From: Gemmatimonas sp. | GTDB lineage: Bacteria; Gemmatimonadota; Gemmatimonadetes; Gemmatimonadales; Gemmatimonadaceae | Assembly (NCBI GenBank): GCA_031414535.1 | Contig: JANNVQ010000011.1 | Span: 1 to 64,000, forward strand | DNA: 64,000 bases | Direction: 5' to 3' | Part shown: one piece after another, positions 1-64,000 of the stretch | Layout: each line of letters begins with the position of its first letter | Position numbering within the stretch: position 1 is the first letter of the stretch | Translations under genes and position numbers: made by a program | Notes under the pieces: generated by a model | The model's database searches: none | What the model was told of the DNA's origin: nothing | What the model saw: the letters and a program-made list of their open reading frames with translations, nothing else

Positions 1-90
1 CCGCCCCCCCGGGCGCCGCCACACACAACCTACCACCCCACAACCCGGGCGCGGCCCCCGCCCCAAAACCCCCCCGCACCCCCTAAGGTT

Positions 91-132
91 TTGTAGTCTC
101 CGAGTCTCCGTGCCTCCGTGGTGAAAGCAGTT
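91..132. repeat. 9-mer-based repeat (CTCCGAGTCTCCGTGCCTCCGTGGTGAA family), single arm
   Basis: Near-identical to 62161-62203; reverse-complement copy at 62069-62100. Confidence 0.8.
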
Positions 133-226
133 GGAACGAAACGCCTTATCCGGTTTACTCGTCTAAATGGCGTACGCGTGAGCGCCGACGCGCTGCGCAG
201 CACTTCCCTCAGACATTTACACATCC

Positions 227-856
227 ATGCGTAAGATTTCGCTCGCACTTGTTGGTATGCTCGCCCTGCCGTTTGCGCTCGATGCGCAGGCTGGCCCAAC
301 GCCGTCGTTTCAGCCAACGCGCGTCGCGGTGCGTGAGTACAACTTTGCGCTTGTCGACTACAGCGGCGGATCTGCGTTGCTGTTTCAGTGGCGAGAGGGG
401 CTCGGCAAGCCGCGTACGCAATTCACGGCGGACTTCGGTATCGCCGATGGTGATGGGCCGGCGGACGACAACAGCTCATTGATCATCGGTGGCTCGTTCC
501 ACTATCAGCTCATGAACGCCACCGCAGACCTGCCCTTCGACATGGTGTTCGGTGCCGGCGTCGGCGTGACGGCCGGCCAGAACTCGTCGCTGCTGCGAAT
601 CCCCTTTGGCGTGGCCATTGGCCATCGCTTTCCGCTCGAGGGAAACTTTGCGATTACGCCGTTTGTCCATCCCCGGCTGTCAATCGACCGCGTCAAAGTC
701 GATGGCTTCGGCGCCGAAACAGACAGCAACATCGACATCGACCTCGGCGCCTCGTTCGAGATTAATCCCCAGATGCAGGCTCGACTCGCCGTGAACTTTG
801 GCGACTCGAATGCGCTGGGACTCAGCTTCGTGTGGTTGCCGCGTGGCTTGAGATAG
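227..856 (+). CDS. Exported hypothetical protein, probable small outer-membrane beta-barrel
   Basis: Signal peptide (MRKISLALVGMLALPFALDAQA); alternating hydrophobic/aromatic strands; C-terminal LGLSFVW strand. Confidence 0.6.
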   Translation: MRKISLALVGMLALPFALDAQAGPTPSFQPTRVAVREYNFALVDYSGGSALLFQWREGLGKPRTQFTADFGIADGDGPADDNSSLIIGGSFHYQLMNATADLPFDMVFGAGVGVTAGQNSSLLRIPFGVAIGHRFPLEGNFAITPFVHPRLSIDRVKVDGFGAETDSNIDIDLGASFEINPQMQARLAVNFGDSNALGLSFVWLPRGLR

Positions 857-862
857 GGCGGA

Positions 863-877
863 TTCCGTCATCCGTCC
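863..877. repeat. GACGGAT heptamer repeat, 2 units (TTCCGTC ATCCGTC C), overlapping the waaA stop
   Basis: Minus strand reads TTG GAC GGA TGA CGG AAT. Confidence 0.6.
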
Positions 878-2151
878 AAGAGATCCAAGACCAGCGCGAA
901 GCTGCTGTCCGCTGCTCCTAGCCCATCACGCACCACACTGAGCGCCGCCGCACCGGCGCGCGCGCGTGTGTCGTCTTCCGTGAAGAAAGTGCGTAGCGCG
1001 CGCACGAACTCGGGCACGTCACGCACGGGCTCGCCGCCGTGCTGCTCGTAGAGGAGGCGGGCATCGCGACTCATATGATGTCGCGGGCCGAACAGCACGG
1101 GGATGCCGAAGGACGCGGGCTCCAACACCGAATGCAGGCCCGCCGCGTGGAAGCCCCCGCCCACGTAGGCTACTGACGCGAGGGCGTAGAGATCGCCAAG
1201 TACGCCGACGCGATCGACGAGAACGACGTCATCATCACTGCGGGCGGCGTCGAGCGCGGCAATACTCAAGCCGGATTCAGCGGCCCATCGTTCAATGGGT
1301 GCTGCGTGCACCGCCGACGGCTCGTGCGGAGCAATGATGAGCCGCGCGTCCGGCACGGCAACCTTCAGCGCACGCCAGGCCGCGAACAACACTTTCTCGT
1401 CGGCGGGCCATGTGGAACCAGCCACGAGGGTTGGCCGATGGGACTTAAGCGGCGCGAGCAAGGCGGATGACGCTTGGCGCGATACCGCGCGCGCTGCGAC
1501 CTGATCGTAGCGCGTATCGCCGGTGACGCGTACGCGCTCGGCTTGCACGCCGAGTGCGGTCAAGCGGTCCGCATCGTCTGCATCAATTGCGCCAACGAGC
1601 GAGAGCGCGGCGTAGGCATCGCGCAGGAGGGCGGCAGCCAGCGCACCGCGCCGTCCCGAGCCCTCCGCGAGTGTGGCGGAGATCATTCCCACGCGTACGC
1701 CCTGTGCAGCGGCGGCAGACGTGAGGATGGGCCACACATCGAGCTTGCTGTACACAATCGCGCTTGGCCGGAGTGTGCTGAGCATTGCGGCCGCATTTAC
1801 GGTGGTGTCAAAGGGCAAGTAGCCGTGAAAATCAGCGCCGACGGATGTCGCGAAGCGCTCTGCGCTGGGCGAGAAGTGTGTGTAAGCGATTTGTACGTCT
1901 GGCCGCCGCGCGCGCAGCAACTGAATGACTGGCTTCGCTTGCAGGCCCTCGCCAACCGACGGCGCGTGGAACCAGACGAGCGGTCTTGCGACGTCTCGAT
2001 GGGCGCTGGCCCAGTCTCGCGCGGGACCGAGGCTGTCCCGGCGGGCCCGGAGTGAGCGAGCGAGCTTTGAACTACCGCCGACAGGAAGCTGGGTTGCTAG
2101 GTCAGCGACGCGCAGGGCGACGCGATACGGCCACGCCAGCAGTTGATGCAC
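868..2151 (-). CDS. waaA: 3-deoxy-D-manno-octulosonic acid (Kdo) transferase
   Basis: WFHAPSVGE, YLPFD, VTGDTRYD, VAGSTW, IIAPHEP, YVGGGF, HSVLEPA motifs of WaaA/KdtA. Confidence 0.9.
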   Translation of the reverse strand: MHQLLAWPYRVALRVADLATQLPVGGSSKLARSLRARRDSLGPARDWASAHRDVARPLVWFHAPSVGEGLQAKPVIQLLRARRPDVQIAYTHFSPSAERFATSVGADFHGYLPFDTTVNAAAMLSTLRPSAIVYSKLDVWPILTSAAAAQGVRVGMISATLAEGSGRRGALAAALLRDAYAALSLVGAIDADDADRLTALGVQAERVRVTGDTRYDQVAARAVSRQASSALLAPLKSHRPTLVAGSTWPADEKVLFAAWRALKVAVPDARLIIAPHEPSAVHAAPIERWAAESGLSIAALDAARSDDDVVLVDRVGVLGDLYALASVAYVGGGFHAAGLHSVLEPASFGIPVLFGPRHHMSRDARLLYEQHGGEPVRDVPEFVRALRTFFTEDDTRARAGAAALSVVRDGLGAADSSFALVLDLLDG

Positions 2152-2166
2152 GCGAGCTCTGTGGGC

Positions 2167-2874
2167 TCAGCGCGCTGGAGCGGCCGCAAGCGCGGCCTCG
2201 ATGGCGCGCTGAAACACCTCATAGGGCTGTGCGCCCACGATCATCTGCTGACCAATGACGAAAGTCGGGGTAGATCCAACGCCGATGCGCTGGATTCGCG
2301 AAACGTCGGCGTCAATGATGGCGCGCGTGGCGCCGCTCGTGATGCAGCTACGGTATCGCGCGCCGTCCGTCACGTGCCGCAGCGCCAGCGAATCGAAATA
2401 CGCATCCACGTTGAGGCGACTCTTCCAGCTGTCCTGCGTAGCGAAGAGTGCATCCGCCACCGGCCAAAACGCCCCCTGCTCGGCGGCGCACATCGCGGCT
2501 TCATGCGCGGGCTGCGCATTTCGGTGCGACGAGATGGGCAGGTTGAGATAGGCCACACGGATTTTGCCAGTGCGCACGTACTCTCGGTGAAGGCGCTCTC
2601 CAGTCTGCTCATGCCAACGCTTGCAGAACGGGCACTGGAAGTCCGAGATGACCACGAGCCACACACGGGCGGAGGCAGGGCCGTCAATGCGGCCGAGGTC
2701 GGCGCGGGTCAGGAGGGCGGCGCCGGCCGTGTCGGCCTCGGCTAGGTCGTTGGGGTTAGCCGCTACCGAAAGCGACTCGGCGGGAGTTGCGTCGGACGAT
2801 GCGGCTGCGGAGTCACAGCCAATGAGGGCGGTGAGGGCCAGAAGGAGAGCGAGCGGGCGATAGGAAAGGCGCAT
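2167..2874 (-). CDS. DsbA-family thioredoxin-fold lipoprotein
   Basis: SDFQCPFC active site, cis-Pro STPTF, lipobox LIGC. Confidence 0.85.
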   Translation of the reverse strand: MRLSYRPLALLLALTALIGCDSAAASSDATPAESLSVAANPNDLAEADTAGAALLTRADLGRIDGPASARVWLVVISDFQCPFCKRWHEQTGERLHREYVRTGKIRVAYLNLPISSHRNAQPAHEAAMCAAEQGAFWPVADALFATQDSWKSRLNVDAYFDSLALRHVTDGARYRSCITSGATRAIIDADVSRIQRIGVGSTPTFVIGQQMIVGAQPYEVFQRAIEAALAAAPAR

Positions 2875-2911
2875 CTATAAGAATAGTCCTGATGTTCCTG
2901 GAGGCGAAGTT

Positions 2912-3020
2912 TGACGCGGTTGTGACGCGGAAGCCTAGGCCAGGGTAAGGGTGTGCAACGCCGTTAGAGGCGTCACGCAGGCGTCACGTGGGTGTCACCG
3001 AAAGTTCGGTTTCTGTTCGG
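2912..3020. promoter_or_regulatory. 11-bp-period direct repeats (G[C/T]GTCAC) in the divergent dsbA/susC promoter region
   Basis: GGCGTCAC 2969, GGCGTCAC 2980, GGTGTCAC 2991; opposite-strand pair TGACGCGG 2912/2923; GTTCGG 3004/3015. Confidence 0.5.
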
Positions 3021-3252
3021 AATATTGGAGTTTTGGCCTGTTATTGTGACTTGCGTCCCTTGTGACACCAGCGTTACCCTAAGCGGTCGGCTTACCCCCT
3101 AACCCGGGGGCGTGTTCCTATCTGTGCCTTTGGTTTGTTGTACCAGCAAATGCCCTAGGGCGAAATCCCTGGGCGTCTGCCGTCGTCGGTTCGGCGGTCT
3201 GTGTGACTTGCACAGCCGCAAGCGTAGTGAAACCCCTTCACGAGGTATGCTC

Positions 3253-6200
3253 ATGCTGGGACGGAACGGGATTCTGAGGCTCAACGCCTCTATCCTCGGG
3301 CTGCTCCTCTCGGTGACCACCGCAGGGACGTTGTCGGCGCAGAATGCCGCGACAGTCACGGGTCGGATCACTTCAGAGGGAGGACAGCCGCTCTTCGGGG
3401 CGAACATTGGGATCGAAGCTCTTGCGATCCAAGTTGGAACGAACGAAGAGGGCCGGTATACCATCGTGGTCCCTGGTGCGCGCGTGCGCGGCCAGCAGGT
3501 GGTGCTCCGCGTGCGGTCATTCGGCTTCGTGCCGCAGACCAAGTCCATCACCCTTGAGGGTGGTTCGCAGTCGCACGATTTCGTCCTCAAGCAGGACGTG
3601 AATCGCCTCAGCCAGGTCGTCGTGACCGGCGTGACGGCAGGAACGGAGCAGAAGAAGCTCCCCTTCACAGTGGCGCAGGTGAACGCTGAAGACATGCCAG
3701 TGCCGGGGTCCAACCCGCTCTCGCAGATTCAGGGCAAGGTGCCTGGTGCCAACATCGTGTCGTCGTCTGGTCGTCCCGGTGCCGCTCCGGCGGTGATTCT
3801 CCGTGGACCCCAGTCAATCAACGCGTCAGGCCGCGGCCAAGACCCGCTCTACATTATTGACGGTGTGATCTCGCAGGGTGGCCTGCAGGACATCAACCCA
3901 CAGGACATCGAGAGCATCGAAGTCGTGAAGGGCGCCGCTGCGTCCTCGCTCTACGGCTCACGCGCTGGCAACGGCGTCATTCAGATCACGACTCGGTCGG
4001 GTCGCAACTCTGGCGAAGGCGTGCGGTTCCGCGCGCAGATGGAGTTCGGTGCCTCAAGCATCGAGAACGAGTACCCGTATCCGACGACCCACTTCATGAC
4101 GATGGACCCGACGATGACGCGCTTCTGCGTCCGCGAGACGGGCCAGCCGGAATGCTCGCGGACCGTGGACATGCGTGCCGAGACGTTCCGCATCAACGAC
4201 CAGGGTGGTGACTTTTCCCTGCCGCCCAAGCTCTTCTTGAATGACAACGGCATCAGCGTTGTCATTGGCCAGGCCCAAGCGCGTGGTTTGTACCAGGCCA
4301 ACCAGCACGTGCAGACGTACAACCCGATTCGCGCCTACCTGACCAACGGTCAGACCGCGAACACGACGGTAGACGCGACCGGCCGCGTTGGTCGCACGAA
4401 CTTCTTTGCCTCGGCCAACAATTTCCAGCAGGAAGGCGCGGTCCGCTTCCTCGACGGATACAGCCGTAACTCCGTGCGCTTGAACGTTGACCAGACGATG
4501 GCCAACGCCTTCAGCTTCGGCGTTCGTACCAACTTCACGCGCGCCGAAGACTACAACAGCGGCGCTAGCTTCTTCAGCATTTCGCGTCAGCCGTCGCACG
4601 CAGACTTGCTGCGTCGCGACTCGAAGGGCCGCCTCTTCATCCGGTCGAATCCGACCGCGAACGGTGGCAACCTGAACCCGGCGTATACGTCTGAGCAGTT
4701 CTCGCCGCTCAATACCATCACGCGTTTCCTCGGTCAAATCACCACCCGCTGGCAGCCGCTGGCGTGGCTGGACGGTGAGTTCAATTTGGGCTACGATGGT
4801 CGCGAGAACATCGCGGATGAGCAGCAGGATCGCGGTTGGCGCACCTCGGTGGCGGGCCCAGCAAACCTGGGATACAACGCCCGCAGCACCGCTGCCTCGT
4901 ACTCGCTCAACTCCTCAATTGACTTGACGGCCCGCCGCAGCTTTATGGGTGACGACCTCTCGGCTCGTCTCTCCGGCCGCTACCTCTTTGAGCAGCAGGC
5001 CGATCGGTTCTTCAATTCCAGCGGCGAGAACATCGTCGTCCCTGGGCTCTACGATCCGAATGCCACGATTGCGAACTTCACCTACGGCGGTGGTTCGGAA
5101 GACGTGCGTCAGATTGGTATGTTTGTGAGCCTCGACCTGGACTACAAGGGTCGCTACATCGCCAGCGGCCTCGTGCGTCGTGACGGCGCTTCACTGTTTG
5201 GCTCGGCGAACCGCTGGCAGACCTACGGCCGTGGCTCGTTGGCATGGCGTGCGTCTGAAGAAGCTTGGTTTAACTTCGACGCAATTTCTGACCTGAAGTT
5301 CCGCGCCTCGGTTGGCCAGGCGGGCAATCGGCCGAATTTCACGGCGCAGTACGAGACCTTTGCCATCGGCGCCGGTGGCGTGTTGACGCCGGTGCAGCTG
5401 GGTAACGCCCTTCTCCGTCCGGAAGTCTCCACGGAACGTGAGATTGGTGCGGACATTGAATTCTTCAGCAAGTACGCGCTGACCGTCACGCATTCGCTGA
5501 ACGTCATTGACGATCAGATTTTGCCGGTTCCGCCCCCAGCTTCCGCCGGATTTAGCACGCAGTGGCAGAACGCGGGCCAGCTGACGAACAACACCTTCGA
5601 GGTGTCGCTCAATCTGCCGCTCGTGCAGACCCGCGACCTCACGTGGTCGGCTCGTGTGCTGTACGACCGGACGACGTCAGAGATCACCAAGCTGACCCCG
5701 CCGCAGTTCTTCGTCTCTGCGGCTGGTCAGCAGGGTTCGAACACAATGTTCCTGATCAAGCAGGGTGGTGGACTTGGCGAGATTTACGGTCGCCAGTTCA
5801 TGAAGTCCTGCTCGATGATGCCGACGGCATTCCAGGCGCGTTGCGGCGCGGGCCGTGAGTATCAGGTGAACAGCGAGGGCTTTGTGGTGTACGTCGGAGC
5901 CGGCAACGCGCTCGGCGAAGGCATCACCAAGAATTTGTGGTTCACGTCAATTCCGACCGCCGACCATCCGTACGGCTTGGCTGACCAGAACTGGGGTCTT
6001 CCGATCCTCGTCCGTGATGCCACTGGTGTACCGGTGTCGCGGATTGGCAACGCGCTGCCTGACTTCCGCTGGTCGCTGTCGCAGACTGTCAGCTACAAGC
6101 GTTTCTCGGCCTTCGTCCTTCTCGACGCGACCGTGGGCAAGGATGTCTGGAACATTCAGCGCCAGTGGTCACTGGGCGACTTCGCCCACAAGGAGACGGA

Positions 6201-6573
6201 TCAACAGGGTGCATCCATCACCTCCGCAAAGCCGATTGGTTACTACTTCCGCGCCAACGCGGCGGGTGGTTCCACAGGCATCGGCGGGTTGTATGACGTG
6301 CTTGCCCCGAACAACAACACGACGGAAGACGCGAGCTTCGTGAAGGTCCGCGAAATCTCGCTGGGCTACCGTCTTGGACGTATTGCTGGCGTGGGCGACT
6401 GGAATGTCTCGCTTGTGGGCCGAAACCTCCTCACCTTCTCTGACTACAAGGGTTTCGATCCTGAAGTCGGCGTCGGCGGTGGCAATCTTGGCTCTGGCGT
6501 GCTGAACGCGATTGATGCGTTTGGCTTCCCGAACCTTCGCACGTTCTCCTTCCAGATCAGCACGAGCTTCTGA
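3253..6573 (+). CDS. SusC/RagA-family TonB-dependent outer-membrane transporter
   Basis: N-terminal carboxypeptidase-regulatory-like domain, QVVVTG TonB box, DPLYIIDG, INPQDIESIEVVKGAAASSLYGSRAGNGVIQITT plug, RRDGASLFG, C-terminal Phe. Start moved from 3112 to the ATG 6 nt after GAGGT (3247 is an alternative). Confidence 0.9.
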   Translation: MLGRNGILRLNASILGLLLSVTTAGTLSAQNAATVTGRITSEGGQPLFGANIGIEALAIQVGTNEEGRYTIVVPGARVRGQQVVLRVRSFGFVPQTKSITLEGGSQSHDFVLKQDVNRLSQVVVTGVTAGTEQKKLPFTVAQVNAEDMPVPGSNPLSQIQGKVPGANIVSSSGRPGAAPAVILRGPQSINASGRGQDPLYIIDGVISQGGLQDINPQDIESIEVVKGAAASSLYGSRAGNGVIQITTRSGRNSGEGVRFRAQMEFGASSIENEYPYPTTHFMTMDPTMTRFCVRETGQPECSRTVDMRAETFRINDQGGDFSLPPKLFLNDNGISVVIGQAQARGLYQANQHVQTYNPIRAYLTNGQTANTTVDATGRVGRTNFFASANNFQQEGAVRFLDGYSRNSVRLNVDQTMANAFSFGVRTNFTRAEDYNSGASFFSISRQPSHADLLRRDSKGRLFIRSNPTANGGNLNPAYTSEQFSPLNTITRFLGQITTRWQPLAWLDGEFNLGYDGRENIADEQQDRGWRTSVAGPANLGYNARSTAASYSLNSSIDLTARRSFMGDDLSARLSGRYLFEQQADRFFNSSGENIVVPGLYDPNATIANFTYGGGSEDVRQIGMFVSLDLDYKGRYIASGLVRRDGASLFGSANRWQTYGRGSLAWRASEEAWFNFDAISDLKFRASVGQAGNRPNFTAQYETFAIGAGGVLTPVQLGNALLRPEVSTEREIGADIEFFSKYALTVTHSLNVIDDQILPVPPPASAGFSTQWQNAGQLTNNTFEVSLNLPLVQTRDLTWSARVLYDRTTSEITKLTPPQFFVSAAGQQGSNTMFLIKQGGGLGEIYGRQFMKSCSMMPTAFQARCGAGREYQVNSEGFVVYVGAGNALGEGITKNLWFTSIPTADHPYGLADQNWGLPILVRDATGVPVSRIGNALPDFRWSLSQTVSYKRFSAFVLLDATVGKDVWNIQRQWSLGDFAHKETDQQGASITSAKPIGYYFRANAAGGSTGIGGLYDVLAPNNNTTEDASFVKVREISLGYRLGRIAGVGDWNVSLVGRNLLTFSDYKGFDPEVGVGGGNLGSGVLNAIDAFGFPNLRTFSFQISTSF

Positions 6574-6579
6574 CGGCGA

Positions 6580-6606
6580 GCGGGGCCGAGAGACCCTCGG
6601 CCCCGC
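6580..6606 (+). other. Intergenic GC-rich hairpin between susC and susD, no U-tract
   Basis: GCGGGGCCGAG-AGACC-CTCGGCCCCGC, perfect 11-bp stem. Confidence 0.6.
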
Positions 6607-6628
6607 CCACTCCACCTAGAGGAACACA

Positions 6629-8272
6629 ATGCGTAAGCTTTACCTTCTCGGCGGTGCAGTCGGCGTGCTTGGATTGGGCGCCTGCACTGACCTGTTGGCA
6701 GTAAAAAACTTGAACAATCCAGACGTGGCGCGCGCGTACTCCACGCAGGATGGTGTCGAGGGCGTTATCGCAGGGCTCGGTTCCGGTTTGTACAACACAA
6801 ACGGCCAGCGTAGCAACGAAGGCGTGAACACGCAGTCGAAGATTCTCGCTGGCGAGTCCCACACCTCGGTGAACAACTTTGGTGGAGCGCCGCGCTCGGC
6901 GATTCCGCGCACGCCGATTAACAACTCGCTTGGCAACGACATCGAGACGGGTAATCTCGTCCTGTTTAACCGCTTCTCGGTGCTCACCCGCACGGCTGCC
7001 AACGCCATTGCTGCGGTCGATCGCTTGAATGCCCCGCCAGGAGTTGGCTTGGGCAGCGTGGGCCGCACACAGCGTGCGCGCGCCTTCGGGTACTTCATCC
7101 TTGGCCAGGCGCTCGCGAACCTCGCGGCCGCCTACGACTCAGCGGCAATCGTAACGCCAGATTTGCCGTCGACAACGATTCCCGGCCTTTCGGGCTACGC
7201 CGATGTAAACGCGGCTGCAGTTCGGATGCTGGACTCAGCACTTGCCGCGACGAACATTGGCGCCGGTATTGATGCGATTCCAACGACTTGGATGTCGAGC
7301 GCAGGCTACACCAATGCGAATTTCCAGCGGCTGATTCGTTCGATGCGCGCACGCGTGCGCACCGGCGCGGCTCGCACCCCGGCAGAAGCAGCAGCCATTA
7401 ACTGGGCCGCGGTCATCGCCGACGGTACCACGGGTATTACCGCTGACTTCACGCAGGATGTAGGCGGAACGACTGGTTGGAGCGGTGGATATCACACCAT
7501 TCAGTCGTACGTGGCGAGCACGTGGGCCTGGGCGCCGATGTACTACTACGGCATGGCGGACGTGTCGGGTCGCTACTCGACCTGGCTGTCTCAGCCGCGC
7601 GACTCGCGCACGCAGTTCTTGGTCGTGACGCCGGACACGCGCTGGCCGCAGGGTGCAACTCGGGCCGTGCAGCAGGCGGAAGCTGGTCCCGCCACTGTGC
7701 AGCTCCCGGCTGGCCGCTACATGCGTAATCGCCAGACTGGTGATGATCCGCCAGCAACTGGCTGGGGCGAGTCCATGTACGATCACCGCCGTTGGGGCGG
7801 GATCCGTCAGAATGCCAACACCGGCACTCTGGTTGAGATGGACGTAGATGAAAGTCGCCTGTACGCTGCTGAAGGGTACATTCGCACCGGTCAGTTCGCC
7901 CTTGCCGCTCCGCTGATCAACCAGAGCCGTACGGCGAATGGTCTGCCCGCGGTCGGCGTTGTTGACGGAACGTCCCCTGTTGCTGGCGGTGCCAGCTGCG
8001 TGCCACAGGTACCACAGGGACCGAGCTTCACATCCGCCGCCTGCGGCAACATGTGGGAAGCCATGAAGTACGAAATGCGGATGGAGTCGGCGTGGACTGG
8101 CTATATGGCTTGGTTCCGCCACCACCGTCGTTGGGGCGACATGATTGACGGGACGCCGCTACAGTGGCCCGTGCCGTATCAGGAGATGCAGGCCCGTGCG
8201 CAGGGCTTCTACAACGGTGAGCTGGTCGCTGCGTCGGGCACTTACCAGTTCGGGACCGGTGCCAACAAGTAA
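6629..8272 (+). CDS. SusD/RagB-family surface lipoprotein
   Basis: Lipobox LGAC, GAGGA RBS, directly after susC; LYAAEG..LINQSR, YEMRME, RRWG SusD-like C-terminal motifs. Confidence 0.85.
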   Translation: MRKLYLLGGAVGVLGLGACTDLLAVKNLNNPDVARAYSTQDGVEGVIAGLGSGLYNTNGQRSNEGVNTQSKILAGESHTSVNNFGGAPRSAIPRTPINNSLGNDIETGNLVLFNRFSVLTRTAANAIAAVDRLNAPPGVGLGSVGRTQRARAFGYFILGQALANLAAAYDSAAIVTPDLPSTTIPGLSGYADVNAAAVRMLDSALAATNIGAGIDAIPTTWMSSAGYTNANFQRLIRSMRARVRTGAARTPAEAAAINWAAVIADGTTGITADFTQDVGGTTGWSGGYHTIQSYVASTWAWAPMYYYGMADVSGRYSTWLSQPRDSRTQFLVVTPDTRWPQGATRAVQQAEAGPATVQLPAGRYMRNRQTGDDPPATGWGESMYDHRRWGGIRQNANTGTLVEMDVDESRLYAAEGYIRTGQFALAAPLINQSRTANGLPAVGVVDGTSPVAGGASCVPQVPQGPSFTSAACGNMWEAMKYEMRMESAWTGYMAWFRHHRRWGDMIDGTPLQWPVPYQEMQARAQGFYNGELVAASGTYQFGTGANK

Positions 8273-8300
8273 GGAAGATTCCCTGCTCAGTTGGTGCGGC

Positions 8301-8765
8301 GTGCCGCGCCGACTGGGCGGAGGTGTTCTTCTCCTGTTGGTGCTGTTCCAGGGTGGTTGTTACTCGTATCTCCCGTTACAGACGGACCGTCCGCGAGAAT
8401 CAGATGTACGGGTGCTACTGAATGATCGCGGTCGAGTAGAAATGTCCGCAGGCTTGGGACCGTTGGCTGAGTGGGTGGAAGGCACCGTCACGAATCAGGA
8501 TAGTGCGAGCGTGCGACTGAAGGTCACTCGCGTCGTCTATATCCGAGGCGGTTCCGCCATCTGGACAGGTGAGGAGGTTGAGATTCCCGCGTACGCAATC
8601 ACGGGATTTCAATCGCGGCAGTTTTCCAAGGCGCGTACATGGGCCTTGGCTGGGGCGACGCTCGGAATGGTCGCTCTCTCAATCCTGACCACGAGCTTAG
8701 ACCTGTTTGGCACGCAACCGCCAGATCGGTGCACGGGACCAACCTGCTTGCCAGGCGAACAATGA
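8301..8765 (+). CDS. Hypothetical lipoprotein with C-terminal hydrophobic segment
   Basis: GTG start inferred (ORF-track start 8145 overlaps susD); hydrophobic leader ending QGGC; C-terminal TM-like helix and a Cys pair. Confidence 0.6.
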   Translation: MPRRLGGGVLLLLVLFQGGCYSYLPLQTDRPRESDVRVLLNDRGRVEMSAGLGPLAEWVEGTVTNQDSASVRLKVTRVVYIRGGSAIWTGEEVEIPAYAITGFQSRQFSKARTWALAGATLGMVALSILTTSLDLFGTQPPDRCTGPTCLPGEQ

Positions 8766-8824
8766 CGGTGATGGTTCATACCGACGTACCCTTTGAAGCG
8801 TACTTTTCACGGAGTCAAAGACTC

Positions 8825-9733
8825 ATGCAATTTGCTCGCAACTTCCTGCTGTTGACACTCGCGTTTGGCGCGGCCGCTTGCTCCAGCGATGACCTCGGTC
8901 CATCGACGCCGGTGATTCCGCCTCTCGCGTACGTCCGCTACATTCACGCGCTGCCCGATACGTTTGCCACCACCGTCCGGTGGGTCGATGATATCGAGTT
9001 CACGCCGCAGACCTTCGTCGGAGTGAACTTCCGCGCTGAGGGCCAGGGTGGCTTTCAGGGCCTCCGTGCCGGAACGCGTGCATTCCGCGTCTTCACCTAC
9101 CAGCAGAACGTCTTGAACTTCCCGGTTGCCGGGAACACGACCGTTCTCAAGGACACGACCTTCAATTTCGTGGCTGGTAGTTACTACACGATTCTGCACA
9201 CGGGCTTCACGCGCACTGGCTCGACGCCGGCCGCTCAGCTCCGGATTTTCCAGGACGATCCGCCATCCTCGCCGGCGACCGGTACACTCATGCGCGTCTA
9301 CAACGTCGCCTACACGGGTAATTGGGACGTGTATGTCGGAGCGGCAGCCACGCAGGTGGGTGACACGTCCACGACGTCCACGGCATACACGGTTGCACCG
9401 GGCACACTCGCGGGCAGCACCACGGCCGCAGCGGCTGGGTCCGTGACGCAGAACTACGCTCCGTACGCACTCGGCACCTATCAGACCCGCTTCACGGCGG
9501 CTGGTACGCTGAATCGTCCGGGCGTGGCTGCAACTCCGACCCCGGTTCGCGGTGCGGTGCCGGCCGGTCTCGCTGAGACCGTAGACTTCGCTCCTGCTGG
9601 TGGCTCAAACGTTGCTGGCTCGGTGATGACTCTCTGGGTGTTTGGTGCCCAGACCGGCGGAACCGGCGCGGCATCGCGTCCGGCCGTGCTCGTCACGGTT
9701 GATCGCTCGCCCGCTCGCACCATCGCTCCGTAA
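8825..9733 (+). CDS. DUF4397-like lipoprotein
   Basis: GGAG RBS, lipobox AAAC, AYVRYIHALPD and GSYYTI motifs typical of DUF4397 proteins. Confidence 0.7.
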   Translation: MQFARNFLLLTLAFGAAACSSDDLGPSTPVIPPLAYVRYIHALPDTFATTVRWVDDIEFTPQTFVGVNFRAEGQGGFQGLRAGTRAFRVFTYQQNVLNFPVAGNTTVLKDTTFNFVAGSYYTILHTGFTRTGSTPAAQLRIFQDDPPSSPATGTLMRVYNVAYTGNWDVYVGAAATQVGDTSTTSTAYTVAPGTLAGSTTAAAAGSVTQNYAPYALGTYQTRFTAAGTLNRPGVAATPTPVRGAVPAGLAETVDFAPAGGSNVAGSVMTLWVFGAQTGGTGAASRPAVLVTVDRSPARTIAP

Positions 9734-9753
9734 GCAACTGCTCTTGCGGTACT

Positions 9754-9789
9754 CTGGAGGCCGTCCACTCTCGGGTGGGCGGCCTTCAG
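9754..9789 (+). terminator. Stem-loop after the susCD operon (weak U-tract)
   Basis: CTGGAGGCCGTCCAC...GTGGGCGGCCTTCAG. Confidence 0.55.
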
Positions 9790-9859
9790 TGCGTTCGGTT
9801 CACACCAGTGCGCTTGCGCCAGCCCAAGCGTCAGCGCACACTAGGGGTAAGTAAATAGA

Positions 9860-10666
9860 ATGCCGTCGGTCACCCCCTTTCTCCGGCGCCCTCCGGGCGC
9901 GCTGTGGCGCTGCCTCGCAGGCGCGCTGGGGTTACTCGCGGTCGCGAGTGCAGCCGACGCTCAGGTGCTGAGGGGTAGCGTGCGTACTTTGGACAGCTCG
10001 CTGCCGGTTCCCAGCGCCGAAATCGTCTTACGCGACAGCCTCGGCCACGAGATTGCTCGCACGGTCTCGGATGCGAACGGGCTTTTTATGCTGACGCTCC
10101 GCACTCGACGCACATTCAGCCTGCACGCCCGCCGCCTCGGATTCCAAATGGCGAGCACGGACCTGATGCGTGTAGCTGAAGACACGGTAGACCTAGAGAT
10201 TCAACTGGCCGAGGTCGCGCTCGAAGCCGATGCCGTGAACATCACCGGTATGGCCGCGCTCAATGCGCAGCGACTTGAGGAAGCTGAGAGGCGAGGCTGG
10301 AATGTGTACGCGCCCGAACTCATCGCACAGCACCGTGAGCGAGCTCGCGACCTCACGCAGTTGTTGCGCACTCTTGGCCCGCGGAACCTGCAGATGCCGC
10401 GCTTCCCCCGCGACTGCGTGCGCTCGATGCGCACCAACCTCTGCATCACTTATGTAGTGGATGGCCAAGTGCTGGGGCCGGAGGCGTTCATTCTGCCATC
10501 CGACATCTATTTTTTGGCCGTGCTCACGCCGTCGGAATCACAGGTGATGTACGGAAATCGAGCCATCAACGGCGCGGTGGTGGTGTACACCCGCATGGAT
10601 GGAGATCGGTACGACCGCAACTCGCTGCCACCACACATGCGACCACAACCACCGAAACGTCCGTAG
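9860..10666 (+). CDS. Carboxypeptidase-regulatory-like domain plus TonB-plug-like domain, no barrel
   Basis: Signal peptide; LRGSVR..PVPSAEIVL..SDANGLF..RRLGF; C-terminal YVVDG...YGNRAINGAVVVYTR plug-like motif; only 268 aa. Confidence 0.65.
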   Translation: MPSVTPFLRRPPGALWRCLAGALGLLAVASAADAQVLRGSVRTLDSSLPVPSAEIVLRDSLGHEIARTVSDANGLFMLTLRTRRTFSLHARRLGFQMASTDLMRVAEDTVDLEIQLAEVALEADAVNITGMAALNAQRLEEAERRGWNVYAPELIAQHRERARDLTQLLRTLGPRNLQMPRFPRDCVRSMRTNLCITYVVDGQVLGPEAFILPSDIYFLAVLTPSESQVMYGNRAINGAVVVYTRMDGDRYDRNSLPPHMRPQPPKRP

Positions 10667-10669
10667 AGC

Positions 10670-11614
10670 CTAGCGGTTCCCGTCAGGCAGGACGTAGGTG
10701 AGCGGATCTACTGGCTTGCCATCAACGTGGATTTCATAGTGCAGGTGCGGAGCCGTAGAGAGCCCCGTCGAGCCCACCGCGGCAATGAGCTGATTGCGAG
10801 TCACGATTTGGCCTACACGCACGGCCACGCGCGAACAGTGCGCAAACTTGGTGCGGATGCCATTGCCGTGGTCAATCTCCACCACGAGTCCGAAGCCCTG
10901 CGAGATACCGGCGTGTACCACCTTTCCGCCCGCGGGCGCGACGATCGGCGTGCCCGTGGGGGCCGTCACATCAATGCCTTCGTGCGGGCGATTCTCGTGC
11001 AGAATCGGATGGAAGCGGCTACGCGTGAACTGGCTGGAGAGCCATCCCGCCGTAGGCAGGATGCTGGGCGTGTTGGCGAAGCGCGAGTAATTGGCCTCAA
11101 GCGAATCTGATACATCGCGGAAGCCGCTCGCCAAGTCGGTGGCCCGGGTAATGAGGCCCTCGATGTCGGGGCGTGCGCTCCAGCCGAGTCGGCCAGCAAA
11201 GGGGCGCCGCCGCGCCGCGACGCCTACGTCGGAGACGCTCGCCGATGCGAGACCAACGGGGCTCGCCACTTCAACGGCCTCAATGGCTGGTGCGGCTTCC
11301 ACCGGAAGGCCAGCCAGCATGCGCATCTGAGATTCACGCTGGGCGATTTGGAGCAGCGTGTCGTCGAGTGCGCGGAAGCGCTCATCAATGGCGGCAATAT
11401 CGGCCTGCAGAGCCTTGTTCTGCGCCGCGACGAGCCGGGCGCCAGGGGTGCCCCAAGGAGAGAACAGCACCACGAGGGCGCCAACCACCAGCAGAACGGA
11501 CAGACCGCCGCCCCATGCCAGCGCACGAAAGGTCCAAGCCGGCACCTCGTAGCTGCGCGCGGCTTGGTTGCGCGGGGGGACCAAAACAACGGTCCAGCGG
11601 TTTCGTCTCGGCAT
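10670..11614 (-). CDS. M23-family metallopeptidase with N-terminal TM and coiled coil
   Basis: HEGID and STAPHLHYE Zn motifs; start uncertain (11614-11650). Confidence 0.85.
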   Translation of the reverse strand: MPRRNRWTVVLVPPRNQAARSYEVPAWTFRALAWGGGLSVLLVVGALVVLFSPWGTPGARLVAAQNKALQADIAAIDERFRALDDTLLQIAQRESQMRMLAGLPVEAAPAIEAVEVASPVGLASASVSDVGVAARRRPFAGRLGWSARPDIEGLITRATDLASGFRDVSDSLEANYSRFANTPSILPTAGWLSSQFTRSRFHPILHENRPHEGIDVTAPTGTPIVAPAGGKVVHAGISQGFGLVVEIDHGNGIRTKFAHCSRVAVRVGQIVTRNQLIAAVGSTGLSTAPHLHYEIHVDGKPVDPLTYVLPDGNR

Positions 11615-11671
11615 TCCTGAAATGTAGGCCATTCGGGTTGGCTCAACCACCCGAACAAGAGGCGAATCTGC

Positions 11672-13210
11672 CTAGTCTTGCTTCGGCGGCTCAGGACGGG
11701 GGAAGAGGCCCTCCCCCTTGGCCACGGCCCAGCCGGTGCAGTCGAGTAGTTCTGCGTGTTCGAACGTCGTGTCGGCCACGTCCCCAGGGCCACCGAGTGC
11801 CTCCCAGAGCGCCTGAGCCTTTGCCGGCATAACAGGCGCCAAGTACACCGCCTGACGCGCGAGCTGGCGGGCCAGCGCTGCTAGCACGCGCTCCAGCTCG
11901 GCGCGCTGCGCAGGATCCTTCGCGAGCACCCAAGGCTTGGCGTCTTGGATTGCGAGGTTCGCACGCGTGACCGTGCGGAAGATGGCATCCAGCGCATCGT
12001 GCAACATGTAACCACGGCTGCCATCCACGGCGGCGCGCGCCTCAGCGAGGTCTTTCAAATCGGCCGAGTCAGTGGGACCGAAGACTCCGCTGGGAACCAC
12101 AGAGTCGCAGTACTTCTCGATCATGGCGATGGTACGGCTCCCGAGATTGCCGAGGCCATTGGCGAGTTCCGCGGTATAGACCGCCTCGAAGCGCTCCCAC
12201 GAGAAGGAGCCGTCGCCGTCGAAGGGAATGTCGCGGAGCAGGTAGTAACGGAAGGCATCGGCGCCAAAGCGTTCGAGGGCGTCGCTTAACTCAAGCTTCA
12301 CGCCGGCGCTCTTAGAGAAGCGCTCGCCACCGAGCGAGATAAAGCCGTGGGCCCAGACGCGCTCCGGCAGCGGAATGTCGGCGGCCATCAGCATCGCGGG
12401 CCAGATCACCGTGTGGAAGCGCGTGATGTCCTTGCCCACCACGTGCACACTCGCGGGCCAGGAGGCCTTGGAGCCCGGGAAGAACTGGGCCGTCCAATAG
12501 TTAGGCAAGGCATCGAACCACACGTAGGTGGTCTGTGTCTCGCCGTTGCTCAAGGGCCGCGGGAAGGGCACACCCCAATCGAAGCGCGCACGGCTCGCCG
12601 AGATATCTTCGAGGCCTTCCTCGAGCAAAGACAAGATCTCGTTGCGACGCGACTCGGGCTGCAGGAAGGCTGGATGCTTCGCGAGATGCGCTTTGAGCGG
12701 TTCCGTGTAGCGTGAGAGGCGAAAGAACCAATTGCGCTCGGTGACTTCCTCGAGCGTGCGCGTGGGGTGCAAGGCGCACTTGCCGTCTACAACGTCCGCG
12801 GGCTGTTTGAAGCTCTCGCAGCCCACGCAGTACATACCGGTGTAGGAGCGCTCGTAAAAATCGTCGGGGCTCTTCTCAAAGATTCGCTCGAGCAGCTGCT
12901 TCACTCCGGCGTGGTGCTCAGCCGCCGAGGTGCGCATGAACTGGTCGTGCGAGATGCCGAGCCGCTGCCACATGGCCACGAACTTGTCGGCGATCTGATT
13001 GACGAAGGCCTGTGGGGCGAGGCCGGCCTTCTCGGCGGTCTGAGCCACCTTTTGGCCGTGCTCGTCCATGCCGATGAGGAAGCAAACCTCGTGACCCATC
13101 TGGCGATGAAAGCGGCAGATGGCATCGGCGCCAATTTTTTCTAGGGCGTGGCCGAGGTGCGGCTCGCCGTTGGCGTAGTCAATGGCGGTAGTGAGGTAGA
13201 AGCGAGCCAC
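11672..13210 (-). CDS. metG: Methionyl-tRNA synthetase (short form)
   Basis: TTAIDYANGEPHLGH, GMDEHGQK, CVGC knuckle, YVWFDAL, GKDITRFH, RFSKS. Confidence 0.95.
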   Translation of the reverse strand: MARFYLTTAIDYANGEPHLGHALEKIGADAICRFHRQMGHEVCFLIGMDEHGQKVAQTAEKAGLAPQAFVNQIADKFVAMWQRLGISHDQFMRTSAAEHHAGVKQLLERIFEKSPDDFYERSYTGMYCVGCESFKQPADVVDGKCALHPTRTLEEVTERNWFFRLSRYTEPLKAHLAKHPAFLQPESRRNEILSLLEEGLEDISASRARFDWGVPFPRPLSNGETQTTYVWFDALPNYWTAQFFPGSKASWPASVHVVGKDITRFHTVIWPAMLMAADIPLPERVWAHGFISLGGERFSKSAGVKLELSDALERFGADAFRYYLLRDIPFDGDGSFSWERFEAVYTAELANGLGNLGSRTIAMIEKYCDSVVPSGVFGPTDSADLKDLAEARAAVDGSRGYMLHDALDAIFRTVTRANLAIQDAKPWVLAKDPAQRAELERVLAALARQLARQAVYLAPVMPAKAQALWEALGGPGDVADTTFEHAELLDCTGWAVAKGEGLFPRPEPPKQD

Positions 13211-13212
13211 TG

Positions 13213-14349
13213 TTAGGCGTCGGTGTTCGGTGTGGTATCGGAGGCAGGCCCGCCGCGTCCGCGACGTCCACCGCGACGACCGCGACGGCGACGGCGCTTG
13301 CGGTCTTCCTCGGCTGGCTCGCCTTCTGGTGCGGGCTCAGTGCTCAGCTCGACGTCCACCGGCGCGATGACTGGCTCATCGTCGTGCTCTTCCTCGTGCG
13401 TGTCTTCGTCGTCTCGAGCGGCGCGTTGCAAGGTTAACAGGTTACCAGAGAGCGCGGCTGCTTCATCGTCGTTGGGCACCGCACCGGGCGCGGTTTCCTT
13501 GCGGAGCTGCGCGAGTGGGATGGTGCGCGCTTCGCCTTCGGCGGTGCGCAGCGTGACTTGGTCGCGGAAGATGTCGTTGCTCACGACCTTCTCCTCACCG
13601 ACGAGCGTGGTGAGCACCTTCCCTTCCTTTGGGAATCGGCGTCGGGCGGCTACATAAAACTCGTGCTCGTGGCGCAGGCAACACATCAGGCGCCCACAGG
13701 TGCCCGAAATCTGCGAAGGATTCAGCGTGGAGAGTCGCTGATCCTTGGCGGTGCTGGACTTCACGGGGCGCAGTTCGGGTAGCCAAGATGCCGAGCAGAA
13801 TTGACGGCCGCAGCGCCCGATGCCGTCCAAGCGACGCGCTTCGTCGCGCACACCGATGTGCCACATGTGCACGCGCGTGGAGAAGCGCTTCTCAAGGCGC
13901 CTCACGAGTTCGCGAAAGTCCACGCGATCTTCGGCGGTGAAGTAGGCGGTGAGCTTGCGGCGATCCCACTGCCACTCGGTGTCGCTGATCTTGAGGTCAA
14001 GCTTAAGCTCGCGAGCGAACTCGATTGCCGCCTTACGCACGGCGTGCTCGTCGGCGCGCAGTCGCACGGCACGATCAACCTCGTCCGGCTTGGCGATGCG
14101 GAGCGCCTTAGGCAACTCGGACGGCGTTGCCTTGCCATGAAACGTTCCAGCCTTTCGCTTGGCGGCGAGCTCACCGGTGGCGTGAATGCGGCCCAAGTCC
14201 TCGCCGCGCTCAACGCCGACGATGACCGGAGTCCTCGGGGCAGGAGGGTTCTCGCCAGTCCACTGGTAGAAGGCCCGCCGATTTCCCTTGAACTCGACCT
14301 CGACCAGGTGCGTCGTGATCGCTGCTGCCGTCTCTGCTGGGGCCGTCAC
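13213..14349 (-). CDS. ricT: PSP1-domain protein (RicT/YaaT family)
   Basis: RVDFRELV, IGVRDEA, GIGRCGRQFCS, LNPSQISGTCGRLMCCL; acidic and Arg-rich tail; GTG start overlaps the accA stop. Confidence 0.8.
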   Translation of the reverse strand: MTAPAETAAAITTHLVEVEFKGNRRAFYQWTGENPPAPRTPVIVGVERGEDLGRIHATGELAAKRKAGTFHGKATPSELPKALRIAKPDEVDRAVRLRADEHAVRKAAIEFARELKLDLKISDTEWQWDRRKLTAYFTAEDRVDFRELVRRLEKRFSTRVHMWHIGVRDEARRLDGIGRCGRQFCSASWLPELRPVKSSTAKDQRLSTLNPSQISGTCGRLMCCLRHEHEFYVAARRRFPKEGKVLTTLVGEEKVVSNDIFRDQVTLRTAEGEARTIPLAQLRKETAPGAVPNDDEAAALSGNLLTLQRAARDDEDTHEEEHDDEPVIAPVDVELSTEPAPEGEPAEEDRKRRRRRGRRGGRRGRGGPASDTTPNTDA

Positions 14350-15311
14350 TCGGTGAAGGCACCCATCTTGAGGTACTTCTCGCGGCGCTTGCGGATCAGC
14401 TTATCGGGCTTGAGGCCGCGCAGCTCATCAAGGTTCCGCGCAATGGCGTCGTGCACGTTCTTGGCCGTGGCGATGTGATCGGCATGCGCGCCACCAGCAG
14501 GCTCGGGCACGATTTCATCGATGACCTTCAGCTCCACCAGATCGGGCGCGGTGATCTTGAGTGACTTCGCGGCCTTCTCACGCATTTCAAGGCTCTTGCC
14601 GTCCTTCCAGAGAATCGCGGCGCAGCCTTCAACCGTGATGACGGAATAGACGGAGTTCTCGAGCATGAGAATCTTGTCGGCCACGCCAAGCGCGAGCGCT
14701 CCACCCGAACCGCCCTCGCCAATCACCAGCGCGATGATTGGTACGGTGAGCGTGGACATCTCAAACAAATTGCGCGCGATGGCCTCGGACTGCCCTCGCT
14801 CCTCGGCGCCGAGTCCGGCCCACGCCCCCGGCGTGTCAATCATCGTGACGACGGGCACGTGGAACTTCTCGGCCAGCTTCATCAAGCGCAGCGCCTTGCG
14901 ATACCCCTCGGGATGCGGCATTCCGAAGTTGCGGTGCAGGTTTTCCTTGGTGTCGCGGCCGCGCTGATGGCCAATCACCATCACCGTCTCGCCGTCCAAG
15001 CGCGCCCAGCCGCCAACGATGCTGGCGTCATCCTTGAAAGCACGATCGCCGTGGAGCTCCACGAAATCGGTGAACGCGAGGCGGAGATAATCGAGCGTGA
15101 ATGGACGGCGCGCCGAGCGCGCCACCTGCACGCGCTGCAGCGGCGTGAGGTTCTTGTAGACGTCGGCACGCATCTCACCGAGCTTGGCCTGCAGCGGAGC
15201 AATCTGCTGGTTGACGTCGAGCTTTTGCTCTTCGGCAACGCGGCGGACATCCTCGATCTGCTTTTCCAATTCGGCGAGCGGCTTTTCGAATTCGAGTGCG
15301 GAGGTACCCAT
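14346..15311 (-). CDS. accA: Acetyl-CoA carboxylase carboxyltransferase alpha subunit
   Basis: LEFEKPL, ELHGDR, NFGMPHPEGYRKALR, GEGGSGGALA; start placed at MGTSALEF. Confidence 0.95.
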   Translation of the reverse strand: MGTSALEFEKPLAELEKQIEDVRRVAEEQKLDVNQQIAPLQAKLGEMRADVYKNLTPLQRVQVARSARRPFTLDYLRLAFTDFVELHGDRAFKDDASIVGGWARLDGETVMVIGHQRGRDTKENLHRNFGMPHPEGYRKALRLMKLAEKFHVPVVTMIDTPGAWAGLGAEERGQSEAIARNLFEMSTLTVPIIALVIGEGGSGGALALGVADKILMLENSVYSVITVEGCAAILWKDGKSLEMREKAAKSLKITAPDLVELKVIDEIVPEPAGGAHADHIATAKNVHDAIARNLDELRGLKPDKLIRKRREKYLKMGAFTE

Positions 15312-15313
15312 CG

Positions 15314-18300
15314 TCAGCTCCCGCGCACGAGGCGCACCCGTTCGGGCCCAAGCAGGGAGCGGAGCTCCAGCAGGGCCGGACCGGCGGTAGACAGCTTCAG
15401 GGAGCTCGAGCGCAGGCGCGCCGGACTCCCATCTGGACCCTTCCAACGTAGCTCCAAAGGGGCCGAACCGGGATGGGCTTCGGCCACGGCGCGGACGTCC
15501 CGCATCACGTCCAGCGGGAGGCCGGACTCGGTGTCCAGCTCCAGAGCTACCGCGAACTGCCCGGTGGCACGCAACTCGGCCAACCGGGTGATGGATTCCA
15601 CGATGAACGTGGGGTTGTCCGAGCCCTGATCACGACGGCCGTACGCGCCCTTGATGAGGACAGGAACGTCCGTATGGACGCGGTCGCTCATGGCGGCCCA
15701 AGCCTCGGGGAAGACCAGGAGTTCGGCCGTACCCGAGAAGTCCTCTACCACAAGCCGCGCGAACTCGTTGCCGGACTTCTTAGAAATCTGACGCTTCACG
15801 CCGGTCACCACGCCCGCGAGCGACATAGCTTCGGGGCTCCAAGTCCCCAGCTGGCTCACGGTATGCGTGGCCAGTAGCTCGCACTCGGCGCGGAAGGGGT
15901 CGAGCGGGTGGCCGGAGATGTAGAAGCCGAGGATGGCTTTTTCTTGCGTGAGGCGCTCGCTCTCGGAGAACTCCTTCACGCTGGGAAGCGTGGGGAGCAT
16001 GGGTGCGTCGTTCTCCTGCGGGTCCCCGCCGAGGTCGCCGAACAAGGAGCCCTGTCCGGTGGCGACTTCGGCCTGTGCGAGCGAGGCGTGCTGCATGGCG
16101 CCGTCGAGCGCGCCGAGGAACTGCGCGCGGTGGCCTGGCAGGTTATCGAGCGCGCCGGCGTGAATGAGGGCTTCGAACACGCGCTTGTTGCAGACGCGCA
16201 GGTCCACGCGTTCGCAGAGATCGTAAATGGACGCGAAGGGCTTCTCGAGGCGCGCGGCGATGATGGATTCGGCCGCCGAGTGTCCGACGTTGCGGATGGC
16301 GCCGAGTCCAAAGCGAATGCGCGTGTCGCTGACGACCGTGAACTTCCAGCCGGACTCGTTGACGTCGGGCGGGAGGATTTCGAGTGAGACGTCGCGGCAC
16401 TCGTTGATGTACTTCACTACCGCGTCGGTATCGCCAATGGCGGCCGAGAGCACCGCCGCCATGAACTCAGGCGCGTAGTGCGTCTTGAGGTAGGCGGTGT
16501 GGTACGAGAGGATCGAGTAGGCGACCGAGTGCGACTTGTTGAAGCCGTAGCGGCCGAAGGTCTCAATCTGCGCGGCGATCTCGGTGATCACCTTCGGCGG
16601 GAAGCCATTGGCGATGGCTTTCTCGGTGAACTTGCCGAGTTCCTGCTTCATGACCTCGGCGTCTTTCTTGCCCACAGCCTTACGCAGCACGTCGGCTTCG
16701 GCGAGCGAGATACCCGCCAAGCGCTGAGCGATACGCATCACCTGTTCCTGATAGGTGATAACGCCGTAGGTGGGTGCGAGGATCTCTTCGAGCTCGGGGA
16801 GCTGGAAGGAGACGGCTTCTTCGCCCTTTTTGCGGCGCTGATAGACCTTGTGCATGCCCGCATCCAGCGGGCCGGGACGCATCAGCGCGTTGGACGCGAC
16901 AAGGTCGTCAAAACGATCGGCGCGCATGCCGCGCACCATGTCGGTGGCGAGCGGCGATTCAAACTGGAAGACGCCCGCGGTGCGACCCGCACGCAGGCCG
17001 CGATATGTGGCCTCGTCGTCGAGCGGCAGCGCGTCGAGATCAATCTCGAGACCGCGCCGCTCCTTGATGGCACGGACCGCATCCGTAAGGATGGTGAGCG
17101 TGGTGAGGCCGAGAAAGTCCATCTTGAGCATTCCGGCCTTCTCGAGCGCGTTCATGTCGTACTGCGTGACGACTACGCGCTCGTCGCTCCCAGAGCCCGA
17201 ACCCTTGGACTCCTGCGTGCACACGGGGACGTAGTCCTCGAGCGGGCCTGGTGCGATGACGATGCCGGCGGCGTGCACGCCTGCGTGACGCGAGAGCCCT
17301 TCGAGCGAGATGGCGAAGTCGAAGAGTTGCGCGTGGCGATCGTCCTGCTCGTAGAGCTTGCGGACTTCCGGAACTTTTTCGACTGCCTCAGCGACGGTGA
17401 GCGAGAAGTTGGGTGCGTTGGGAATCAGCTTGGCAATCGCGTCGGTCTCGGCAGGCGAGAAGCCCAGCACACGTCCCACGTCCTTGATGCAGGCGCGGGA
17501 CTTGAGGGTCCCGAAGGTGATGATCTGGCCCACCGACTCGCGGCCGTACTTGTTGCGCACGTAGTCAATGACTTCGCCGCGGCGCTCTTCGCAGAAGTCC
17601 ACGTCGATGTCGGGCATCGAGACGCGTTCTGGATTGAGAAAGCGCTCAAAGAGCAGGTCGAACTTGAGTGGGCAGACGTTGGTGATACCCGTGGCGTAGG
17701 CGACGAGCGAGCCTGCTGCCGAGCCGCGGCCGGGTCCGACCGGAATGCCGCGGTCGCGCGCGGCTTGAATGAAATCGGCCGTGATGAGGAAGTAGCCCGC
17801 GTAGCCCGTCTTGGTGATGACACCGAGCTCGTAGTCGAGCCGTTCTTGCACTTCCTTGGGGAGCGGATTGCCGTAGCGCTTCTTGGCGCCGTCGGTGGAG
17901 AGCTTCACCAAGAATTCGTTCTCACTCGTCACGCCGGCGGGCAGTGGGAACGATGGAACGAAGTACTTCTTATCGAAGACGATGTTGACTTCGTCAGCGA
18001 TTTTGAGGGTGTTCTCGAGGACGTCGCTACGGCCCTTGAAGTGCGCGGAGACTTCCGGCGCGGACTTGAAGAACAGGCCGCGGTCGTAGCGCATACGGTC
18101 GGAGTCGAGTCGGTCCTTCTTCAAGCCGATGCACAGCAACACGTCGTGCGCGTCGTGGTCCTCGGCCTTCAGAAAGTGCGCATCGTTGGTGGCGACGACG
18201 GGCAGGCTCATGTCCTGGCCGAGCTTGAAGATCAGCTTGTTGAGCTTCTGCTGTTCGCCGGCCTCGTGGGCTTGGACTTCGAGGTAATAGCGATCTTTGA

Positions 18301-18799
18301 AGACCTCGGCGTACCAGGCGGCGACGGCGCAGGCGTCGTCGTAGCGGTCGGCGAGGAGGTGCTGGGCGACCTCGCCGGCCATGCAGGCCGAGGAGACGAT
18401 GAGGCCGGAGTTGTGGCGGGCCAGCAGTTCGCGATCTACCCTTGGCTTCCCATAAAAGCCTTCGGTGTATGCCAGGGAGGACAGCTTGACGAGATTCTTG
18501 TAGCCTTCGAAGTCGCGGGCAAGCAGGACGAGGTGGAAGTAGTTCTTCTCGCCTTGGGCGGCACGGGAGCGGTCGCGCCGGTCGCCGCGGGCGACATAGG
18601 CTTCCATTCCGATGATTGGCTTGAGCTTGGCTTTTTTGGCTTTCTCCTGAAATTCCCACGCGGCGTGCAGATTGCCGTGGTCCGTGATGGCGAGGGCAGG
18701 TTGTTCGAACTCCTGCGCGCGGGCGATCAGGTCGTCAATTCTGTTCGCGCCGTCGAGGAGCGAGTACTCGCTGTGGGTGTGGAGATGGACGAAGCTCAT
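15314..18799 (-). CDS. dnaE: DNA polymerase III alpha subunit
   Basis: FVHLHTHSEYSLLDGA PHP domain, GPGRGSAAGS, RVSMPDIDVDF, YGFNKSHS; 1161 aa with no intein-sized insertion. Confidence 0.97.
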   Translation of the reverse strand: MSFVHLHTHSEYSLLDGANRIDDLIARAQEFEQPALAITDHGNLHAAWEFQEKAKKAKLKPIIGMEAYVARGDRRDRSRAAQGEKNYFHLVLLARDFEGYKNLVKLSSLAYTEGFYGKPRVDRELLARHNSGLIVSSACMAGEVAQHLLADRYDDACAVAAWYAEVFKDRYYLEVQAHEAGEQQKLNKLIFKLGQDMSLPVVATNDAHFLKAEDHDAHDVLLCIGLKKDRLDSDRMRYDRGLFFKSAPEVSAHFKGRSDVLENTLKIADEVNIVFDKKYFVPSFPLPAGVTSENEFLVKLSTDGAKKRYGNPLPKEVQERLDYELGVITKTGYAGYFLITADFIQAARDRGIPVGPGRGSAAGSLVAYATGITNVCPLKFDLLFERFLNPERVSMPDIDVDFCEERRGEVIDYVRNKYGRESVGQIITFGTLKSRACIKDVGRVLGFSPAETDAIAKLIPNAPNFSLTVAEAVEKVPEVRKLYEQDDRHAQLFDFAISLEGLSRHAGVHAAGIVIAPGPLEDYVPVCTQESKGSGSGSDERVVVTQYDMNALEKAGMLKMDFLGLTTLTILTDAVRAIKERRGLEIDLDALPLDDEATYRGLRAGRTAGVFQFESPLATDMVRGMRADRFDDLVASNALMRPGPLDAGMHKVYQRRKKGEEAVSFQLPELEEILAPTYGVITYQEQVMRIAQRLAGISLAEADVLRKAVGKKDAEVMKQELGKFTEKAIANGFPPKVITEIAAQIETFGRYGFNKSHSVAYSILSYHTAYLKTHYAPEFMAAVLSAAIGDTDAVVKYINECRDVSLEILPPDVNESGWKFTVVSDTRIRFGLGAIRNVGHSAAESIIAARLEKPFASIYDLCERVDLRVCNKRVFEALIHAGALDNLPGHRAQFLGALDGAMQHASLAQAEVATGQGSLFGDLGGDPQENDAPMLPTLPSVKEFSESERLTQEKAILGFYISGHPLDPFRAECELLATHTVSQLGTWSPEAMSLAGVVTGVKRQISKKSGNEFARLVVEDFSGTAELLVFPEAWAAMSDRVHTDVPVLIKGAYGRRDQGSDNPTFIVESITRLAELRATGQFAVALELDTESGLPLDVMRDVRAVAEAHPGSAPLELRWKGPDGSPARLRSSSLKLSTAGPALLELRSLLGPERVRLVRGS

Positions 18800-18830
18800 T
18801 AGGGTGGAAAGTTAGTTCGGTTTTGGACTG

Positions 18831-18853
18831 GACGGATGACGGATGACGGATGC
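18831..18853. repeat. (GACGGAT)3 heptamer arm
   Basis: GACGGATGACGGATGACGGATGC. Confidence 0.85.
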
Positions 18854-18854
18854 T

Positions 18855-18902
18855 TGAGGGCTTGACTTGAGACGTGAGACTTGAGACGTGAGAGCTGAGG
18901 GC
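18855..18902. repeat. Second heptamer tandem array, TGAG(A/G)(C/G)N, about 6 units
   Basis: TGAGGGC, then TGAGACG TGAGACT TGAGACG TGAGAGC TGAGGGC at 18868-18902. Confidence 0.75.
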
Positions 18903-19973
18903 GGACAGCCGTTGGAGGGAAAGTGGGGCTTTCGGCGCGTTTTGCGCTGGGGGCTGCGTGGGCTTGTGGGGCTTCTGGCGCTCGCGGTGCTGCTGCTGGT
19001 GGTGACGCCTTTGGGGCGGTATTTGGCGCGGGCCGGCTACGAGGAGGCGCGGATTTTGTTGGCGCGGCGGCCGATTGGCGAGCTGGTGGCGGACTCGTCT
19101 CTGGATGCGCTGACGCGAGGGAAGCTGCAGTTGGTGCTGGAGGCGCGGGTGTTTGCACGGGATTCGCTGGGGTTGCCTCCAAAAGATGCGTTCACGCAGT
19201 TCACCCAGTTGCGTTCTGACACGCTGGTGTTGTTGCTGTCCGGAGCGCGGCCCGATTGGCTGGAGCCGGTGCTTTGGCGTTTCCCGTTGGTGGGGCGGCT
19301 GCCGTACAAGGGGTACTTTCGACTCACGGACGCGCTTGAGGCCGAGCGAGCTTTGAAGGCGGATGGCTTCGATACCTATCTGCGGCCGGCGTCGGCGTTC
19401 TCCACGCTCGGGTGGTTTAACGATCCGCTGCTCTCCACTACACTGGCGCAGGATTCGGTAGATCTCGTGAATACGGTGATTCACGAGTTGACGCACAATC
19501 GCTACTTCGCAGCTGGGGATGCCACGTTTAACGAGAGCTTTGCGAATTTCGTGGGCGCGCGGGGGGCGGAGGCGTTCTTCCGGGCGCGTGGGGATGCGGC
19601 GCGAACGCGTGTCGCTGCGTTGTCGTGGGACGATGAGCGGGGCTTAGCCGCATTTTGGGGCAGCTTGTATCGAACGCTCGATTCCACGTTCAAGACGCAT
19701 CCCGGCGATTCGCTGCGCACGCAGCGCCTCGCGTTGCGCGACTCAGTCTACGCAGGGGCGCGCAAACGTCTCGTTGATTCGCTCGCGCCCACGTGGCTGT
19801 CTATCTCGCCCCGCTACGCGGAGCTGGTGCGCCTCGACAATGCGGCCCTCCTCGCACGGCGTGTGTACTTGTCCGACGTCGAGGTGTTCGAACGCGCCTA
19901 CTCGGAGTCGGGCCGAGATCTGCGGCGCAGTATTGATACGCTCATCGCGCGGCATCGCACTCGCGCTCCTTGA
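18888..19973 (+). CDS. Putative Zn aminopeptidase (PF10023-like)
   Basis: WRFPLVGRLPYKGYF, AFSTLGWFNDPLLST, IHELTH, FNESFANFVG; start uncertain because it lies in the repeat. Confidence 0.8.
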   Translation: MRAEGGQPLEGKWGFRRVLRWGLRGLVGLLALAVLLLVVTPLGRYLARAGYEEARILLARRPIGELVADSSLDALTRGKLQLVLEARVFARDSLGLPPKDAFTQFTQLRSDTLVLLLSGARPDWLEPVLWRFPLVGRLPYKGYFRLTDALEAERALKADGFDTYLRPASAFSTLGWFNDPLLSTTLAQDSVDLVNTVIHELTHNRYFAAGDATFNESFANFVGARGAEAFFRARGDAARTRVAALSWDDERGLAAFWGSLYRTLDSTFKTHPGDSLRTQRLALRDSVYAGARKRLVDSLAPTWLSISPRYAELVRLDNAALLARRVYLSDVEVFERAYSESGRDLRRSIDTLIARHRTRAP

Positions 19974-20011
19974 GGGGCTCTGCCAGATGCGTATTCGCTG
20001 AGGGACGCTCG

Positions 20012-22096
20012 CTAGCCCGGTGTGCCGAAGCGGCCGCGCAGGAGCGCGCGCAAGTCCACCTCAGGAGCCGCGGGCGGCGCGTCGGCGGTGTTGGCATCGC
20101 GCTGCACCTCGAGCGTCACGCGTTGAAACGCCTTCCTCACACCGCGGTCGAGGAAGCGGCTCACTTGATCAAGCGAGTAGTCAGCCCCGCGCCGCGTGTC
20201 GTACACGTTGAGTGGATAGCTGACTGAGAGATGATTGCGCGCCCGCGTCATGGCGACGTACATGAGGCGGCGCTCCTCTTCAATCTCGTCGTCACTGCCC
20301 AGTGCCCGTGCCATGGGAAACCAACCGTCCACGGCCCAGATCACGAAGACGGCATCCCACTCGCGGCCCTTGGAACTGTGCGCAGTGGAAAGGATCAGCG
20401 TGTCGTCCTCGGCGTCAGAGCCAAAGCCCAAGTCGCTAGTGGCGCTGGGCGGCTCCAATGCGAGAGCGCTCAAGAACGTACCGCGGTCAGGATACCCACC
20501 GGCGATGGTCTGCAGTTGATCGAGGTCCGAGAGCCGTGGTTCCACGCGATCATAGCGCTCGCGCAGGATGTCATCGTACATCGAGCGCACGCGGACGATC
20601 TCGCGACCAACGCGGCCTTCGTCAGCGTCCGTCTGGGCTCGAAGATCCGCGAGCAAGCGCACGAGGGCCGCATGCGCCTCGCGGGCACGCGGCGGCGGTG
20701 TGAAGCGGCCGAATGATTCGTGGCTCCAGGCGAGGTCAGCCATGGACTGGACTGCATTACGCGCCGTGACCTCGCCAATGCCGGGCATGAGGAGCAGCAG
20801 GCGATACCAACTCACCTCGTCGCGCGGGTTCTCCAGCACGCGCAGGAAGGCGAGGACGTCCTTGACGTGCGCTGCCTCAAGGAACTTGAGACCGCCCCAT
20901 TTATCGAAGGGGATGTTGCGGGCCGTCAGCTCTATTTCCAGGTCCGCGCTCATGTAGCCCGCGCGGAAGAGCACCGCCATCTCTCGCAGCGGAATGCCTT
21001 CCTCGTGCAACTCAAGGATGCGATCTACCACGAAGCGCGTCTGCTGATTCTCGTCCTGCGCGGTAACGAGCCAGGGCTTCTCGCCACCGGTGCGCCGCGT
21101 GTAGAGCTCCTTGCTGAATCGCTCCTCGGCGCGAGAAATCAGCAGGTTGGTTGCGTCGAGGATCGGCTGCGTGCTGCGGTAGTTCTCCTCGAGGGTGACC
21201 GTCTTAGCACCAGCGTATTCGGCCGGAAAGTCGAGGATGTTGCGGATGGTGGCGCCGCGGAAGGCATAGATGCTCTGCGCATCGTCACCAACCACTGTGA
21301 TGTTGCGATGCATGCGGCACATGCCCTTCAGGATGCGAGCCTGCAAGACATTGGTGTCCTGGTACTCGTCCACGAGGATGTGGTCGTAGAGCCCGGCGAT
21401 GCGATCCGCGATGGCGGGGGCGCTCTCGAGCATCAGGGCCCAGTAGAGCAGGAGGTCGTCGTAGTCCAGCAGGTCGCGCTGCTGCTTGCGCTGCGTGTAG
21501 TCGGCGAACACACGCGCGAAGTCGTCCTCGAACTCCACGAAGCGCGGGTACTCCTCGCGGAGAATGGCGCCGACGGGAATGTCCGTGTTCACATGGCGCG
21601 AGTAGACGTGATGGAGCGTCTCCTTCTTGGGGAAGCGCTTGGTCTTGTCGCCGAGTCCGAGGGCTGTGCGCGAGAGGCCCACGAGATCCTCGGCGTCGGA
21701 CTGATCGAGGATGGTGAAGTCGCCAGGCAGGCCCGCCTCTGGGCCGAAGCGTCGTAGCAGGCGGTGCGCGGTGCCGTGGAAGGTGCCGCCATGCACACCG
21801 CGGCTTGTCTGCCCCACCAGCTTCTCGGCGCGCGCCAGCATCTCTTGTGCGGAGCGGCGCGTGAAGGTGAGGAGGAGGATGCGGGATGCCGGCACCCCGC
21901 GCTCGATGAGGTGCGCCACGCGATACACGAGGGTGCGCGTCTTGCCGGTTCCTGCACCGGCGACGATAAGGAGCGCGCCGTCGGGATGCGTGGCCGCCTT
22001 CAGCTGCGCGTCATTGAGTTCCGCGGCGAAGTCCACGGTGCGGCGTGGCTCGACGCTGCGTTCGCGGGGCGGGTAGGCGCGGGGATCGCTGCTCAT
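20012..22096 (-). CDS. UvrD/PcrA-family ATP-dependent helicase
   Basis: AGAGTGKT, LLTFTRR, VDEYQDTN, VGDDAQSIYAFRGA, ENYRS, HSSKGREW, EERRLMYVAMTRA. Confidence 0.92.
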   Translation of the reverse strand: MSSDPRAYPPRERSVEPRRTVDFAAELNDAQLKAATHPDGALLIVAGAGTGKTRTLVYRVAHLIERGVPASRILLLTFTRRSAQEMLARAEKLVGQTSRGVHGGTFHGTAHRLLRRFGPEAGLPGDFTILDQSDAEDLVGLSRTALGLGDKTKRFPKKETLHHVYSRHVNTDIPVGAILREEYPRFVEFEDDFARVFADYTQRKQQRDLLDYDDLLLYWALMLESAPAIADRIAGLYDHILVDEYQDTNVLQARILKGMCRMHRNITVVGDDAQSIYAFRGATIRNILDFPAEYAGAKTVTLEENYRSTQPILDATNLLISRAEERFSKELYTRRTGGEKPWLVTAQDENQQTRFVVDRILELHEEGIPLREMAVLFRAGYMSADLEIELTARNIPFDKWGGLKFLEAAHVKDVLAFLRVLENPRDEVSWYRLLLLMPGIGEVTARNAVQSMADLAWSHESFGRFTPPPRAREAHAALVRLLADLRAQTDADEGRVGREIVRVRSMYDDILRERYDRVEPRLSDLDQLQTIAGGYPDRGTFLSALALEPPSATSDLGFGSDAEDDTLILSTAHSSKGREWDAVFVIWAVDGWFPMARALGSDDEIEEERRLMYVAMTRARNHLSVSYPLNVYDTRRGADYSLDQVSRFLDRGVRKAFQRVTLEVQRDANTADAPPAAPEVDLRALLRGRFGTPG

Positions 22097-22211
22097 GGGA
22101 CCCTGAATATATCCCGAAGCGCCATCTTCGCGCCCGACAATCTCTTGCTGTTGGTAGCCAGACGTTTCGGGAGCGCACAGATTCGGTCACCACCATTCAG
22201 AGGAGCTTGTT

Positions 22212-24287
22212 TTGCGTTCCTGCCTTCGCGCATTTGTCGCGCTCGCTGTTCTGGCAACTCCGCCCGCGCTGCTTGCCCAGCGGGACTCGACTGTCACCGT
22301 GGCGTCTTTCTTCGACTACGAAACCGTTTCTGATCCTCAGGTCTCGCCTGATGGGCGGCAGGTCATCTACACGCGGCGCTGGGTCAACACGCGTACGGAC
22401 CAGTGGGAAACGGCGCTCTGGATGATGGACTCCGACGGCAATCGGCAACGGTTCCTCGTCACGGGTGGCAATGCGCGCTGGTCGCCCGACGGGACGCGTA
22501 TTCTCTATGTGGCTACGGGTGAGCCCGCAGGGGCGCAAGTGTTTGTGCGCTGGATGGACGCCGAAGGCTCGACGAGCCAAGTGACGCGGCTCGACAACGC
22601 ACCGATGAATCCGGCCTGGTCGCCGGACGGACGCTCAATCGTGTTTGGCAACTTCGTGCCGAAGCCTAGCCGCTGGGCCGTGGCGTTACCCACGCCTCCG
22701 GCGGGTGCGCGCTGGGACGAGGGTCCGCGCTTCATTGACGATCTGCATTATCGCCAGGACTATCGCGGCTTCACGCAGCGCGGCTTTGTGCACTTGTTCA
22801 CCGTGAGTGCCGATGGTGGCAGCGCGAGGCAGCTGACATTTGGGGAATGGAACGTTGGCGCGCGCTTTGACGGACTCGAGGGCGGCGTGGGTCTCTCGTT
22901 CACGCCGGACGGCAAGGAAATCGTATTCGACGGCTGGCGCGGCAACTGGGATGCGGTGTACCAGCGCTCACATCTCTATGTGCTGAACCTCGCGAGCGGC
23001 GATGTTCGCCAGCTCACGCCGAACGAAGGAAACTGGACCTCGCCCGTTGTCTCGCCTGACGGACGCACGGTCGCATTCATCGGCTTCGCGGCGGAGCCTG
23101 TGACGTACTCACAGCCGGACCTGCACGTCATTCGTTTGGATGGCACTGGCATGCGGAATCTGAGCGATTCGGTGGATCGGCTGTTTGGTGGCTTGATGTG
23201 GGCAGCGGACAATTCGGGCATCTATGCGACAGTGACCTCACACGGTACGAGCAATGTGCGCTTCGTGCCGCTGAGTGGCGCTGTGCGCGAGGTGACCACC
23301 GGCGAGCAATTGCTCTCGTTGAGCTCCATGATCTCGGGGCGCGAGCCGTTCGGCGTTGGCGTGCGGACGGCGGGCGATGCGCCGCCTGATGTTGTGCGCT
23401 TCCCACTGCGCAGTGGGGCCGTCACAGCGCTCACGCAGGTGAACGCAGACTTCCTTGCGGGTCGCAAGTTGGGCCGCCAACAGGAGCTCTGGTTTACCTC
23501 GCGCGACGGCACGCGCGTGCAGGGCTGGCTGGTGCTACCGCCCTCGTATGACCCAAGCAAGCGCTACCCGCTGTTGCTGGAGATTCACGGTGGCCCGTTC
23601 GCCGACTACAACGTGGCCTTCAACTTCAACAATCAAGCGTGGGCGGCTCTAGGCTACGCAGTGCTCTTCACCAATCCGCGCGGTAGCACGAGCTACGGTG
23701 AAGCCTTCGCCCGCGGCATCAACTTCCGGTATCCCGGCGTAGATCACGAAGACTTGATGGCGGGCGTGGACGCGGCCATTGGCGCGGTCTCCATTGACAC
23801 GACGCGGATGTACGTGGGCGGTTGCTCAGGCGGTGGCGTGCTCTCCAGCTGGATGACGGGACATACCAATCGCTTCGCTGCAGCCGCAGTGCGCTGCCCG
23901 GTGACGAACTGGATGTCCATGTTTGGACAGACCGACATTCCGTTCTTCACGATGTCGTTCTTTGCAAAGCCGTTCTGGGAAGACCCTACGCGCTGGCTGG
24001 AGCAGTCCTCCATCATGCATGTGGGCAAGGTGACGACGCCGACGCTGCTGATGACGGGCGAGTCGGACATGCGCACGCCGATGGCCCAGACGGAGGAATA
24101 CTTCGCCGCACTCAAGTTCCGCGGCATTCCGGTGCGCATGCTGCGCTTTCCCAACCAGTATCACGGTACGGGTACGCGGCCGACGAACAACCTGCGCACC
24201 ATTCTCTACATGCACGATTGGTATGATCAGTGGAAGCGTGAGGGGAGCGAAGCCACCTCGCGCCGGCCGGCGACAGTGCGCGATTGA
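22212..24287 (+). CDS. S9-family peptidase (dipeptidyl aminopeptidase/acylaminoacyl peptidase)
   Basis: AGGAG RBS with TTG start, signal peptide, SPDG propeller repeats, IHGGP, NPRGSTSYG, GCSGGG nucleophile, GESDMR, C-terminal His. Confidence 0.9.
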   Translation: MRSCLRAFVALAVLATPPALLAQRDSTVTVASFFDYETVSDPQVSPDGRQVIYTRRWVNTRTDQWETALWMMDSDGNRQRFLVTGGNARWSPDGTRILYVATGEPAGAQVFVRWMDAEGSTSQVTRLDNAPMNPAWSPDGRSIVFGNFVPKPSRWAVALPTPPAGARWDEGPRFIDDLHYRQDYRGFTQRGFVHLFTVSADGGSARQLTFGEWNVGARFDGLEGGVGLSFTPDGKEIVFDGWRGNWDAVYQRSHLYVLNLASGDVRQLTPNEGNWTSPVVSPDGRTVAFIGFAAEPVTYSQPDLHVIRLDGTGMRNLSDSVDRLFGGLMWAADNSGIYATVTSHGTSNVRFVPLSGAVREVTTGEQLLSLSSMISGREPFGVGVRTAGDAPPDVVRFPLRSGAVTALTQVNADFLAGRKLGRQQELWFTSRDGTRVQGWLVLPPSYDPSKRYPLLLEIHGGPFADYNVAFNFNNQAWAALGYAVLFTNPRGSTSYGEAFARGINFRYPGVDHEDLMAGVDAAIGAVSIDTTRMYVGGCSGGGVLSSWMTGHTNRFAAAAVRCPVTNWMSMFGQTDIPFFTMSFFAKPFWEDPTRWLEQSSIMHVGKVTTPTLLMTGESDMRTPMAQTEEYFAALKFRGIPVRMLRFPNQYHGTGTRPTNNLRTILYMHDWYDQWKREGSEATSRRPATVRD

Positions 24288-24441
24288 AGTGTCGGAAGGG
24301 CCGCGCAGGGCGTCTGCTGAGACGCCTGCGCGTGCCGCTGGCCTAAAGTGCACAGGGACTCGCGACTGTATCATTTTGAGTCTCAGGCATTCCCTCACAC
24401 GAATGCCGACATACCTCTGATTATGTGACCCACCGCTCGAC

Positions 24442-24463
24442 GGCATCTTGCAAGTAAGATGCC
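24442..24463. promoter_or_regulatory. Palindrome at the start of the cusCBA-like operon
   Basis: GGCATCTT-GCAAGT-AAGATGCC, perfect 8-bp arms. Confidence 0.4.
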
Positions 24464-25736
24464 TACGGCGACGATGACACGAGGATTTGGTCGCAGCGCG
24501 TTGCTGGTCTGCGCGATTGCGACATCCTTCTGGCCGTTACTGGCTCCGGCGCAGACGCAGGCCGTAATCGGGCCCCAGCTCAGTTTGGAAGATGCAGTCA
24601 GGATGGCGAGCGAGCGAAGAGCCGAGATTGAGGCCGCGCGTTCGCGTGTGCGCGCCGCTGAGGCCCGGCCCAGCATTGTCTCCGCCCTTGAAGACCCGAT
24701 GCTCGCACCCTCCATCGACCATCTGCCGTTCATGATGAGCGGCGCGGATGTGAGTCTCGCGTTCGAGCAACGCATCCCGCTGTCGGGTATTCGCGGCAAT
24801 CGGCGGGCATCGGCGTTCGCGGATCTCGAGCGGCTTCGTGCAGATGCGGTGCGCACAAGGCTAGACGTGGAAGTCGAGGCGGCGACGGCGTTCCTGATGT
24901 TGCAGGAGCGTCGTCGGACGGCGGCATTGGTTGCTGAGCAACTCGTGTTCGCGCTCGACGTCGTGACGGTTACGAATGCGCGCTACGCGAGCGGCACGGC
25001 GCCGCAGTCGGACGTACTCCGCGCCGAGGTCGAAGTGGCTCGGCTCGATGCGTTCGCAAAAGCTTTGGTCAGCGAAGTGCGAGGTGCCGAGGCGATGTTG
25101 AACACGAGCCTGGCCCGCGACGCGGACCTCGCCGTGCCAACGCTGGTGCCGCCGACATTCGCGCAGCCGATTCCATCGTGGCCAGATGTCAAGCGGGCGC
25201 TCGTCTCGAGACCGGAGCTGGCGGGAGGACGCGCCGAGATTGCACGCGCAGACGCGGAGCTACAAGTGATGCGCGCGATGAATCGTCCGATGGCGACGAT
25301 TCGCACCGGGCCGGCCTCTACCATGGCTGAGGGCGAAGGCTGGATGGCGATGATTGGCGTCAGCTTGCCGATCTGGCGCGGGGCGCGGCGCGCACGGGTC
25401 GGTGAAGCCGAGGCGATGCGCGCGATGTCCGAAGCGGACCTACGGGCCATGACCCGGATGATCGAGGGTGACGCCGCCGGCGCCGTCAGCCAACTGCAAG
25501 CCGCGCACGACCGGCAACTTGCACTTCGAGATGATGTGCTGCCCCGTGCGCGCATGGTAATCGAGCCCGTGGTCGCGGATTATGCCGCAGGGCGTCTGCC
25601 ACTCGTGAGCGTGCTCGGAGCGGTGCAGGCGCTCTGGTCGGTGCAGGCGGAGCTGATCAACGCCGAGTTGCAGCTAGGTATCGCGTGGGTCCGTATGGCG
25701 CGCGCGATTGGATCCTACTCCCGGATTAGCGAATGA
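24459..25736 (+). CDS. TolC-family outer-membrane factor of a heavy-metal RND system (CusC-like)
   Basis: LSLEDAV, ARYASGTAPQSDVLRAEVE, GVSLPIW; first gene of the efflux operon; start may be 24474. Confidence 0.85.
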   Translation: MPTATMTRGFGRSALLVCAIATSFWPLLAPAQTQAVIGPQLSLEDAVRMASERRAEIEAARSRVRAAEARPSIVSALEDPMLAPSIDHLPFMMSGADVSLAFEQRIPLSGIRGNRRASAFADLERLRADAVRTRLDVEVEAATAFLMLQERRRTAALVAEQLVFALDVVTVTNARYASGTAPQSDVLRAEVEVARLDAFAKALVSEVRGAEAMLNTSLARDADLAVPTLVPPTFAQPIPSWPDVKRALVSRPELAGGRAEIARADAELQVMRAMNRPMATIRTGPASTMAEGEGWMAMIGVSLPIWRGARRARVGEAEAMRAMSEADLRAMTRMIEGDAAGAVSQLQAAHDRQLALRDDVLPRARMVIEPVVADYAAGRLPLVSVLGAVQALWSVQAELINAELQLGIAWVRMARAIGSYSRISE

Positions 25737-26956
25737 CTCTCTCCGCGCGTCTGCGACGCATCGCGTTGCCAATCCTCTCCGCCTCGCTTACTGCGGTGTT
25801 GCTGATTGGATTCGTGATGGTGCAGCGATCCCGCGAGGCGTGGCCATTCTCGCCGCGCCCACCCGTACCAATCGCCGAGCGTGACGCAGTGGCGACAAGT
25901 GACTCGATGGATATGAGTGGGGAGGCGCCCCCCGCTGGAAGAGTACCGATTGACGTCGAAGCGGCGATGCTCCAAACGCTCGGCGTCCGAGTCGAAGCGG
26001 TCCGCCGCGAAGCCCTCGTGCAGGAGCTGCGCGTCGTGGCTACAGTCGCACCGGATGAGTCGAGAATCTCGCTGGTCCACACGCGAGTGGCGGGCTGGAT
26101 TGAACAACTGGATATCAATACCACCGGCGAGATGGTCGCAGTGGGTCAGCCGCTCGCGCGGATTTTCTCGCAGGAGCTGCTATCGTCCCAAACGGAGTAC
26201 CTGGCCGCGCGCAAGATGACGGCGACGTCTGGGATTACGAGCGTTGTGGTGGAGAGTGGTCGCAACCGACTGCTGGTGTTGGGGATGGCTCCGTCGGAGA
26301 TTGACGCGATTGAGCGGACGGGCGAACCGCAGCGCCTGGTCACCGTGGTCGCGCCGAGGCGCGGCGTGGTTGTGTACAGAGGCGTCACGGTGGGCACATC
26401 GGTCGATCCCTCGACAACGTTGATTACCATCGCCGATTTGTCGCAGGTGTGGATTGTAGCAGAGGTTCCGGAGGCGCACATGGCGTCGGTGCGCGTGGGA
26501 ATGCGTGCGCGACTTGATTTCCCGGGCTCTGGGCGTCCGGTGTTCGCCGGCCGCGTCGATTTCGTCTATCCGACACTCAGCGAGCGCACGCGCACGCTGC
26601 GCGTACGACTCTCGGCGGCCAATCCAGGAGGCGAGCTCCGACCGGGCCTCTTCGGGAGCGCGGTGTTCGAATCGAATGGACGAGAGGTGACGACGGTCTC
26701 ACGCAATGCCGTGGTCAACACCGGTGTGCAACAGCATGTCTTCGTCGTCGTCGGCAATCGGTTCGAACCGCGCACGGTCACACTTGGCGTCCAGCTCGCT
26801 GATCGCGTGGAGATTCGCAGCGGACTGACGGTTGGTGAGCAGGTTGTGACATCGGGTGTGTTTCTGCTTGACTCAGAGAGTCGACTGCGAGCTGCTGGTA
26901 GTGCTGGTGGTGGTGGTGCTGCTGCTGGAGGCCACAGTGGCCACAGCCCGAAGTAG
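25733..26956 (+). CDS. cusB: RND periplasmic adaptor, CusB family
   Basis: RVAGWIEQL, IFSQELLSSQ, ADLSQVW, FVYPTLSERTRT, LRPG, GVFLLDSESRL; ATGA overlap; Gly/His tail GGHSGHSPK. Confidence 0.88.
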   Translation: MTLSARLRRIALPILSASLTAVLLIGFVMVQRSREAWPFSPRPPVPIAERDAVATSDSMDMSGEAPPAGRVPIDVEAAMLQTLGVRVEAVRREALVQELRVVATVAPDESRISLVHTRVAGWIEQLDINTTGEMVAVGQPLARIFSQELLSSQTEYLAARKMTATSGITSVVVESGRNRLLVLGMAPSEIDAIERTGEPQRLVTVVAPRRGVVVYRGVTVGTSVDPSTTLITIADLSQVWIVAEVPEAHMASVRVGMRARLDFPGSGRPVFAGRVDFVYPTLSERTRTLRVRLSAANPGGELRPGLFGSAVFESNGREVTTVSRNAVVNTGVQQHVFVVVGNRFEPRTVTLGVQLADRVEIRSGLTVGEQVVTSGVFLLDSESRLRAAGSAGGGGAAAGGHSGHSPK

Positions 26957-26962
26957 CCGCAC

Positions 26963-29900
26963 ATGATTGAGCGCATCATCGAGTTCTCGGTCCGGCGCAA
27001 GTGGCTGGTGTTCGGGGTGGTGCTGGCCCTTGCGGGGTGGGCCGTGGAGTCTATCCGCCGGACGCCGCTGGATGCGTTGCCAGATCTCTCCGATCCGCAG
27101 GTCATCATCTATACGGAGTGGATGGGGCGGAGCCCGGATCTGATCGAGGACCAGATCACCTATCCCCTCGTTCGGGCGTTGCAGAGCACACCGGGCATCA
27201 AGACCGTGCGCGGATACTCGATGTTCGGCATGAGTTTCAGCTACGCCATCTTTGAGGACGGCACAGACATTTATTGGGCGCGCACGCGAGTGCTTGAGCA
27301 ACTGGGGCGCGTGCAACAACTCTTGCCACCCGATGTATCGCCGACGCTCGGGCCTGATGCCAGTGGCTTGGGATGGATCTATCAGTACGTCTTGAAGGAC
27401 AGCAGCGGGCGACTTGATCTCGCGGAGCTGCGCGCACTGCAGGACTTTACCGTGCGTCCAGCGCTTCAAGCGGTTTCAGGTGTTGCTGAGGTCGCGTCCA
27501 TTGGCGGATTCGAACGACAGTACCAAATCGTGATTGACCCCGCGCGTCTGGTGGGATTTGGACTCACGGTAGGCGACATCACGCGCGCGGTGCGCGACGC
27601 CAACGCGGAAGTAGGGGCACGAGTGCTCGAGATGGCCGGTCGCGAGTATGTCCTGCGCGGACGCGGCTACGTGAAAGATTTGGCCGACGTTGAGCAGAGC
27701 GTCGTCGCGGTAGGCGCCGGCGGCACCCCGATTCGGCTCGGTGACGTTGCAACCGTGGGCTTCGGTCCGGAGATCCGGCGCGGGGCCGCGGACTGGAACG
27801 GTACCGGTGAAGCGGTGGGCGGCATCGTAGTGATGCGAATCGGATCGAACGCGCTGCAAGTGATTCAGGCCTTGCAGGTCGAGATCGCCACGCTACAGCT
27901 CCCGGACGGCGTCAGCCTCATTCCCACGTACGACCGGTCGGAACTGATTCTGGGGTCCGTGAGCACGTTGACCAAGACGCTGATCCTACAAGCGATCGTC
28001 GTGACAATCATTTGTCTTGTCTTCCTGTTCCACGCGCGGTCGGCGGCGGTCGTGCTCATCGTGCTCCCGTTGTCCGTGCTGCTGTCGTTCATCGCCATGC
28101 GCTACATGGGGCTCTCGTCGAACATCATGTCGCTTGGCGGCATCGCGATTGCCATTGGCGAGATGGCCGACGCGGTCATTGTGCTCATTGAGAACGCGCA
28201 TGTGCGACTCGCGGCGGCGGCTCCCGGAGCGAATCGCCAGCGCGTGATTGTGGACGCCTGCAAGGAAGTCGGTCGGCCAATCTTCTTCTCTTTGTTGCTG
28301 ATCACCATCAGCTTCCTGCCAATCTTTACGCTGGCTGGTCAGGCGGGGCGCCTCTTCATGCCGCTCGCGTATACGAAGACCTTCGCGATGTTCACCGCCG
28401 CGATGCTTTCCATCACGCTCGCACCTCCGCTGATGGTGCTCCTGCTGCGCGGCAAGTTTCGCACGGAGGCGACCAATCCCGTCAGCCGGATGCTCGGTGC
28501 GGTGTACCGGCCCATTGCGGTGTTCGTTGTTCGTTCGCGGATTCTCGTGATTGCCGGTGCAGCAGTGCTCATGGTCGCGACCGTGCCAATCTTCCTGCGA
28601 CTCGGCTCGGAGTTCATGCCGCCGCTCGACGAGGGCGCGCTACTCGTGATGCCCACTACGTTTCCGGGAATCTCCATCGAGGAAGCGCGGCGGGCCTTGG
28701 TCGCGCAGGATCGCATCATCATGGGATTCCCGCAGGTTGCGTCGGTGCACGGAAAAGTGGGGCGCGCCGAGACGGCGACCGATCCGGCGCAGTTGGATAT
28801 GATTGAATCGGTGATCACGCTGCACCCCCGCGCGGAGTGGCCTGATACGTTCACGGCGCGCTGGTATAGCTCCGGCGCGCCTGAGTGGACGAAAGGCCCG
28901 CTGCGCCTCGTGTGGCCTGAGCAGCGGGCACTCACGTTGACCGAACTCTCGCGTGACCTCGACGCAGCGTTGCGCATGCCTGGCTACCAGATGGCAATCG
29001 CGCCGCCGATCCGCACGCGGATTGACATGCTCTCAACCGGCGTGCGGACGCCCGTGGGCATCAAGGTGTTCGGGAGCGATCTGAACGAGATTGAACGCAT
29101 CAGCGTGGAGCTCGAGGGCATGCTGCGCCAAGTGCCCGGAACGCGCAGCACGTTCGCTGAACGGCAAACTGGTCGCGAGTACATCGACATCGTCCCGAAC
29201 CGCGAGGTGATTGCGCGCTACGGTCTCACGGTGCGAGATGTGCAGGACGTGGTCGAAGCCGCGGTGGGCGGGATGCCGGTATCGACAGCCATCGCCGGGC
29301 GGTCGCGCTTCTCGATCAACGTGCGCTACGCGGCCGATCAGCGCTCTGACCCCGAGGCACTGCGTCGCATTCCCGTGCGGGTACAGGCGACCGCGAGCGT
29401 CGGTGGCTACGACACTGGCGCGCCAGGTACAGGCGCGAGCACCGCCGGCGCCGGCGCGGCTTTGGGAGGTGCCGGCGGTGCCGCAGGCGGTATGAGCTCG
29501 ATGGGCGGTGGATCATCGAGTGCGGCGCCTTCCTCAGGCGGAGGATCCGCCGGCACGGCTGCGCCACCGATGGGCGGACTCGCTTCCTCGCCGGATCTCA
29601 TGGAACGGTGGCGCCAGCCCGGCGCGGCGGTTCCGCTCGGCGAACTTGCCGAGGTGCGCGTCACGACGGGTCCGCCGATGATCAAGGACGAGAACGGCGT
29701 GCTGGTCGGATACGTGTTCGCAGACATCAATCAAGCCCAGCGCGACCTTGGCGGATGGGTGGACGACGCCAAGGCACTCGTGGCATCTCAACTCACGATG
29801 CCTGCGGGATACCGCCTGCAGTGGACCGGGCAGTACGAGTTCCTCGCCGAGATGGAAGCGCGGCTGCGCTACGTCATCCCGCTCACGCTCGTGCTGGTCG

Positions 29901-30397
29901 TCGGCCTGCTCTACCTCGCCGTGCGTGGATGGCCGCAGACCTTTCTCGTGTTGGCCAGTCTTCCATTCGCCGTGGCCGGAAGCGTGTGGCTCCTCGCGTT
30001 CATGGACTACAATCTTTCTACCGCGGTGTGGGTAGGCATCATCGCGGTGGCTGGCGTTGCAGCGGGGACGGGCATCGTGATGGTGGTCTACCTCGATGAG
30101 GCATTCGAGCGGTACCTGCGTGAGGGTCGCATACAGAAACCCGAGGACGTGGATGCGGCGGTGGTCGAAGGCGCGTCGGCGCGTGTGCGGCCGCTGGTGA
30201 TGACTGTGGCCACGACCGTGTTTGGGTTGCTCCCGCTCCTCTGGGAGTCCGGTGTCGGTGCTGACGTCTCCGCGCGCACGGCGGCACCCGTGGTCGGTGG
30301 CCTGTGGTCGTGCATGGTGCTGACGCTGCTCGTCCTCCCTGCGGCGTACGCAACGTGGCGCCGGCATCAAGTGCGTCGGTCAGTGGCTCCGGCGTGA
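26963..30397 (+). CDS. cusA: Heavy-metal efflux RND transporter, CusA/SilA type
   Basis: PLDALPDLSDPQVII, LGPDASGLGWIYQY, NIMSLGGIAIAIG; Met triad equivalents LVMPTT, QLDMIES, RIDMLSTG. Confidence 0.92.
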   Translation: MIERIIEFSVRRKWLVFGVVLALAGWAVESIRRTPLDALPDLSDPQVIIYTEWMGRSPDLIEDQITYPLVRALQSTPGIKTVRGYSMFGMSFSYAIFEDGTDIYWARTRVLEQLGRVQQLLPPDVSPTLGPDASGLGWIYQYVLKDSSGRLDLAELRALQDFTVRPALQAVSGVAEVASIGGFERQYQIVIDPARLVGFGLTVGDITRAVRDANAEVGARVLEMAGREYVLRGRGYVKDLADVEQSVVAVGAGGTPIRLGDVATVGFGPEIRRGAADWNGTGEAVGGIVVMRIGSNALQVIQALQVEIATLQLPDGVSLIPTYDRSELILGSVSTLTKTLILQAIVVTIICLVFLFHARSAAVVLIVLPLSVLLSFIAMRYMGLSSNIMSLGGIAIAIGEMADAVIVLIENAHVRLAAAAPGANRQRVIVDACKEVGRPIFFSLLLITISFLPIFTLAGQAGRLFMPLAYTKTFAMFTAAMLSITLAPPLMVLLLRGKFRTEATNPVSRMLGAVYRPIAVFVVRSRILVIAGAAVLMVATVPIFLRLGSEFMPPLDEGALLVMPTTFPGISIEEARRALVAQDRIIMGFPQVASVHGKVGRAETATDPAQLDMIESVITLHPRAEWPDTFTARWYSSGAPEWTKGPLRLVWPEQRALTLTELSRDLDAALRMPGYQMAIAPPIRTRIDMLSTGVRTPVGIKVFGSDLNEIERISVELEGMLRQVPGTRSTFAERQTGREYIDIVPNREVIARYGLTVRDVQDVVEAAVGGMPVSTAIAGRSRFSINVRYAADQRSDPEALRRIPVRVQATASVGGYDTGAPGTGASTAGAGAALGGAGGAAGGMSSMGGGSSSAAPSSGGGSAGTAAPPMGGLASSPDLMERWRQPGAAVPLGELAEVRVTTGPPMIKDENGVLVGYVFADINQAQRDLGGWVDDAKALVASQLTMPAGYRLQWTGQYEFLAEMEARLRYVIPLTLVLVVGLLYLAVRGWPQTFLVLASLPFAVAGSVWLLAFMDYNLSTAVWVGIIAVAGVAAGTGIVMVVYLDEAFERYLREGRIQKPEDVDAAVVEGASARVRPLVMTVATTVFGLLPLLWESGVGADVSARTAAPVVGGLWSCMVLTLLVLPAAYATWRRHQVRRSVAPA

Positions 30398-32850
30398 CGA
30401 CAGCGCCGGAAGCGGGGCTCACCTCTGCAGAAGCAGAGCGTAGACTGGCGGAGTCTGGCCCCAACGAGATTGAGCGCGAGGCCGCGAGCACGCGGTGGAG
30501 CCAGTTCGCGCATCAGTTCTCGAGCCCGGTGGTGTGGCTCCTCTTGGGAGCCGGTGTGCTCTCGGCCGCGGTCGGCGAAGGGCTCGATGCAATCGTGATC
30601 AGCGCGATTGTGCTCGTCAATGCGGGGATCGGCTACATACAGGAGCACCGCGCGGAGCGCGCGGTTACGGCGCTGCGTGCGATGACAGCGCCGCAAGCTC
30701 GAGTCCTCCGGGACGGGCATAGTGTCATGCTACCGTCCGAGGCCATCGTGGCAGGGGATCTGCTCGTGCTCGAAGCGGGCGACGTTGTTGCCGCGGACGC
30801 TCGACTTCGGACCGCGAACGCGTTGACGGCGAATGAGGCGTCGCTCACGGGTGAGAGCGCTCCGGCCGAGAAGAAAACGGAGGCGACCCCGGAGAACACT
30901 CCACTCGCGGATCGTCACGACTTCGTCTTCATGGGCACCGCGATCGCGACGGGCAGCGCGCTTGCTGAGGTCACAGCGACCGGGATGAAGTCCGAGCTCG
31001 GGAAGATTGCGCACTTGCTGGTGACGGCGGAGGAAACGGCGACTCCGTTGCAACAGCATCTGGCTCGGGTTAGCCGGACGCTATTGATCATCTGCGGCGG
31101 ACTCGTGGCGCTGGTCGCCCTCGTGGGGTTCATGCGCGGTTGGCCGCTGCTAGAGGTCCTCATGGCGGCTGTCTCGCTCGCTGTTGCTGCGGTACCCGAG
31201 GGATTGCCGGCGGTCGTGACCATCGCGCTCGCCGTCGGGGTGCAACGGATGGCGGTGCGGAAAGTTCTCGTTCGTCGTTTGCCCGCAGTCGAGACGCTCG
31301 GATGCGCGACCGTGATTTGCACTGACAAAACCGGAACGCTCACAACCGGCGTCATGCGGGTACGCGAGTTGTCGGGGCCAGATCACGCGAAGCTCCTCCA
31401 TGCGGGCGCTGCCTGCGCCGACGCGGAGATGGCGCGCGATGGTCGGCCTGGAGTTGGGGATCCCACGGAGTTGGCAATCCTAATCGCGGCGGCCGAGCAC
31501 GGGATAGACCGCATTCAGATTGAAGCGACCAATCGTCGAGTCACGGTGGTCCCGTTTGATGCGGTGCGGAAGATTATGTCAATCGAGCGCGCCGACGGTC
31601 ACGTGTATATCAAGGGCGCGGTCGAGAGCGTGCTCCCACTGTGCGCAGCCGGGATTGAGGGCGCGGTCGAGACAAACACGCAGATGGCGGGGCGCGGGCT
31701 GCGGGTCCTCGCGGTCGCCGTTGCGCCCGCGGGACCGGAAATGCGCGCAACGCTGCTAGGGCTCATTGGGATTGCAGACCCGCCTCGCACTGAGGCGATT
31801 GCAGCGATTGCTGCGGCTCGCGCAGCTGGAATCACTACGGTGATGATCACGGGCGACCACATAGAGACAGCTCGCGCGATCGCAAAGGAGTTAGGCATTC
31901 TGGCTGACGGCGATGCGGCGAACGACCTCGTCCACGCACGTGCGACGCCTGAGGACAAAATCAGAATCGTGCGCGAGTGGAAGGCACGGGGCGCGATCGT
32001 GGCGATGACTGGCGACGGCGTGAACGACGCCCCAGCACTCCGCGAAGCGCATGTCGGCATCGCGATGGGTCTTACTGGAACCGAAGTTACGCGCGAAGCG
32101 TCGGACATCGTGCTCGCCGACGACAACTTCGCGAGCATCGTCGAAGGTATCCGCGAGGGTCGCACAATCTTCGACAATATCCAGAAGACCCTCGTGTACC
32201 TGTTGTCGGGGAACGCGGCGGAGCTCATTGTGATGCTCGTGGCAGCCTTGGCGGGTTGGCCATTGCCCCTCCTTCCTCTGCACCTGTTGTGGATCAATGT
32301 CGTCACCGATGGCCTGCCCGCCCTCGCGCTGGTGGTTGATCCGCCGGAGGCCGACGTTCTTGGGCGGCCTCCGCGCAAACCCGATGCTCCGATGCTGGGT
32401 CGCATGCAGTGGCAGTTCATCGTCGCCACCGGTGTACTCCAAGCGGCTGCGACACTCGGCGTGTACGCTTGGGCGCTGAACGCTCGCGAGCTGCCCGAAG
32501 CACGCAACCTTGCCTTCTCCGTGCTCGTCTTCGGCGAGCTGTTCCGGGCATTTGCCGCGCGCAGTCCCACGCGCCTCTTTTGGGAAGTGGGCGTCTTCAC
32601 CAACCCGCGACTAGTGGCCGTCGTTCTGTTCTCCGTCGTGATGCAGCTTGGGATTCATTACATCCCAGTGTTCCAGCGCGTGTTCGACGTGGGGAGCCTT
32701 TCGCTCGCCGACTGCGTGCTTACGCTGGTGGTTGCGCTGGTGCCGGTGAGCATAATCGAGATGTCAAAGCTCTTGCGTCGCCTGCGGCCCGGCACCAGTC
32801 CGCAGGCGCCTGACTCCGCGTCCATCCGTACTGGAACTCAGTCCCGCTGA
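30394..32850 (+). CDS. P-type cation-transporting ATPase, P2A (Ca2+-ATPase-like)
   Basis: LTGES, VPEGL, DKTGTLT, TGD, GDGVND, LWINVVTDGLPALAL; GTG start overlaps the cusA stop (GTGA); no CPC/CPH motif or metal-binding domain. Confidence 0.88.
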   Translation: MTTAPEAGLTSAEAERRLAESGPNEIEREAASTRWSQFAHQFSSPVVWLLLGAGVLSAAVGEGLDAIVISAIVLVNAGIGYIQEHRAERAVTALRAMTAPQARVLRDGHSVMLPSEAIVAGDLLVLEAGDVVAADARLRTANALTANEASLTGESAPAEKKTEATPENTPLADRHDFVFMGTAIATGSALAEVTATGMKSELGKIAHLLVTAEETATPLQQHLARVSRTLLIICGGLVALVALVGFMRGWPLLEVLMAAVSLAVAAVPEGLPAVVTIALAVGVQRMAVRKVLVRRLPAVETLGCATVICTDKTGTLTTGVMRVRELSGPDHAKLLHAGAACADAEMARDGRPGVGDPTELAILIAAAEHGIDRIQIEATNRRVTVVPFDAVRKIMSIERADGHVYIKGAVESVLPLCAAGIEGAVETNTQMAGRGLRVLAVAVAPAGPEMRATLLGLIGIADPPRTEAIAAIAAARAAGITTVMITGDHIETARAIAKELGILADGDAANDLVHARATPEDKIRIVREWKARGAIVAMTGDGVNDAPALREAHVGIAMGLTGTEVTREASDIVLADDNFASIVEGIREGRTIFDNIQKTLVYLLSGNAAELIVMLVAALAGWPLPLLPLHLLWINVVTDGLPALALVVDPPEADVLGRPPRKPDAPMLGRMQWQFIVATGVLQAAATLGVYAWALNARELPEARNLAFSVLVFGELFRAFAARSPTRLFWEVGVFTNPRLVAVVLFSVVMQLGIHYIPVFQRVFDVGSLSLADCVLTLVVALVPVSIIEMSKLLRRLRPGTSPQAPDSASIRTGTQSR

Positions 32851-33728
32851 CGCTGTGAGGGATTGTCAACTGCAAAGACAAGGGTGGCCCAATGCGTGTC
32901 CCAGTCCGCGCCGGATCCAGCCGCAGCCTGCGTCACATGAATCGTGCGGACGCTCCACAGTCCTAGCCGACTCAGCGGCACGCGGACAATGCCACCTGCG
33001 TCCGGCGTATAGCTGCTCGGCAAAGTCGCTCCGTTATGGCCGGCGTGCCCAGCACCGCCGGGAGTATCGCGGTCGATGCTGAGATCAACAACGTCTGCGT
33101 GCACGGGAATTCCCGTCAACGGTGCGCCGCGGAACAGGAGGCGCAGTTCAAGCGTGTCGCCGACGCGCAGTGAAGCCGGGTCGCGCAGAGGAACGAACTC
33201 GATGACGTGCCCTGCAGGTCGCGCGAATGCGCGCCCACCACCAGCACCGACCTGCACGAGCGTCTTGGCGTACTTCGCGTAGCGCCGCGTTACGCTGTCC
33301 TTTCCGCTTAACAGCCCCTCTCGCTCCACGCGCTGCCTCGCGGCCGTTGCACCCTCAGCGTCTAGGTACTCACGGAATCCATTGGCCGACACACGCACGC
33401 TGCGCGAGTGGAGCGAGACCGCAACAACATATTGTCCAGCGCGCGGTGGCCGATCGCGGACGAGCAGCGAGCGACCCTGGACGGAGAGGCCAGAGATTGC
33501 GACTTCGCCACTCTCGCCAATGCGCTTGGCAGATGCAACCCGGTCCACGGCAACGGCGGAGCGACTCGTCGGGAATTGGCTGCTCGTTTGACCGCGCAGC
33601 ATCACGTCCTCGCCCAGCGCGACAGAGAACGCGTTGGGGATGAGCCAGAAATCATCGGCACCGACGGCGCTGGCGCTGAGCAGGAGCGCGCCTAGCATGA
33701 ACCTAGTTCTGCGTGTCATACCTAACAT
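32838..33728 (-). CDS. DUF4198-like periplasmic protein
   Basis: Signal peptide then DFWLIP; FREYLDAEG, RYAKYAKTLV, IEFVPLRDP, DWDTHWATLVF; GHAGH insert. Confidence 0.75.
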   Translation of the reverse strand: MLGMTRRTRFMLGALLLSASAVGADDFWLIPNAFSVALGEDVMLRGQTSSQFPTSRSAVAVDRVASAKRIGESGEVAISGLSVQGRSLLVRDRPPRAGQYVVAVSLHSRSVRVSANGFREYLDAEGATAARQRVEREGLLSGKDSVTRRYAKYAKTLVQVGAGGGRAFARPAGHVIEFVPLRDPASLRVGDTLELRLLFRGAPLTGIPVHADVVDLSIDRDTPGGAGHAGHNGATLPSSYTPDAGGIVRVPLSRLGLWSVRTIHVTQAAAGSGADWDTHWATLVFAVDNPSQRQRD

Positions 33729-33729
33729 C

Positions 33730-34668
33730 CTACTCTCCTGGCATTGGTGTCGCTACGAGTACTGCGGTAGCGGTAACTACGAAGAATGCAGCGGCGAGCT
33801 CGACAAGCGACGATCGACGTAGCCTTGCGCTTGAATGCGCCTGACCGAGTACGGGAAGCACACGACGCCAATTGTACGCGCCGGTCCCAGCGGCGACCGA
33901 GAGAAGTCCCAGCTTGATTACCAGTATGCGGCCGTACTCACTCTGCCACAGTGGAGCGAATCCACCGAGGTTGCCCCACGCTGTGTAGAGTCCGGTGATT
34001 GCAAGCAGACCGGAAAATACGAGGGCCGTAGGGCTGAATGCGCGAACGAGCCCCGCGACCCGCAAATCAAAATGCGCTGAGTCGCCCTTGACCCGTCGTG
34101 CAGCGGGGATGGCCACAAGAGTCAACATCGCAAGACTCCCAACCCACCCACCGGCACCAATGAGGTGTAGCAATTGCGCCGCGACGGCGATGATTGGCGA
34201 CTCTGCTGCAGCAGGATGCCCTGAGAGGGGCTGTGAAATCGCAAAAGCGAGAATCGCCGGGGCCGCGACAAGCCAAGCAGCATTTGGCGTCCGGCGTAGT
34301 CGCGGCGCCACCCAGGTCACAACCATCGCCGCTAGCATTGCCAGCCACCAAGTGCGGCCCCAGTTGGACTTGAAGAGCAACGTCGCAAACGATTCGCGCG
34401 ACAACGTCTGCTCGCTGCCGAAGACTGCAGCGTGTTGGGCAACAAGCCGAGCGAGGGTGGCTGCGACTGCAACGAGGCCTAAGCTATCAATCCATCGCGG
34501 TAGTCGCTCGCTGACGGCGATTCGGAGTTGCGTCGCGTCGGGCCCGGCGTAACGCGCGAGTACAATCCAGCGAAGCGCGAGCGTGCCGAGCAGCCCGATG
34601 CTGCACACAGAGAGCACCGCGCGGAGGGCGACAAACGCCGGGGACTCAACACCGAACTCTGTGCCCAT
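33730..34668 (-). CDS. copD: Copper resistance protein D (inner membrane)
   Basis: Multiple TMs; SGHPAA, LHLIGAGGWVGSL, RAFS, YGRILVIKLGL, GAYNW, VEL. Confidence 0.85.
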   Translation of the reverse strand: MGTEFGVESPAFVALRAVLSVCSIGLLGTLALRWIVLARYAGPDATQLRIAVSERLPRWIDSLGLVAVAATLARLVAQHAAVFGSEQTLSRESFATLLFKSNWGRTWWLAMLAAMVVTWVAPRLRRTPNAAWLVAAPAILAFAISQPLSGHPAAAESPIIAVAAQLLHLIGAGGWVGSLAMLTLVAIPAARRVKGDSAHFDLRVAGLVRAFSPTALVFSGLLAITGLYTAWGNLGGFAPLWQSEYGRILVIKLGLLSVAAGTGAYNWRRVLPVLGQAHSSARLRRSSLVELAAAFFVVTATAVLVATPMPGE

Positions 34669-34673
34669 AAGGG

Positions 34674-35087
34674 TCAGGGTCGCGCAGGGCGGGGAGCGGC
34701 GGCGGCGGGAGATGATTGCGCGGGCAGCACGTCGAACGAATACTGACCGCGAACGGGGTGGCCGTCATCACCCGTCACCTGCCAGCGAACGGTGTATCGA
34801 CCAGGCGCGAGCGCCGTGGCGAACGTCGCGACAATTGTTTTGCTGTCGCCGGCGACCAAATGCATCGAGTCAGGGCGGACCTGCACATCTCCGCGGAGCA
34901 GCGTGACGCGTGTGAGCGCGAGGTCCAAATCTTCGTTGAAGGAGAGCGCGATCTGCCGTGGGGCGTCAGCGCGGCTGTCGGCGGCGGGCGTCGCCTTCAG
35001 AAGACGCGGATGCGCGTGGGCGGCCCTGAGCGGTACCGCGAGGCTCAGGGCGACGAGAAGCGTCAAGGCTCGGCTGTGGAATCTCAT
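34674..35087 (-). CDS. copC: Periplasmic copper-binding protein CopC (no Met-rich Cu(I) site)
   Basis: Signal ending AHA, mature N-terminal His (HPRLLKATP), LSFNE, GRYTVRWQVTGDDGHPVRG. Confidence 0.9.
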   Translation of the reverse strand: MRFHSRALTLLVALSLAVPLRAAHAHPRLLKATPAADSRADAPRQIALSFNEDLDLALTRVTLLRGDVQVRPDSMHLVAGDSKTIVATFATALAPGRYTVRWQVTGDDGHPVRGQYSFDVLPAQSSPAAAAPRPARP

Positions 35088-35107
35088 GGCATTAAGGCTG
35101 AAGGTGT

Positions 35108-35122
35108 TTTACGCTGTGTAAA
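35108..35122. promoter_or_regulatory. Operator palindrome TTTAC-N5-GTAAA, copy 1 (upstream of copC)
   Basis: TTTACgctgtGTAAA; adjoins a minus-strand sigma70-like promoter TTGCCT(35150-35145)-N17-TATTAT(35127-35122). Confidence 0.7.
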
Positions 35123-35179
35123 TAATAGTCGGCGAGCACCGGCCAGGCAAGAGCACGTCTGGTGCCGATCTGGCGGCAC

Positions 35180-36235
35180 TCAGCGCGCGCCGACGGCGTC
35201 ATCATGTGGGCACGGCGACGCCGAGTCCGAAAGTCCAAGGGTCCATCCGCGGCAAAACATGTGCGCGATGGGGAGGCTACCCGGATGATCGCAGTGCGCC
35301 GGACTGTGGCCACTGTGATTCAGCGGATCGCTCAACGGGTGCAATACCATCAACCCAGAACTCCACGTGAGCAGCAGGGCGGCTGTCGCCGCGATCAGGG
35401 AACGAGTAGACGTGTGCGATGTTGCAACCGGGTCCTCCCCCGCGAGGCGTCGGATGCGCCGCGGCAGCAGGTCAGCGCGCTGGAATCCGACGGTGGCCGC
35501 AAATGGATCGCTCCCGTTTCCGCCCAGCTTCAAGATGGCTGAGGCGAGCGGCAGGGCGAGATGCTTTGCCACTTCATCGTCGGCGGTGATCTCCACTTCG
35601 TCCTCCCAGTCGGCAGCGAGGCGACGCAGCACGGGAAGCCAGAAGAGGAGTGAGGCGAGCGCCCGTAGGCAAGCGAGACGCAGCGGGTCGCGGCGTCTCA
35701 CATGCACCATCTCGTGCGCGAGAACAGCTGTGAGTTCGTCTAGCGTCAGTCGCTCGTGCAGATCCGCCGCCACGAATACCTGCGGTGCTAGCCAACCAGA
35801 GGTGAAGGCTGGCATGGGCAGGCCACGTACAGTCCGAAGGCGCTTGACGCTGAGGCCTGCCTGTATCGAGGCTCGACCGAGCGACGAATCGCGATGTACG
35901 CGCGCCTGTGGCAGTGCTCGCATCACCGCTCTATGCCGCCACAACACGCGGCCCCGTTCGAACGCGGCGTACGCCACGCCAGCGTAAAGGAACCAGTGAG
36001 CAATCTTGTGAACGGGCTCTAGGAGTTGGTGTAGTGCCACGAGGCAGAGCATGGCGAGATGCTGTTGATCAGCGCGCAGCCATGGAACGGCGCCAAGCAC
36101 GTGATGACCCACGACCGGCGTTATCCCTAAGAGGAGCGCCGCGACGATTGCCAAGAGCAACACTCGGCGTCGCCGCTCCTCGCGGCGAATGACCGGTGGA
36201 CGGACGCCGGCACTCTGCGCCGACACTTCGGTCAT
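35180..36235 (-). CDS. M56/BlaR1-family membrane metalloprotease with His/Cys-rich C-terminal tail
   Basis: PAFTSGWLAPQV, AVLAHEMVHVRRRDPL (HExxH), LFWLP, EITADD, RIRRL; no penicillin-binding sensor domain; ATGA-coupled to blaI. Confidence 0.88.
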   Translation of the reverse strand: MTEVSAQSAGVRPPVIRREERRRRVLLLAIVAALLLGITPVVGHHVLGAVPWLRADQQHLAMLCLVALHQLLEPVHKIAHWFLYAGVAYAAFERGRVLWRHRAVMRALPQARVHRDSSLGRASIQAGLSVKRLRTVRGLPMPAFTSGWLAPQVFVAADLHERLTLDELTAVLAHEMVHVRRRDPLRLACLRALASLLFWLPVLRRLAADWEDEVEITADDEVAKHLALPLASAILKLGGNGSDPFAATVGFQRADLLPRRIRRLAGEDPVATSHTSTRSLIAATAALLLTWSSGLMVLHPLSDPLNHSGHSPAHCDHPGSLPIAHMFCRGWTLGLSDSASPCPHDDAVGAR

Positions 36236-36693
36236 CCTTCCTGTTCTCTTAGCTTGCGGCGAATCAGGCGAGCGAGTTCTGCGAGCTGTTCAGGATCGCG
36301 CTCCGCGAGGACGTCCACAATTGACGCCGTGACAGCTTCGGCGCCGAGCGAAAGAATGCCCTCGACAGCGCGCCGCGACGCTTGGGAGACGAAGTCCGAT
36401 TCGTCGAGGCGTGCGCTGAAATGCAGCCGACCACTCACGCGTGCACGCGAGAGGAATCCCTTGCGCACGAGGCGATTGAGTACCGTTGTACTGGTCAGTG
36501 GCGATACCGGATGGTCCTCGCGCAAGAGCTCGTGAATTTCACGGGCGGTAAGCGGGCCCTCGGCGTCCCAACACAGACGCATCAAGCGGGACTCCAGCTC
36601 CCCCAAGACCGTGCTGACTCCGCTTCCTGAGAGCTTCATCGTCTCAGGGAGGCGTGGAGTCTTGGGAGAGAAAATGTGACGCTTGCGCATCAC
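36232..36693 (-). CDS. BlaI/MecI/CopY-family transcriptional repressor
   Basis: LGELESRLMRLCW..PLTAREIHE..TSTTVLNRLVRKGFLSR winged helix; no C-terminal CxC motif. Confidence 0.9.
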   Translation of the reverse strand: MMRKRHIFSPKTPRLPETMKLSGSGVSTVLGELESRLMRLCWDAEGPLTAREIHELLREDHPVSPLTSTTVLNRLVRKGFLSRARVSGRLHFSARLDESDFVSQASRRAVEGILSLGAEAVTASIVDVLAERDPEQLAELARLIRRKLREQEG

Positions 36694-37229
36694 GGCATCG
36701 CCGGATCACTGGGCCGACGAGCGCGACCTGCGGTCTGCGTGAGCCGCACGATCCATCGGTTGCCACGGCGCTCAAGGATGGCCGTGCCACGACCGACAAC
36801 ATCGGCCTTTCCGTCTGGTAGGTCAGCCGAGAGGGCATAGCGATATGTCGCCCACGCGAGGTTCCCCGACACGCGCGCCTCAATCTCGAAGGGGCGATAC
36901 TTAAAGTTGCGAAAATCCTTAAGCTCAGGCGCGAGATGGTTGTCTCGGTAGTCTGTCCAGCCACGGTTCATGCCGGCGCCTTCAATGACTAGGAGGCTGT
37001 CGCCCGCGTAGATGGAGTCGAGTGCCGCGAGGTCTCCGCGTTCGGCGGCGGCGAAGAGTTCACGGATGGCGCGGACGACGGATGCAGCCTCAGCGTTGGG
37101 TGCGGCCGTCGGTGCAGTCGCCGGTGCAGTCGCTGGTGCGGGGTGTTGATGGGCCTGTGCAGCACTGCTGTTTGACAGCACGAGGCTGAACAGCGAAAGC
37201 GCAACGAAGCGACGCAGGAAGGTTTTCAT
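36690..37229 (-). CDS. Exported NTF2/SnoaL-like (DUF4440-like) protein
   Basis: Signal peptide, QAHQH, Pro/Ala/Thr linker, FAAAERGDLAALDSIY, EGAGMNRGWTDYRDNHLAPEL, TAILERRGNRWIV. Confidence 0.75.
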   Translation of the reverse strand: MKTFLRRFVALSLFSLVLSNSSAAQAHQHPAPATAPATAPTAAPNAEAASVVRAIRELFAAAERGDLAALDSIYAGDSLLVIEGAGMNRGWTDYRDNHLAPELKDFRNFKYRPFEIEARVSGNLAWATYRYALSADLPDGKADVVGRGTAILERRGNRWIVRLTQTAGRARRPSDPAMP

Positions 37230-37286
37230 GTGTGGTCAAGACCCAGAGGCGAAGAGGGGGGCGGGAACTTCAGCGGGGAATAGAGA

Positions 37287-37303
37287 ATTTACCCTAAGTA
37301 AAT
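37287..37303. promoter_or_regulatory. Operator palindrome copy 2 (upstream of the NTF2-blaI-blaR operon)
   Basis: ATTTACcctaaGTAAAT; overlaps minus-strand TTGCAC(37315-37310)-N18-TAAATT(37291-37286). Confidence 0.7.
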
Positions 37304-37345
37304 ACTGGCGTGCAAGGACGGCGTGTGCGTAGCGAGGGCAAGACA

Positions 37346-37362
37346 CTTTACAAAGCGTAAAG
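37346..37362. promoter_or_regulatory. Operator palindrome copy 3 (upstream of copAB)
   Basis: CTTTACaaagcGTAAAG. Confidence 0.7.
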
Positions 37363-37434
37363 CTAATGCCTATTGTTCGTCAACGCCGATGCACTTCGCG
37401 CCGAACCGCCACACGACCCTGCACCCGCCCGCCC

Positions 37435-39327
37435 GTGACTGATACCAGCATCCCAACCATCCTCTCCCGTCGTCGTTTCGTCGGCGCTGCCGCCGTCGCA
37501 GCCGTAGGGGCCGCTGCCGGTGCAGCTACGCCTGCGTCGCTGCAAGCCATGCCGGGAACTTTGATGCGCCTAGATCCTGGGCTTGGTAGGTTGTCCCCCG
37601 CACCCAACGGCGTGCGTGAGTACGATCTCACGATCGCCGAGACCACGCTGCGCGTGGATGGTCGCAATGCCCGCACCGTGACAATCAACGGCACCGTGCC
37701 CGGCCCCGTGCTGCGATTCCGTGAAGGTGAGGAGGCAGTCATTCGGGTGCGGAACACGCTCTCAGAGGATACCTCCATTCATTGGCACGGCATCCTGCTT
37801 CCGCCAAACATGGACGGCGTTCCCGGATTGAGCTTCCCGGGCATCCGTCCGGGTGAGACGTTCGAGTATCGCTTTGCGATCAAGCAAGCCGGCACCTATT
37901 GGTACCACAGTCACTCCGGATTGCAGGAGCAACTTGGGCACTACGGGGCGCTCATCATTGAGCCTGCCGAACGAACTGGGCCGATGTACGACCGCGAGCA
38001 CGCGGTGGTGCTCTCCGACTGGACCTTCGAAGATCCGTATCGTGTGCTCTCGCGGCTCAAGAAGCAGCCCGATGCCTACAACTATCAGCGCCGCACTATC
38101 GCGGACTTCTTTCGCGACGTTGCCCGCGATGGCTTCTCGGCGACGCTCAGCGATCGGACCATGTGGTCGGGCATGCGGATGAACCCCACCGATATCGCGG
38201 ATGTGACTGGGGCGACGTACAGCTACTTGCTCAACGGGCGAACGGCGGCAGAGCCGTGGTTTGGCCAGTTCGCTCCCGGTGAGCGCGTTCTTCTGCGCAT
38301 CATCAACGCCGGTGCGGGGTCGTACTTCGATGTCCGTATCCCAGGCTTGCCGATGACCGTCGTGCAGGTGAGCGGACAACCGATTGAACCCATCGAGACC
38401 GACGAGTTGCGTATCGCGCTGGCGGAGACGTATGACGTCATTGTGCAGTTGCCCGACGACCGCGCCTACACCCTCTACGCCGAAGCGATGGATCGCAGCG
38501 GGTTCACTGCGGGCACGCTGTCACCGCGAGCGGGAGCGCTGACGGAACTGCCGGCGCGCCGCCGCCGCCCCCTGCTCGAGATGAAGGACATGGGGATGGA
38601 CCATTCACAGATGGCGGGCATGGATGACGAGATGGATCATGCCGCGATGGGCCACGAGATGCCCAGCTCCGCTCCGGCAGCCGCGGCGGCGGATGACGAG
38701 CACGCCGGTCACGATATGTCGTCGAGTGCCACCGCGATGACGCTCCGTGCGCCCGGCACGCTGCCACCCGAGACGATGCACGGGTCTGAGACGCACGGCG
38801 TCGGAAACGCGATGGTCCCGATGAGCACGTCGAGCCGCTTGTCGGAGCCAGGCTCTGGGCTTGGCGAAGATGGACGACGCGTACTGCTCTACTCGGCGCT
38901 ACGCGCGCTGGCTCCGTGGCCGGAGTTGCACGCCCCGACCCGTGAGATTGAATTGCACCTCACGGGCAATATGGAGCGCTTCACTTGGGGCATTGATGGC
39001 ATTCCGCACGATCGTGCAACGCCCATTGAACTGGCCTACGGTGAACGCATTCGCCTCACGTTAGTGAATGACTCGATGATGAATCACCCAATGCATTTGC
39101 ACGGAATGTGGATGGTGTTGGAGAACGGGCAGGGTGAGCACAGTCCTCGCGTTCATACGGTAAACGTGAAGCCCGCAGAGCGTGTGTCGCTGTTACTGAC
39201 GGCGGATGCGCCCGGACGTTGGGCGTTCCATTGCCACGTGCTCTACCATATGGAAGTCGGAATGTTTCGCGAGGTGCGTGTGAGTGCGATGCCAAGTGGT
39301 CACGAGGGTCATCACAATGCAGACTGA
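37435..39327 (+). CDS. copA: Copper-resistance multicopper oxidase, CopA/PcoA family (Tat-exported)
   Basis: SRRRFV twin-arginine signal, IHWHG, YWYHSH, HPMHLHG, FHCHVLYHM; Met/His-rich insert; GTG start inferred (37366 is an alternative). Confidence 0.95.
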   Translation: MTDTSIPTILSRRRFVGAAAVAAVGAAAGAATPASLQAMPGTLMRLDPGLGRLSPAPNGVREYDLTIAETTLRVDGRNARTVTINGTVPGPVLRFREGEEAVIRVRNTLSEDTSIHWHGILLPPNMDGVPGLSFPGIRPGETFEYRFAIKQAGTYWYHSHSGLQEQLGHYGALIIEPAERTGPMYDREHAVVLSDWTFEDPYRVLSRLKKQPDAYNYQRRTIADFFRDVARDGFSATLSDRTMWSGMRMNPTDIADVTGATYSYLLNGRTAAEPWFGQFAPGERVLLRIINAGAGSYFDVRIPGLPMTVVQVSGQPIEPIETDELRIALAETYDVIVQLPDDRAYTLYAEAMDRSGFTAGTLSPRAGALTELPARRRRPLLEMKDMGMDHSQMAGMDDEMDHAAMGHEMPSSAPAAAAADDEHAGHDMSSSATAMTLRAPGTLPPETMHGSETHGVGNAMVPMSTSSRLSEPGSGLGEDGRRVLLYSALRALAPWPELHAPTREIELHLTGNMERFTWGIDGIPHDRATPIELAYGERIRLTLVNDSMMNHPMHLHGMWMVLENGQGEHSPRVHTVNVKPAERVSLLLTADAPGRWAFHCHVLYHMEVGMFREVRVSAMPSGHEGHHNAD

Positions 39328-40093
39328 TTGCGTCGTGCGATTCCTTTCGGCGTCGCTGTTGGTGGGCGCGGCCGTGGTTGGCAGCGGATCGTCCCTAGCT
39401 GCCCAGGTGATGGACACCGTCACGCACTCCGGCTCTCACAAGATGGGCTGGAGTCGAGAGACCTTCGTGCTCTCGGAGGTTCTCGAGTATGCGCCGTCTG
39501 TGGCTGCGCGTGCAGTGAACTACGATCTGGTGGCGTGGACGGGCGGCGCATCGAACCGCGTGTGGGCCAAGGCGGACGGTGGCGTCGCGACAATCGGGCG
39601 CGATAGGCACGGTGAGTATCAGTTGCTCTATGGGCGCTTGGTTTCGCCGTGGTGGGACGCGCAGGTCGGTGTTCGGGTGGATGAACTTGCGGAGTCGAGT
39701 GGCTCCGCGTCGCGGGCGGGTGCTGTGGTGGCGTTGCAAGGGCTCGCTCCGGGTTGGTTCGAGCTTGAGCCCTCGCTGTTTGTGACCACCGACGGAAACG
39801 TCTCGCTCGACTTCACAGGGTCCTACGATCTGTTCCTGACGCAACGCATTGTGTTGCAACCGCGACTCGAGTCTACGCTCGCGTTGCGCGACGAGGCCGA
39901 TTTCGGCGTCGGGCGAGGACTTGTGAACACGTCCTTCGGATTGCGGACGCGCGTTGAGTTGTGGCGGGAGTTCGCTCCGTACGTCGGAGTGGTATGGGAT
40001 CGCGCCTACGGACGCTCGGCGCGGTTCGCCCAGTTGGACGGAAAGTCGGCACGCGAGGTGCGACTCGTCGCTGGTCTGAGGCTGTGGCGCTAA
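39317..40093 (+). CDS. copB: Copper resistance outer-membrane protein CopB/PcoB
   Basis: WTGGASNRVWAKADG, SPWWDAQVGVR, QGLAPGWFE, YDLFLTQRIVLQP, REFAPYVGV, AGLRLWR; overlaps the copA end. Confidence 0.9.
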   Translation: MQTDCVVRFLSASLLVGAAVVGSGSSLAAQVMDTVTHSGSHKMGWSRETFVLSEVLEYAPSVAARAVNYDLVAWTGGASNRVWAKADGGVATIGRDRHGEYQLLYGRLVSPWWDAQVGVRVDELAESSGSASRAGAVVALQGLAPGWFELEPSLFVTTDGNVSLDFTGSYDLFLTQRIVLQPRLESTLALRDEADFGVGRGLVNTSFGLRTRVELWREFAPYVGVVWDRAYGRSARFAQLDGKSAREVRLVAGLRLWR

Positions 40094-40244
40094 CGCGCAT
40101 CATTGCAGAGGGGCGATGCGCGTGATTGGATTGTGTCGCCTAGGCCGCGATTTGTCGGCTGTGCGGGGAAGCCTGTCGCCGCTGTGCCGAGGCGCGCCGA
40201 ACGATGGCTGCCGAAGGAAAGCTGGCTAGTTCTTAGGGGCCTGT

Positions 40245-40955
40245 TCAGAATCCCAGAGTACTGACTTTCTCCGCACGCCGTTCGAATACCTCCGCGAACT
40301 TCAGCACAACCGACTCGCGGACCGATTCGCCAAGTGTGGTCGGGCTCGCGAGGGCAGGCCCGCGCGCGTTGCGATTCGAGAGTTCGCGCGCGACGGACGT
40401 CATCTCGACTCCTGGTAGCCCGCAGGGCACCATCAAGTCGAAGTAGCTGAGATCGGTAGTGACGTTGAGCGCGAAGCCGTGCCACGTGACCCACTGACGT
40501 GCATGCACACCGATGCTCGCGAGTTTGCGGTCGTTGGTCCAGATGCCGGTCTTCTTGTCGACGCGTCCCGCCACAATACCAAACGGCTCGACGGCGCGAA
40601 TCAGCACTTCTTCCACCTGCCGCAGGTACCAGTGCAGGTCCTGCTTGTGCTCCGTGAGATCCACGATTGGGTAGCCCACGAGCTGACCGGGGCCGTGGAA
40701 GGTGACGTCGCCTCCGCGCTCCACTTCAAACAACTCCACGCCCCGTGCAGTCAGTAGCTCTGGCGTGAACAGCAGATTCTCCCGTTTGGTGGAGCGCCCA
40801 AGTGTCACCACGGGCGAATGCTCCACGAGCAACAGCACATCCTGCGGAATCTCCTTGCTAATCCTTTTGACGGCCACCTCGCGCTGGAACGACAAGGCCT
40901 CCGCATAGCTGCGGAGGCCGAGGTCGTACACCAAGAATTCTTTCACGAGATGCAT
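40245..40955 (-). CDS. lipB: Lipoyl(octanoyl) transferase
   Basis: EHSPVVTLGR, ERGGDVTFHGPGQLVGYP, KLASIG, HGFALNV, PCG. Confidence 0.95.
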   Translation of the reverse strand: MHLVKEFLVYDLGLRSYAEALSFQREVAVKRISKEIPQDVLLLVEHSPVVTLGRSTKRENLLFTPELLTARGVELFEVERGGDVTFHGPGQLVGYPIVDLTEHKQDLHWYLRQVEEVLIRAVEPFGIVAGRVDKKTGIWTNDRKLASIGVHARQWVTWHGFALNVTTDLSYFDLMVPCGLPGVEMTSVARELSNRNARGPALASPTTLGESVRESVVLKFAEVFERRAEKVSTLGF

Positions 40956-40964
40956 GCTGCGCGC

Positions 40965-42368
40965 TTACGCGTGCAGCATCTTCCCCATCGAGTCGAGCAC
41001 CGCTTCGGCAATCGCCTCGCTCAGCGTGGGGTGCGCGTGGATGGCGAGATCAATCTCCTCAACCGTGTACTCGTTCTCGCGCGCGACCGCGAATTCGTGG
41101 ATGAGTTCCGTAGCGTGTGCGCCGATGATGTGCGCGCCGAGGATTTCACCGAACTTCTCATCGCGAATCACTTTCACGAAGCCTTCGGTCTCGCCGCTGG
41201 TGCGGGCACGACCATTCGCCGAGAAGGGGAACTTGCCGACCTTGTACTTGAGACCCTTCTCCTTGCACTGCGCTTCCGTGAGCCCGATGCTCGCGACTTC
41301 CGGATGGCAGTAGGTGGCGTTGGGGATGTTGCCGTAGTTCACCGGGTGGTGATGCACGCCGGCGATGATGTCGGCGACCACATGGCCCTCGCGCGAGCCC
41401 TTGTGGGCCAACATTGGCGGGCCAGCCACGTCACCGATGGCGTAGACGCCCTTGGCGCTGGTCTCGAACTTGTCGTTGATCTTGATGAAGCCGCGCTCCG
41501 TCGTCGCAACGCCGCCCTCTTTAAGCCCGATGCTCTCGATGTTCGGGGCGCGGCCGGCGGCCACGAGCACGAGATCAAACGTCATGTCCTTCTTTTCGCC
41601 GCCAACTTCCACGGGAATGGTGACGTTGTTCTTGCCCTTCTTGACGGTGCCAAGCTTGGCGCCCGTGATGATCTCGATGCCGCGCTTCTTAAAGGCCTTG
41701 GCGAGTTCCACCGAGCAGTCTTCGTCCTCAACCGGCAGGAGGCGCGGCAGGACTTCGAGGATGGTGACCTTGGAACCGAAGGCATTGAAGACATCCGCAA
41801 ACTCGCAACCCACGGCGCCCGCACCAATGACGGCCATCGTCGCGGGGGCCTTATCGAGCGTGAGCGCTTCGTCAGACGACAGAATGAGCTGCTTGTCGAG
41901 CTCGAGGCCAATCTGTGGCAACCCCTTTACGCGCGAACCCGTGGCGATCACGACGCCCTTGGTGGCCGTATGCGTTTCGGTCTTTCCATCAACACCAGTG
42001 AACTTGACCGACTTGTTCGGCGCCAATGTGCCGGTGCCCTTGAGCCACGTGATCTTGTTCTTCTTGAACAGGAACTCGACGCCCTTGGAGTTCTGGGCGC
42101 TCACGGCGCGCGAGCGCTTCATGGCAACGCCGTAGTCCAGCGTCACCTTCTCGGCGGTCACGCCGAATTCCTTCCCCTTGGCAACCTTTTGCGCGATGCT
42201 CGCGGCTTCGAGGAGAGCCTTGGCGGGAATGCAGCCCCAGAGCACGCAGGTGCCACCCAGGCCTTCGCGTTCCACGACCGCCACGTTGAGACCGAGCTGA
42301 GCGGAACGCAGCGCGCCGACGTAACCGGCAGGGCCGCCACCGATGAAGATGATATCGAACTGTGCCAT
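40965..42368 (-). CDS. lpdA: Dihydrolipoyl dehydrogenase (E3)
   Basis: GGGPAGY, GGTCVLWGCIP, GAGAVG, HAHPTLSE. Confidence 0.96.
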   Translation of the reverse strand: MAQFDIIFIGGGPAGYVGALRSAQLGLNVAVVEREGLGGTCVLWGCIPAKALLEAASIAQKVAKGKEFGVTAEKVTLDYGVAMKRSRAVSAQNSKGVEFLFKKNKITWLKGTGTLAPNKSVKFTGVDGKTETHTATKGVVIATGSRVKGLPQIGLELDKQLILSSDEALTLDKAPATMAVIGAGAVGCEFADVFNAFGSKVTILEVLPRLLPVEDEDCSVELAKAFKKRGIEIITGAKLGTVKKGKNNVTIPVEVGGEKKDMTFDLVLVAAGRAPNIESIGLKEGGVATTERGFIKINDKFETSAKGVYAIGDVAGPPMLAHKGSREGHVVADIIAGVHHHPVNYGNIPNATYCHPEVASIGLTEAQCKEKGLKYKVGKFPFSANGRARTSGETEGFVKVIRDEKFGEILGAHIIGAHATELIHEFAVARENEYTVEEIDLAIHAHPTLSEAIAEAVLDSMGKMLHA

Positions 42369-42379
42369 AGCTTGAATTG

Positions 42380-42402
42380 GACGGAGGACGGATGACGGAT
42401 GC
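42380..42402. repeat. GACGGAT heptamer arm between pdhC and lpdA
   Basis: GACGGAG GACGGAT GACGGAT GC. Confidence 0.85.
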
Positions 42403-42404
42403 TA

Positions 42405-43688
42405 CTACATCACGAGTAGCAGCGGGTTCTCGATGAGGCGACGGAGTGTCTGCAGGAACTTGGCGCCAACGGCGCCGTCAATCACGCGGTGATCGCAGCT
42501 CATGGTGACGCGCAGCTTCTTCTTGACTTCGAAGCCGCCGTCTGCGCCGACGATCACCTTGTCTTCAATCGCACCGATGGCAAGAATCGCCGCCTCGGGA
42601 GGATTGATGATGGCGGTGAACTGGTCAATCTGCATCATCCCGAGGTTGGACACCGAGAACGTACTGCCGGTGAACTCCTCAGGCTTCAACTTGCGTTCCC
42701 GCGCCCTCTTGGCGAGCCCCTTGGCCTCGGCGCTGATCTGCGACATGCCCTTAGTCTGGGCGTCGAAGATTACAGGTACGATGAGCCCATCATCGGTTGC
42801 AACGGCCATGCCGAGGTGCACGGTGTTGAAGTAGCGAATCTTGTCGCCAAGCCAGTGGGCGTTCACTTCGGGATGCTGCGTGAGCGCGGTGGCAACGGCC
42901 TTGAGGATGATGTCGTTGAAGGAGACCTTGTACGCATCACCCAACTCCGCAGCTGCGCTGCGGAGCTCCGAAGCGCGCGAGAGGTCGAACTCAGCGGTGA
43001 GATAGAAGGTCGGGATGGGGCCGATGGACTCGCTGAGCCGCTTGGCGATGGTCTTGCGGATCTGCGTGAGGGGCACGTCCGTGTGCGACTCGCCACTGGA
43101 CGGTTGACGGATGACGGATGCAGCGGGGGCTGAGGTCGCTTGGGGCTTCCGTCCTCCGTCCCCCGTCTTGATCGCCGCTTCGATGTCCCGCTTGATGATG
43201 CGTCCACCGGGGCCGGAGCCCTGGATATTGCGGATGTCGAGACCCGCGTCGCCGGCGATGCGGCGGGCGAGTGGGGAGGCGGTGATACGTGCGTCGCTCG
43301 CCGGAACTGCAACAGCATTCACCACAGAGGGCGCAGAGGGCACAGCGGCAGTGCTCTGTAAGCTCTGTGGCGAAGTCGTTGTTGTTGGGGTTGCTGCCTC
43401 AGGAGCAGGCGTGGCGCCAGCACCACCGAGCAACGCCGATATATCCTCATCTGCCGCCGCGATGATACCCACGAGCGAGCTCACGGCTGCCGTGGTACCC
43501 TCGGGAATCAAATGCTTGCGCAGCACGCCGTCACCGCGGGCGACGAGTTCCATCACGGCCTTGTCTGTCTCAACCTCGGCGAGCACGTCACCAGTCTTGA
43601 TGACGTCGCCTTCGGCCTTCAGCCACTTCACGAGACGTCCCTCTTCCATTGTCGGGGAGAGGGCCTCCATCATGATCTTAGTCGACAT
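42405..43688 (-). CDS. pdhC: Pyruvate dehydrogenase E2, dihydrolipoamide acetyltransferase
   Basis: EVETDKA lipoyl site, [16 protein letters not shown]3-binding domain, DHRVIDG catalytic motif. Confidence 0.95.
43099..43167. repeat. GACGGAT inverted-repeat element in frame within the pdhC linker
   Basis: GACGGTT GACGGAT GACGGAT ... TTCCGTC CTCCGTC CCCCGTC. Confidence 0.75.
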
Positions 43689-44658
43689 ACATCACCTTCT
43701 TCACCGCCGCGATGGTTTTGGCGAGGTCAGGCTTTGCGGCCTTCTCGAGCCCCTTGGCATAGGGCATGGGAACGTCAGCCTGGTGTACACGAACAACGGG
43801 CGCGTCGAGATCGTCAAAGCAGTCGCGCTGGATGTAGTCCACGACCTGCGCGCCGATGCCGGCGATTTCCCAACCTTCTTCGAGTACCACGGCGCGGTTG
43901 GTCTTTCGGACGGAGGTCGTGATGGCCTCGACGTCCATCGGACGAACCGTGCGGAGGTCCACGACGTCGAGCTTGATGCCTTCCTTGGCGAGTTCGTCGG
44001 CGGCCTTCATCGCCACGAGCACCATCTTGCCGCTGGTGATGATGGAGCAGTCATTGCCCTCGCGCTTCAGGTCGGCCTTGCCGATGGGCACGATGTAATC
44101 CGTTTCCGGCACCTCACCCTTCGTGTTGTAGAGCATTTCGCCCTCGAGCACGATGACGGGGTTGGGATCGCGGATGGCGGCCTTGAGCAGGCCCTTCGCA
44201 TCGTAGGGCGTGCCCGGCGTGACGACCTTGAGGCCGGGGATATGTGCGAACCAGCTCTCGAAGGCCTGCGAGTGCTGCGCAGACAGCTGTAGCGCCGCGC
44301 CGTTGGGGCCGCGAAACACCATCGGCATGGGATACTGACCGCCCGACATGTACAGCATCTTTGCGGCCGCGTTGATAATCTGGTCGAGCGCGAGCACGGC
44401 GAAATTCCACGTCATGAACTCGATAATCGGGCGCAGGCCCACCATCGCGGCGCCGACACCAACGCCAGCAAAGCCGAGTTCGGTGATGGGCGTGTCCACC
44501 ACGCGCATCTCGCCGAACTCATCGAGCAGGCCCTTGGAGACTTTGTACGCGCCGTTGTACTGCGCGACTTCCTCACCCATCAGGAAGACACGATCGTCGC
44601 GAGCCATTTCCTCGCGGAGGGCTTGGTTGAGCGCCTCGCGATACGTGATGATGGCCAT
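43678..44658 (-). CDS. pdhB: Pyruvate dehydrogenase E1 beta subunit
   Basis: [35 protein letters not shown]; start MAIITYRE. Confidence 0.95.
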
Positions 44659-44662
44659 GGTC

Positions 44663-45673
44663 TTAGTCCTCCACCGCGATGAGGACGTCTTCGTACAGCG
44701 ATTCGGGTGGCGGCTCGGGTGAGGCGTCCGCAAAATCCCAAGAGTCTTGGACGATGGCCTTAATCTCCTGCTCCATCTGCGCGACGTCGGAATCGGTGAT
44801 GATGCCTTCGTCGAGCATCTTGGCCTTGTGGAGATTGATGGGGTCTCGCTTGAGGTACTCGTCGAGCTCGGCCTTAGTGCGATACGTGCCCGAGACCGCG
44901 TCTGACATCGAGTGGCCCATGTAGCGGTAGGTGCGCACTTCGAGTAGCACCGGCTCGCCCTTCGAGCGAGCATGCGACAATGCCCGTGCGGTGGACTCAC
45001 GTACGGCCATGACGTCCTGACCATCCACGTGTTCCGCGTACATGCCGTCGTAGGAGGCAGCGCGGGTGGAGAGGTCCTTGATGGCAGCAGCGCGCTCGAC
45101 GGCCGTGCCCATGCCGTACTTGTTGTTTTCGATCACGAAGATGCAGGGCAGCTTCCACAGTGCGGCCATGTTGAGGGCCTCGTGGAAGGCGCCGGTGTTC
45201 ACCACCGACTCGCCCATGAAGCAGACGATGACTTGATCGCCGCCGCGGTACTTGATGGCAAAGCCAACACCGGCCGCCACGGGGACATGCCCGCCGACGA
45301 TGCCGTGCCCGCCTAAGAAGTTCAGGTTCCGGTCAAAGAGGTGCATGCTGCCGCCCTTGCCGCGCGAGCAACCATCAATGCGCCCAAAAAGCTCGGCCAT
45401 CACCGAGCGCGGCGTCATACCTCGCGCGAGTGCTTGGCCGTGATCGCGATAGGTCGTGATGACATAGTCATCAGGCCGGAGCATCGAGAGGATGCCCGTG
45501 GAGACGGCTTCCTGGCCGATGTAGAGGTGGCAAAAGCCACCAATCTTTCCGAGCGCGTAGGCTTCGCCGACTTTCTCTTCGAAGCGGCGTTGGAGCAACA
45601 TCGAGTGGAGGAGCGCTCGAAGGAGCTCGGGAGTGCCCGCGAGTTGGGACTCGCCTTTCTTCTTGGGTGGCAT
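44663..45673 (-). CDS. pdhA: Pyruvate dehydrogenase E1 alpha subunit
   Basis: GFCHLYIGQEA, GKGGSMH, GGHGIVG, ENNKYGMGT, TYRYMGHSMSD; start MPPKKK. Confidence 0.95.
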   Translation of the reverse strand: MPPKKKGESQLAGTPELLRALLHSMLLQRRFEEKVGEAYALGKIGGFCHLYIGQEAVSTGILSMLRPDDYVITTYRDHGQALARGMTPRSVMAELFGRIDGCSRGKGGSMHLFDRNLNFLGGHGIVGGHVPVAAGVGFAIKYRGGDQVIVCFMGESVVNTGAFHEALNMAALWKLPCIFVIENNKYGMGTAVERAAAIKDLSTRAASYDGMYAEHVDGQDVMAVRESTARALSHARSKGEPVLLEVRTYRYMGHSMSDAVSGTYRTKAELDEYLKRDPINLHKAKMLDEGIITDSDVAQMEQEIKAIVQDSWDFADASPEPPPESLYEDVLIAVED

Positions 45674-45677
45674 TTTG

Positions 45678-45780
45678 GACGGATGAGTCAATGACGGATG
45701 ACGGATGACGAATGTTGGTCGCGCGCGCGGATGGAGAACGGTGCGTGGATGCCAGAGCATCCGTCACCCGTCATCCGTCC
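45678..45780. repeat. GACGGAT inverted-repeat element between lipA and pdhA
   Basis: Left arm 45678-45713; right arm ATCCGTC ACCCGTC ATCCGTC 45759-45779. Confidence 0.85.
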
Positions 45781-45786
45781 ACTCGA

Positions 45787-46695
45787 TTACACGCCCGCAG
45801 CTTGGACTTGCTCCCAAGCGTGATAGCTGGATCTCACCAGCGGCCCGGACTCCACATGCTTAAACCCCATCTTCTTGCCCTCTTCACGGAACATCGTGAA
45901 GTCTTCGGGCGTGACGTAGCGGTCGAGCGCGATGTGGTCGTTGGACGGCTTGAGGTACTGCCCAAGGGTGAGGATGTCCACGTCAACCGTGCGCAGCTCG
46001 CGCATGGTCTGCAGGACCTCTTCGTTGGTCTCGCCCATGCCGAGGATGATGCCGGTCTTGGTGGGGATGTCGGGGGCGATGCGCTTGGACATCCGGAAGA
46101 TCTCAAGCACGCGCTCGTAGCGACCGCCGGGACGGGCCTTCTTGTAAAGACGCGGCACGGTCTCGGTATTGTGATTGTAGATCTCGGGACGGGCTTCGAG
46201 CACGAGGCGGATGGAATCCTCGTTGCCCTGGAAGTCGGGGACGAGCACTTCCACTGAACAACCGGGTACCGCCTCGTGAACTTCTGTGATGGTCTGCGCG
46301 AAAGCCCAGGCGCCAAAATCTGGCAGATCGTCGCGGTCCACGGACGTGATGACGAGATGCTGGAGGCTCATGGCCTTTGCGGCCTCGGCGACGCGACCAG
46401 GCTCCGCGGGATCAAACTTGGGCGGACGTCCGTGCGCGACGGCACAGTAGGCGCAATTGCGAGTGCAGACATCGCCGAGGATCATGAAGGTGGCGGTGCC
46501 GTGCTCCCAGCATTCGCCGACATTGGGGCAATGGGCTTCCTCGCAGACCGTATGGAGGTCGAGGTCGCGCATCAGCTGCTTCAAGCGAAGGTAATTCTCG
46601 CCGCCAGGCGCTTTGACTTTGAGCCAAGACGGCTTTCGGGCGGGCAGGGGCTCAGCGCGGTGGCGGCCCATGATTTGATAGAGGTGCTCAGCCAT
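45787..46695 (-). CDS. lipA: Lipoyl synthase
   Basis: CEEAHCPNVGEC, CTRNCAYC radical-SAM motif, RSSY. Confidence 0.97.
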   Translation of the reverse strand: MAEHLYQIMGRHRAEPLPARKPSWLKVKAPGGENYLRLKQLMRDLDLHTVCEEAHCPNVGECWEHGTATFMILGDVCTRNCAYCAVAHGRPPKFDPAEPGRVAEAAKAMSLQHLVITSVDRDDLPDFGAWAFAQTITEVHEAVPGCSVEVLVPDFQGNEDSIRLVLEARPEIYNHNTETVPRLYKKARPGGRYERVLEIFRMSKRIAPDIPTKTGIILGMGETNEEVLQTMRELRTVDVDILTLGQYLKPSNDHIALDRYVTPEDFTMFREEGKKMGFKHVESGPLVRSSYHAWEQVQAAGV

Positions 46696-46775
46696 GCGGG
46701 GAACTATACAGCGGAGCCGCTCGAGAGTGCAATTATGGTAACTGTCTATTTGTCATTTAGAAAGTTATGGCATTG

Positions 46776-46861
46776 GACGGATGACGGATGACGGATGAAG
46801 GAGGCTTGCTCGGCGCGAAGGAACGGCTCCGGCGCAGATGCCTGAGCATCCGTCTTCCGTC
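46776..46861. repeat. GACGGAT inverted-repeat element upstream of lipA
   Basis: (GACGGAT)3 at 46776-46796; ATCCGTC TTCCGTC at 46848-46861. Confidence 0.8.
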
Positions 46862-46927
46862 CCCACCTGAAACCGTCTGCCCGCCTCGGACGTACGCTCA
46901 ACTGACCCCAACACTCGGGATGCAACA

Positions 46928-47146
46928 ATGATTCGCACCATCTTCATGATTGGCTTGCTCGCACTCGTCGGCCTCTTTGCCCTCAAGCTCTTCTTTGGCA
47001 TCCTGGGCGGAGTCTTCGGCATCCTGTTCGCTCTCCTCGGGCTCGCCATTCCCGTGCTCATTATCGGCGCGCTGATCTACGTCGCGATGCTGGTGTTTAT
47101 GCCGGACACGGCGCGCGGGATGCGAGAGAAGTTCGGCGGGAACTAA
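46928..47146 (+). CDS. Small hydrophobic membrane protein (72 aa)
   Basis: Continuous hydrophobic stretch with Gly spacing, basic C-terminus; GGGA upstream; followed by a terminator. Confidence 0.7.
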   Translation: MIRTIFMIGLLALVGLFALKLFFGILGGVFGILFALLGLAIPVLIIGALIYVAMLVFMPDTARGMREKFGGN

Positions 47147-47152
47147 GTAGAG

Positions 47153-47244
47153 GACGGATGACGGATGACGGATGTAGACAGCAAAAGGGTGCGCCGAGTT
47201 TTAGCTCAGCGCACCCTTTTTGCATCCGTCATCCGTCATTCGTC
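47153..47244. repeat. GACGGAT inverted-repeat element enclosing a terminator
   Basis: (GACGGAT)3 at 47153-47173; ATCCGTC ATCCGTC ATTCGTC at 47224-47244. Confidence 0.88.
47181..47223. terminator. Bidirectional intrinsic terminator
   Basis: GCAAAAGGGTGCGC...GCGCACCCTTTTTGC between convergent genes. Confidence 0.85.
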
Positions 47245-48211
47245 ATCTACCCAGTTCCGCACAAACCGCCCAGCTCAGCATCGGTATCATCAGCTCGTGG
47301 TGGCCCGTAATCTCAAATCCCTGGCCGCCCGCTAACACTGGGCGTCGCACCACGTTCTCGCGCGGGCGGTAGTGGCGCTGCATATCGAAGTCCGCCGTCG
47401 TGAAGTTCGTGGGCTTCCCAGCGTTCACGTTACGGGCCACGGTCAGGGCCTTCAAGAACACTTCCGGCATGATCACGGCGCTGCCGAGGTTGAGCACCAC
47501 ACCGCCCTCGTGTAGGTCTTCGCAACTGGCCGCGAGGCGTCGGAAATCGCGGTGGCTGGTTTCACCGATGGCAGCGCCGTCGGTAGCGGGGTGCTGGTGG
47601 ATGATTTCCGCGCCAAGTGCGGCGTGCACACTGGTTGGAATCCAATGCTTGTGGGCGGCGAGGATGATTGAGAGTTCGGGATGCGCGAGCTTTGGCTCGG
47701 CGGAGAGTGCTCGGGCCACGGACTCTCCCATGCCCCAGCCATGATTGCGGCCAGCGACGAAGGCTTCGTTCAGGCCGCGCCCAGTTTCCTCGGCCATGCC
47801 AAAGCTGCCATCCTTGAGTCCAGCCGCCACGTCCTCGGAGGTGCCGCCGAATCGGGCAATTTCGTAATCGTGAATGGCGGCGCTGCCGTTCATCGCGAGG
47901 TGCGTGATGACACCGCGGGCCATGAGGTCGGTGAGGAGTGGCGCGATGCCCGTCTTCACCACATGGCCGCCGAGCATCACGATGACGCCACGCTTCTTAC
48001 GGTGGGCGTTGGCAATGGCGCCGACGACTTTTCGGAAATCATCGGCCTTCAGTACTTTGGGCAGCGAGGCGAGGAATGCCTCGAAGGAGCGATCGTCGCC
48101 TGGTGGTTTGGCGAAGTCGTCGGAGTCCACCTTGTTGGGGCGAGTGGCGACGGGAATCGTGCGTACGCGCGCGAGGTCAATCTCCCTAGGCGGCCGACGC
48201 TCGTTGCTCAC
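47243..48211 (-). CDS. Conserved hypothetical protein, probable deoxyhypusine-synthase-like fold
   Basis: LGGHVVKTG, NGSAAIHDYE, TSEDV, FGMAEETG, LGSAVIMPEVFLKAL, HYRP..NVVRRP, GHHELMIP; GTG start overlaps the upstream stop; fold call is inferred. Confidence 0.6.
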   Translation of the reverse strand: MSNERRPPREIDLARVRTIPVATRPNKVDSDDFAKPPGDDRSFEAFLASLPKVLKADDFRKVVGAIANAHRKKRGVIVMLGGHVVKTGIAPLLTDLMARGVITHLAMNGSAAIHDYEIARFGGTSEDVAAGLKDGSFGMAEETGRGLNEAFVAGRNHGWGMGESVARALSAEPKLAHPELSIILAAHKHWIPTSVHAALGAEIIHQHPATDGAAIGETSHRDFRRLAASCEDLHEGGVVLNLGSAVIMPEVFLKALTVARNVNAGKPTNFTTADFDMQRHYRPRENVVRRPVLAGGQGFEITGHHELMIPMLSWAVCAELGR

Positions 48212-48975
48212 TGGTCCCCGATGACCGCGGCCCCTTCGGCACTGCGGTAGTTGCGCAGATACAGGTTGAGCGAGCCGAACGAGAGTCGCGAGCGCATTTG
48301 CAACATCATACGGCGACTGTCGTCCGAGAGCCAAATCTCCGCCTGGCCGCCTTCGGAGAAGATGCCTGTGGTCTTGATGATGGGCTGCAGTACAATGGCG
48401 TCGAAGGTGCCGGCGGGCACCCGAATCCGCTCACGACGCAACACGCGGATTACGACGGGATTGCGATCAGGCCGGAAGTAACGATTGAAGGTGTACGACT
48501 GCCCGACTTCAAGGGGAACGGTCCGGATGAAGAACAGGAAGGAGCCGTCGTCGAGCGGGTTCTCCACCGAGGGCCGCTCCTCCGTGTTCTTGGTGGTCTC
48601 GACGAACACGGAACGGTCCGGGTAGATCTCAAATTGGCGCTCGCGGTCGCGCGAGCCTTGGTTCAGGTCCTGATGAAAGCGGAGGGAATTGAGAGTCACC
48701 ACGTCCATCCAGCTTTCGTAGATGTCGTTCACTTTGTAAAAGAAGGTTCCGCCGCTGACGCTAAAGCGGACGTGCCAGGCGGAGCGTCCGCGCACGTCCT
48801 CTTGGGCGAGCACGCGCATGCGGCCCGTGCCGACCTTTACGGCGCCAAAGCGCACGTCGTAGGTGAGCGACTCGCCCAGCTGAAACGGAACAGCCGCCGG
48901 CCTCGCCTGCGCACCGATTTCCAACGCGGCGGTGGACAGGACTATGGCAGCGAGAGCTCCGCGCAGGGAGATCAC
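48208..48975 (-). CDS. DUF3108-like exported protein
   Basis: Signal peptide, PFQLGESLTYDV, VPAGTFDA, IWLSDDSRR; GTG start overlaps the GT2 stop. Confidence 0.7.
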   Translation of the reverse strand: MISLRGALAAIVLSTAALEIGAQARPAAVPFQLGESLTYDVRFGAVKVGTGRMRVLAQEDVRGRSAWHVRFSVSGGTFFYKVNDIYESWMDVVTLNSLRFHQDLNQGSRDRERQFEIYPDRSVFVETTKNTEERPSVENPLDDGSFLFFIRTVPLEVGQSYTFNRYFRPDRNPVVIRVLRRERIRVPAGTFDAIVLQPIIKTTGIFSEGGQAEIWLSDDSRRMMLQMRSRLSFGSLNLYLRNYRSAEGAAVIGDQ

Positions 48976-49781
48976 GTGGCGGCGGGCGGTGGCTGGCGGT
49001 TCGGCTGCGGCGCCGCAGGGGCGGGTACCGCAAGCTTGCGGCCGCGAGCGGCCCACGCGGACTTGGCCATGCTCCAGGCATCCGGCCACGCTTCGCGACG
49101 GCTCGCACGCGGGCGAAGATCATAACGCAGCGTGACGGGCACCGACTCCATCCGGCGGGCGTGAGGTGCAGCGGCCACCAGCAAATCCAAGTTTGCCTGC
49201 CAAGTAGATGGGGCCGCCGGTAGCGGCGACTTGTCTGCCGCGCGCAGAAGGTCGCGCACCGTTGCGATGCGCAGTAGGCGCATGGAGCTCCAGGGATCTT
49301 TCACACCGGGAACCGTCACCGCATTGCGAAGTGGCCAAAGCCTAGGAATCCAGGCCACGTATTTGTGGAGCTTCTGAATTTCCTCGGGCGCGTCCTCGGG
49401 CAGAGCGCGCTCCGCAACGACGACATCCGCCCCGCCCTCAAAGCGCTTGACGAGCTCGGGAATCTCCTCTGGGCGATCGGTGAAATCGGCCTGCATGAGG
49501 ATGACTGCATCGCGGCGCGGGTATCGCGTGCGATTAGCGGCCTCGCGCAGCAACGCCTCCACTGCACGCGCGTAGCCCACGCGCGCGGTGGTTCCGAGGA
49601 TGGTCAGCGGGAGGGCCTCTGCGTAGGGTGCGAGGACCTCCCGCGTGCCGTCTGTGCTGGCGTCGTCGTAAACGAGAACCTCGTACTCGCGGGTGTACTC
49701 TTGGAACACCTTGCGGATGCGCCAAAGGAGGACGCCAACGGTCGGCGATTCATCGTGTGTGGGGATACAGATATAGAGCAC
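48972..49781 (-). CDS. Glycosyltransferase family 2 protein
   Basis: ICIPTHDE, EVLVYDDASTDGT, GADVVV; DxD position reads QAD. Confidence 0.75.
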   Translation of the reverse strand: MLYICIPTHDESPTVGVLLWRIRKVFQEYTREYEVLVYDDASTDGTREVLAPYAEALPLTILGTTARVGYARAVEALLREAANRTRYPRRDAVILMQADFTDRPEEIPELVKRFEGGADVVVAERALPEDAPEEIQKLHKYVAWIPRLWPLRNAVTVPGVKDPWSSMRLLRIATVRDLLRAADKSPLPAAPSTWQANLDLLVAAAPHARRMESVPVTLRYDLRPRASRREAWPDAWSMAKSAWAARGRKLAVPAPAAPQPNRQPPPAAT

Positions 49782-49964
49782 GATACTAAAGCTAGGGGAG
49801 AGGTCCTTCCTGTACTACTCCGCCAAATGGGGTATTCAGTTCCCGATTGGGGGGCGAAAGTGCCGGAACGGGGGGAACAAAGTGACGCACGGCACCACGC
49901 CGGGTATCGCCCCGTAGTGACGAGTACTACAATAGGCCGCAACCGGAGCTAGGGAGGTTCACGG

Positions 49965-50696
49965 ATGATCGTCGCAGACGTTCGGTCCCAGTTGACCCGC
50001 CACGACGTGGTCCTCGTGCTCGCCCTGCTGGACCAGCAAGGCGTAGAAGTGCGCGAACGCGGTGAGCATACCCTGCGTGAGCAGGGGCTCGACGCCCTTC
50101 TCGATGATGCGGCGCTGTTGCCGGCCTTGGTGGGCACCCCGCGCGGGCGCGAAGCCTCGCTCGCTCTCTTTAGCTACGTGCTGGTGCGCCACGCCCTCCT
50201 GCAGGCCGGCGAAAAGGACCGCGTGCTCGCCGACTATGCGGCGAGCGTCATGCTGCACTTCGGCCTGCGCGACCGCGCGCACCGCGTGCACGCAGCGGAC
50301 GATCAAACCTACGACACGCTCGCGGCACTCCTCGCGGACGCCGAAGGTATGGAGCCGCGCCGCGCCTTCCTCGTCCGTGCGCACTTGGGCAATTACGCGC
50401 TCTGGATGAGCGGCATGTTTCCTGATCACATCACGGAGCGCGTGCATCGCCGTGGCGGCCCCCCACTGGAGTACTTCGAGGAGATGGGGCGCCGCGGCTT
50501 CAAGATGGCCGCCGAGCATCGCTTGGCCAGCGAACAAGGCGTTGCCATGCTCTTTGCGCTCGCGTCGGAGCGATTCCCCGTCCTGCGCGTGGCCCTCAAT
50601 CGCATCAGCGATGCATTACTCTTCCCGCACTACCACACTCCGGACAAGTTGATGCGCCAAGTGCAGGATGAAGCGCGCTGGAAGCGCGCCGGCTGA
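49965..50696 (+). CDS. Conserved hypothetical helical protein
   Basis: GGAGG RBS; HLGNYALWMSGMFPDHI..YFEEMGRRGF block. Confidence 0.7.
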   Translation: MIVADVRSQLTRHDVVLVLALLDQQGVEVRERGEHTLREQGLDALLDDAALLPALVGTPRGREASLALFSYVLVRHALLQAGEKDRVLADYAASVMLHFGLRDRAHRVHAADDQTYDTLAALLADAEGMEPRRAFLVRAHLGNYALWMSGMFPDHITERVHRRGGPPLEYFEEMGRRGFKMAAEHRLASEQGVAMLFALASERFPVLRVALNRISDALLFPHYHTPDKLMRQVQDEARWKRAG

Positions 50697-51259
50697 TGTT
50701 TGAATCGCTCAAGCAGACCATCGGAGATTTGCTCGGTGGCCGCGTCGCTCCGGGTGACCGCAATGCAGTCATCGCGGACATGAAGCGCGCCTTGGCGCTG
50801 GCGAAGCTCGGCGTCGAGGACCTCGCCGAAAGCGCCGAGGTGACGCGGATGCGACTCGCCGAAGAGCGCAAACAGCTCGAAACAGCCACGCGTCGCCGCA
50901 CCTTGGCGGAGGGAATCAACGACGTGGAAACCGTAGCTCTCGCCGCGAAATTCGAGGCGCAGTTCGCCGAACGCATCTCCGTGCTGGAGCGCAAGCTCGA
51001 GGTGCAGGAAGCCGAGCACGGACTCGCCGAGCGTGACTACGACGAGATGCTCAAGCAGCTGAAGCAGGCGAGCGTTGGCGTGGGTAGCGGGATGAGCAAG
51101 GAGAATCGTCCGCTTACGGATGCTGATCTGGGGCTTCCCGATGACGCGCCGTTGCGCAGCGAGCTCGACGCACTCGGCCGCACGGCCAAACGGAACGAGC
51201 GCGACGCCCAGGCGGACGCCGCGCTCGATGCCCTCAAGCGGAAGATGCGGGGCGAGTAG
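50696..51259 (+). CDS. Coiled-coil protein, PspA/IM30-like
   Basis: TGATG coupling; N-terminal amphipathic MFESLKQTIGDLL, long coiled coil, C-terminal ALDALKRKM. Confidence 0.55.
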   Translation: MFESLKQTIGDLLGGRVAPGDRNAVIADMKRALALAKLGVEDLAESAEVTRMRLAEERKQLETATRRRTLAEGINDVETVALAAKFEAQFAERISVLERKLEVQEAEHGLAERDYDEMLKQLKQASVGVGSGMSKENRPLTDADLGLPDDAPLRSELDALGRTAKRNERDAQADAALDALKRKMRGE

Positions 51260-51271
51260 CCCCGCACCCCG

Positions 51272-52843
51272 CTACTTCACGTCCGCCATCATCCGGCGGA
51301 TGGGAACAATCATCAGGAGCAGCACCACCGTCGCGATCCCTAAGGCCACCGTGGTGCCAATGAAGACCGTCGGGGTTTGGTCGAGCTTGGTTGGGTCAAT
51401 GTTTCCGCCGACGAGGCCCGCCACGAGGTTGCCCACCGAGGCTGCGAGGAACCAGATGCCCATCATCTGCCCGACGTACTGACGCGGCGAGAGCTTGGTC
51501 ATGGACGAGAGGCCAACGGGGCTCAAGCAGAGCTCGCCGACTGTCTGGAAGAAATACGAGCCAATCAGCCACCAGGGTGAGACGAGTACGGTGCCGCCGC
51601 TCGCGACGACTTTGTTCGCGGCGAAGATCATGATGGCAAAGCCAACGCCGGCCATCGCGAGGCCGAGCGCAAACTTGGCCGGGCTTGAGATCTCGATGTT
51701 TCGCTTCGCCATCCATACCCAAAGTGCCGCGAACACCGGCGCGAGCACGATGATGAAGGCTGAGTTCACCGACTGGAACCAGGTGGCCGGCATTTGCCAC
51801 CCGAAAATGCTGCGGTCCGTAAAGTCGTTGGCGAAGAGATTGAGCGAAGTTGGCGCCTGTTCAAATGCGGCCCAGAAGATGGCCGCGAACACGAAGAGCA
51901 CAAAAATCACGGCGACACGCTTCTTCTCGTCGCGATTCAAACCGCCGGCGATGAACACCGTGGCGAAGAAGGCGACCGCCAATCCGACGAGCACGAAGGT
52001 CATGTACTGACCGACCACCTGCGGATCGAAGCTCACAACGCCAAGCGCCGCGAGCACGAATACGAGCGCGATGACGCCGAGTCCGGAATAGGTGGCCAGC
52101 TTGACCTGGCCCTCACGCTTGGCCTGCACGACGGGGTCCGGATCGCGGACGATGTCTTCGCCGATGGGGCCGAGCGTGGACTTGGCGCGCATCCAGAACC
52201 AGAGCAAGCCGAAGAGCATGCCGACACCAGCGGCGCCGAAGCCCCAGTGCCACCCGAGCTTCTCGCCGAGCGCACCCGTCACGAGCTGACCGATGAAGGC
52301 GCCAGTGTTGATGCCCATGTAAAAGATCGAGAAACCGGCGTCGCGGCGGGCACCGCCCTCGGGATACAGGTCGCCGACGATGGCCGAGATATTCGGCTTC
52401 AGAAGGCCCGTGCCGAGCACAATGAACGCGAGACCGAGGAAGAAGAAAATCTTTCCACGCTCACCAGTGAAGCCGGATACACCGATGCAGAGGTGGCCAG
52501 CGGTGATCAGCGCGGCGCCGATGAGAATGGCGCGACGCAGGCCGAGCAGTCGGTCGGCAATCCATCCGCCGGGCAGCGAGGCCAAATACACGCAGGCTGC
52601 GTAGATGCCGACGATGGCCGATGCGGCCGGCCGGTCAAATCCGAAGCCGCCCTCGAACAGCGCGGCGGACATGAACAGGACGAGCAGTGGGCGTAGGCCG
52701 TAGTACGAGAAGCGCTCCCACATCTCCGTCATGAACAGCGTGGAGAGGCCGCGCGGATGCCCGAAGAAACTCTTGTCGTTCACGAACGGAGCGACGGCGG
52801 CCGAAACAGGTTGGGGAGCGGCGGAGTTCGATGGCGGGGTCAT
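51272..52843 (-). CDS. Proton-dependent oligopeptide (POT/PTR) MFS transporter
   Basis: FFGHPRGL, EMWERFSYYG, GTGLLKPNIS, FYMGINTG, GELCLSPVGLS; ATGA overlap with the ABC ATPase stop. Confidence 0.92.
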   Translation of the reverse strand: MTPPSNSAAPQPVSAAVAPFVNDKSFFGHPRGLSTLFMTEMWERFSYYGLRPLLVLFMSAALFEGGFGFDRPAASAIVGIYAACVYLASLPGGWIADRLLGLRRAILIGAALITAGHLCIGVSGFTGERGKIFFFLGLAFIVLGTGLLKPNISAIVGDLYPEGGARRDAGFSIFYMGINTGAFIGQLVTGALGEKLGWHWGFGAAGVGMLFGLLWFWMRAKSTLGPIGEDIVRDPDPVVQAKREGQVKLATYSGLGVIALVFVLAALGVVSFDPQVVGQYMTFVLVGLAVAFFATVFIAGGLNRDEKKRVAVIFVLFVFAAIFWAAFEQAPTSLNLFANDFTDRSIFGWQMPATWFQSVNSAFIIVLAPVFAALWVWMAKRNIEISSPAKFALGLAMAGVGFAIMIFAANKVVASGGTVLVSPWWLIGSYFFQTVGELCLSPVGLSSMTKLSPRQYVGQMMGIWFLAASVGNLVAGLVGGNIDPTKLDQTPTVFIGTTVALGIATVVLLLMIVPIRRMMADVK

Positions 52844-54651
52844 AGACTCGGGGGGAGAGGAACCTTCAGACAGGCCACAGTGTGGCCGTTTGGGTCCAAC
52901 GTGACCGGACGCAACACCGGATGCTCGCTCAAACACCCCTCATCTTTCAAGGGGAAGGCGCATCTTGGATAGAAGCTGCACCCATGTGCCGGCGCAGCGC
53001 GAGGAACGTCGCGCTCCTCGCTCACGACGGCCGGCGTGCGTGGACGGCCTGTGGGGACCGACGCGCGCAGCAGTTGTGTATACGGCATCCGCGGATCGTC
53101 CAGAACGTCGCGGGCCAATCCCTGCTCGACCACCCGACCCAAGTACATCACCGCTACGTGGGTAGCCAGACGGCGCACCACGCCGAGGTCGTGGGAAATC
53201 AGTAGCATCGCCAGGCCCCGGTCGTGGCGCAGGGCATCGAGCATCGAGAGCAGAGACTCGCGCGCCGCGGCATCAAGATTGGAGACCGGCTCGTCGCAGA
53301 CGAGCAGGTCCGGCTGCGCCGCGAGCGCCCGCGCAATGGCGACGCGTTGGCGCTGGCCGCTGGAGAGCTCAGCCGGGAGGCGATCGGCCAGCGCGGCCTC
53401 GAGGCCAACTTCCGCGAGTAATGACTCCACTCGCTTGAGTGCGGCGGCACCGCGAGCGTGCGCGTGCACCTCGAGTGCTTCTGCCAGCAGCCAGCGTACG
53501 CTGCGCTCAGGGGTGAGCGAGGCGCCGGCGTCCTGCGGCACGAGCTGCAGACGTCGCCGAAGGGCCCGCATCATCACGTGATCGTTCACGTTGAGCGTGC
53601 GTCCGAGCACGGTCACGCTTCCGGACGTCGGGTTCTCGAGGCCCAGCAGGGCCCGCGCGAGCGTACTCTTGCCGGAGCCGCTCTCGCCAACAATACCGAG
53701 GCATTCGCCGCGAGCAATCCGCACGTCCACCTGTTCCACCGCGTGTACCGTGAAGGCCGCGCGTTCAAAGAGGCGGGCCGCGATGCGGTAGTGCACACTG
53801 AGTGCCCGAGTAGAGACGAGCGGCACGCTAGGATCGCTCAAGGACTCGTCGCTCGGGCGCACGGCACGCGCGCGTGCGACAGCGGCGCTGCCGCTGCCTC
53901 GCGAAAGCCGGGACGCGATGATGCGTTCCGCAGGCCCGTCATCCACGAGCTTGCCGTGTTCGAGAACGAGCACGCGTTCGCATCGTTCACCGACGACCTC
54001 GAGGTCGTGTGAAATGAGCAGTAGCGAAGTGCCCATCTCGCTGCGCAAGGCGTCCATCATATCGAGGATCTGCGCTTGCAGCGTGGCGTCGAGCGCAGTC
54101 GTGGGCTCGTCGGCAATGATGACTTCGGGTCGCAAGAGGAGTGCGAGCGCGAGCAATACGCGCTGGCGCTGCCCACCGGAGAGTTGATGCGCGAATCGCC
54201 GGGAGATACGCCGCGTGTCGCGCAATCCGACGGTGGCGAGCATGGCGTCTGCGCGCTCGTCGGCTTCATGACCGCGCGCCACTTCGTGGGCTTCGAGTGC
54301 GGCTGTGAGTTGCTGCCCGATGCACATAGAGGGGTCGAGCGCGGTGAGCGGCTCTTGGAACACCATCGCCAAACGGCGTCCGCGAATGCGGCGCAAGGAC
54401 TCGGCGTCGAGCGCGGTCAGTTCGTCGCTGCCCAGCGTGATGCGCGAGGCCGGGTCCAAGGCGAGTCCGCGCGGCAACAACCCGAGCACGGCGTTGCCAA
54501 TGGAGCTCTTGCCCGCGCCCGAGCGTCCGACGAGCCCAACGCTGCTACCCGCTGCGAGGGTGAACGACACATCGTCGATGATGTGATGCTCGGCTTCGCG
54601 CGTGCTACGCACGCTCAGGTTCCTGATGGCGAGTGCAGACAGCGCGTTCAT
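52840..54651 (-). CDS. Peptide ABC transporter ATP-binding protein (fused OppD/F)
   Basis: Two NBDs: GRSGAGKS/LSGGQ/DEPT and GESGSGKS/LSSGQ/DEPV; C-terminal GCSFYPRC Cys motif. Confidence 0.9.
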   Translation of the reverse strand: MNALSALAIRNLSVRSTREAEHHIIDDVSFTLAAGSSVGLVGRSGAGKSSIGNAVLGLLPRGLALDPASRITLGSDELTALDAESLRRIRGRRLAMVFQEPLTALDPSMCIGQQLTAALEAHEVARGHEADERADAMLATVGLRDTRRISRRFAHQLSGGQRQRVLLALALLLRPEVIIADEPTTALDATLQAQILDMMDALRSEMGTSLLLISHDLEVVGERCERVLVLEHGKLVDDGPAERIIASRLSRGSGSAAVARARAVRPSDESLSDPSVPLVSTRALSVHYRIAARLFERAAFTVHAVEQVDVRIARGECLGIVGESGSGKSTLARALLGLENPTSGSVTVLGRTLNVNDHVMMRALRRRLQLVPQDAGASLTPERSVRWLLAEALEVHAHARGAAALKRVESLLAEVGLEAALADRLPAELSSGQRQRVAIARALAAQPDLLVCDEPVSNLDAAARESLLSMLDALRHDRGLAMLLISHDLGVVRRLATHVAVMYLGRVVEQGLARDVLDDPRMPYTQLLRASVPTGRPRTPAVVSEERDVPRAAPAHGCSFYPRCAFPLKDEGCLSEHPVLRPVTLDPNGHTVACLKVPLPPSL

Positions 54652-55460
54652 GCGTCGTCCCGCTGGTATCGGGCACCCACGCGTTCGGCGAGCAAATTGG
54701 CCGACAGCGTTGCCGCAACGATGGCAATAGTCGGAAAGAGCACCAGCCACCACGCGCGGAGCACACGACCCTCGGCTTCGAGGATGATGTTGCCCCAACT
54801 CGCATCGGGCGCTCGCACGCCGAGCCCAAGAAAGGACAGCGCGGCCTCGACCGGAAGCACTGAGGCGAACAGGAGCGTGGCCGCCACTGCAAGCGTGGGC
54901 AGCAGCCCCGGAAGGATGTGACCGCGCCAGAGTCGAATGCGCGGTACACCAAGCGCCGCCGCTGCACGCACATGCTCGGTGGCGAGCAAGCGGCGGGTTT
55001 CTTGGCGTACCAGTCGTGCCGTGGTCATCCAGCCGGTGCCTCCGATGACGGCCGCGAGCAGAGCGGCCGGTAGCGGGCCGGTGGAGGCGACCACCAACAG
55101 CAGCAAGAGGAGGCGGGGCATCCCGAGCGCCGCATCCGTGAAGCGCATGAGCAGAGCATCAACGAATCCACCCCGCAGCGCGGCGGCCGCACCAACTACC
55201 ACGCCGAGCGTCAAGGCGACTGCAACGGCGAGCGTGGCGATGCCCAAGGAGGCGCGCGCACCGAAGAGCAGGCGCGAGAACACATCGCGCGAATACGGAT
55301 CTGTGCCAAACCAATGCGCGCTGCTCGGCGCTTGCAGTGCACGCAGGACCGGATCCAGATGCGCCACTGGATCATGCGGCGCAATGAGCGGCGCGAGCAG
55401 CGCGGCCAGTCCAAGTCCGCCGAGCACGAGCGCAGGCGTTCCTAACTTACGACCCGTCAC
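54648..55460 (-). CDS. Peptide ABC transporter permease (OppC/DppC)
   Basis: HWFGTDPYSRDVFSRL, EAALSFLGLG, SWG; GTG start inferred. Confidence 0.9.
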   Translation of the reverse strand: MTGRKLGTPALVLGGLGLAALLAPLIAPHDPVAHLDPVLRALQAPSSAHWFGTDPYSRDVFSRLLFGARASLGIATLAVAVALTLGVVVGAAAALRGGFVDALLMRFTDAALGMPRLLLLLLVVASTGPLPAALLAAVIGGTGWMTTARLVRQETRRLLATEHVRAAAALGVPRIRLWRGHILPGLLPTLAVAATLLFASVLPVEAALSFLGLGVRAPDASWGNIILEAEGRVLRAWWLVLFPTIAIVAATLSANLLAERVGARYQRDDA

Positions 55461-56410
55461 AGGGATCTCCGCAGGCGTGGATTCGCCCAAGCCACCAGCA
55501 AGTCGGAGATCAAGGTGGCGGCGACGACCACGAGGCTCGTGACGAGCACCGCGCCGGAGACGAGTGGATAGTCGCGCTGTCCAACGGCCTCAAGCATGGC
55601 GCGTCCCATTCCAGGCCAATCGTAGATGCGTTCGATTAGCAGCGTACCGCTCGCCACCGTGCCGAGCAATGAACCGAGCACCGTGAGTACGGGGGCGATT
55701 GAGTTGCGCAAGGCATGTCGCCACACGATGCGCCCCTCCGAGATGCCGGACGCGCGCGCGGCGCGGATGAACTCTGCATCGCGTACGTGGCGCGTGGCGC
55801 TGCGTTGATGCCGCGCGAGGAGGGCCGTCACGCCGAGGCAGAGTGTGCCGGCCGGCAGGACGAGGTGTTGGAGCAGGTCGGCAAGACCCCCCACACCTTC
55901 ACTGTGCATCCCGCTCACTGGCAGCACGCGCAATTCCAGGGCGAACACCATCGCCAAGAGAAGCGCGAGAATGAATTCTGGCACTGACGCCAGCCCGAGC
56001 ATTAGCCGATCGCTGTAGCGCGACCAGCGCGACTCCGCATGCCAGCCTTGCCAGGTACCGATGAGCACGCCGAACACGAGGCCGAGCGATAATCCGGTGC
56101 CAGCAAGCAGCAGCGTGTTGGGGAGCAGCGCCGCAATGACCTCACGTACCGGTCGTGCTCGCGAGTGCGACCAACCAAAGTCACCCTGCGCGAGGCCTCC
56201 GAGATAGCGCAGATACTGCTCGCTGATGGGACGCTCGTAGCCAAAGCGCTGGCGCATGGCGCTGGCGTCCTCACTCCCAACACCCGCTTGCTCAAGCGAC
56301 GAGAAGAACGGATCGCCAGGCGCGAGCCGAATCAGCACAAACGAGGCCGTGACAACGAGCCAGACGACGATGGCCGCCTGGAAGAGTCGCGTGGTGAGGA
56401 CGCGCAGCAC
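55457..56410 (-). CDS. Peptide ABC transporter permease (OppB/DppB)
   Basis: LAPGDP, GDFGWS, HLVLP, ARASG..HALRN, WPGMG, RDYP, NPRL. Confidence 0.9.
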   Translation of the reverse strand: MLRVLTTRLFQAAIVVWLVVTASFVLIRLAPGDPFFSSLEQAGVGSEDASAMRQRFGYERPISEQYLRYLGGLAQGDFGWSHSRARPVREVIAALLPNTLLLAGTGLSLGLVFGVLIGTWQGWHAESRWSRYSDRLMLGLASVPEFILALLLAMVFALELRVLPVSGMHSEGVGGLADLLQHLVLPAGTLCLGVTALLARHQRSATRHVRDAEFIRAARASGISEGRIVWRHALRNSIAPVLTVLGSLLGTVASGTLLIERIYDWPGMGRAMLEAVGQRDYPLVSGAVLVTSLVVVAATLISDLLVAWANPRLRRSL

Positions 56411-56418
56411 GCGCGGGG

Positions 56419-58065
56419 CTAGTTGGCCGGCCGAGCGTCGCGCGGAAGGCGCTGCGCAGGATCAATCGACCATTCGTGCAGCGAGCGCCACCACCCATCC
56501 GCCCGCCACGCCGGAATGACGAAGCGCTTGTGCACGGCGGCGACGGGACGCAGTTCGTAGAGAAAGAGCGCCGGGACATCGTCAGCGATGACTTGGTATG
56601 CGCGGGAGAAATTCGCACGTGCTTGGTTGCGGTCCATCGCGTTGACTCCCGCTTGAACCGCGCTGTCGAACGCCGGGTTCTCCCAGCGTCCATCGTTGAG
56701 GTTTCCCCAGCCCTCGCGAGTGCTGCTGCCCCAAGTGCCGCGTACGGTGCCCGGACTCGGCACCGTTAGCCACCCACCGAATACCACGTCAAACTTTCCA
56801 TCTTGCCGCATCTGAGTGAAGGTGCGGTTCTCCGTACGCTCAATCTCCATCGCGACGCCAACTGAGCGGAGTTGCTCTTGAATGAGCACGGCAGCCCGCT
56901 CGCGATTGCGGCTCGAACCAGGAATGAGCGCCGTGAAGGTGAGGCGCTGTCCGTTGCGACGACGCACTCCGTCACGCGCATCCACGCGCCAGCCGAGGGA
57001 ATCAAGAACCGCCGCGGCGCGGGCCCGATCCAGCGGAACGGCTCGAATTGTCGAGTCGTAGGTGAACTGTCGGTGCACCACGGGCGCGTTGGCCAGATAG
57101 GCCAAGGTGTCGAAGATGGCGCGCACGACTTGCTCGCGATCAACGGCCTGCGCAATAGCGCGGCGGAGTGCGAGATTCGCAAAGAGCGGGTGCGGGCGCT
57201 CGCGATTGCGCGAGTCGCGGAGATTGAATCCCATGTAGGCGTAATCGAATCCATTCCCCGTCACGAGGCGCACATGCGGATGCGAGAGGGCTTCGGGAAT
57301 GTCTCCGGACGGGACGATCTCGATGACATCCGCTTCTTCGGCCCAGACCTTGGCTTGGGCTGTTGCCGGTTCGGGTGAGACGGTGACGATGACACGGTCG
57401 AGTGGCGCGCGGCCGCGATAGTAATCTTCGACGGCGGCGAGTTCGAGGCGTTCCAGCGGCTCCCAGGCCACGAAGCGAAACGGCCCAGAACCGATGGGAT
57501 TCCGCGCCAGGGCGCTGGTGGTGAGGGGTCCGCCATCTGACGGCAACAGGTGCGCCGGCAGGGGAAAAATCACCGAGGCCGCGTAGAACTGTTCGGGAGC
57601 GCGAGCCGAATAGCGGATAATCACGCGGCGATCGCCATCCGCGGTGACACTCTCGACACCGCTCAGATTGGCCCGCGCGGCTGCGCCGTTCACGCTATCC
57701 ATCAGCGCGAGGTATCCGGCCTCTACGTCCGTGGCGGTGACCGGACGTCCATCGTGCCATTTGGCTTTTGCATTGAGCTCAAACGTGATGGCCAGCGAGT
57801 CCGCACTCCACGTCCAGCGTTCGGCCAATCGCGGCTGAAAGTCCGTGTCGCCCACCGTGTTCAGCGAGGCGCCAATCTCCACGAGCGGATCGAACAGCAG
57901 TTCCGAGGCGAATCGGCCCTGCGTGGTGCGAACCAAGGGCGGGAGCATCGCGTCGGCATCGGCGGCGGTCGCGACGACAACCGTGCCGCCCGCGCTGTTG
58001 CGAGAGGCATCGCCGGCACACGCGGCGGCGAGGAGAACGAGGACGAGCGGAAAACGACGGCGCAC
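56419..58065 (-). CDS. Peptide ABC transporter substrate-binding lipoprotein (SBP family 5)
   Basis: Lipobox AAAC, PRLAERW, KWHDGRPVTATDV, PIGSGPFRF. Confidence 0.88.
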   Translation of the reverse strand: MRRRFPLVLVLLAAACAGDASRNSAGGTVVVATAADADAMLPPLVRTTQGRFASELLFDPLVEIGASLNTVGDTDFQPRLAERWTWSADSLAITFELNAKAKWHDGRPVTATDVEAGYLALMDSVNGAAARANLSGVESVTADGDRRVIIRYSARAPEQFYAASVIFPLPAHLLPSDGGPLTTSALARNPIGSGPFRFVAWEPLERLELAAVEDYYRGRAPLDRVIVTVSPEPATAQAKVWAEEADVIEIVPSGDIPEALSHPHVRLVTGNGFDYAYMGFNLRDSRNRERPHPLFANLALRRAIAQAVDREQVVRAIFDTLAYLANAPVVHRQFTYDSTIRAVPLDRARAAAVLDSLGWRVDARDGVRRRNGQRLTFTALIPGSSRNRERAAVLIQEQLRSVGVAMEIERTENRTFTQMRQDGKFDVVFGGWLTVPSPGTVRGTWGSSTREGWGNLNDGRWENPAFDSAVQAGVNAMDRNQARANFSRAYQVIADDVPALFLYELRPVAAVHKRFVIPAWRADGWWRSLHEWSIDPAQRLPRDARPAN

Positions 58066-58109
58066 GGGGGAGTGGGAAGGAGGAGTGCGACGAGCGAAAC
58101 GTTACCCGA

Positions 58110-58877
58110 CTAGCGGCGGTACGTCCACCGCGGATCACGATAATGCGCGAGATGCTCCGGCAGGCGACCGTTGAGTTCTGCTGCATCGAGCACATCCACA
58201 GGCGCCTCGCAGGCCGCGCCCAGCGCCGTCGAGAGCGCGGCGACGACCTCTGCCACACTAACGTTGCGGCCAAGCGTCTCGCTGAGTGTGGCCGCGGCAG
58301 GAAGCTCGTCCGGTTGGCCACGCAAAGTGGCGACCATCGCTTGATCGTCCGCGAGGAGGATGCTGCCGTGCTGCAGCAGGGCGTGCTCGTCGCGCCGTTG
58401 CGCGCTGCCCACAAGCTTTCGCCCGTTCACCACGAGCTCGCCCGCGTTGGGCTCAGCAAAACATGCCGCGCCATCAGGGCGTAAGGGTCGGCCGTTGCGC
58501 TCGGCCTCGGTTGCCGGCACACCGAGAAAGTTGAGGGCGGCGAGCAGAATCGCGTTGATGGCGCGGTAGCTCTCGCTGAGCGAAGCGCCGAGGGTGGGCG
58601 CGGTCACGCTGTACGTGACTTCACGATGGTGTAGCAGGGCCCGTCCACCGGTGGGGCGTCGGACCACGTCCACCCCGGCGCGGGCTGCAGCCTCGGGGTT
58701 GAGCCGAGCCCGTTCGTGCATGCCCAACGAGAGCGTCGGACGTGCCCATGTATAGACGCGGAGCACCGCCTCATTTGAGGACTCGGCACGGTCGAGCAGG
58801 GCGTGATCTACCGCCATGTTGGTCGCGCCGTCGGCGGGAGCGCTGACGAGGAGCCGCCAGCACGGGGCAAGCGGCAC
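58110..58877 (-). CDS. lipM: LipM-like octanoyltransferase / catalytic-domain-only lipoate-protein ligase
   Basis: NMAVDHALL, VVRRPTGGRALLH, ACF..ELVVNGRKLVGSAQRR..LQHGSILL; no C-terminal LplA domain; GTG start inferred. Confidence 0.65.
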   Translation of the reverse strand: MPLAPCWRLLVSAPADGATNMAVDHALLDRAESSNEAVLRVYTWARPTLSLGMHERARLNPEAAARAGVDVVRRPTGGRALLHHREVTYSVTAPTLGASLSESYRAINAILLAALNFLGVPATEAERNGRPLRPDGAACFAEPNAGELVVNGRKLVGSAQRRDEHALLQHGSILLADDQAMVATLRGQPDELPAAATLSETLGRNVSVAEVVAALSTALGAACEAPVDVLDAAELNGRLPEHLAHYRDPRWTYRR

Positions 58878-58879
58878 GG

Positions 58880-59038
58880 TTAGCGCACGATGATGTAGTA
58901 GATCACGTACAGCCAGCTGAAGACGCCGTGCAAGATGGCCCAGAGCACGGACTTGTTGACGCTCCAGCTGATGGCGATGGCAAGCGCGGACCCGAGGCTG
59001 ATGCCGGAGCGAGCGAATTCGACTCTGGTGGATGACAT
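58880..59038 (-). CDS. Small membrane protein (52 aa)
   Basis: GISLGSALAIAISWSVNKSVLWAILHGVFSWLYVIYY, two hydrophobic segments; ends 2 nt before the ligase start. Confidence 0.7.
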   Translation of the reverse strand: MSSTRVEFARSGISLGSALAIAISWSVNKSVLWAILHGVFSWLYVIYYIIVR

Positions 59039-59041
59039 TTG

Positions 59042-59120
59042 GACGGATGACGGATGACGGATGCCAACGGTGGGACAGCGCGGGGTTGACGGTTTTAGCA
59101 TCCGTCATCCGTCGTCCGTC
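59042..59120. repeat. GACGGAT inverted-repeat element in the divergent region before gcvP
   Basis: (GACGGAT)3 at 59042-59062; ATCCGTC ATCCGTC GTCCGTC at 59100-59120. Confidence 0.88.
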
Positions 59121-59195
59121 CCTCGACTGAGTCCAATCTACGCAGTAATTCGCAGACTGACTAACTTTACGGACCCCTTTCGGAGTTGCCCTCCC

Positions 59196-62060
59196 TTGCA
59201 TCCCGCTCCCGACACGTTCATTCGCCGCCACCTCGGTCCTTCTGAGGCGGAGCAGGCTGAAATGCTGAAAGAACTCGGCTACGCTTCACTGGACGCGTTC
59301 ATTGACGCGACTGTGCCCGAGAATATCCGCCTTCGTCGCCCCCTCGCATTGCCGGGAGCGAAGTCCGAGCAGGAAGCGCTCGCCAACTTCCGCGCCGAGA
59401 TGAGCGCCAACGAAGTGCGCCGCTCCTTCATCGGCATGGGCTACTACGACACGCACACGCCGGCCGTCATTCAGCGCAACATCCTCGAGAATCCCGGCTG
59501 GTACACGGCGTACACGCCCTACCAGGCGGAAATCGCCCAGGGACGCCTCGAGGCACTGCTCAACTACCAGACGGTTGTCTGCGATCTCACGGGCCTGCCG
59601 ATCGCCAACGCCTCGTTACTGGATGAAGGCACTGCCGCCGCTGAAGCGGTCACGATGGTGCACGGCATCGTCGGTAAGGACGGACGCGACACATTCCTCA
59701 TCGCCAAGGACTGCCATCCGCAGACCATCGAAGTGGTGACGGCGCGCGCCGAGGCGCGTGGCGTGACGGTGAAGGTGGTGGACGTCGCAAAGATGAAGCC
59801 GAATAAGAGCGTGGCCGGCGTGTTGCTGCAGTATCCCAACACCACCGGTCAGGTTGAGGACTATCGCGAACTCGCGGAGAAGGTGCACGCGGCTGGTGGC
59901 CTTGTGATTGTGGCGACGGACCTGTTGGCGCTGACTCTGCTGACGCCTCCGGGCGAGTGGGGCGCGGACGTAGCCGTGGGCAACTCACAGCGCTTTGGCG
60001 TGCCGTTTGGCTACGGCGGCCCTCACGCGGCGTTCTTCTCTACCAAGGATGAGTACAAGCGCCAGATTCCCGGCCGCATCATCGGCGTCTCGCGCGATTC
60101 GTCGGGCAAGCCGGCGCTACGCATGGCGCTACAGACGCGCGAGCAGCACATCCGTCGTGAAAAGGCCACGAGCAATGTGTGCACGGCGCAGGTGTTGCTC
60201 TCGGTGATCGCTGGTATGTATGCCACGTTCCATGGGCCGGATGGTCTCAAGCGCATCGCCACGCGTATTCATCACCGCGCTGAGGTGTTCGCGGCTGGCG
60301 TCCGCAAGCTTGGCATGGAACCGCAGGCTGGCATCTTCTTCGATACCGTCACTGTGCCTGTGGGCGGTAACTTGCGGAAGATCGTGAAGGCTGCGGGCAA
60401 GCTCGGCATCAACCTGCGCACAGTGGACCGCAAGACGCTCGGCGTTTCCATGGGCGAGAACACCACGGTGCAGGATGTGAGCGACTTGCTGACGGCGTTC
60501 AATGCCGGCGCCGCGCACGGGCTCGACCTCAACGAGATCGCCGAGACGGTGGACGCGCGCTACGACGAGCGCGTGCGCCGCACGTCGGACTTCCTCACGC
60601 ATCCGACCTTCTCCAAGTACCACTCGGAGACGGAGATGCTGCGCTACATGCGTAAGCTCGAGTCGCGCGACCTGTCGCTCACGCACTCGATGATTCCGCT
60701 CGGCAGCTGCACCATGAAGCTGAACGCCAGCGCCGAGATGTATCCGGTGACCTGGCGCGAAGTTGGCGGGCTGCATCCGTTTGCGCCGGTGGAGCAGGCC
60801 AAGGGGTACGCCTCGATGTTCGCCCGCTTGGAGAAGGCGCTGGCAGAAGTCACGGGCTTCTCGGCCGTGTCGCTGCAGCCAAACGCCGGTTCGCAGGGCG
60901 AGTACACGGGCCTCTTGGCTATTCGTGCCTATCACCGCGCGCGTGGTCAGGGCCATCGTTCGATTTGCCTGATCCCAAATTCGGCGCATGGTACGAATCC
61001 CGCGAGCGCGGTGATGGCGGGCATGCAGGTTGTCGTTGTGGGCACGGACGCCCACGGCAACATTGACGTGAATGACCTGCGCTCGAAGGCCGAGCAGCAC
61101 AGCAACAATCTCGCCGCGCTGATGGTGACGTACCCGTCCACGCACGGCGTGTTTGAAGAGAGCATCAAGGACATCTGCGCAATCATTCACGAGCACGGTG
61201 GCCAGGTGTACTTGGACGGCGCGAATATGAACGCGATGGTTGGCGTGAGCCGCCCGGGCGACATTGGCGCCGACGTCTGCCATCTGAATCTCCATAAGAC
61301 GTTCTGCATCCCGCACGGCGGCGGCGGCCCAGGCATGGGTCCGATTGGCGTGGTGGCGCATCTCGCGCCTTTCCTGCCGGGCCACTCGGTCATCACCTTC
61401 GAAGGTGAGCAGCGTATCGGCGCGGTGAGCGCGGCGCCCTATGGTTCGTCGAGCATCCTGCCGATTTCTATGATGTACATCGACATGATGGGTGGCGAGG
61501 GCCTCGTGCTCGCGACGAAGGTCGCAATCCTTAACGCCAACTACGTGGCCGAGAAGCTGAAGGGTCACTACGAAGTGCTCTACCGTGGCAAGAACGGCCA
61601 CGTAGCGCACGAGTGCATCCTCGACACGCGTCCGCTCAAGGGGAGCGCCGGCGTTGAAGTGGAAGACATCGCGAAGCGCCTGATGGACTATGGCTTCCAC
61701 GCGCCGACCGTGAGCTTCCCCGTGGCGGGGACGTTGATGATTGAGCCGACGGAGTCTGAGTCGAAGGCGGAGCTTGACCGTTTCATTGACGCGATGATCA
61801 GCATCCGCGAAGAGGCCCGTGACATCGAGCGCGGCGTGCTTTCGCGCGAGGACAACCCGCTGGCGCACGCGCCGCATACGCAGGAAGTGGTAGTGAGCGA
61901 CAACTGGACTCGCGGGTACTCACGCGAGCGCGCGGCCTTCCCCTTGGCGTGGGTGCGCGACCGGAAGTTCTGGCCCGCGGTTGGGCGTGTGGAGTCGGCG
62001 TTTGGGGACCGTAACTTGGTCTGCTCGTGCCCGCCGATTGAGGAGTACGCGCAGGCATAA
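59196..62060 (+). CDS. gcvP: Glycine dehydrogenase (glycine cleavage P protein)
   Basis: [57 protein letters not shown] lysine, EPTESE; TTG start after GGAG inferred. Confidence 0.96.
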
Positions 62061-62068
62061 CGGCTTGG

Positions 62069-62203
62069 TCACCACGGAGACACAGAGGCACGGAGAATGC
62101 TGGAGCAAACTTTGAAGGGGGTCCGCACCAATCCATCGGTGCGGACCCCCTTTAAAAACTTTGCAGTTCTCCGAGCCTCCGTGCCTCCGTGGTGAAGGCA
62201 GTT
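62069..62203. repeat. 9-mer-based inverted-repeat element enclosing the gcvP/gcvH terminator
   Basis: TCACCACGGAGACACAGAGGCACGGAGA ... TCTCCGAGCCTCCGTGCCTCCGTGGTGA. Confidence 0.8.
62111..62156. terminator. Intrinsic terminator between convergent gcvP and gcvH
   Basis: TTTGAAGGGGGTCCGCACC-loop-GGTGCGGACCCCCTTTAAA. Confidence 0.8.
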
Positions 62204-62209
62204 CAGAAG

Positions 62210-62596
62210 CTACTGACCGAGCAACTTCCCATACGCAGCCGCGTCCATCAGGCCGGCGAGGTCGGCGGCGGAGACCTTCATCTTGATCATCCAGCCATCG
62301 CCGTAGGGGTCGTTGTTCACGAGCGCCGGCTCGCCGTCAAGCTTGGGGTTCACCTCGACAATCTCGCCCGCGAGTGGGGAGTAGAGCTCAGACACGGCCT
62401 TCACGGCTTCGATGGTGCCGAAGACTTCGTGGACGGCGACCTTCTTGCCCGGCTTCGGGAGGTCGAGGAAGACGATGTCGCCGAGCTCGCCTTGTGCGTA
62501 GTCGGTGATGCCAACGAGGACGACGCCGGCATCGGCCGTCTTCTTCACGAACTCGTGGTCTTTGGTATAGAGAAGATCCGCGGGGATCGACGACAC
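62210..62596 (-). CDS. gcvH: Glycine cleavage system H protein
   Basis: YTKDHE, GITDYAQGELGDIVF, IEAVKAVSE lipoyl Lys, NNDPYGDGWM; GTG start inferred. Confidence 0.95.
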   Translation of the reverse strand: MSSIPADLLYTKDHEFVKKTADAGVVLVGITDYAQGELGDIVFLDLPKPGKKVAVHEVFGTIEAVKAVSELYSPLAGEIVEVNPKLDGEPALVNNDPYGDGWMIKMKVSAADLAGLMDAAAYGKLLGQ

Positions 62597-62744
62597 GCGT
62601 GGCTCCGAGAGTGGGGACTGTAGAACGGAATCGTACGAGCGAAGGCTACGCGCCTTCAGAGCGAGAATCAAGCAGTGCGCGTGAGCTGGCGACACTCCGT
62701 ACGGCCATCCTGTCGGCTATTGGGAAGCTCTGTAGATTCCACGA

Positions 62745-64000
62745 ATGCGCCAATCCCTCGCCGTCCTCGCAGGCCTGCTCTTCATTGCCTGCCGCCCCGC
62801 TGCGGGCCCCACCACCGCCGAACTCGCCCGCTGGGACGCCCAAGCGGCACGGGTCACCATCACCCGCGACGACTGGGGCATTCCGCACATCCGCGGCACC
62901 AGCGACGCCGACGCCGTCTTCGGGATGATGTACGCGCAGGCCGAGGACGACTTCAATCGCATCGAGATGAACTTCCTCACCGCGCTCGGGCGGCTCGCCG
63001 AGGCGGAGGGTGAATCGGCCATCTGGAGCGACCTCCGGATGCGGCTCTTCATTGATCCCGACTCGCTGCAGGCCATGTACGCGTCGAGTCCGGAGTGGCT
63101 GCGTGCCCTCATGGACGCGTGGGCCGACGGACTCAATTACTACCTGTACAAGAATCCCACGACGACGCCTCGCGTGCTCACGCGATTTGAGCCGTGGATG
63201 GCACTCGCGTTTAGCGAAGGCAGCATCGGTGGCGACATCGAGACCGTCTCGCTCGCCGAGTTAGAGAAGTTCTATGCGGGGACCACCGCCGTGGCATCGC
63301 GGCCACGTCCTCCGCGTGGCCCATCAGGCTCCAACGGCTTCGCGATTGCTCCATCGCGCTCGGCGAGCGGCAAGGCCTTGCTGCTGATCAATCCGCATAC
63401 GTCGTTCTTCTTCCGCGAGGAGTTGCAGGTCACGAGCGACTCTGGGCTCAATGCGTATGGCGCGGTGACCTGGGGACAGTTCTTCGTGTATCAGGGCTTT
63501 AATGAGCGCGCCGGGTGGATGCACACCTCGAGCAGCAACGATGCCATTGACGAGTTTGCCGTTGCGGTGACGCGTGGCGACTCGGGGTGGAGCTATGCCT
63601 TTGGGAATGAGACGCGCCCTGTTCGTACGCGCCGAGTCACGCTCTCGTACCGCACCCCCGAGGGCCTGCGCACACGCGACTTCACGGTGCACGCCACGCA
63701 CCATGGTCCGGTCGTCCGCTCGGCCGACGACAAGTGGATTGCCGTTCAACTGATGAACTCGCCGGTGAAGGCGCTCACGCAGTCGTTCACGCGCACCAAG
63801 GCGCGCACGCTGGCCGAGTTCCGCGCGACGATGGACCTGCACACCAATTCGTCGAACAACACCGTGTACGCTGACGCCGATGGGAACACTGCCTACTTCC
63901 ACGCCAACTTCGTGCCGCGTCGCGACACGAAGTTTGATTACGCGAAGCCCGTGGACGGCAATAATCCGGCAACCGATTGGCAGGGCATTCACACGGTGGA
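62745..64000 (+). CDS. Penicillin acylase family (Ntn hydrolase, S45) lipoprotein, 3' end runs off the window
   Basis: Not in the ORF track (no stop). My translation: MRQSLAVLAGLLFIAC, ITRDDWGIPHI, YAQAEDDF, GSNGFAIAP (beta-chain Ser at 63330), LLINPH. Confidence 0.88.
   Translation, partial: MRQSLAVLAGLLFIACRPAAGPTTAELARWDAQAARVTITRDDWGIPHIRGTSDADAVFGMMYAQAEDDFNRIEMNFLTALGRLAEAEGESAIWSDLRMRLFIDPDSLQAMYASSPEWLRALMDAWADGLNYYLYKNPTTTPRVLTRFEPWMALAFSEGSIGGDIETVSLAELEKFYAGTTAVASRPRPPRGPSGSNGFAIAPSRSASGKALLLINPHTSFFFREELQVTSDSGLNAYGAVTWGQFFVYQGFNERAGWMHTSSSNDAIDEFAVAVTRGDSGWSYAFGNETRPVRTRRVTLSYRTPEGLRTRDFTVHATHHGPVVRSADDKWIAVQLMNSPVKALTQSFTRTKARTLAEFRATMDLHTNSSNNTVYADADGNTAYFHANFVPRRDTKFDYAKPVDGNNPATDWQGIHTV

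Follow-up and report, generated by a model that had tools for sequence, protein, structure and literature searches.

What controls a copper-resistance cluster whose only evident regulators are a BlaI-family repressor and a BlaR1-like M56 protease? A first-pass annotation of this locus had proposed that periplasmic copper binds a His/Cys-rich tail of the protease, which then removes the repressor from TTTAC-N5-GTAAA boxes and induces copAB and copCD in place of CopRS/CusRS. We analysed the locus within the whole 64,000-nucleotide stretch of Gemmatimonas sp. DNA (the window; Table 1) and consider it fairly probable that periplasmic copper defence is controlled here by a PetRP-like proteolytic switch triggered by copper, whose binding and cleavage steps we infer. 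Queries from the same genome for four regulator families (CsoR, MerR, response regulators and kinases) matched nothing on the contig (C11).

Table 1. Coordinates of genes, protein segments and boxes in the window.
Feature	Position	Strand	Basis or remark
Sensor-less BlaR1-like M56 membrane metalloprotease, 351 aa	35180..36235	-	Pfam, fold match, conservation
HExxH zinc motif HEMVH, residues 174-178	35702..35716	-	Invariant in alignment A2 (110 sequences)
Loop and outer half of next helix, residues 43-82, predicted outward, candidate Cu site	35990..36109	-	Equivalent of BlaR1 EL1/start of alpha3
His/Cys tail, residues 299-351, predicted outward	35183..35341	-	Pattern HP...HCxH...HxxC...CPH
BlaI/MecI-family repressor without CopY Cys tail	36232..36693	-	Pfam, TIGR02698, alignment
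SnoaL/DUF4440-like protein, signal-peptide-like N-terminus	36690..37229	-	First gene of snoaL-blaI-M56 operon
copC, predicted target	34674..35087	-	PF04234
copD, predicted target	33730..34668	-	PF05425
DUF4198 protein, predicted target	32838..33728	-	PF10670
copA multicopper oxidase, predicted target	37366..39327	+	TIGR01480, over cut-off
copB outer-membrane protein, predicted target	39284..40093	+	PF05275
Box 1	35108..35122		Upstream of copC-copD-DUF4198; shares an edge with predicted -10 (35127-35122, minus strand)
Box 2	37288..37302		59 nt upstream of snoaL-blaI-M56
Box 3	37347..37361		Overlaps predicted -35 (37347-37352) of copAB promoter

The M56 ORF matches PF05569 (E 2e-11, over the Pfam cut-off) and retains HExxH; neither a transpeptidase domain nor a blaR1_generic match was detected in it, and only 53 residues lie beyond its last helix, in agreement with its annotation as a protease without a beta-lactam sensor. 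Across the 110 sequences of alignment A2, H174/E175/H178, R260 and the E215-x-x-x-D219 pair that makes up the ExxxD gluzincin motif are invariant, and F251 is kept in 93 of 109 homologs, G250-F251 being a putative autocleavage site. A first AlphaFold model, built on a 46-sequence alignment, gave low confidence for the loop and tail, and with the 110-sequence alignment mean pLDDT reached 87.5 (85 for residues 321-330). BlaR1 was the best fold match of the protease model (8EXQ; Z 15.7, rmsd 5.8, 219 aligned) at ∼12% structural-alignment identity, and ESM Atlas returned only generic M56/M48 clusters. The model predicts a BlaR1 membrane fold with a cytoplasmic active site and an outward C-terminus. 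The resemblance to BlaR1/BlaI and MecR1/MecI of Staphylococcus aureus (PMC9834060; PDB 8EXP-8EXT, 1SD6) extends from the membrane/protease fold, HExxH and ExxxD to the autocleavage residue Phe284, which aligns with F251, a conserved Arg in the following helix, the fold of the repressor and a hydrophobic residue aligned at P1'. Unlike BlaR1, the window protease lacks the penicillin-binding domain and the alpha1 helix (N-in predicted vs N-out), and no beta-lactamase occurs among the annotated neighbours.

The repressor ORF matches PF03965 (E 3e-18) and overlaps the M56 ORF by 4 nt; its start is uncertain, ATG 36639 sitting where the conserved region begins. Against the CopY model TIGR02698 it scores 34 bits, compared with a cut-off of 122, none of 38 aligned repressors has a Cys in its last 25 residues, and the CopY CxC/CxCx4CxC site is absent, which bears out the earlier statement that the CopY C-terminal Cys motif is missing. 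According to PMC10141476 and PMC11672702, CopY/TcrY of Enterococcus and Streptococcus are likewise BlaI/MecI-type winged-helix copper repressors with palindromic operators, but CopY there senses cytoplasmic Cu(I) directly through its C-terminal CxC(x4CxC) and binds a cop box spaced TACA-N2-TGTA, whereas the window repressor lacks Cys at its C-terminus and comes with a protease, and its predicted boxes are spaced TAC-N5-GTA. Alignment to the MecI Asn-Phe bond places the predicted scissile site at S124-I125, with Ile at P1'. This position is hydrophobic in all 37 repressors compared (Phe in 16, Leu in 15, Ile in 5, Val in 1), so that Phe is not invariant here; in BlaI proteins P1' is a nearly invariant Phe (PMC9834060).

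As annotated, the protease is rich in His and Cys both in its tail, with seven His (299, 307, 310, 314, 317, 325 and 344; 13% vs a background of 2.4%) and three Cys (315, 328 and 342), and in its first loop, where ligand candidates including the next helix are H44, H45, H59, C64, H69, H76 and H80. We identify this loop with EL1 because the model alignment begins at BlaR1 residue 26. Lys+Arg density per 100 residues falls from 24 ahead of TM1 to 2 in the loop, rises to 12-18 across the protease domain and drops to 5.5 in the tail; the N-terminus is predicted to be cytoplasmic, and the loop and tail extracytoplasmic. Among 56 diverse homologs (31-57% identity), C64 is kept in 52, H80 in 51, H76, C315 and C328 in 50, H325 in 46, and H44 and C342 in 45, and about 11 His of the outward segments are conserved, while H307 and H310 are rare, with three homologs each. 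The tail pattern is missed by 10 of 39 proteases, one of them incomplete, and the tails at L141, L147 and L148 are degenerate. No PetP-type Met was found in the homologs (M62 in 0/56; 0.36 Met per loop). A complex prediction of the tail (299-351) with the membrane part (10-298) and Zn scored 0.00, with the partner fold uncertain.

Taken with its predicted outward position, the conservation of the tail lets the copper-relay reading survive the two computational checks first proposed for it, since the tail is neither cytoplasmic by prediction nor unconserved. The tail as the copper sensor holds in part: it is conserved and predicted to be extracytoplasmic, but two of its seven His are unconserved and it is neither the sole nor clearly the main candidate, the EL1-equivalent loop being equally conserved and as strong a sensor candidate. 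The most likely components of a copper site are H44/H45/H59, the helix face with H69/H76/H80 and, in the tail, H299/H314/H317/H325/H344. Because of their predicted periplasmic position, Cys 64, 315, 328 and 342 are more probably joined in structural disulfides than bonded to metal.

All three boxes match TTTAC-N5-GTAAA exactly, a number reached in 0 of 100 shuffles (0.13 expected even with one mismatch), and they are the sole TTAC-N5-GTAA copies in the 3,695,498-bp genome; the annotated boxes are thus present, with no others elsewhere. Both assignable boxes occupy repressing positions with respect to predicted promoters, and snoaL-blaI-M56 is predicted to be autoregulated via Box 2. The true start of copA is likely the in-frame GTG 37435, because ATG 37366 falls inside the predicted promoter. 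We rejected the idea that the palindrome is merely a -35 plus a -10 element, because only 5 nt separate its halves and promoters reading in one direction carry the complete palindrome too. No box lies upstream of the window cusCBA genes (24459-30397) within two mismatches. The SnoaL-like gene, the third gene in the interval and unnamed in the first-pass annotation, is a recurrent boxed neighbour (19/35 clade loci), and its product may be exported, judging by eye from its N-terminus.

The window protease defines a Gemmatimonadota clade of M56 proteases; the tree is a quick version in which PetP is absent. One or more of CopC, CopD, a multicopper oxidase, CopB and a P1B ATPase lie within ∼10 kb at 30 of 35 clade loci compared with 0 of 20 other M56 loci, most of the latter coming from other families and the genomes compared being related rather than independent samples; the remaining five clade loci lack core copper genes nearby. 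BlaI adjoins the protease at 34 of 35 loci, the exception being a contig end. Adjoining P-type ATPases carry CPH in 14 of 18 cases and the YN motif in all 18, motifs that we take to mark them as Cu-type. One protein query against genome contigs gave four loci, and a metagenome scan gave three clade loci of 80. Queried with copper genes, 64 more distant M56 loci matched only at L051 (CsoR and a P1B ATPase), L060 (weak CopD) and L042/L068 (CsoR), which gives no support for an association with copper among distant M56 proteins at large, many of these contigs being short and many matches HtpX-like.

Boxes follow the same distribution. Exact copies number 34 and fall in 20 of the 35 clade loci, whereas controls and five shuffles contain none; allowing one mismatch gives 66 sites in 26 loci against 0-2 in shuffles, and nine loci have no box even then. 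Of 71 box sites, 70 are intergenic. At the genome level, of 32 family genomes that carry the pair 26 have an exact box and 6 do not, compared with a box in 8 of 61 genomes without the pair, whereas a reversed-pattern control occurs in 9 of 32 and 19 of 61, respectively. In genomes that carry the pair, seven of the 12 distant boxes are placed ahead of or inside copper-type gene clusters; a Cys-rich ORF beside the box at L237 matched no Pfam family. These neighbourhood and box-distribution comparisons, including the homolog survey that had been suggested at the outset, strongly support control of copAB and copCD by the pair through the boxes.

Copper regulation in this cell does not rest with the pair alone, as a separate csoR-copA-cupredoxin-copZ operon lies on contig C14. 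The description of the pair as acting in place of CopRS/CusRS stands as a functional analogy, and no CusRS or CopRS scored above cut-off in the genome; literal replacement does not stand, with no consistent CopRS at 20 copD loci from pair-less genomes either, and with cusCBA unboxed. Kinase/regulator pairs at two of these loci (L203, L205) are a housekeeping-type pair also found on contig C19. Like CopRS/CusRS, the pair is predicted to sense periplasmic copper and control copABCD-type genes beside a separate cytoplasmic sensor; unlike them, it involves no kinase or phosphorylation, and derepression would proceed by irreversible proteolysis.

We propose that the repressor, very probably by binding the three boxes, would keep copAB, copCD-DUF4198 and its own operon off. 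Periplasmic copper would bind the conserved outward His of the protease, and is probably its directly bound ligand. The copper-bound protease would then activate its cytoplasmic HExxH site and cut the repressor, a step that by analogy with BlaR1 and PetP is likely to fall near S124-I125, a point on which we are quite confident. The CsoR operon would handle cytoplasmic copper, and the design would therefore span two compartments.

Among the closest known systems is PetR/PetP (Slr0240/Slr0241; bioRxiv 10.1101/2020.07.31.226407) of Synechocystis sp. PCC 6803, in which PetP degrades PetR copper-dependently (Garcia-Canas et al., bioRxiv 10.1101/2020.07.31.226407; commentary PMC7896320). Both systems pair a BlaI-family factor without the CopY copper site with an overlapping gene for a sensor-less M48/M56 protease in a copper context, and the proposed PetP ligands lie in an extracytoplasmic loop equivalent to BlaR1 EL1/L2. 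The mechanism by which PetP itself senses copper is so far only a proposal. The comparison, made with the published description of PetP rather than its sequence (no cyanobacterial match occurs among the control genomes that matched or the plasmid matches listed), also reveals differences. The PetR operator GAC-N5-GTC shares only the core AC-N5-GT with TTTAC-N5-GTAAA; the PetRP regulon comprises only petE, petJ, slr0601 and slr0602, copM induction being PetRP-independent, whereas in the window resistance genes are the predicted targets. In PetP the loop, which has two conserved Met, follows two N-terminal helices; the window protease has one helix, a His6/Cys loop segment that lacks conserved Met, and a conserved ∼50-residue tail containing His and three Cys. 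Sensor-less BlaIR pairs such as CenIR of Clostridioides difficile (PMC13492132) similarly combine an M56 protein having a short non-transpeptidase C-terminal region with a linked BlaI, only ∼6% of ∼15,000 M56 proteins carrying a beta-lactam sensor (PMC13492132), but CenIR has an envelope regulon and a signal that is not known, copper being unmentioned in PMC13492132, whereas the window tail bears a conserved metal-type pattern and the regulon is predicted to be one of copper.

The same switch and regulon could instead respond to the periplasmic thiol-disulfide state, read through the four conserved Cys, with copper acting indirectly by oxidising or mispairing them. These Cys are kept in 45-52 of 56 homologs, at least as often as most His, many sister-clade proteases retain the loop Cys and Cys tails without the His pattern (judged by eye), and at two of the three clade loci with CcdA/TlpA operons (L131, L132) these operons lie within gene runs beginning at boxed intergenic regions; but of the 35 loci 30 have copper genes and only 3 have thiol genes, and the conserved outward His would be needless in a pure redox sensor, and we regard this alternative as unlikely. 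His/Cys ligands also fit Zn and Ni, and the protease could be a broad-specificity sensor of Ag, Zn, Co and Ni as well as Cu that serves metal-resistance islands, a reading in line with CzcA-like RND pumps, HupE/UreJ and ArsR at 8, 4 and 2 of the 35 loci and with ZnuA/ABC-3 genes directly upstream at L137. We find it distinctly improbable: genes adjoining boxes are mostly snoaL, blaI, copC/D, multicopper oxidase genes and those of their outer-membrane partners, and the HupE-linked pumps at L128, L140 and L142 have no box directly before them at up to one mismatch.

Two further readings place the pair outside copper resistance or outside the regulon. CopCD is a reported copper uptake route in some bacteria, and CopD is present in 278 of 401 genomes of the phylum, mostly without the pair, so the pair might tune copper supply or use, through a CopCD importer and a dual activator/repressor of the kind represented by PetR (bioRxiv 10.1101/2020.07.31.226407). 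Boxed partners, however, include TIGR01480 CopA, CopB, P1B ATPases and cus-type pumps, and the repressing positions of the window boxes fit poorly with such a role, which is very improbable. Least likely in our judgement is that some other factor uses the boxes while the pair merely travels with copper islands, despite the genus g90, which lacks the pair and carries up to 27 TTTACA-N3-TGTAAA-type palindromes, and a remote box (L234) beside a TetR-like gene: across the family the box follows the pair, it is often found ahead of blaI itself and is absent in exact form from all 20 copD loci of pair-less genomes, and any other tested regulator family occurs at no more than 2 of 35 loci.

The copper-triggered proteolytic switch is therefore the reading we retain. 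No description of a BlaI/M56 switch of this kind for cop resistance genes was found in the literature, as the first-pass annotation had supposed; copper-triggered repressor destruction has so far been shown only for the cyanobacterial photosynthesis switch PetRP, and because the signalling logic is already known from that system the surprise is limited. More tentatively, and with somewhat less than even confidence, the clade may constitute a distinct periplasmic copper receptor whose His site, formed by the EL1-like loop, one face of the next TM helix and a disulfide-stapled tail, is unrelated to the PetP Met and drives a whole resistance regulon through proteolysis.

About 94% of BlaR-like proteases lack a beta-lactam sensor, and their ligands are unpredictable (PMC13492132). 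Here a defined operator, a regulon and ∼15 conserved candidate ligand residues make sensor-less BlaR activation directly testable with a two-gene reporter. If correct, the proposed switch would add a proteolytic route to periplasmic copper resistance, supply a model of regulation in a soil and sediment phylum that has hardly been studied, and offer a compact two-gene copper biosensor. Should the clade also prove to be a distinct receptor, it would do the work of CopRS/CusRS alongside CsoR but without phosphorylation, and no sensor-less BlaR clade before it would have had both its ligand predictable and its operator mapped; its Cys/His-tailed sister clades may form a wider family of envelope metal or thiol sensors.

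The BlaI-family repressor and the sensor-less, BlaR1-like M56 protease are encoded in a minus-strand run (snoaL, blaI, M56, then copC, copD and DUF4198) from which copA-copB diverges. The two open reading frames, HExxH motif, tail with seven His and three Cys, His/Cys loop and Cys-less repressor described in the first-pass annotation were all recovered, as were its three TTTAC-N5-GTAAA boxes, every one exact. The pair is a member of the BlaI/M56 superfamily but did not classify as BlaR1, CopY or PetRP proper (PetRP being PetR/PetP of Synechocystis sp. PCC 6803), and it most likely works like PetRP.

Coordinates of the regulatory pair, its boxes and other loci discussed
Feature	Sequence	Position	Strand	Remark
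snoaL	window	36690-37229	minus	first gene of run
blaI	window	36232-36693	minus	PF03965 match
M56 protease	window	35180-36235	minus	after blaI in run
Box 1	window	35108		before copC
Box 2	window	37288		before snoaL-blaI-M56
Box 3	window	37347		before copAB
cusCBA, P2A Ca-type ATPase	window	24459-32850	plus	
csoR operon	G000:C14	264899-268110		window's genome
MerR cluster	G000:C3	3136-4219		window's genome
Small-protein gene	L237	145-600	minus	boxed
Shorter M56 protease	L040	7321-8717		
Distant BlaI/M56 pair	L197	6546-7786		Peribacillus plasmid
Distant BlaI/M56 pair	L198	6246-7504		Priestia plasmid

Searching 401 phylum genomes with a profile (five candidates scored per genome) located the protease at 37 places in 35 genomes (E 2e-38 or better, followed by a gap to 2e-16); 33 of these 35 genomes belong to the window's family. 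In a quick tree, 22 clade rows were monophyletic (SH-aLRT 99), with 18 rows of shorter Cys/His-tailed proteases as sister. The sister proteins (P0188-P0227) and the L040 protein are shorter, sensor-less M56 proteases that keep a loop Cys and have Cys/His-rich tails; the L040 gene is followed by one for a Met/His-rich, beta-barrel-like protein. Two plasmid pairs of distant BlaI and sensor-less M56 with a Cys-Cys loop (L197 and L198) adjoin arsenic operons, and L198 also holds a csoR-like regulator, copZ, a heavy-metal ATPase, ydhK and a four-helix copper-binding protein.

The best structural match of the protease's AlphaFold models is BlaR1 of S. aureus (Foldseek E 6e-5; Z 15.7, rmsd 5.8, 219 aligned residues, model 11-259 on chain 26-292). 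PMC9834060 describes BlaR1 as having its N-terminus outside and helices 2 and 3 joined by loop EL1 (56-96). Because the fold match starts at BlaR1 residue 26, the model predicts that the protease has no counterpart of helix 1 and begins on the cytoplasmic side, with its EL1 equivalent at residues 43-65. Over 110 sequences, Lys plus Arg per 100 residues falls from 24 ahead of the first helix to 2 in the loop, rises to 12-18 across the protease domain and drops again to 5.5 in the tail, a profile that agrees with this predicted topology. HExxH, E215, D219 and R260 are invariant in the protease alignment, and the alignment to 8EXR_A, ending with residue 250 on 283, puts F251 (kept in 93 of 109 homologs) at the predicted equivalent of the BlaR1 autocleavage residue Phe284.

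Ligand conservation was counted in 56 near-full-length representatives (31–57% identity). Loop residues H44 (45), H45 (42), H59 (40) and C64 (52) are well kept and M62 is kept in none, while H69 (37), H76 (50) and H80 (51) of the following helix share one face, judged by spacing. Tail counts are 41 for H299, 36 for H314, 34 for H317, 46 for H325, 42 for H344, 50 each for C315 and C328, and 45 for C342, with H307 and H310 poorly kept (3 each). Per 53 tail residues there are 6.9 His and 3.0 Cys (backgrounds 2.4% and 0.7%), and our tail pattern matched 29 of 39 locus-derived proteases, the others being truncated, failing on spacing or degenerate. The first-pass annotation proposed the tail as the sensor; we give the loop and helix face the same weight as the tail, because the proposed ligands of PetP sit in the EL1-equivalent loop (preprint bioRxiv 10.1101/2020.07.31.226407) and EL1 transmits the BlaR1 signal (PMC9834060).

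The repressor, besides its Pfam match, is alignable to MecI, with Ile125 at the scissile Phe position (Phe 16, Leu 15, Ile 5 and Val 1 across 37 homologs); BlaI is cleaved at Asn101-Phe102, a Phe described as almost invariant in PMC9834060. None of 38 repressor sequences has a Cys in its last 25 residues. Across 35 non-independent pairs, distances between repressors correlate with those between the corresponding proteases (Spearman 0.61).

With one mismatch allowed, 0.13 box matches are expected in the window, where three exact ones are present; these are the only TTAC-N5-GTAA sites in the 3,695,498-bp genome, which has eight sites at ≤1 mismatch. A sigma-70 scan gave three promoter-like sites versus 0.4 expected, with box 3 on the predicted −35 of the copAB promoter and box 1 sharing an edge with the predicted −10 of the copC promoter. 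We compared all 35 loci remaining after exclusion of the window's genome and G157 with 20 controls drawn from 41 weaker M56 places. Exact boxes numbered 34 in 20 of the 35 loci (none in controls or five shuffles), and 66 boxes at ≤1 mismatch lay in 26 (controls 0, shuffles 0–2). By our own gene calls, with four loci added, 70 of 71 sites are intergenic, most often adjoining snoaL, blaI, copC/D or multicopper oxidase genes.

Within the family, an exact box occurs in 26 of 32 pair-bearing genomes versus 8 of 61 pair-less ones, kin not being independent; a reversed pattern, used as a control, occurred in 9 of 32 and 19 of 61, respectively. One of the eight pair-less boxed genomes, G099 (L243, contig G099:C96), retains boxes, snoaL, copC, copD and a frameshifted blaI remnant with no protease gene, and has apparently lost the regulator pair; the other seven have no copper gene near the box. 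Twelve distant boxes in pair-bearing genomes comprise seven before or within copper-type clusters, two in coding sequence, one beside a TetR-like gene and two unexplained. A boxed gene in L237, on a contig other than the pair's, encodes a small protein in which Cys-x3-Cys spacing recurs and which has no Pfam match; we take it to resemble four-helix copper-storage proteins. CopD is present in 278 of 401 phylum genomes, and 20 copD loci from pair-less family genomes contained no exact box, blaI, clade protease or consistent CopRS, so the presence of the box tracks the regulator and not the target. Against box specificity, genomes of g90, a genus of another family, have up to 27 similar sites and lack the pair; of 12 sites examined there, one is directly downstream of copD and none is near other copper genes. 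G192, G064 and other g90 genomes (L219-L230) carry 10–27 scattered TTTACA-N3-TGTAAA palindromes each; the control pattern has no match in them and a clade protease is absent. A different, global regulator probably uses these palindromes as its operator.

Neighbouring genes were identified by tblastn, using queries drawn from the loci themselves. At least one of CopC (23 of 35 loci), multicopper oxidase (22), CopD (21), P1B ATPase (17) and CopB (6) occurs in 30 of 35 clade loci versus 0 of 20 controls. The loci free of core genes are L129, L130, L134, L137 and L142; contig ends truncate four of these, and a cus-type pump is present in L137. Other neighbours are BlaI (34), SnoaL (19; highly conserved, among the genes boxed most often, with motifs YRD[HN]HL.PE, GRGT and ..RARR), DUF4198 (9), CzcA-like (8), CusA (7), DUF305 (7), HupE (4) and CcdA/TlpA (3), and, among regulators, response regulator, kinase, MerR and ArsR (2 each) and CsoR (1). 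Among the alternative readings, thiol sensing by the protease is unlikely, broad metal sensing improbable, copper supply rather than resistance as the output very improbable, and the pair as a passenger the least probable. Unlike the first-pass annotation, we take the four conserved Cys of the protease as probable disulfides.

The pair had been proposed to act in place of CopRS/CusRS, and no CusR/CopR or CusS/CopS model reached its cut-off in the window's genome. The best sub-cut-off regulator/kinase pair scored 245.7 bits (cut-off 279.2) and 226.2 bits (cut-off 292.6); it lies on contig C19 and adjoins genes that by sequence look like tolQ/exbD. On C14, a csoR gene closes an operon of copZ-like, cupredoxin-like and P1B ATPase (CPC, YN, MAFSS) genes, likely the cytoplasmic copper arm; it lacks the box with ≤2 mismatches allowed, and its upstream G/C-tract palindromes resemble CsoR operators. 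The window's cusCBA, whose CusA keeps three Met-bearing motifs and has a long Gly/Ser/Ala-rich insertion, is followed by a P2A Ca-type ATPase gene and showed no upstream box; cus-type operons in L115, L120 and L235 carry one. A small cluster on C3 (MerR, thioredoxin-like and membrane protein) resembles a minimal mercury-resistance operon.

We found no description of a BlaI/M56 pair controlling a copper-resistance operon in a search of largely non-subscription literature. Sensor-less BlaR proteins are the majority according to the available portion of PMC13492132, which leaves copper unmentioned, and the role of BlaR homologs in marine heterotrophs 'remains to be elucidated' in PMC10141476. PetRP/BlaR logic with a resistance output is the most economical reading and probably the correct one. 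From the observed anatomy and co-occurrence of the pair, we infer that the repressor would sit on the boxes and that periplasmic copper would bind the conserved outward His of the protease, activating its cytoplasmic site; the activated protease would then cut the repressor near S124-I125 and so induce the pair's own genes along with copAB and copCD-DUF4198, and CsoR would take care of copper in the cytoplasm. The pair is well supported as a real, conserved regulatory unit, and its apparent loss in G099 would leave that genome's operon unrepressed.
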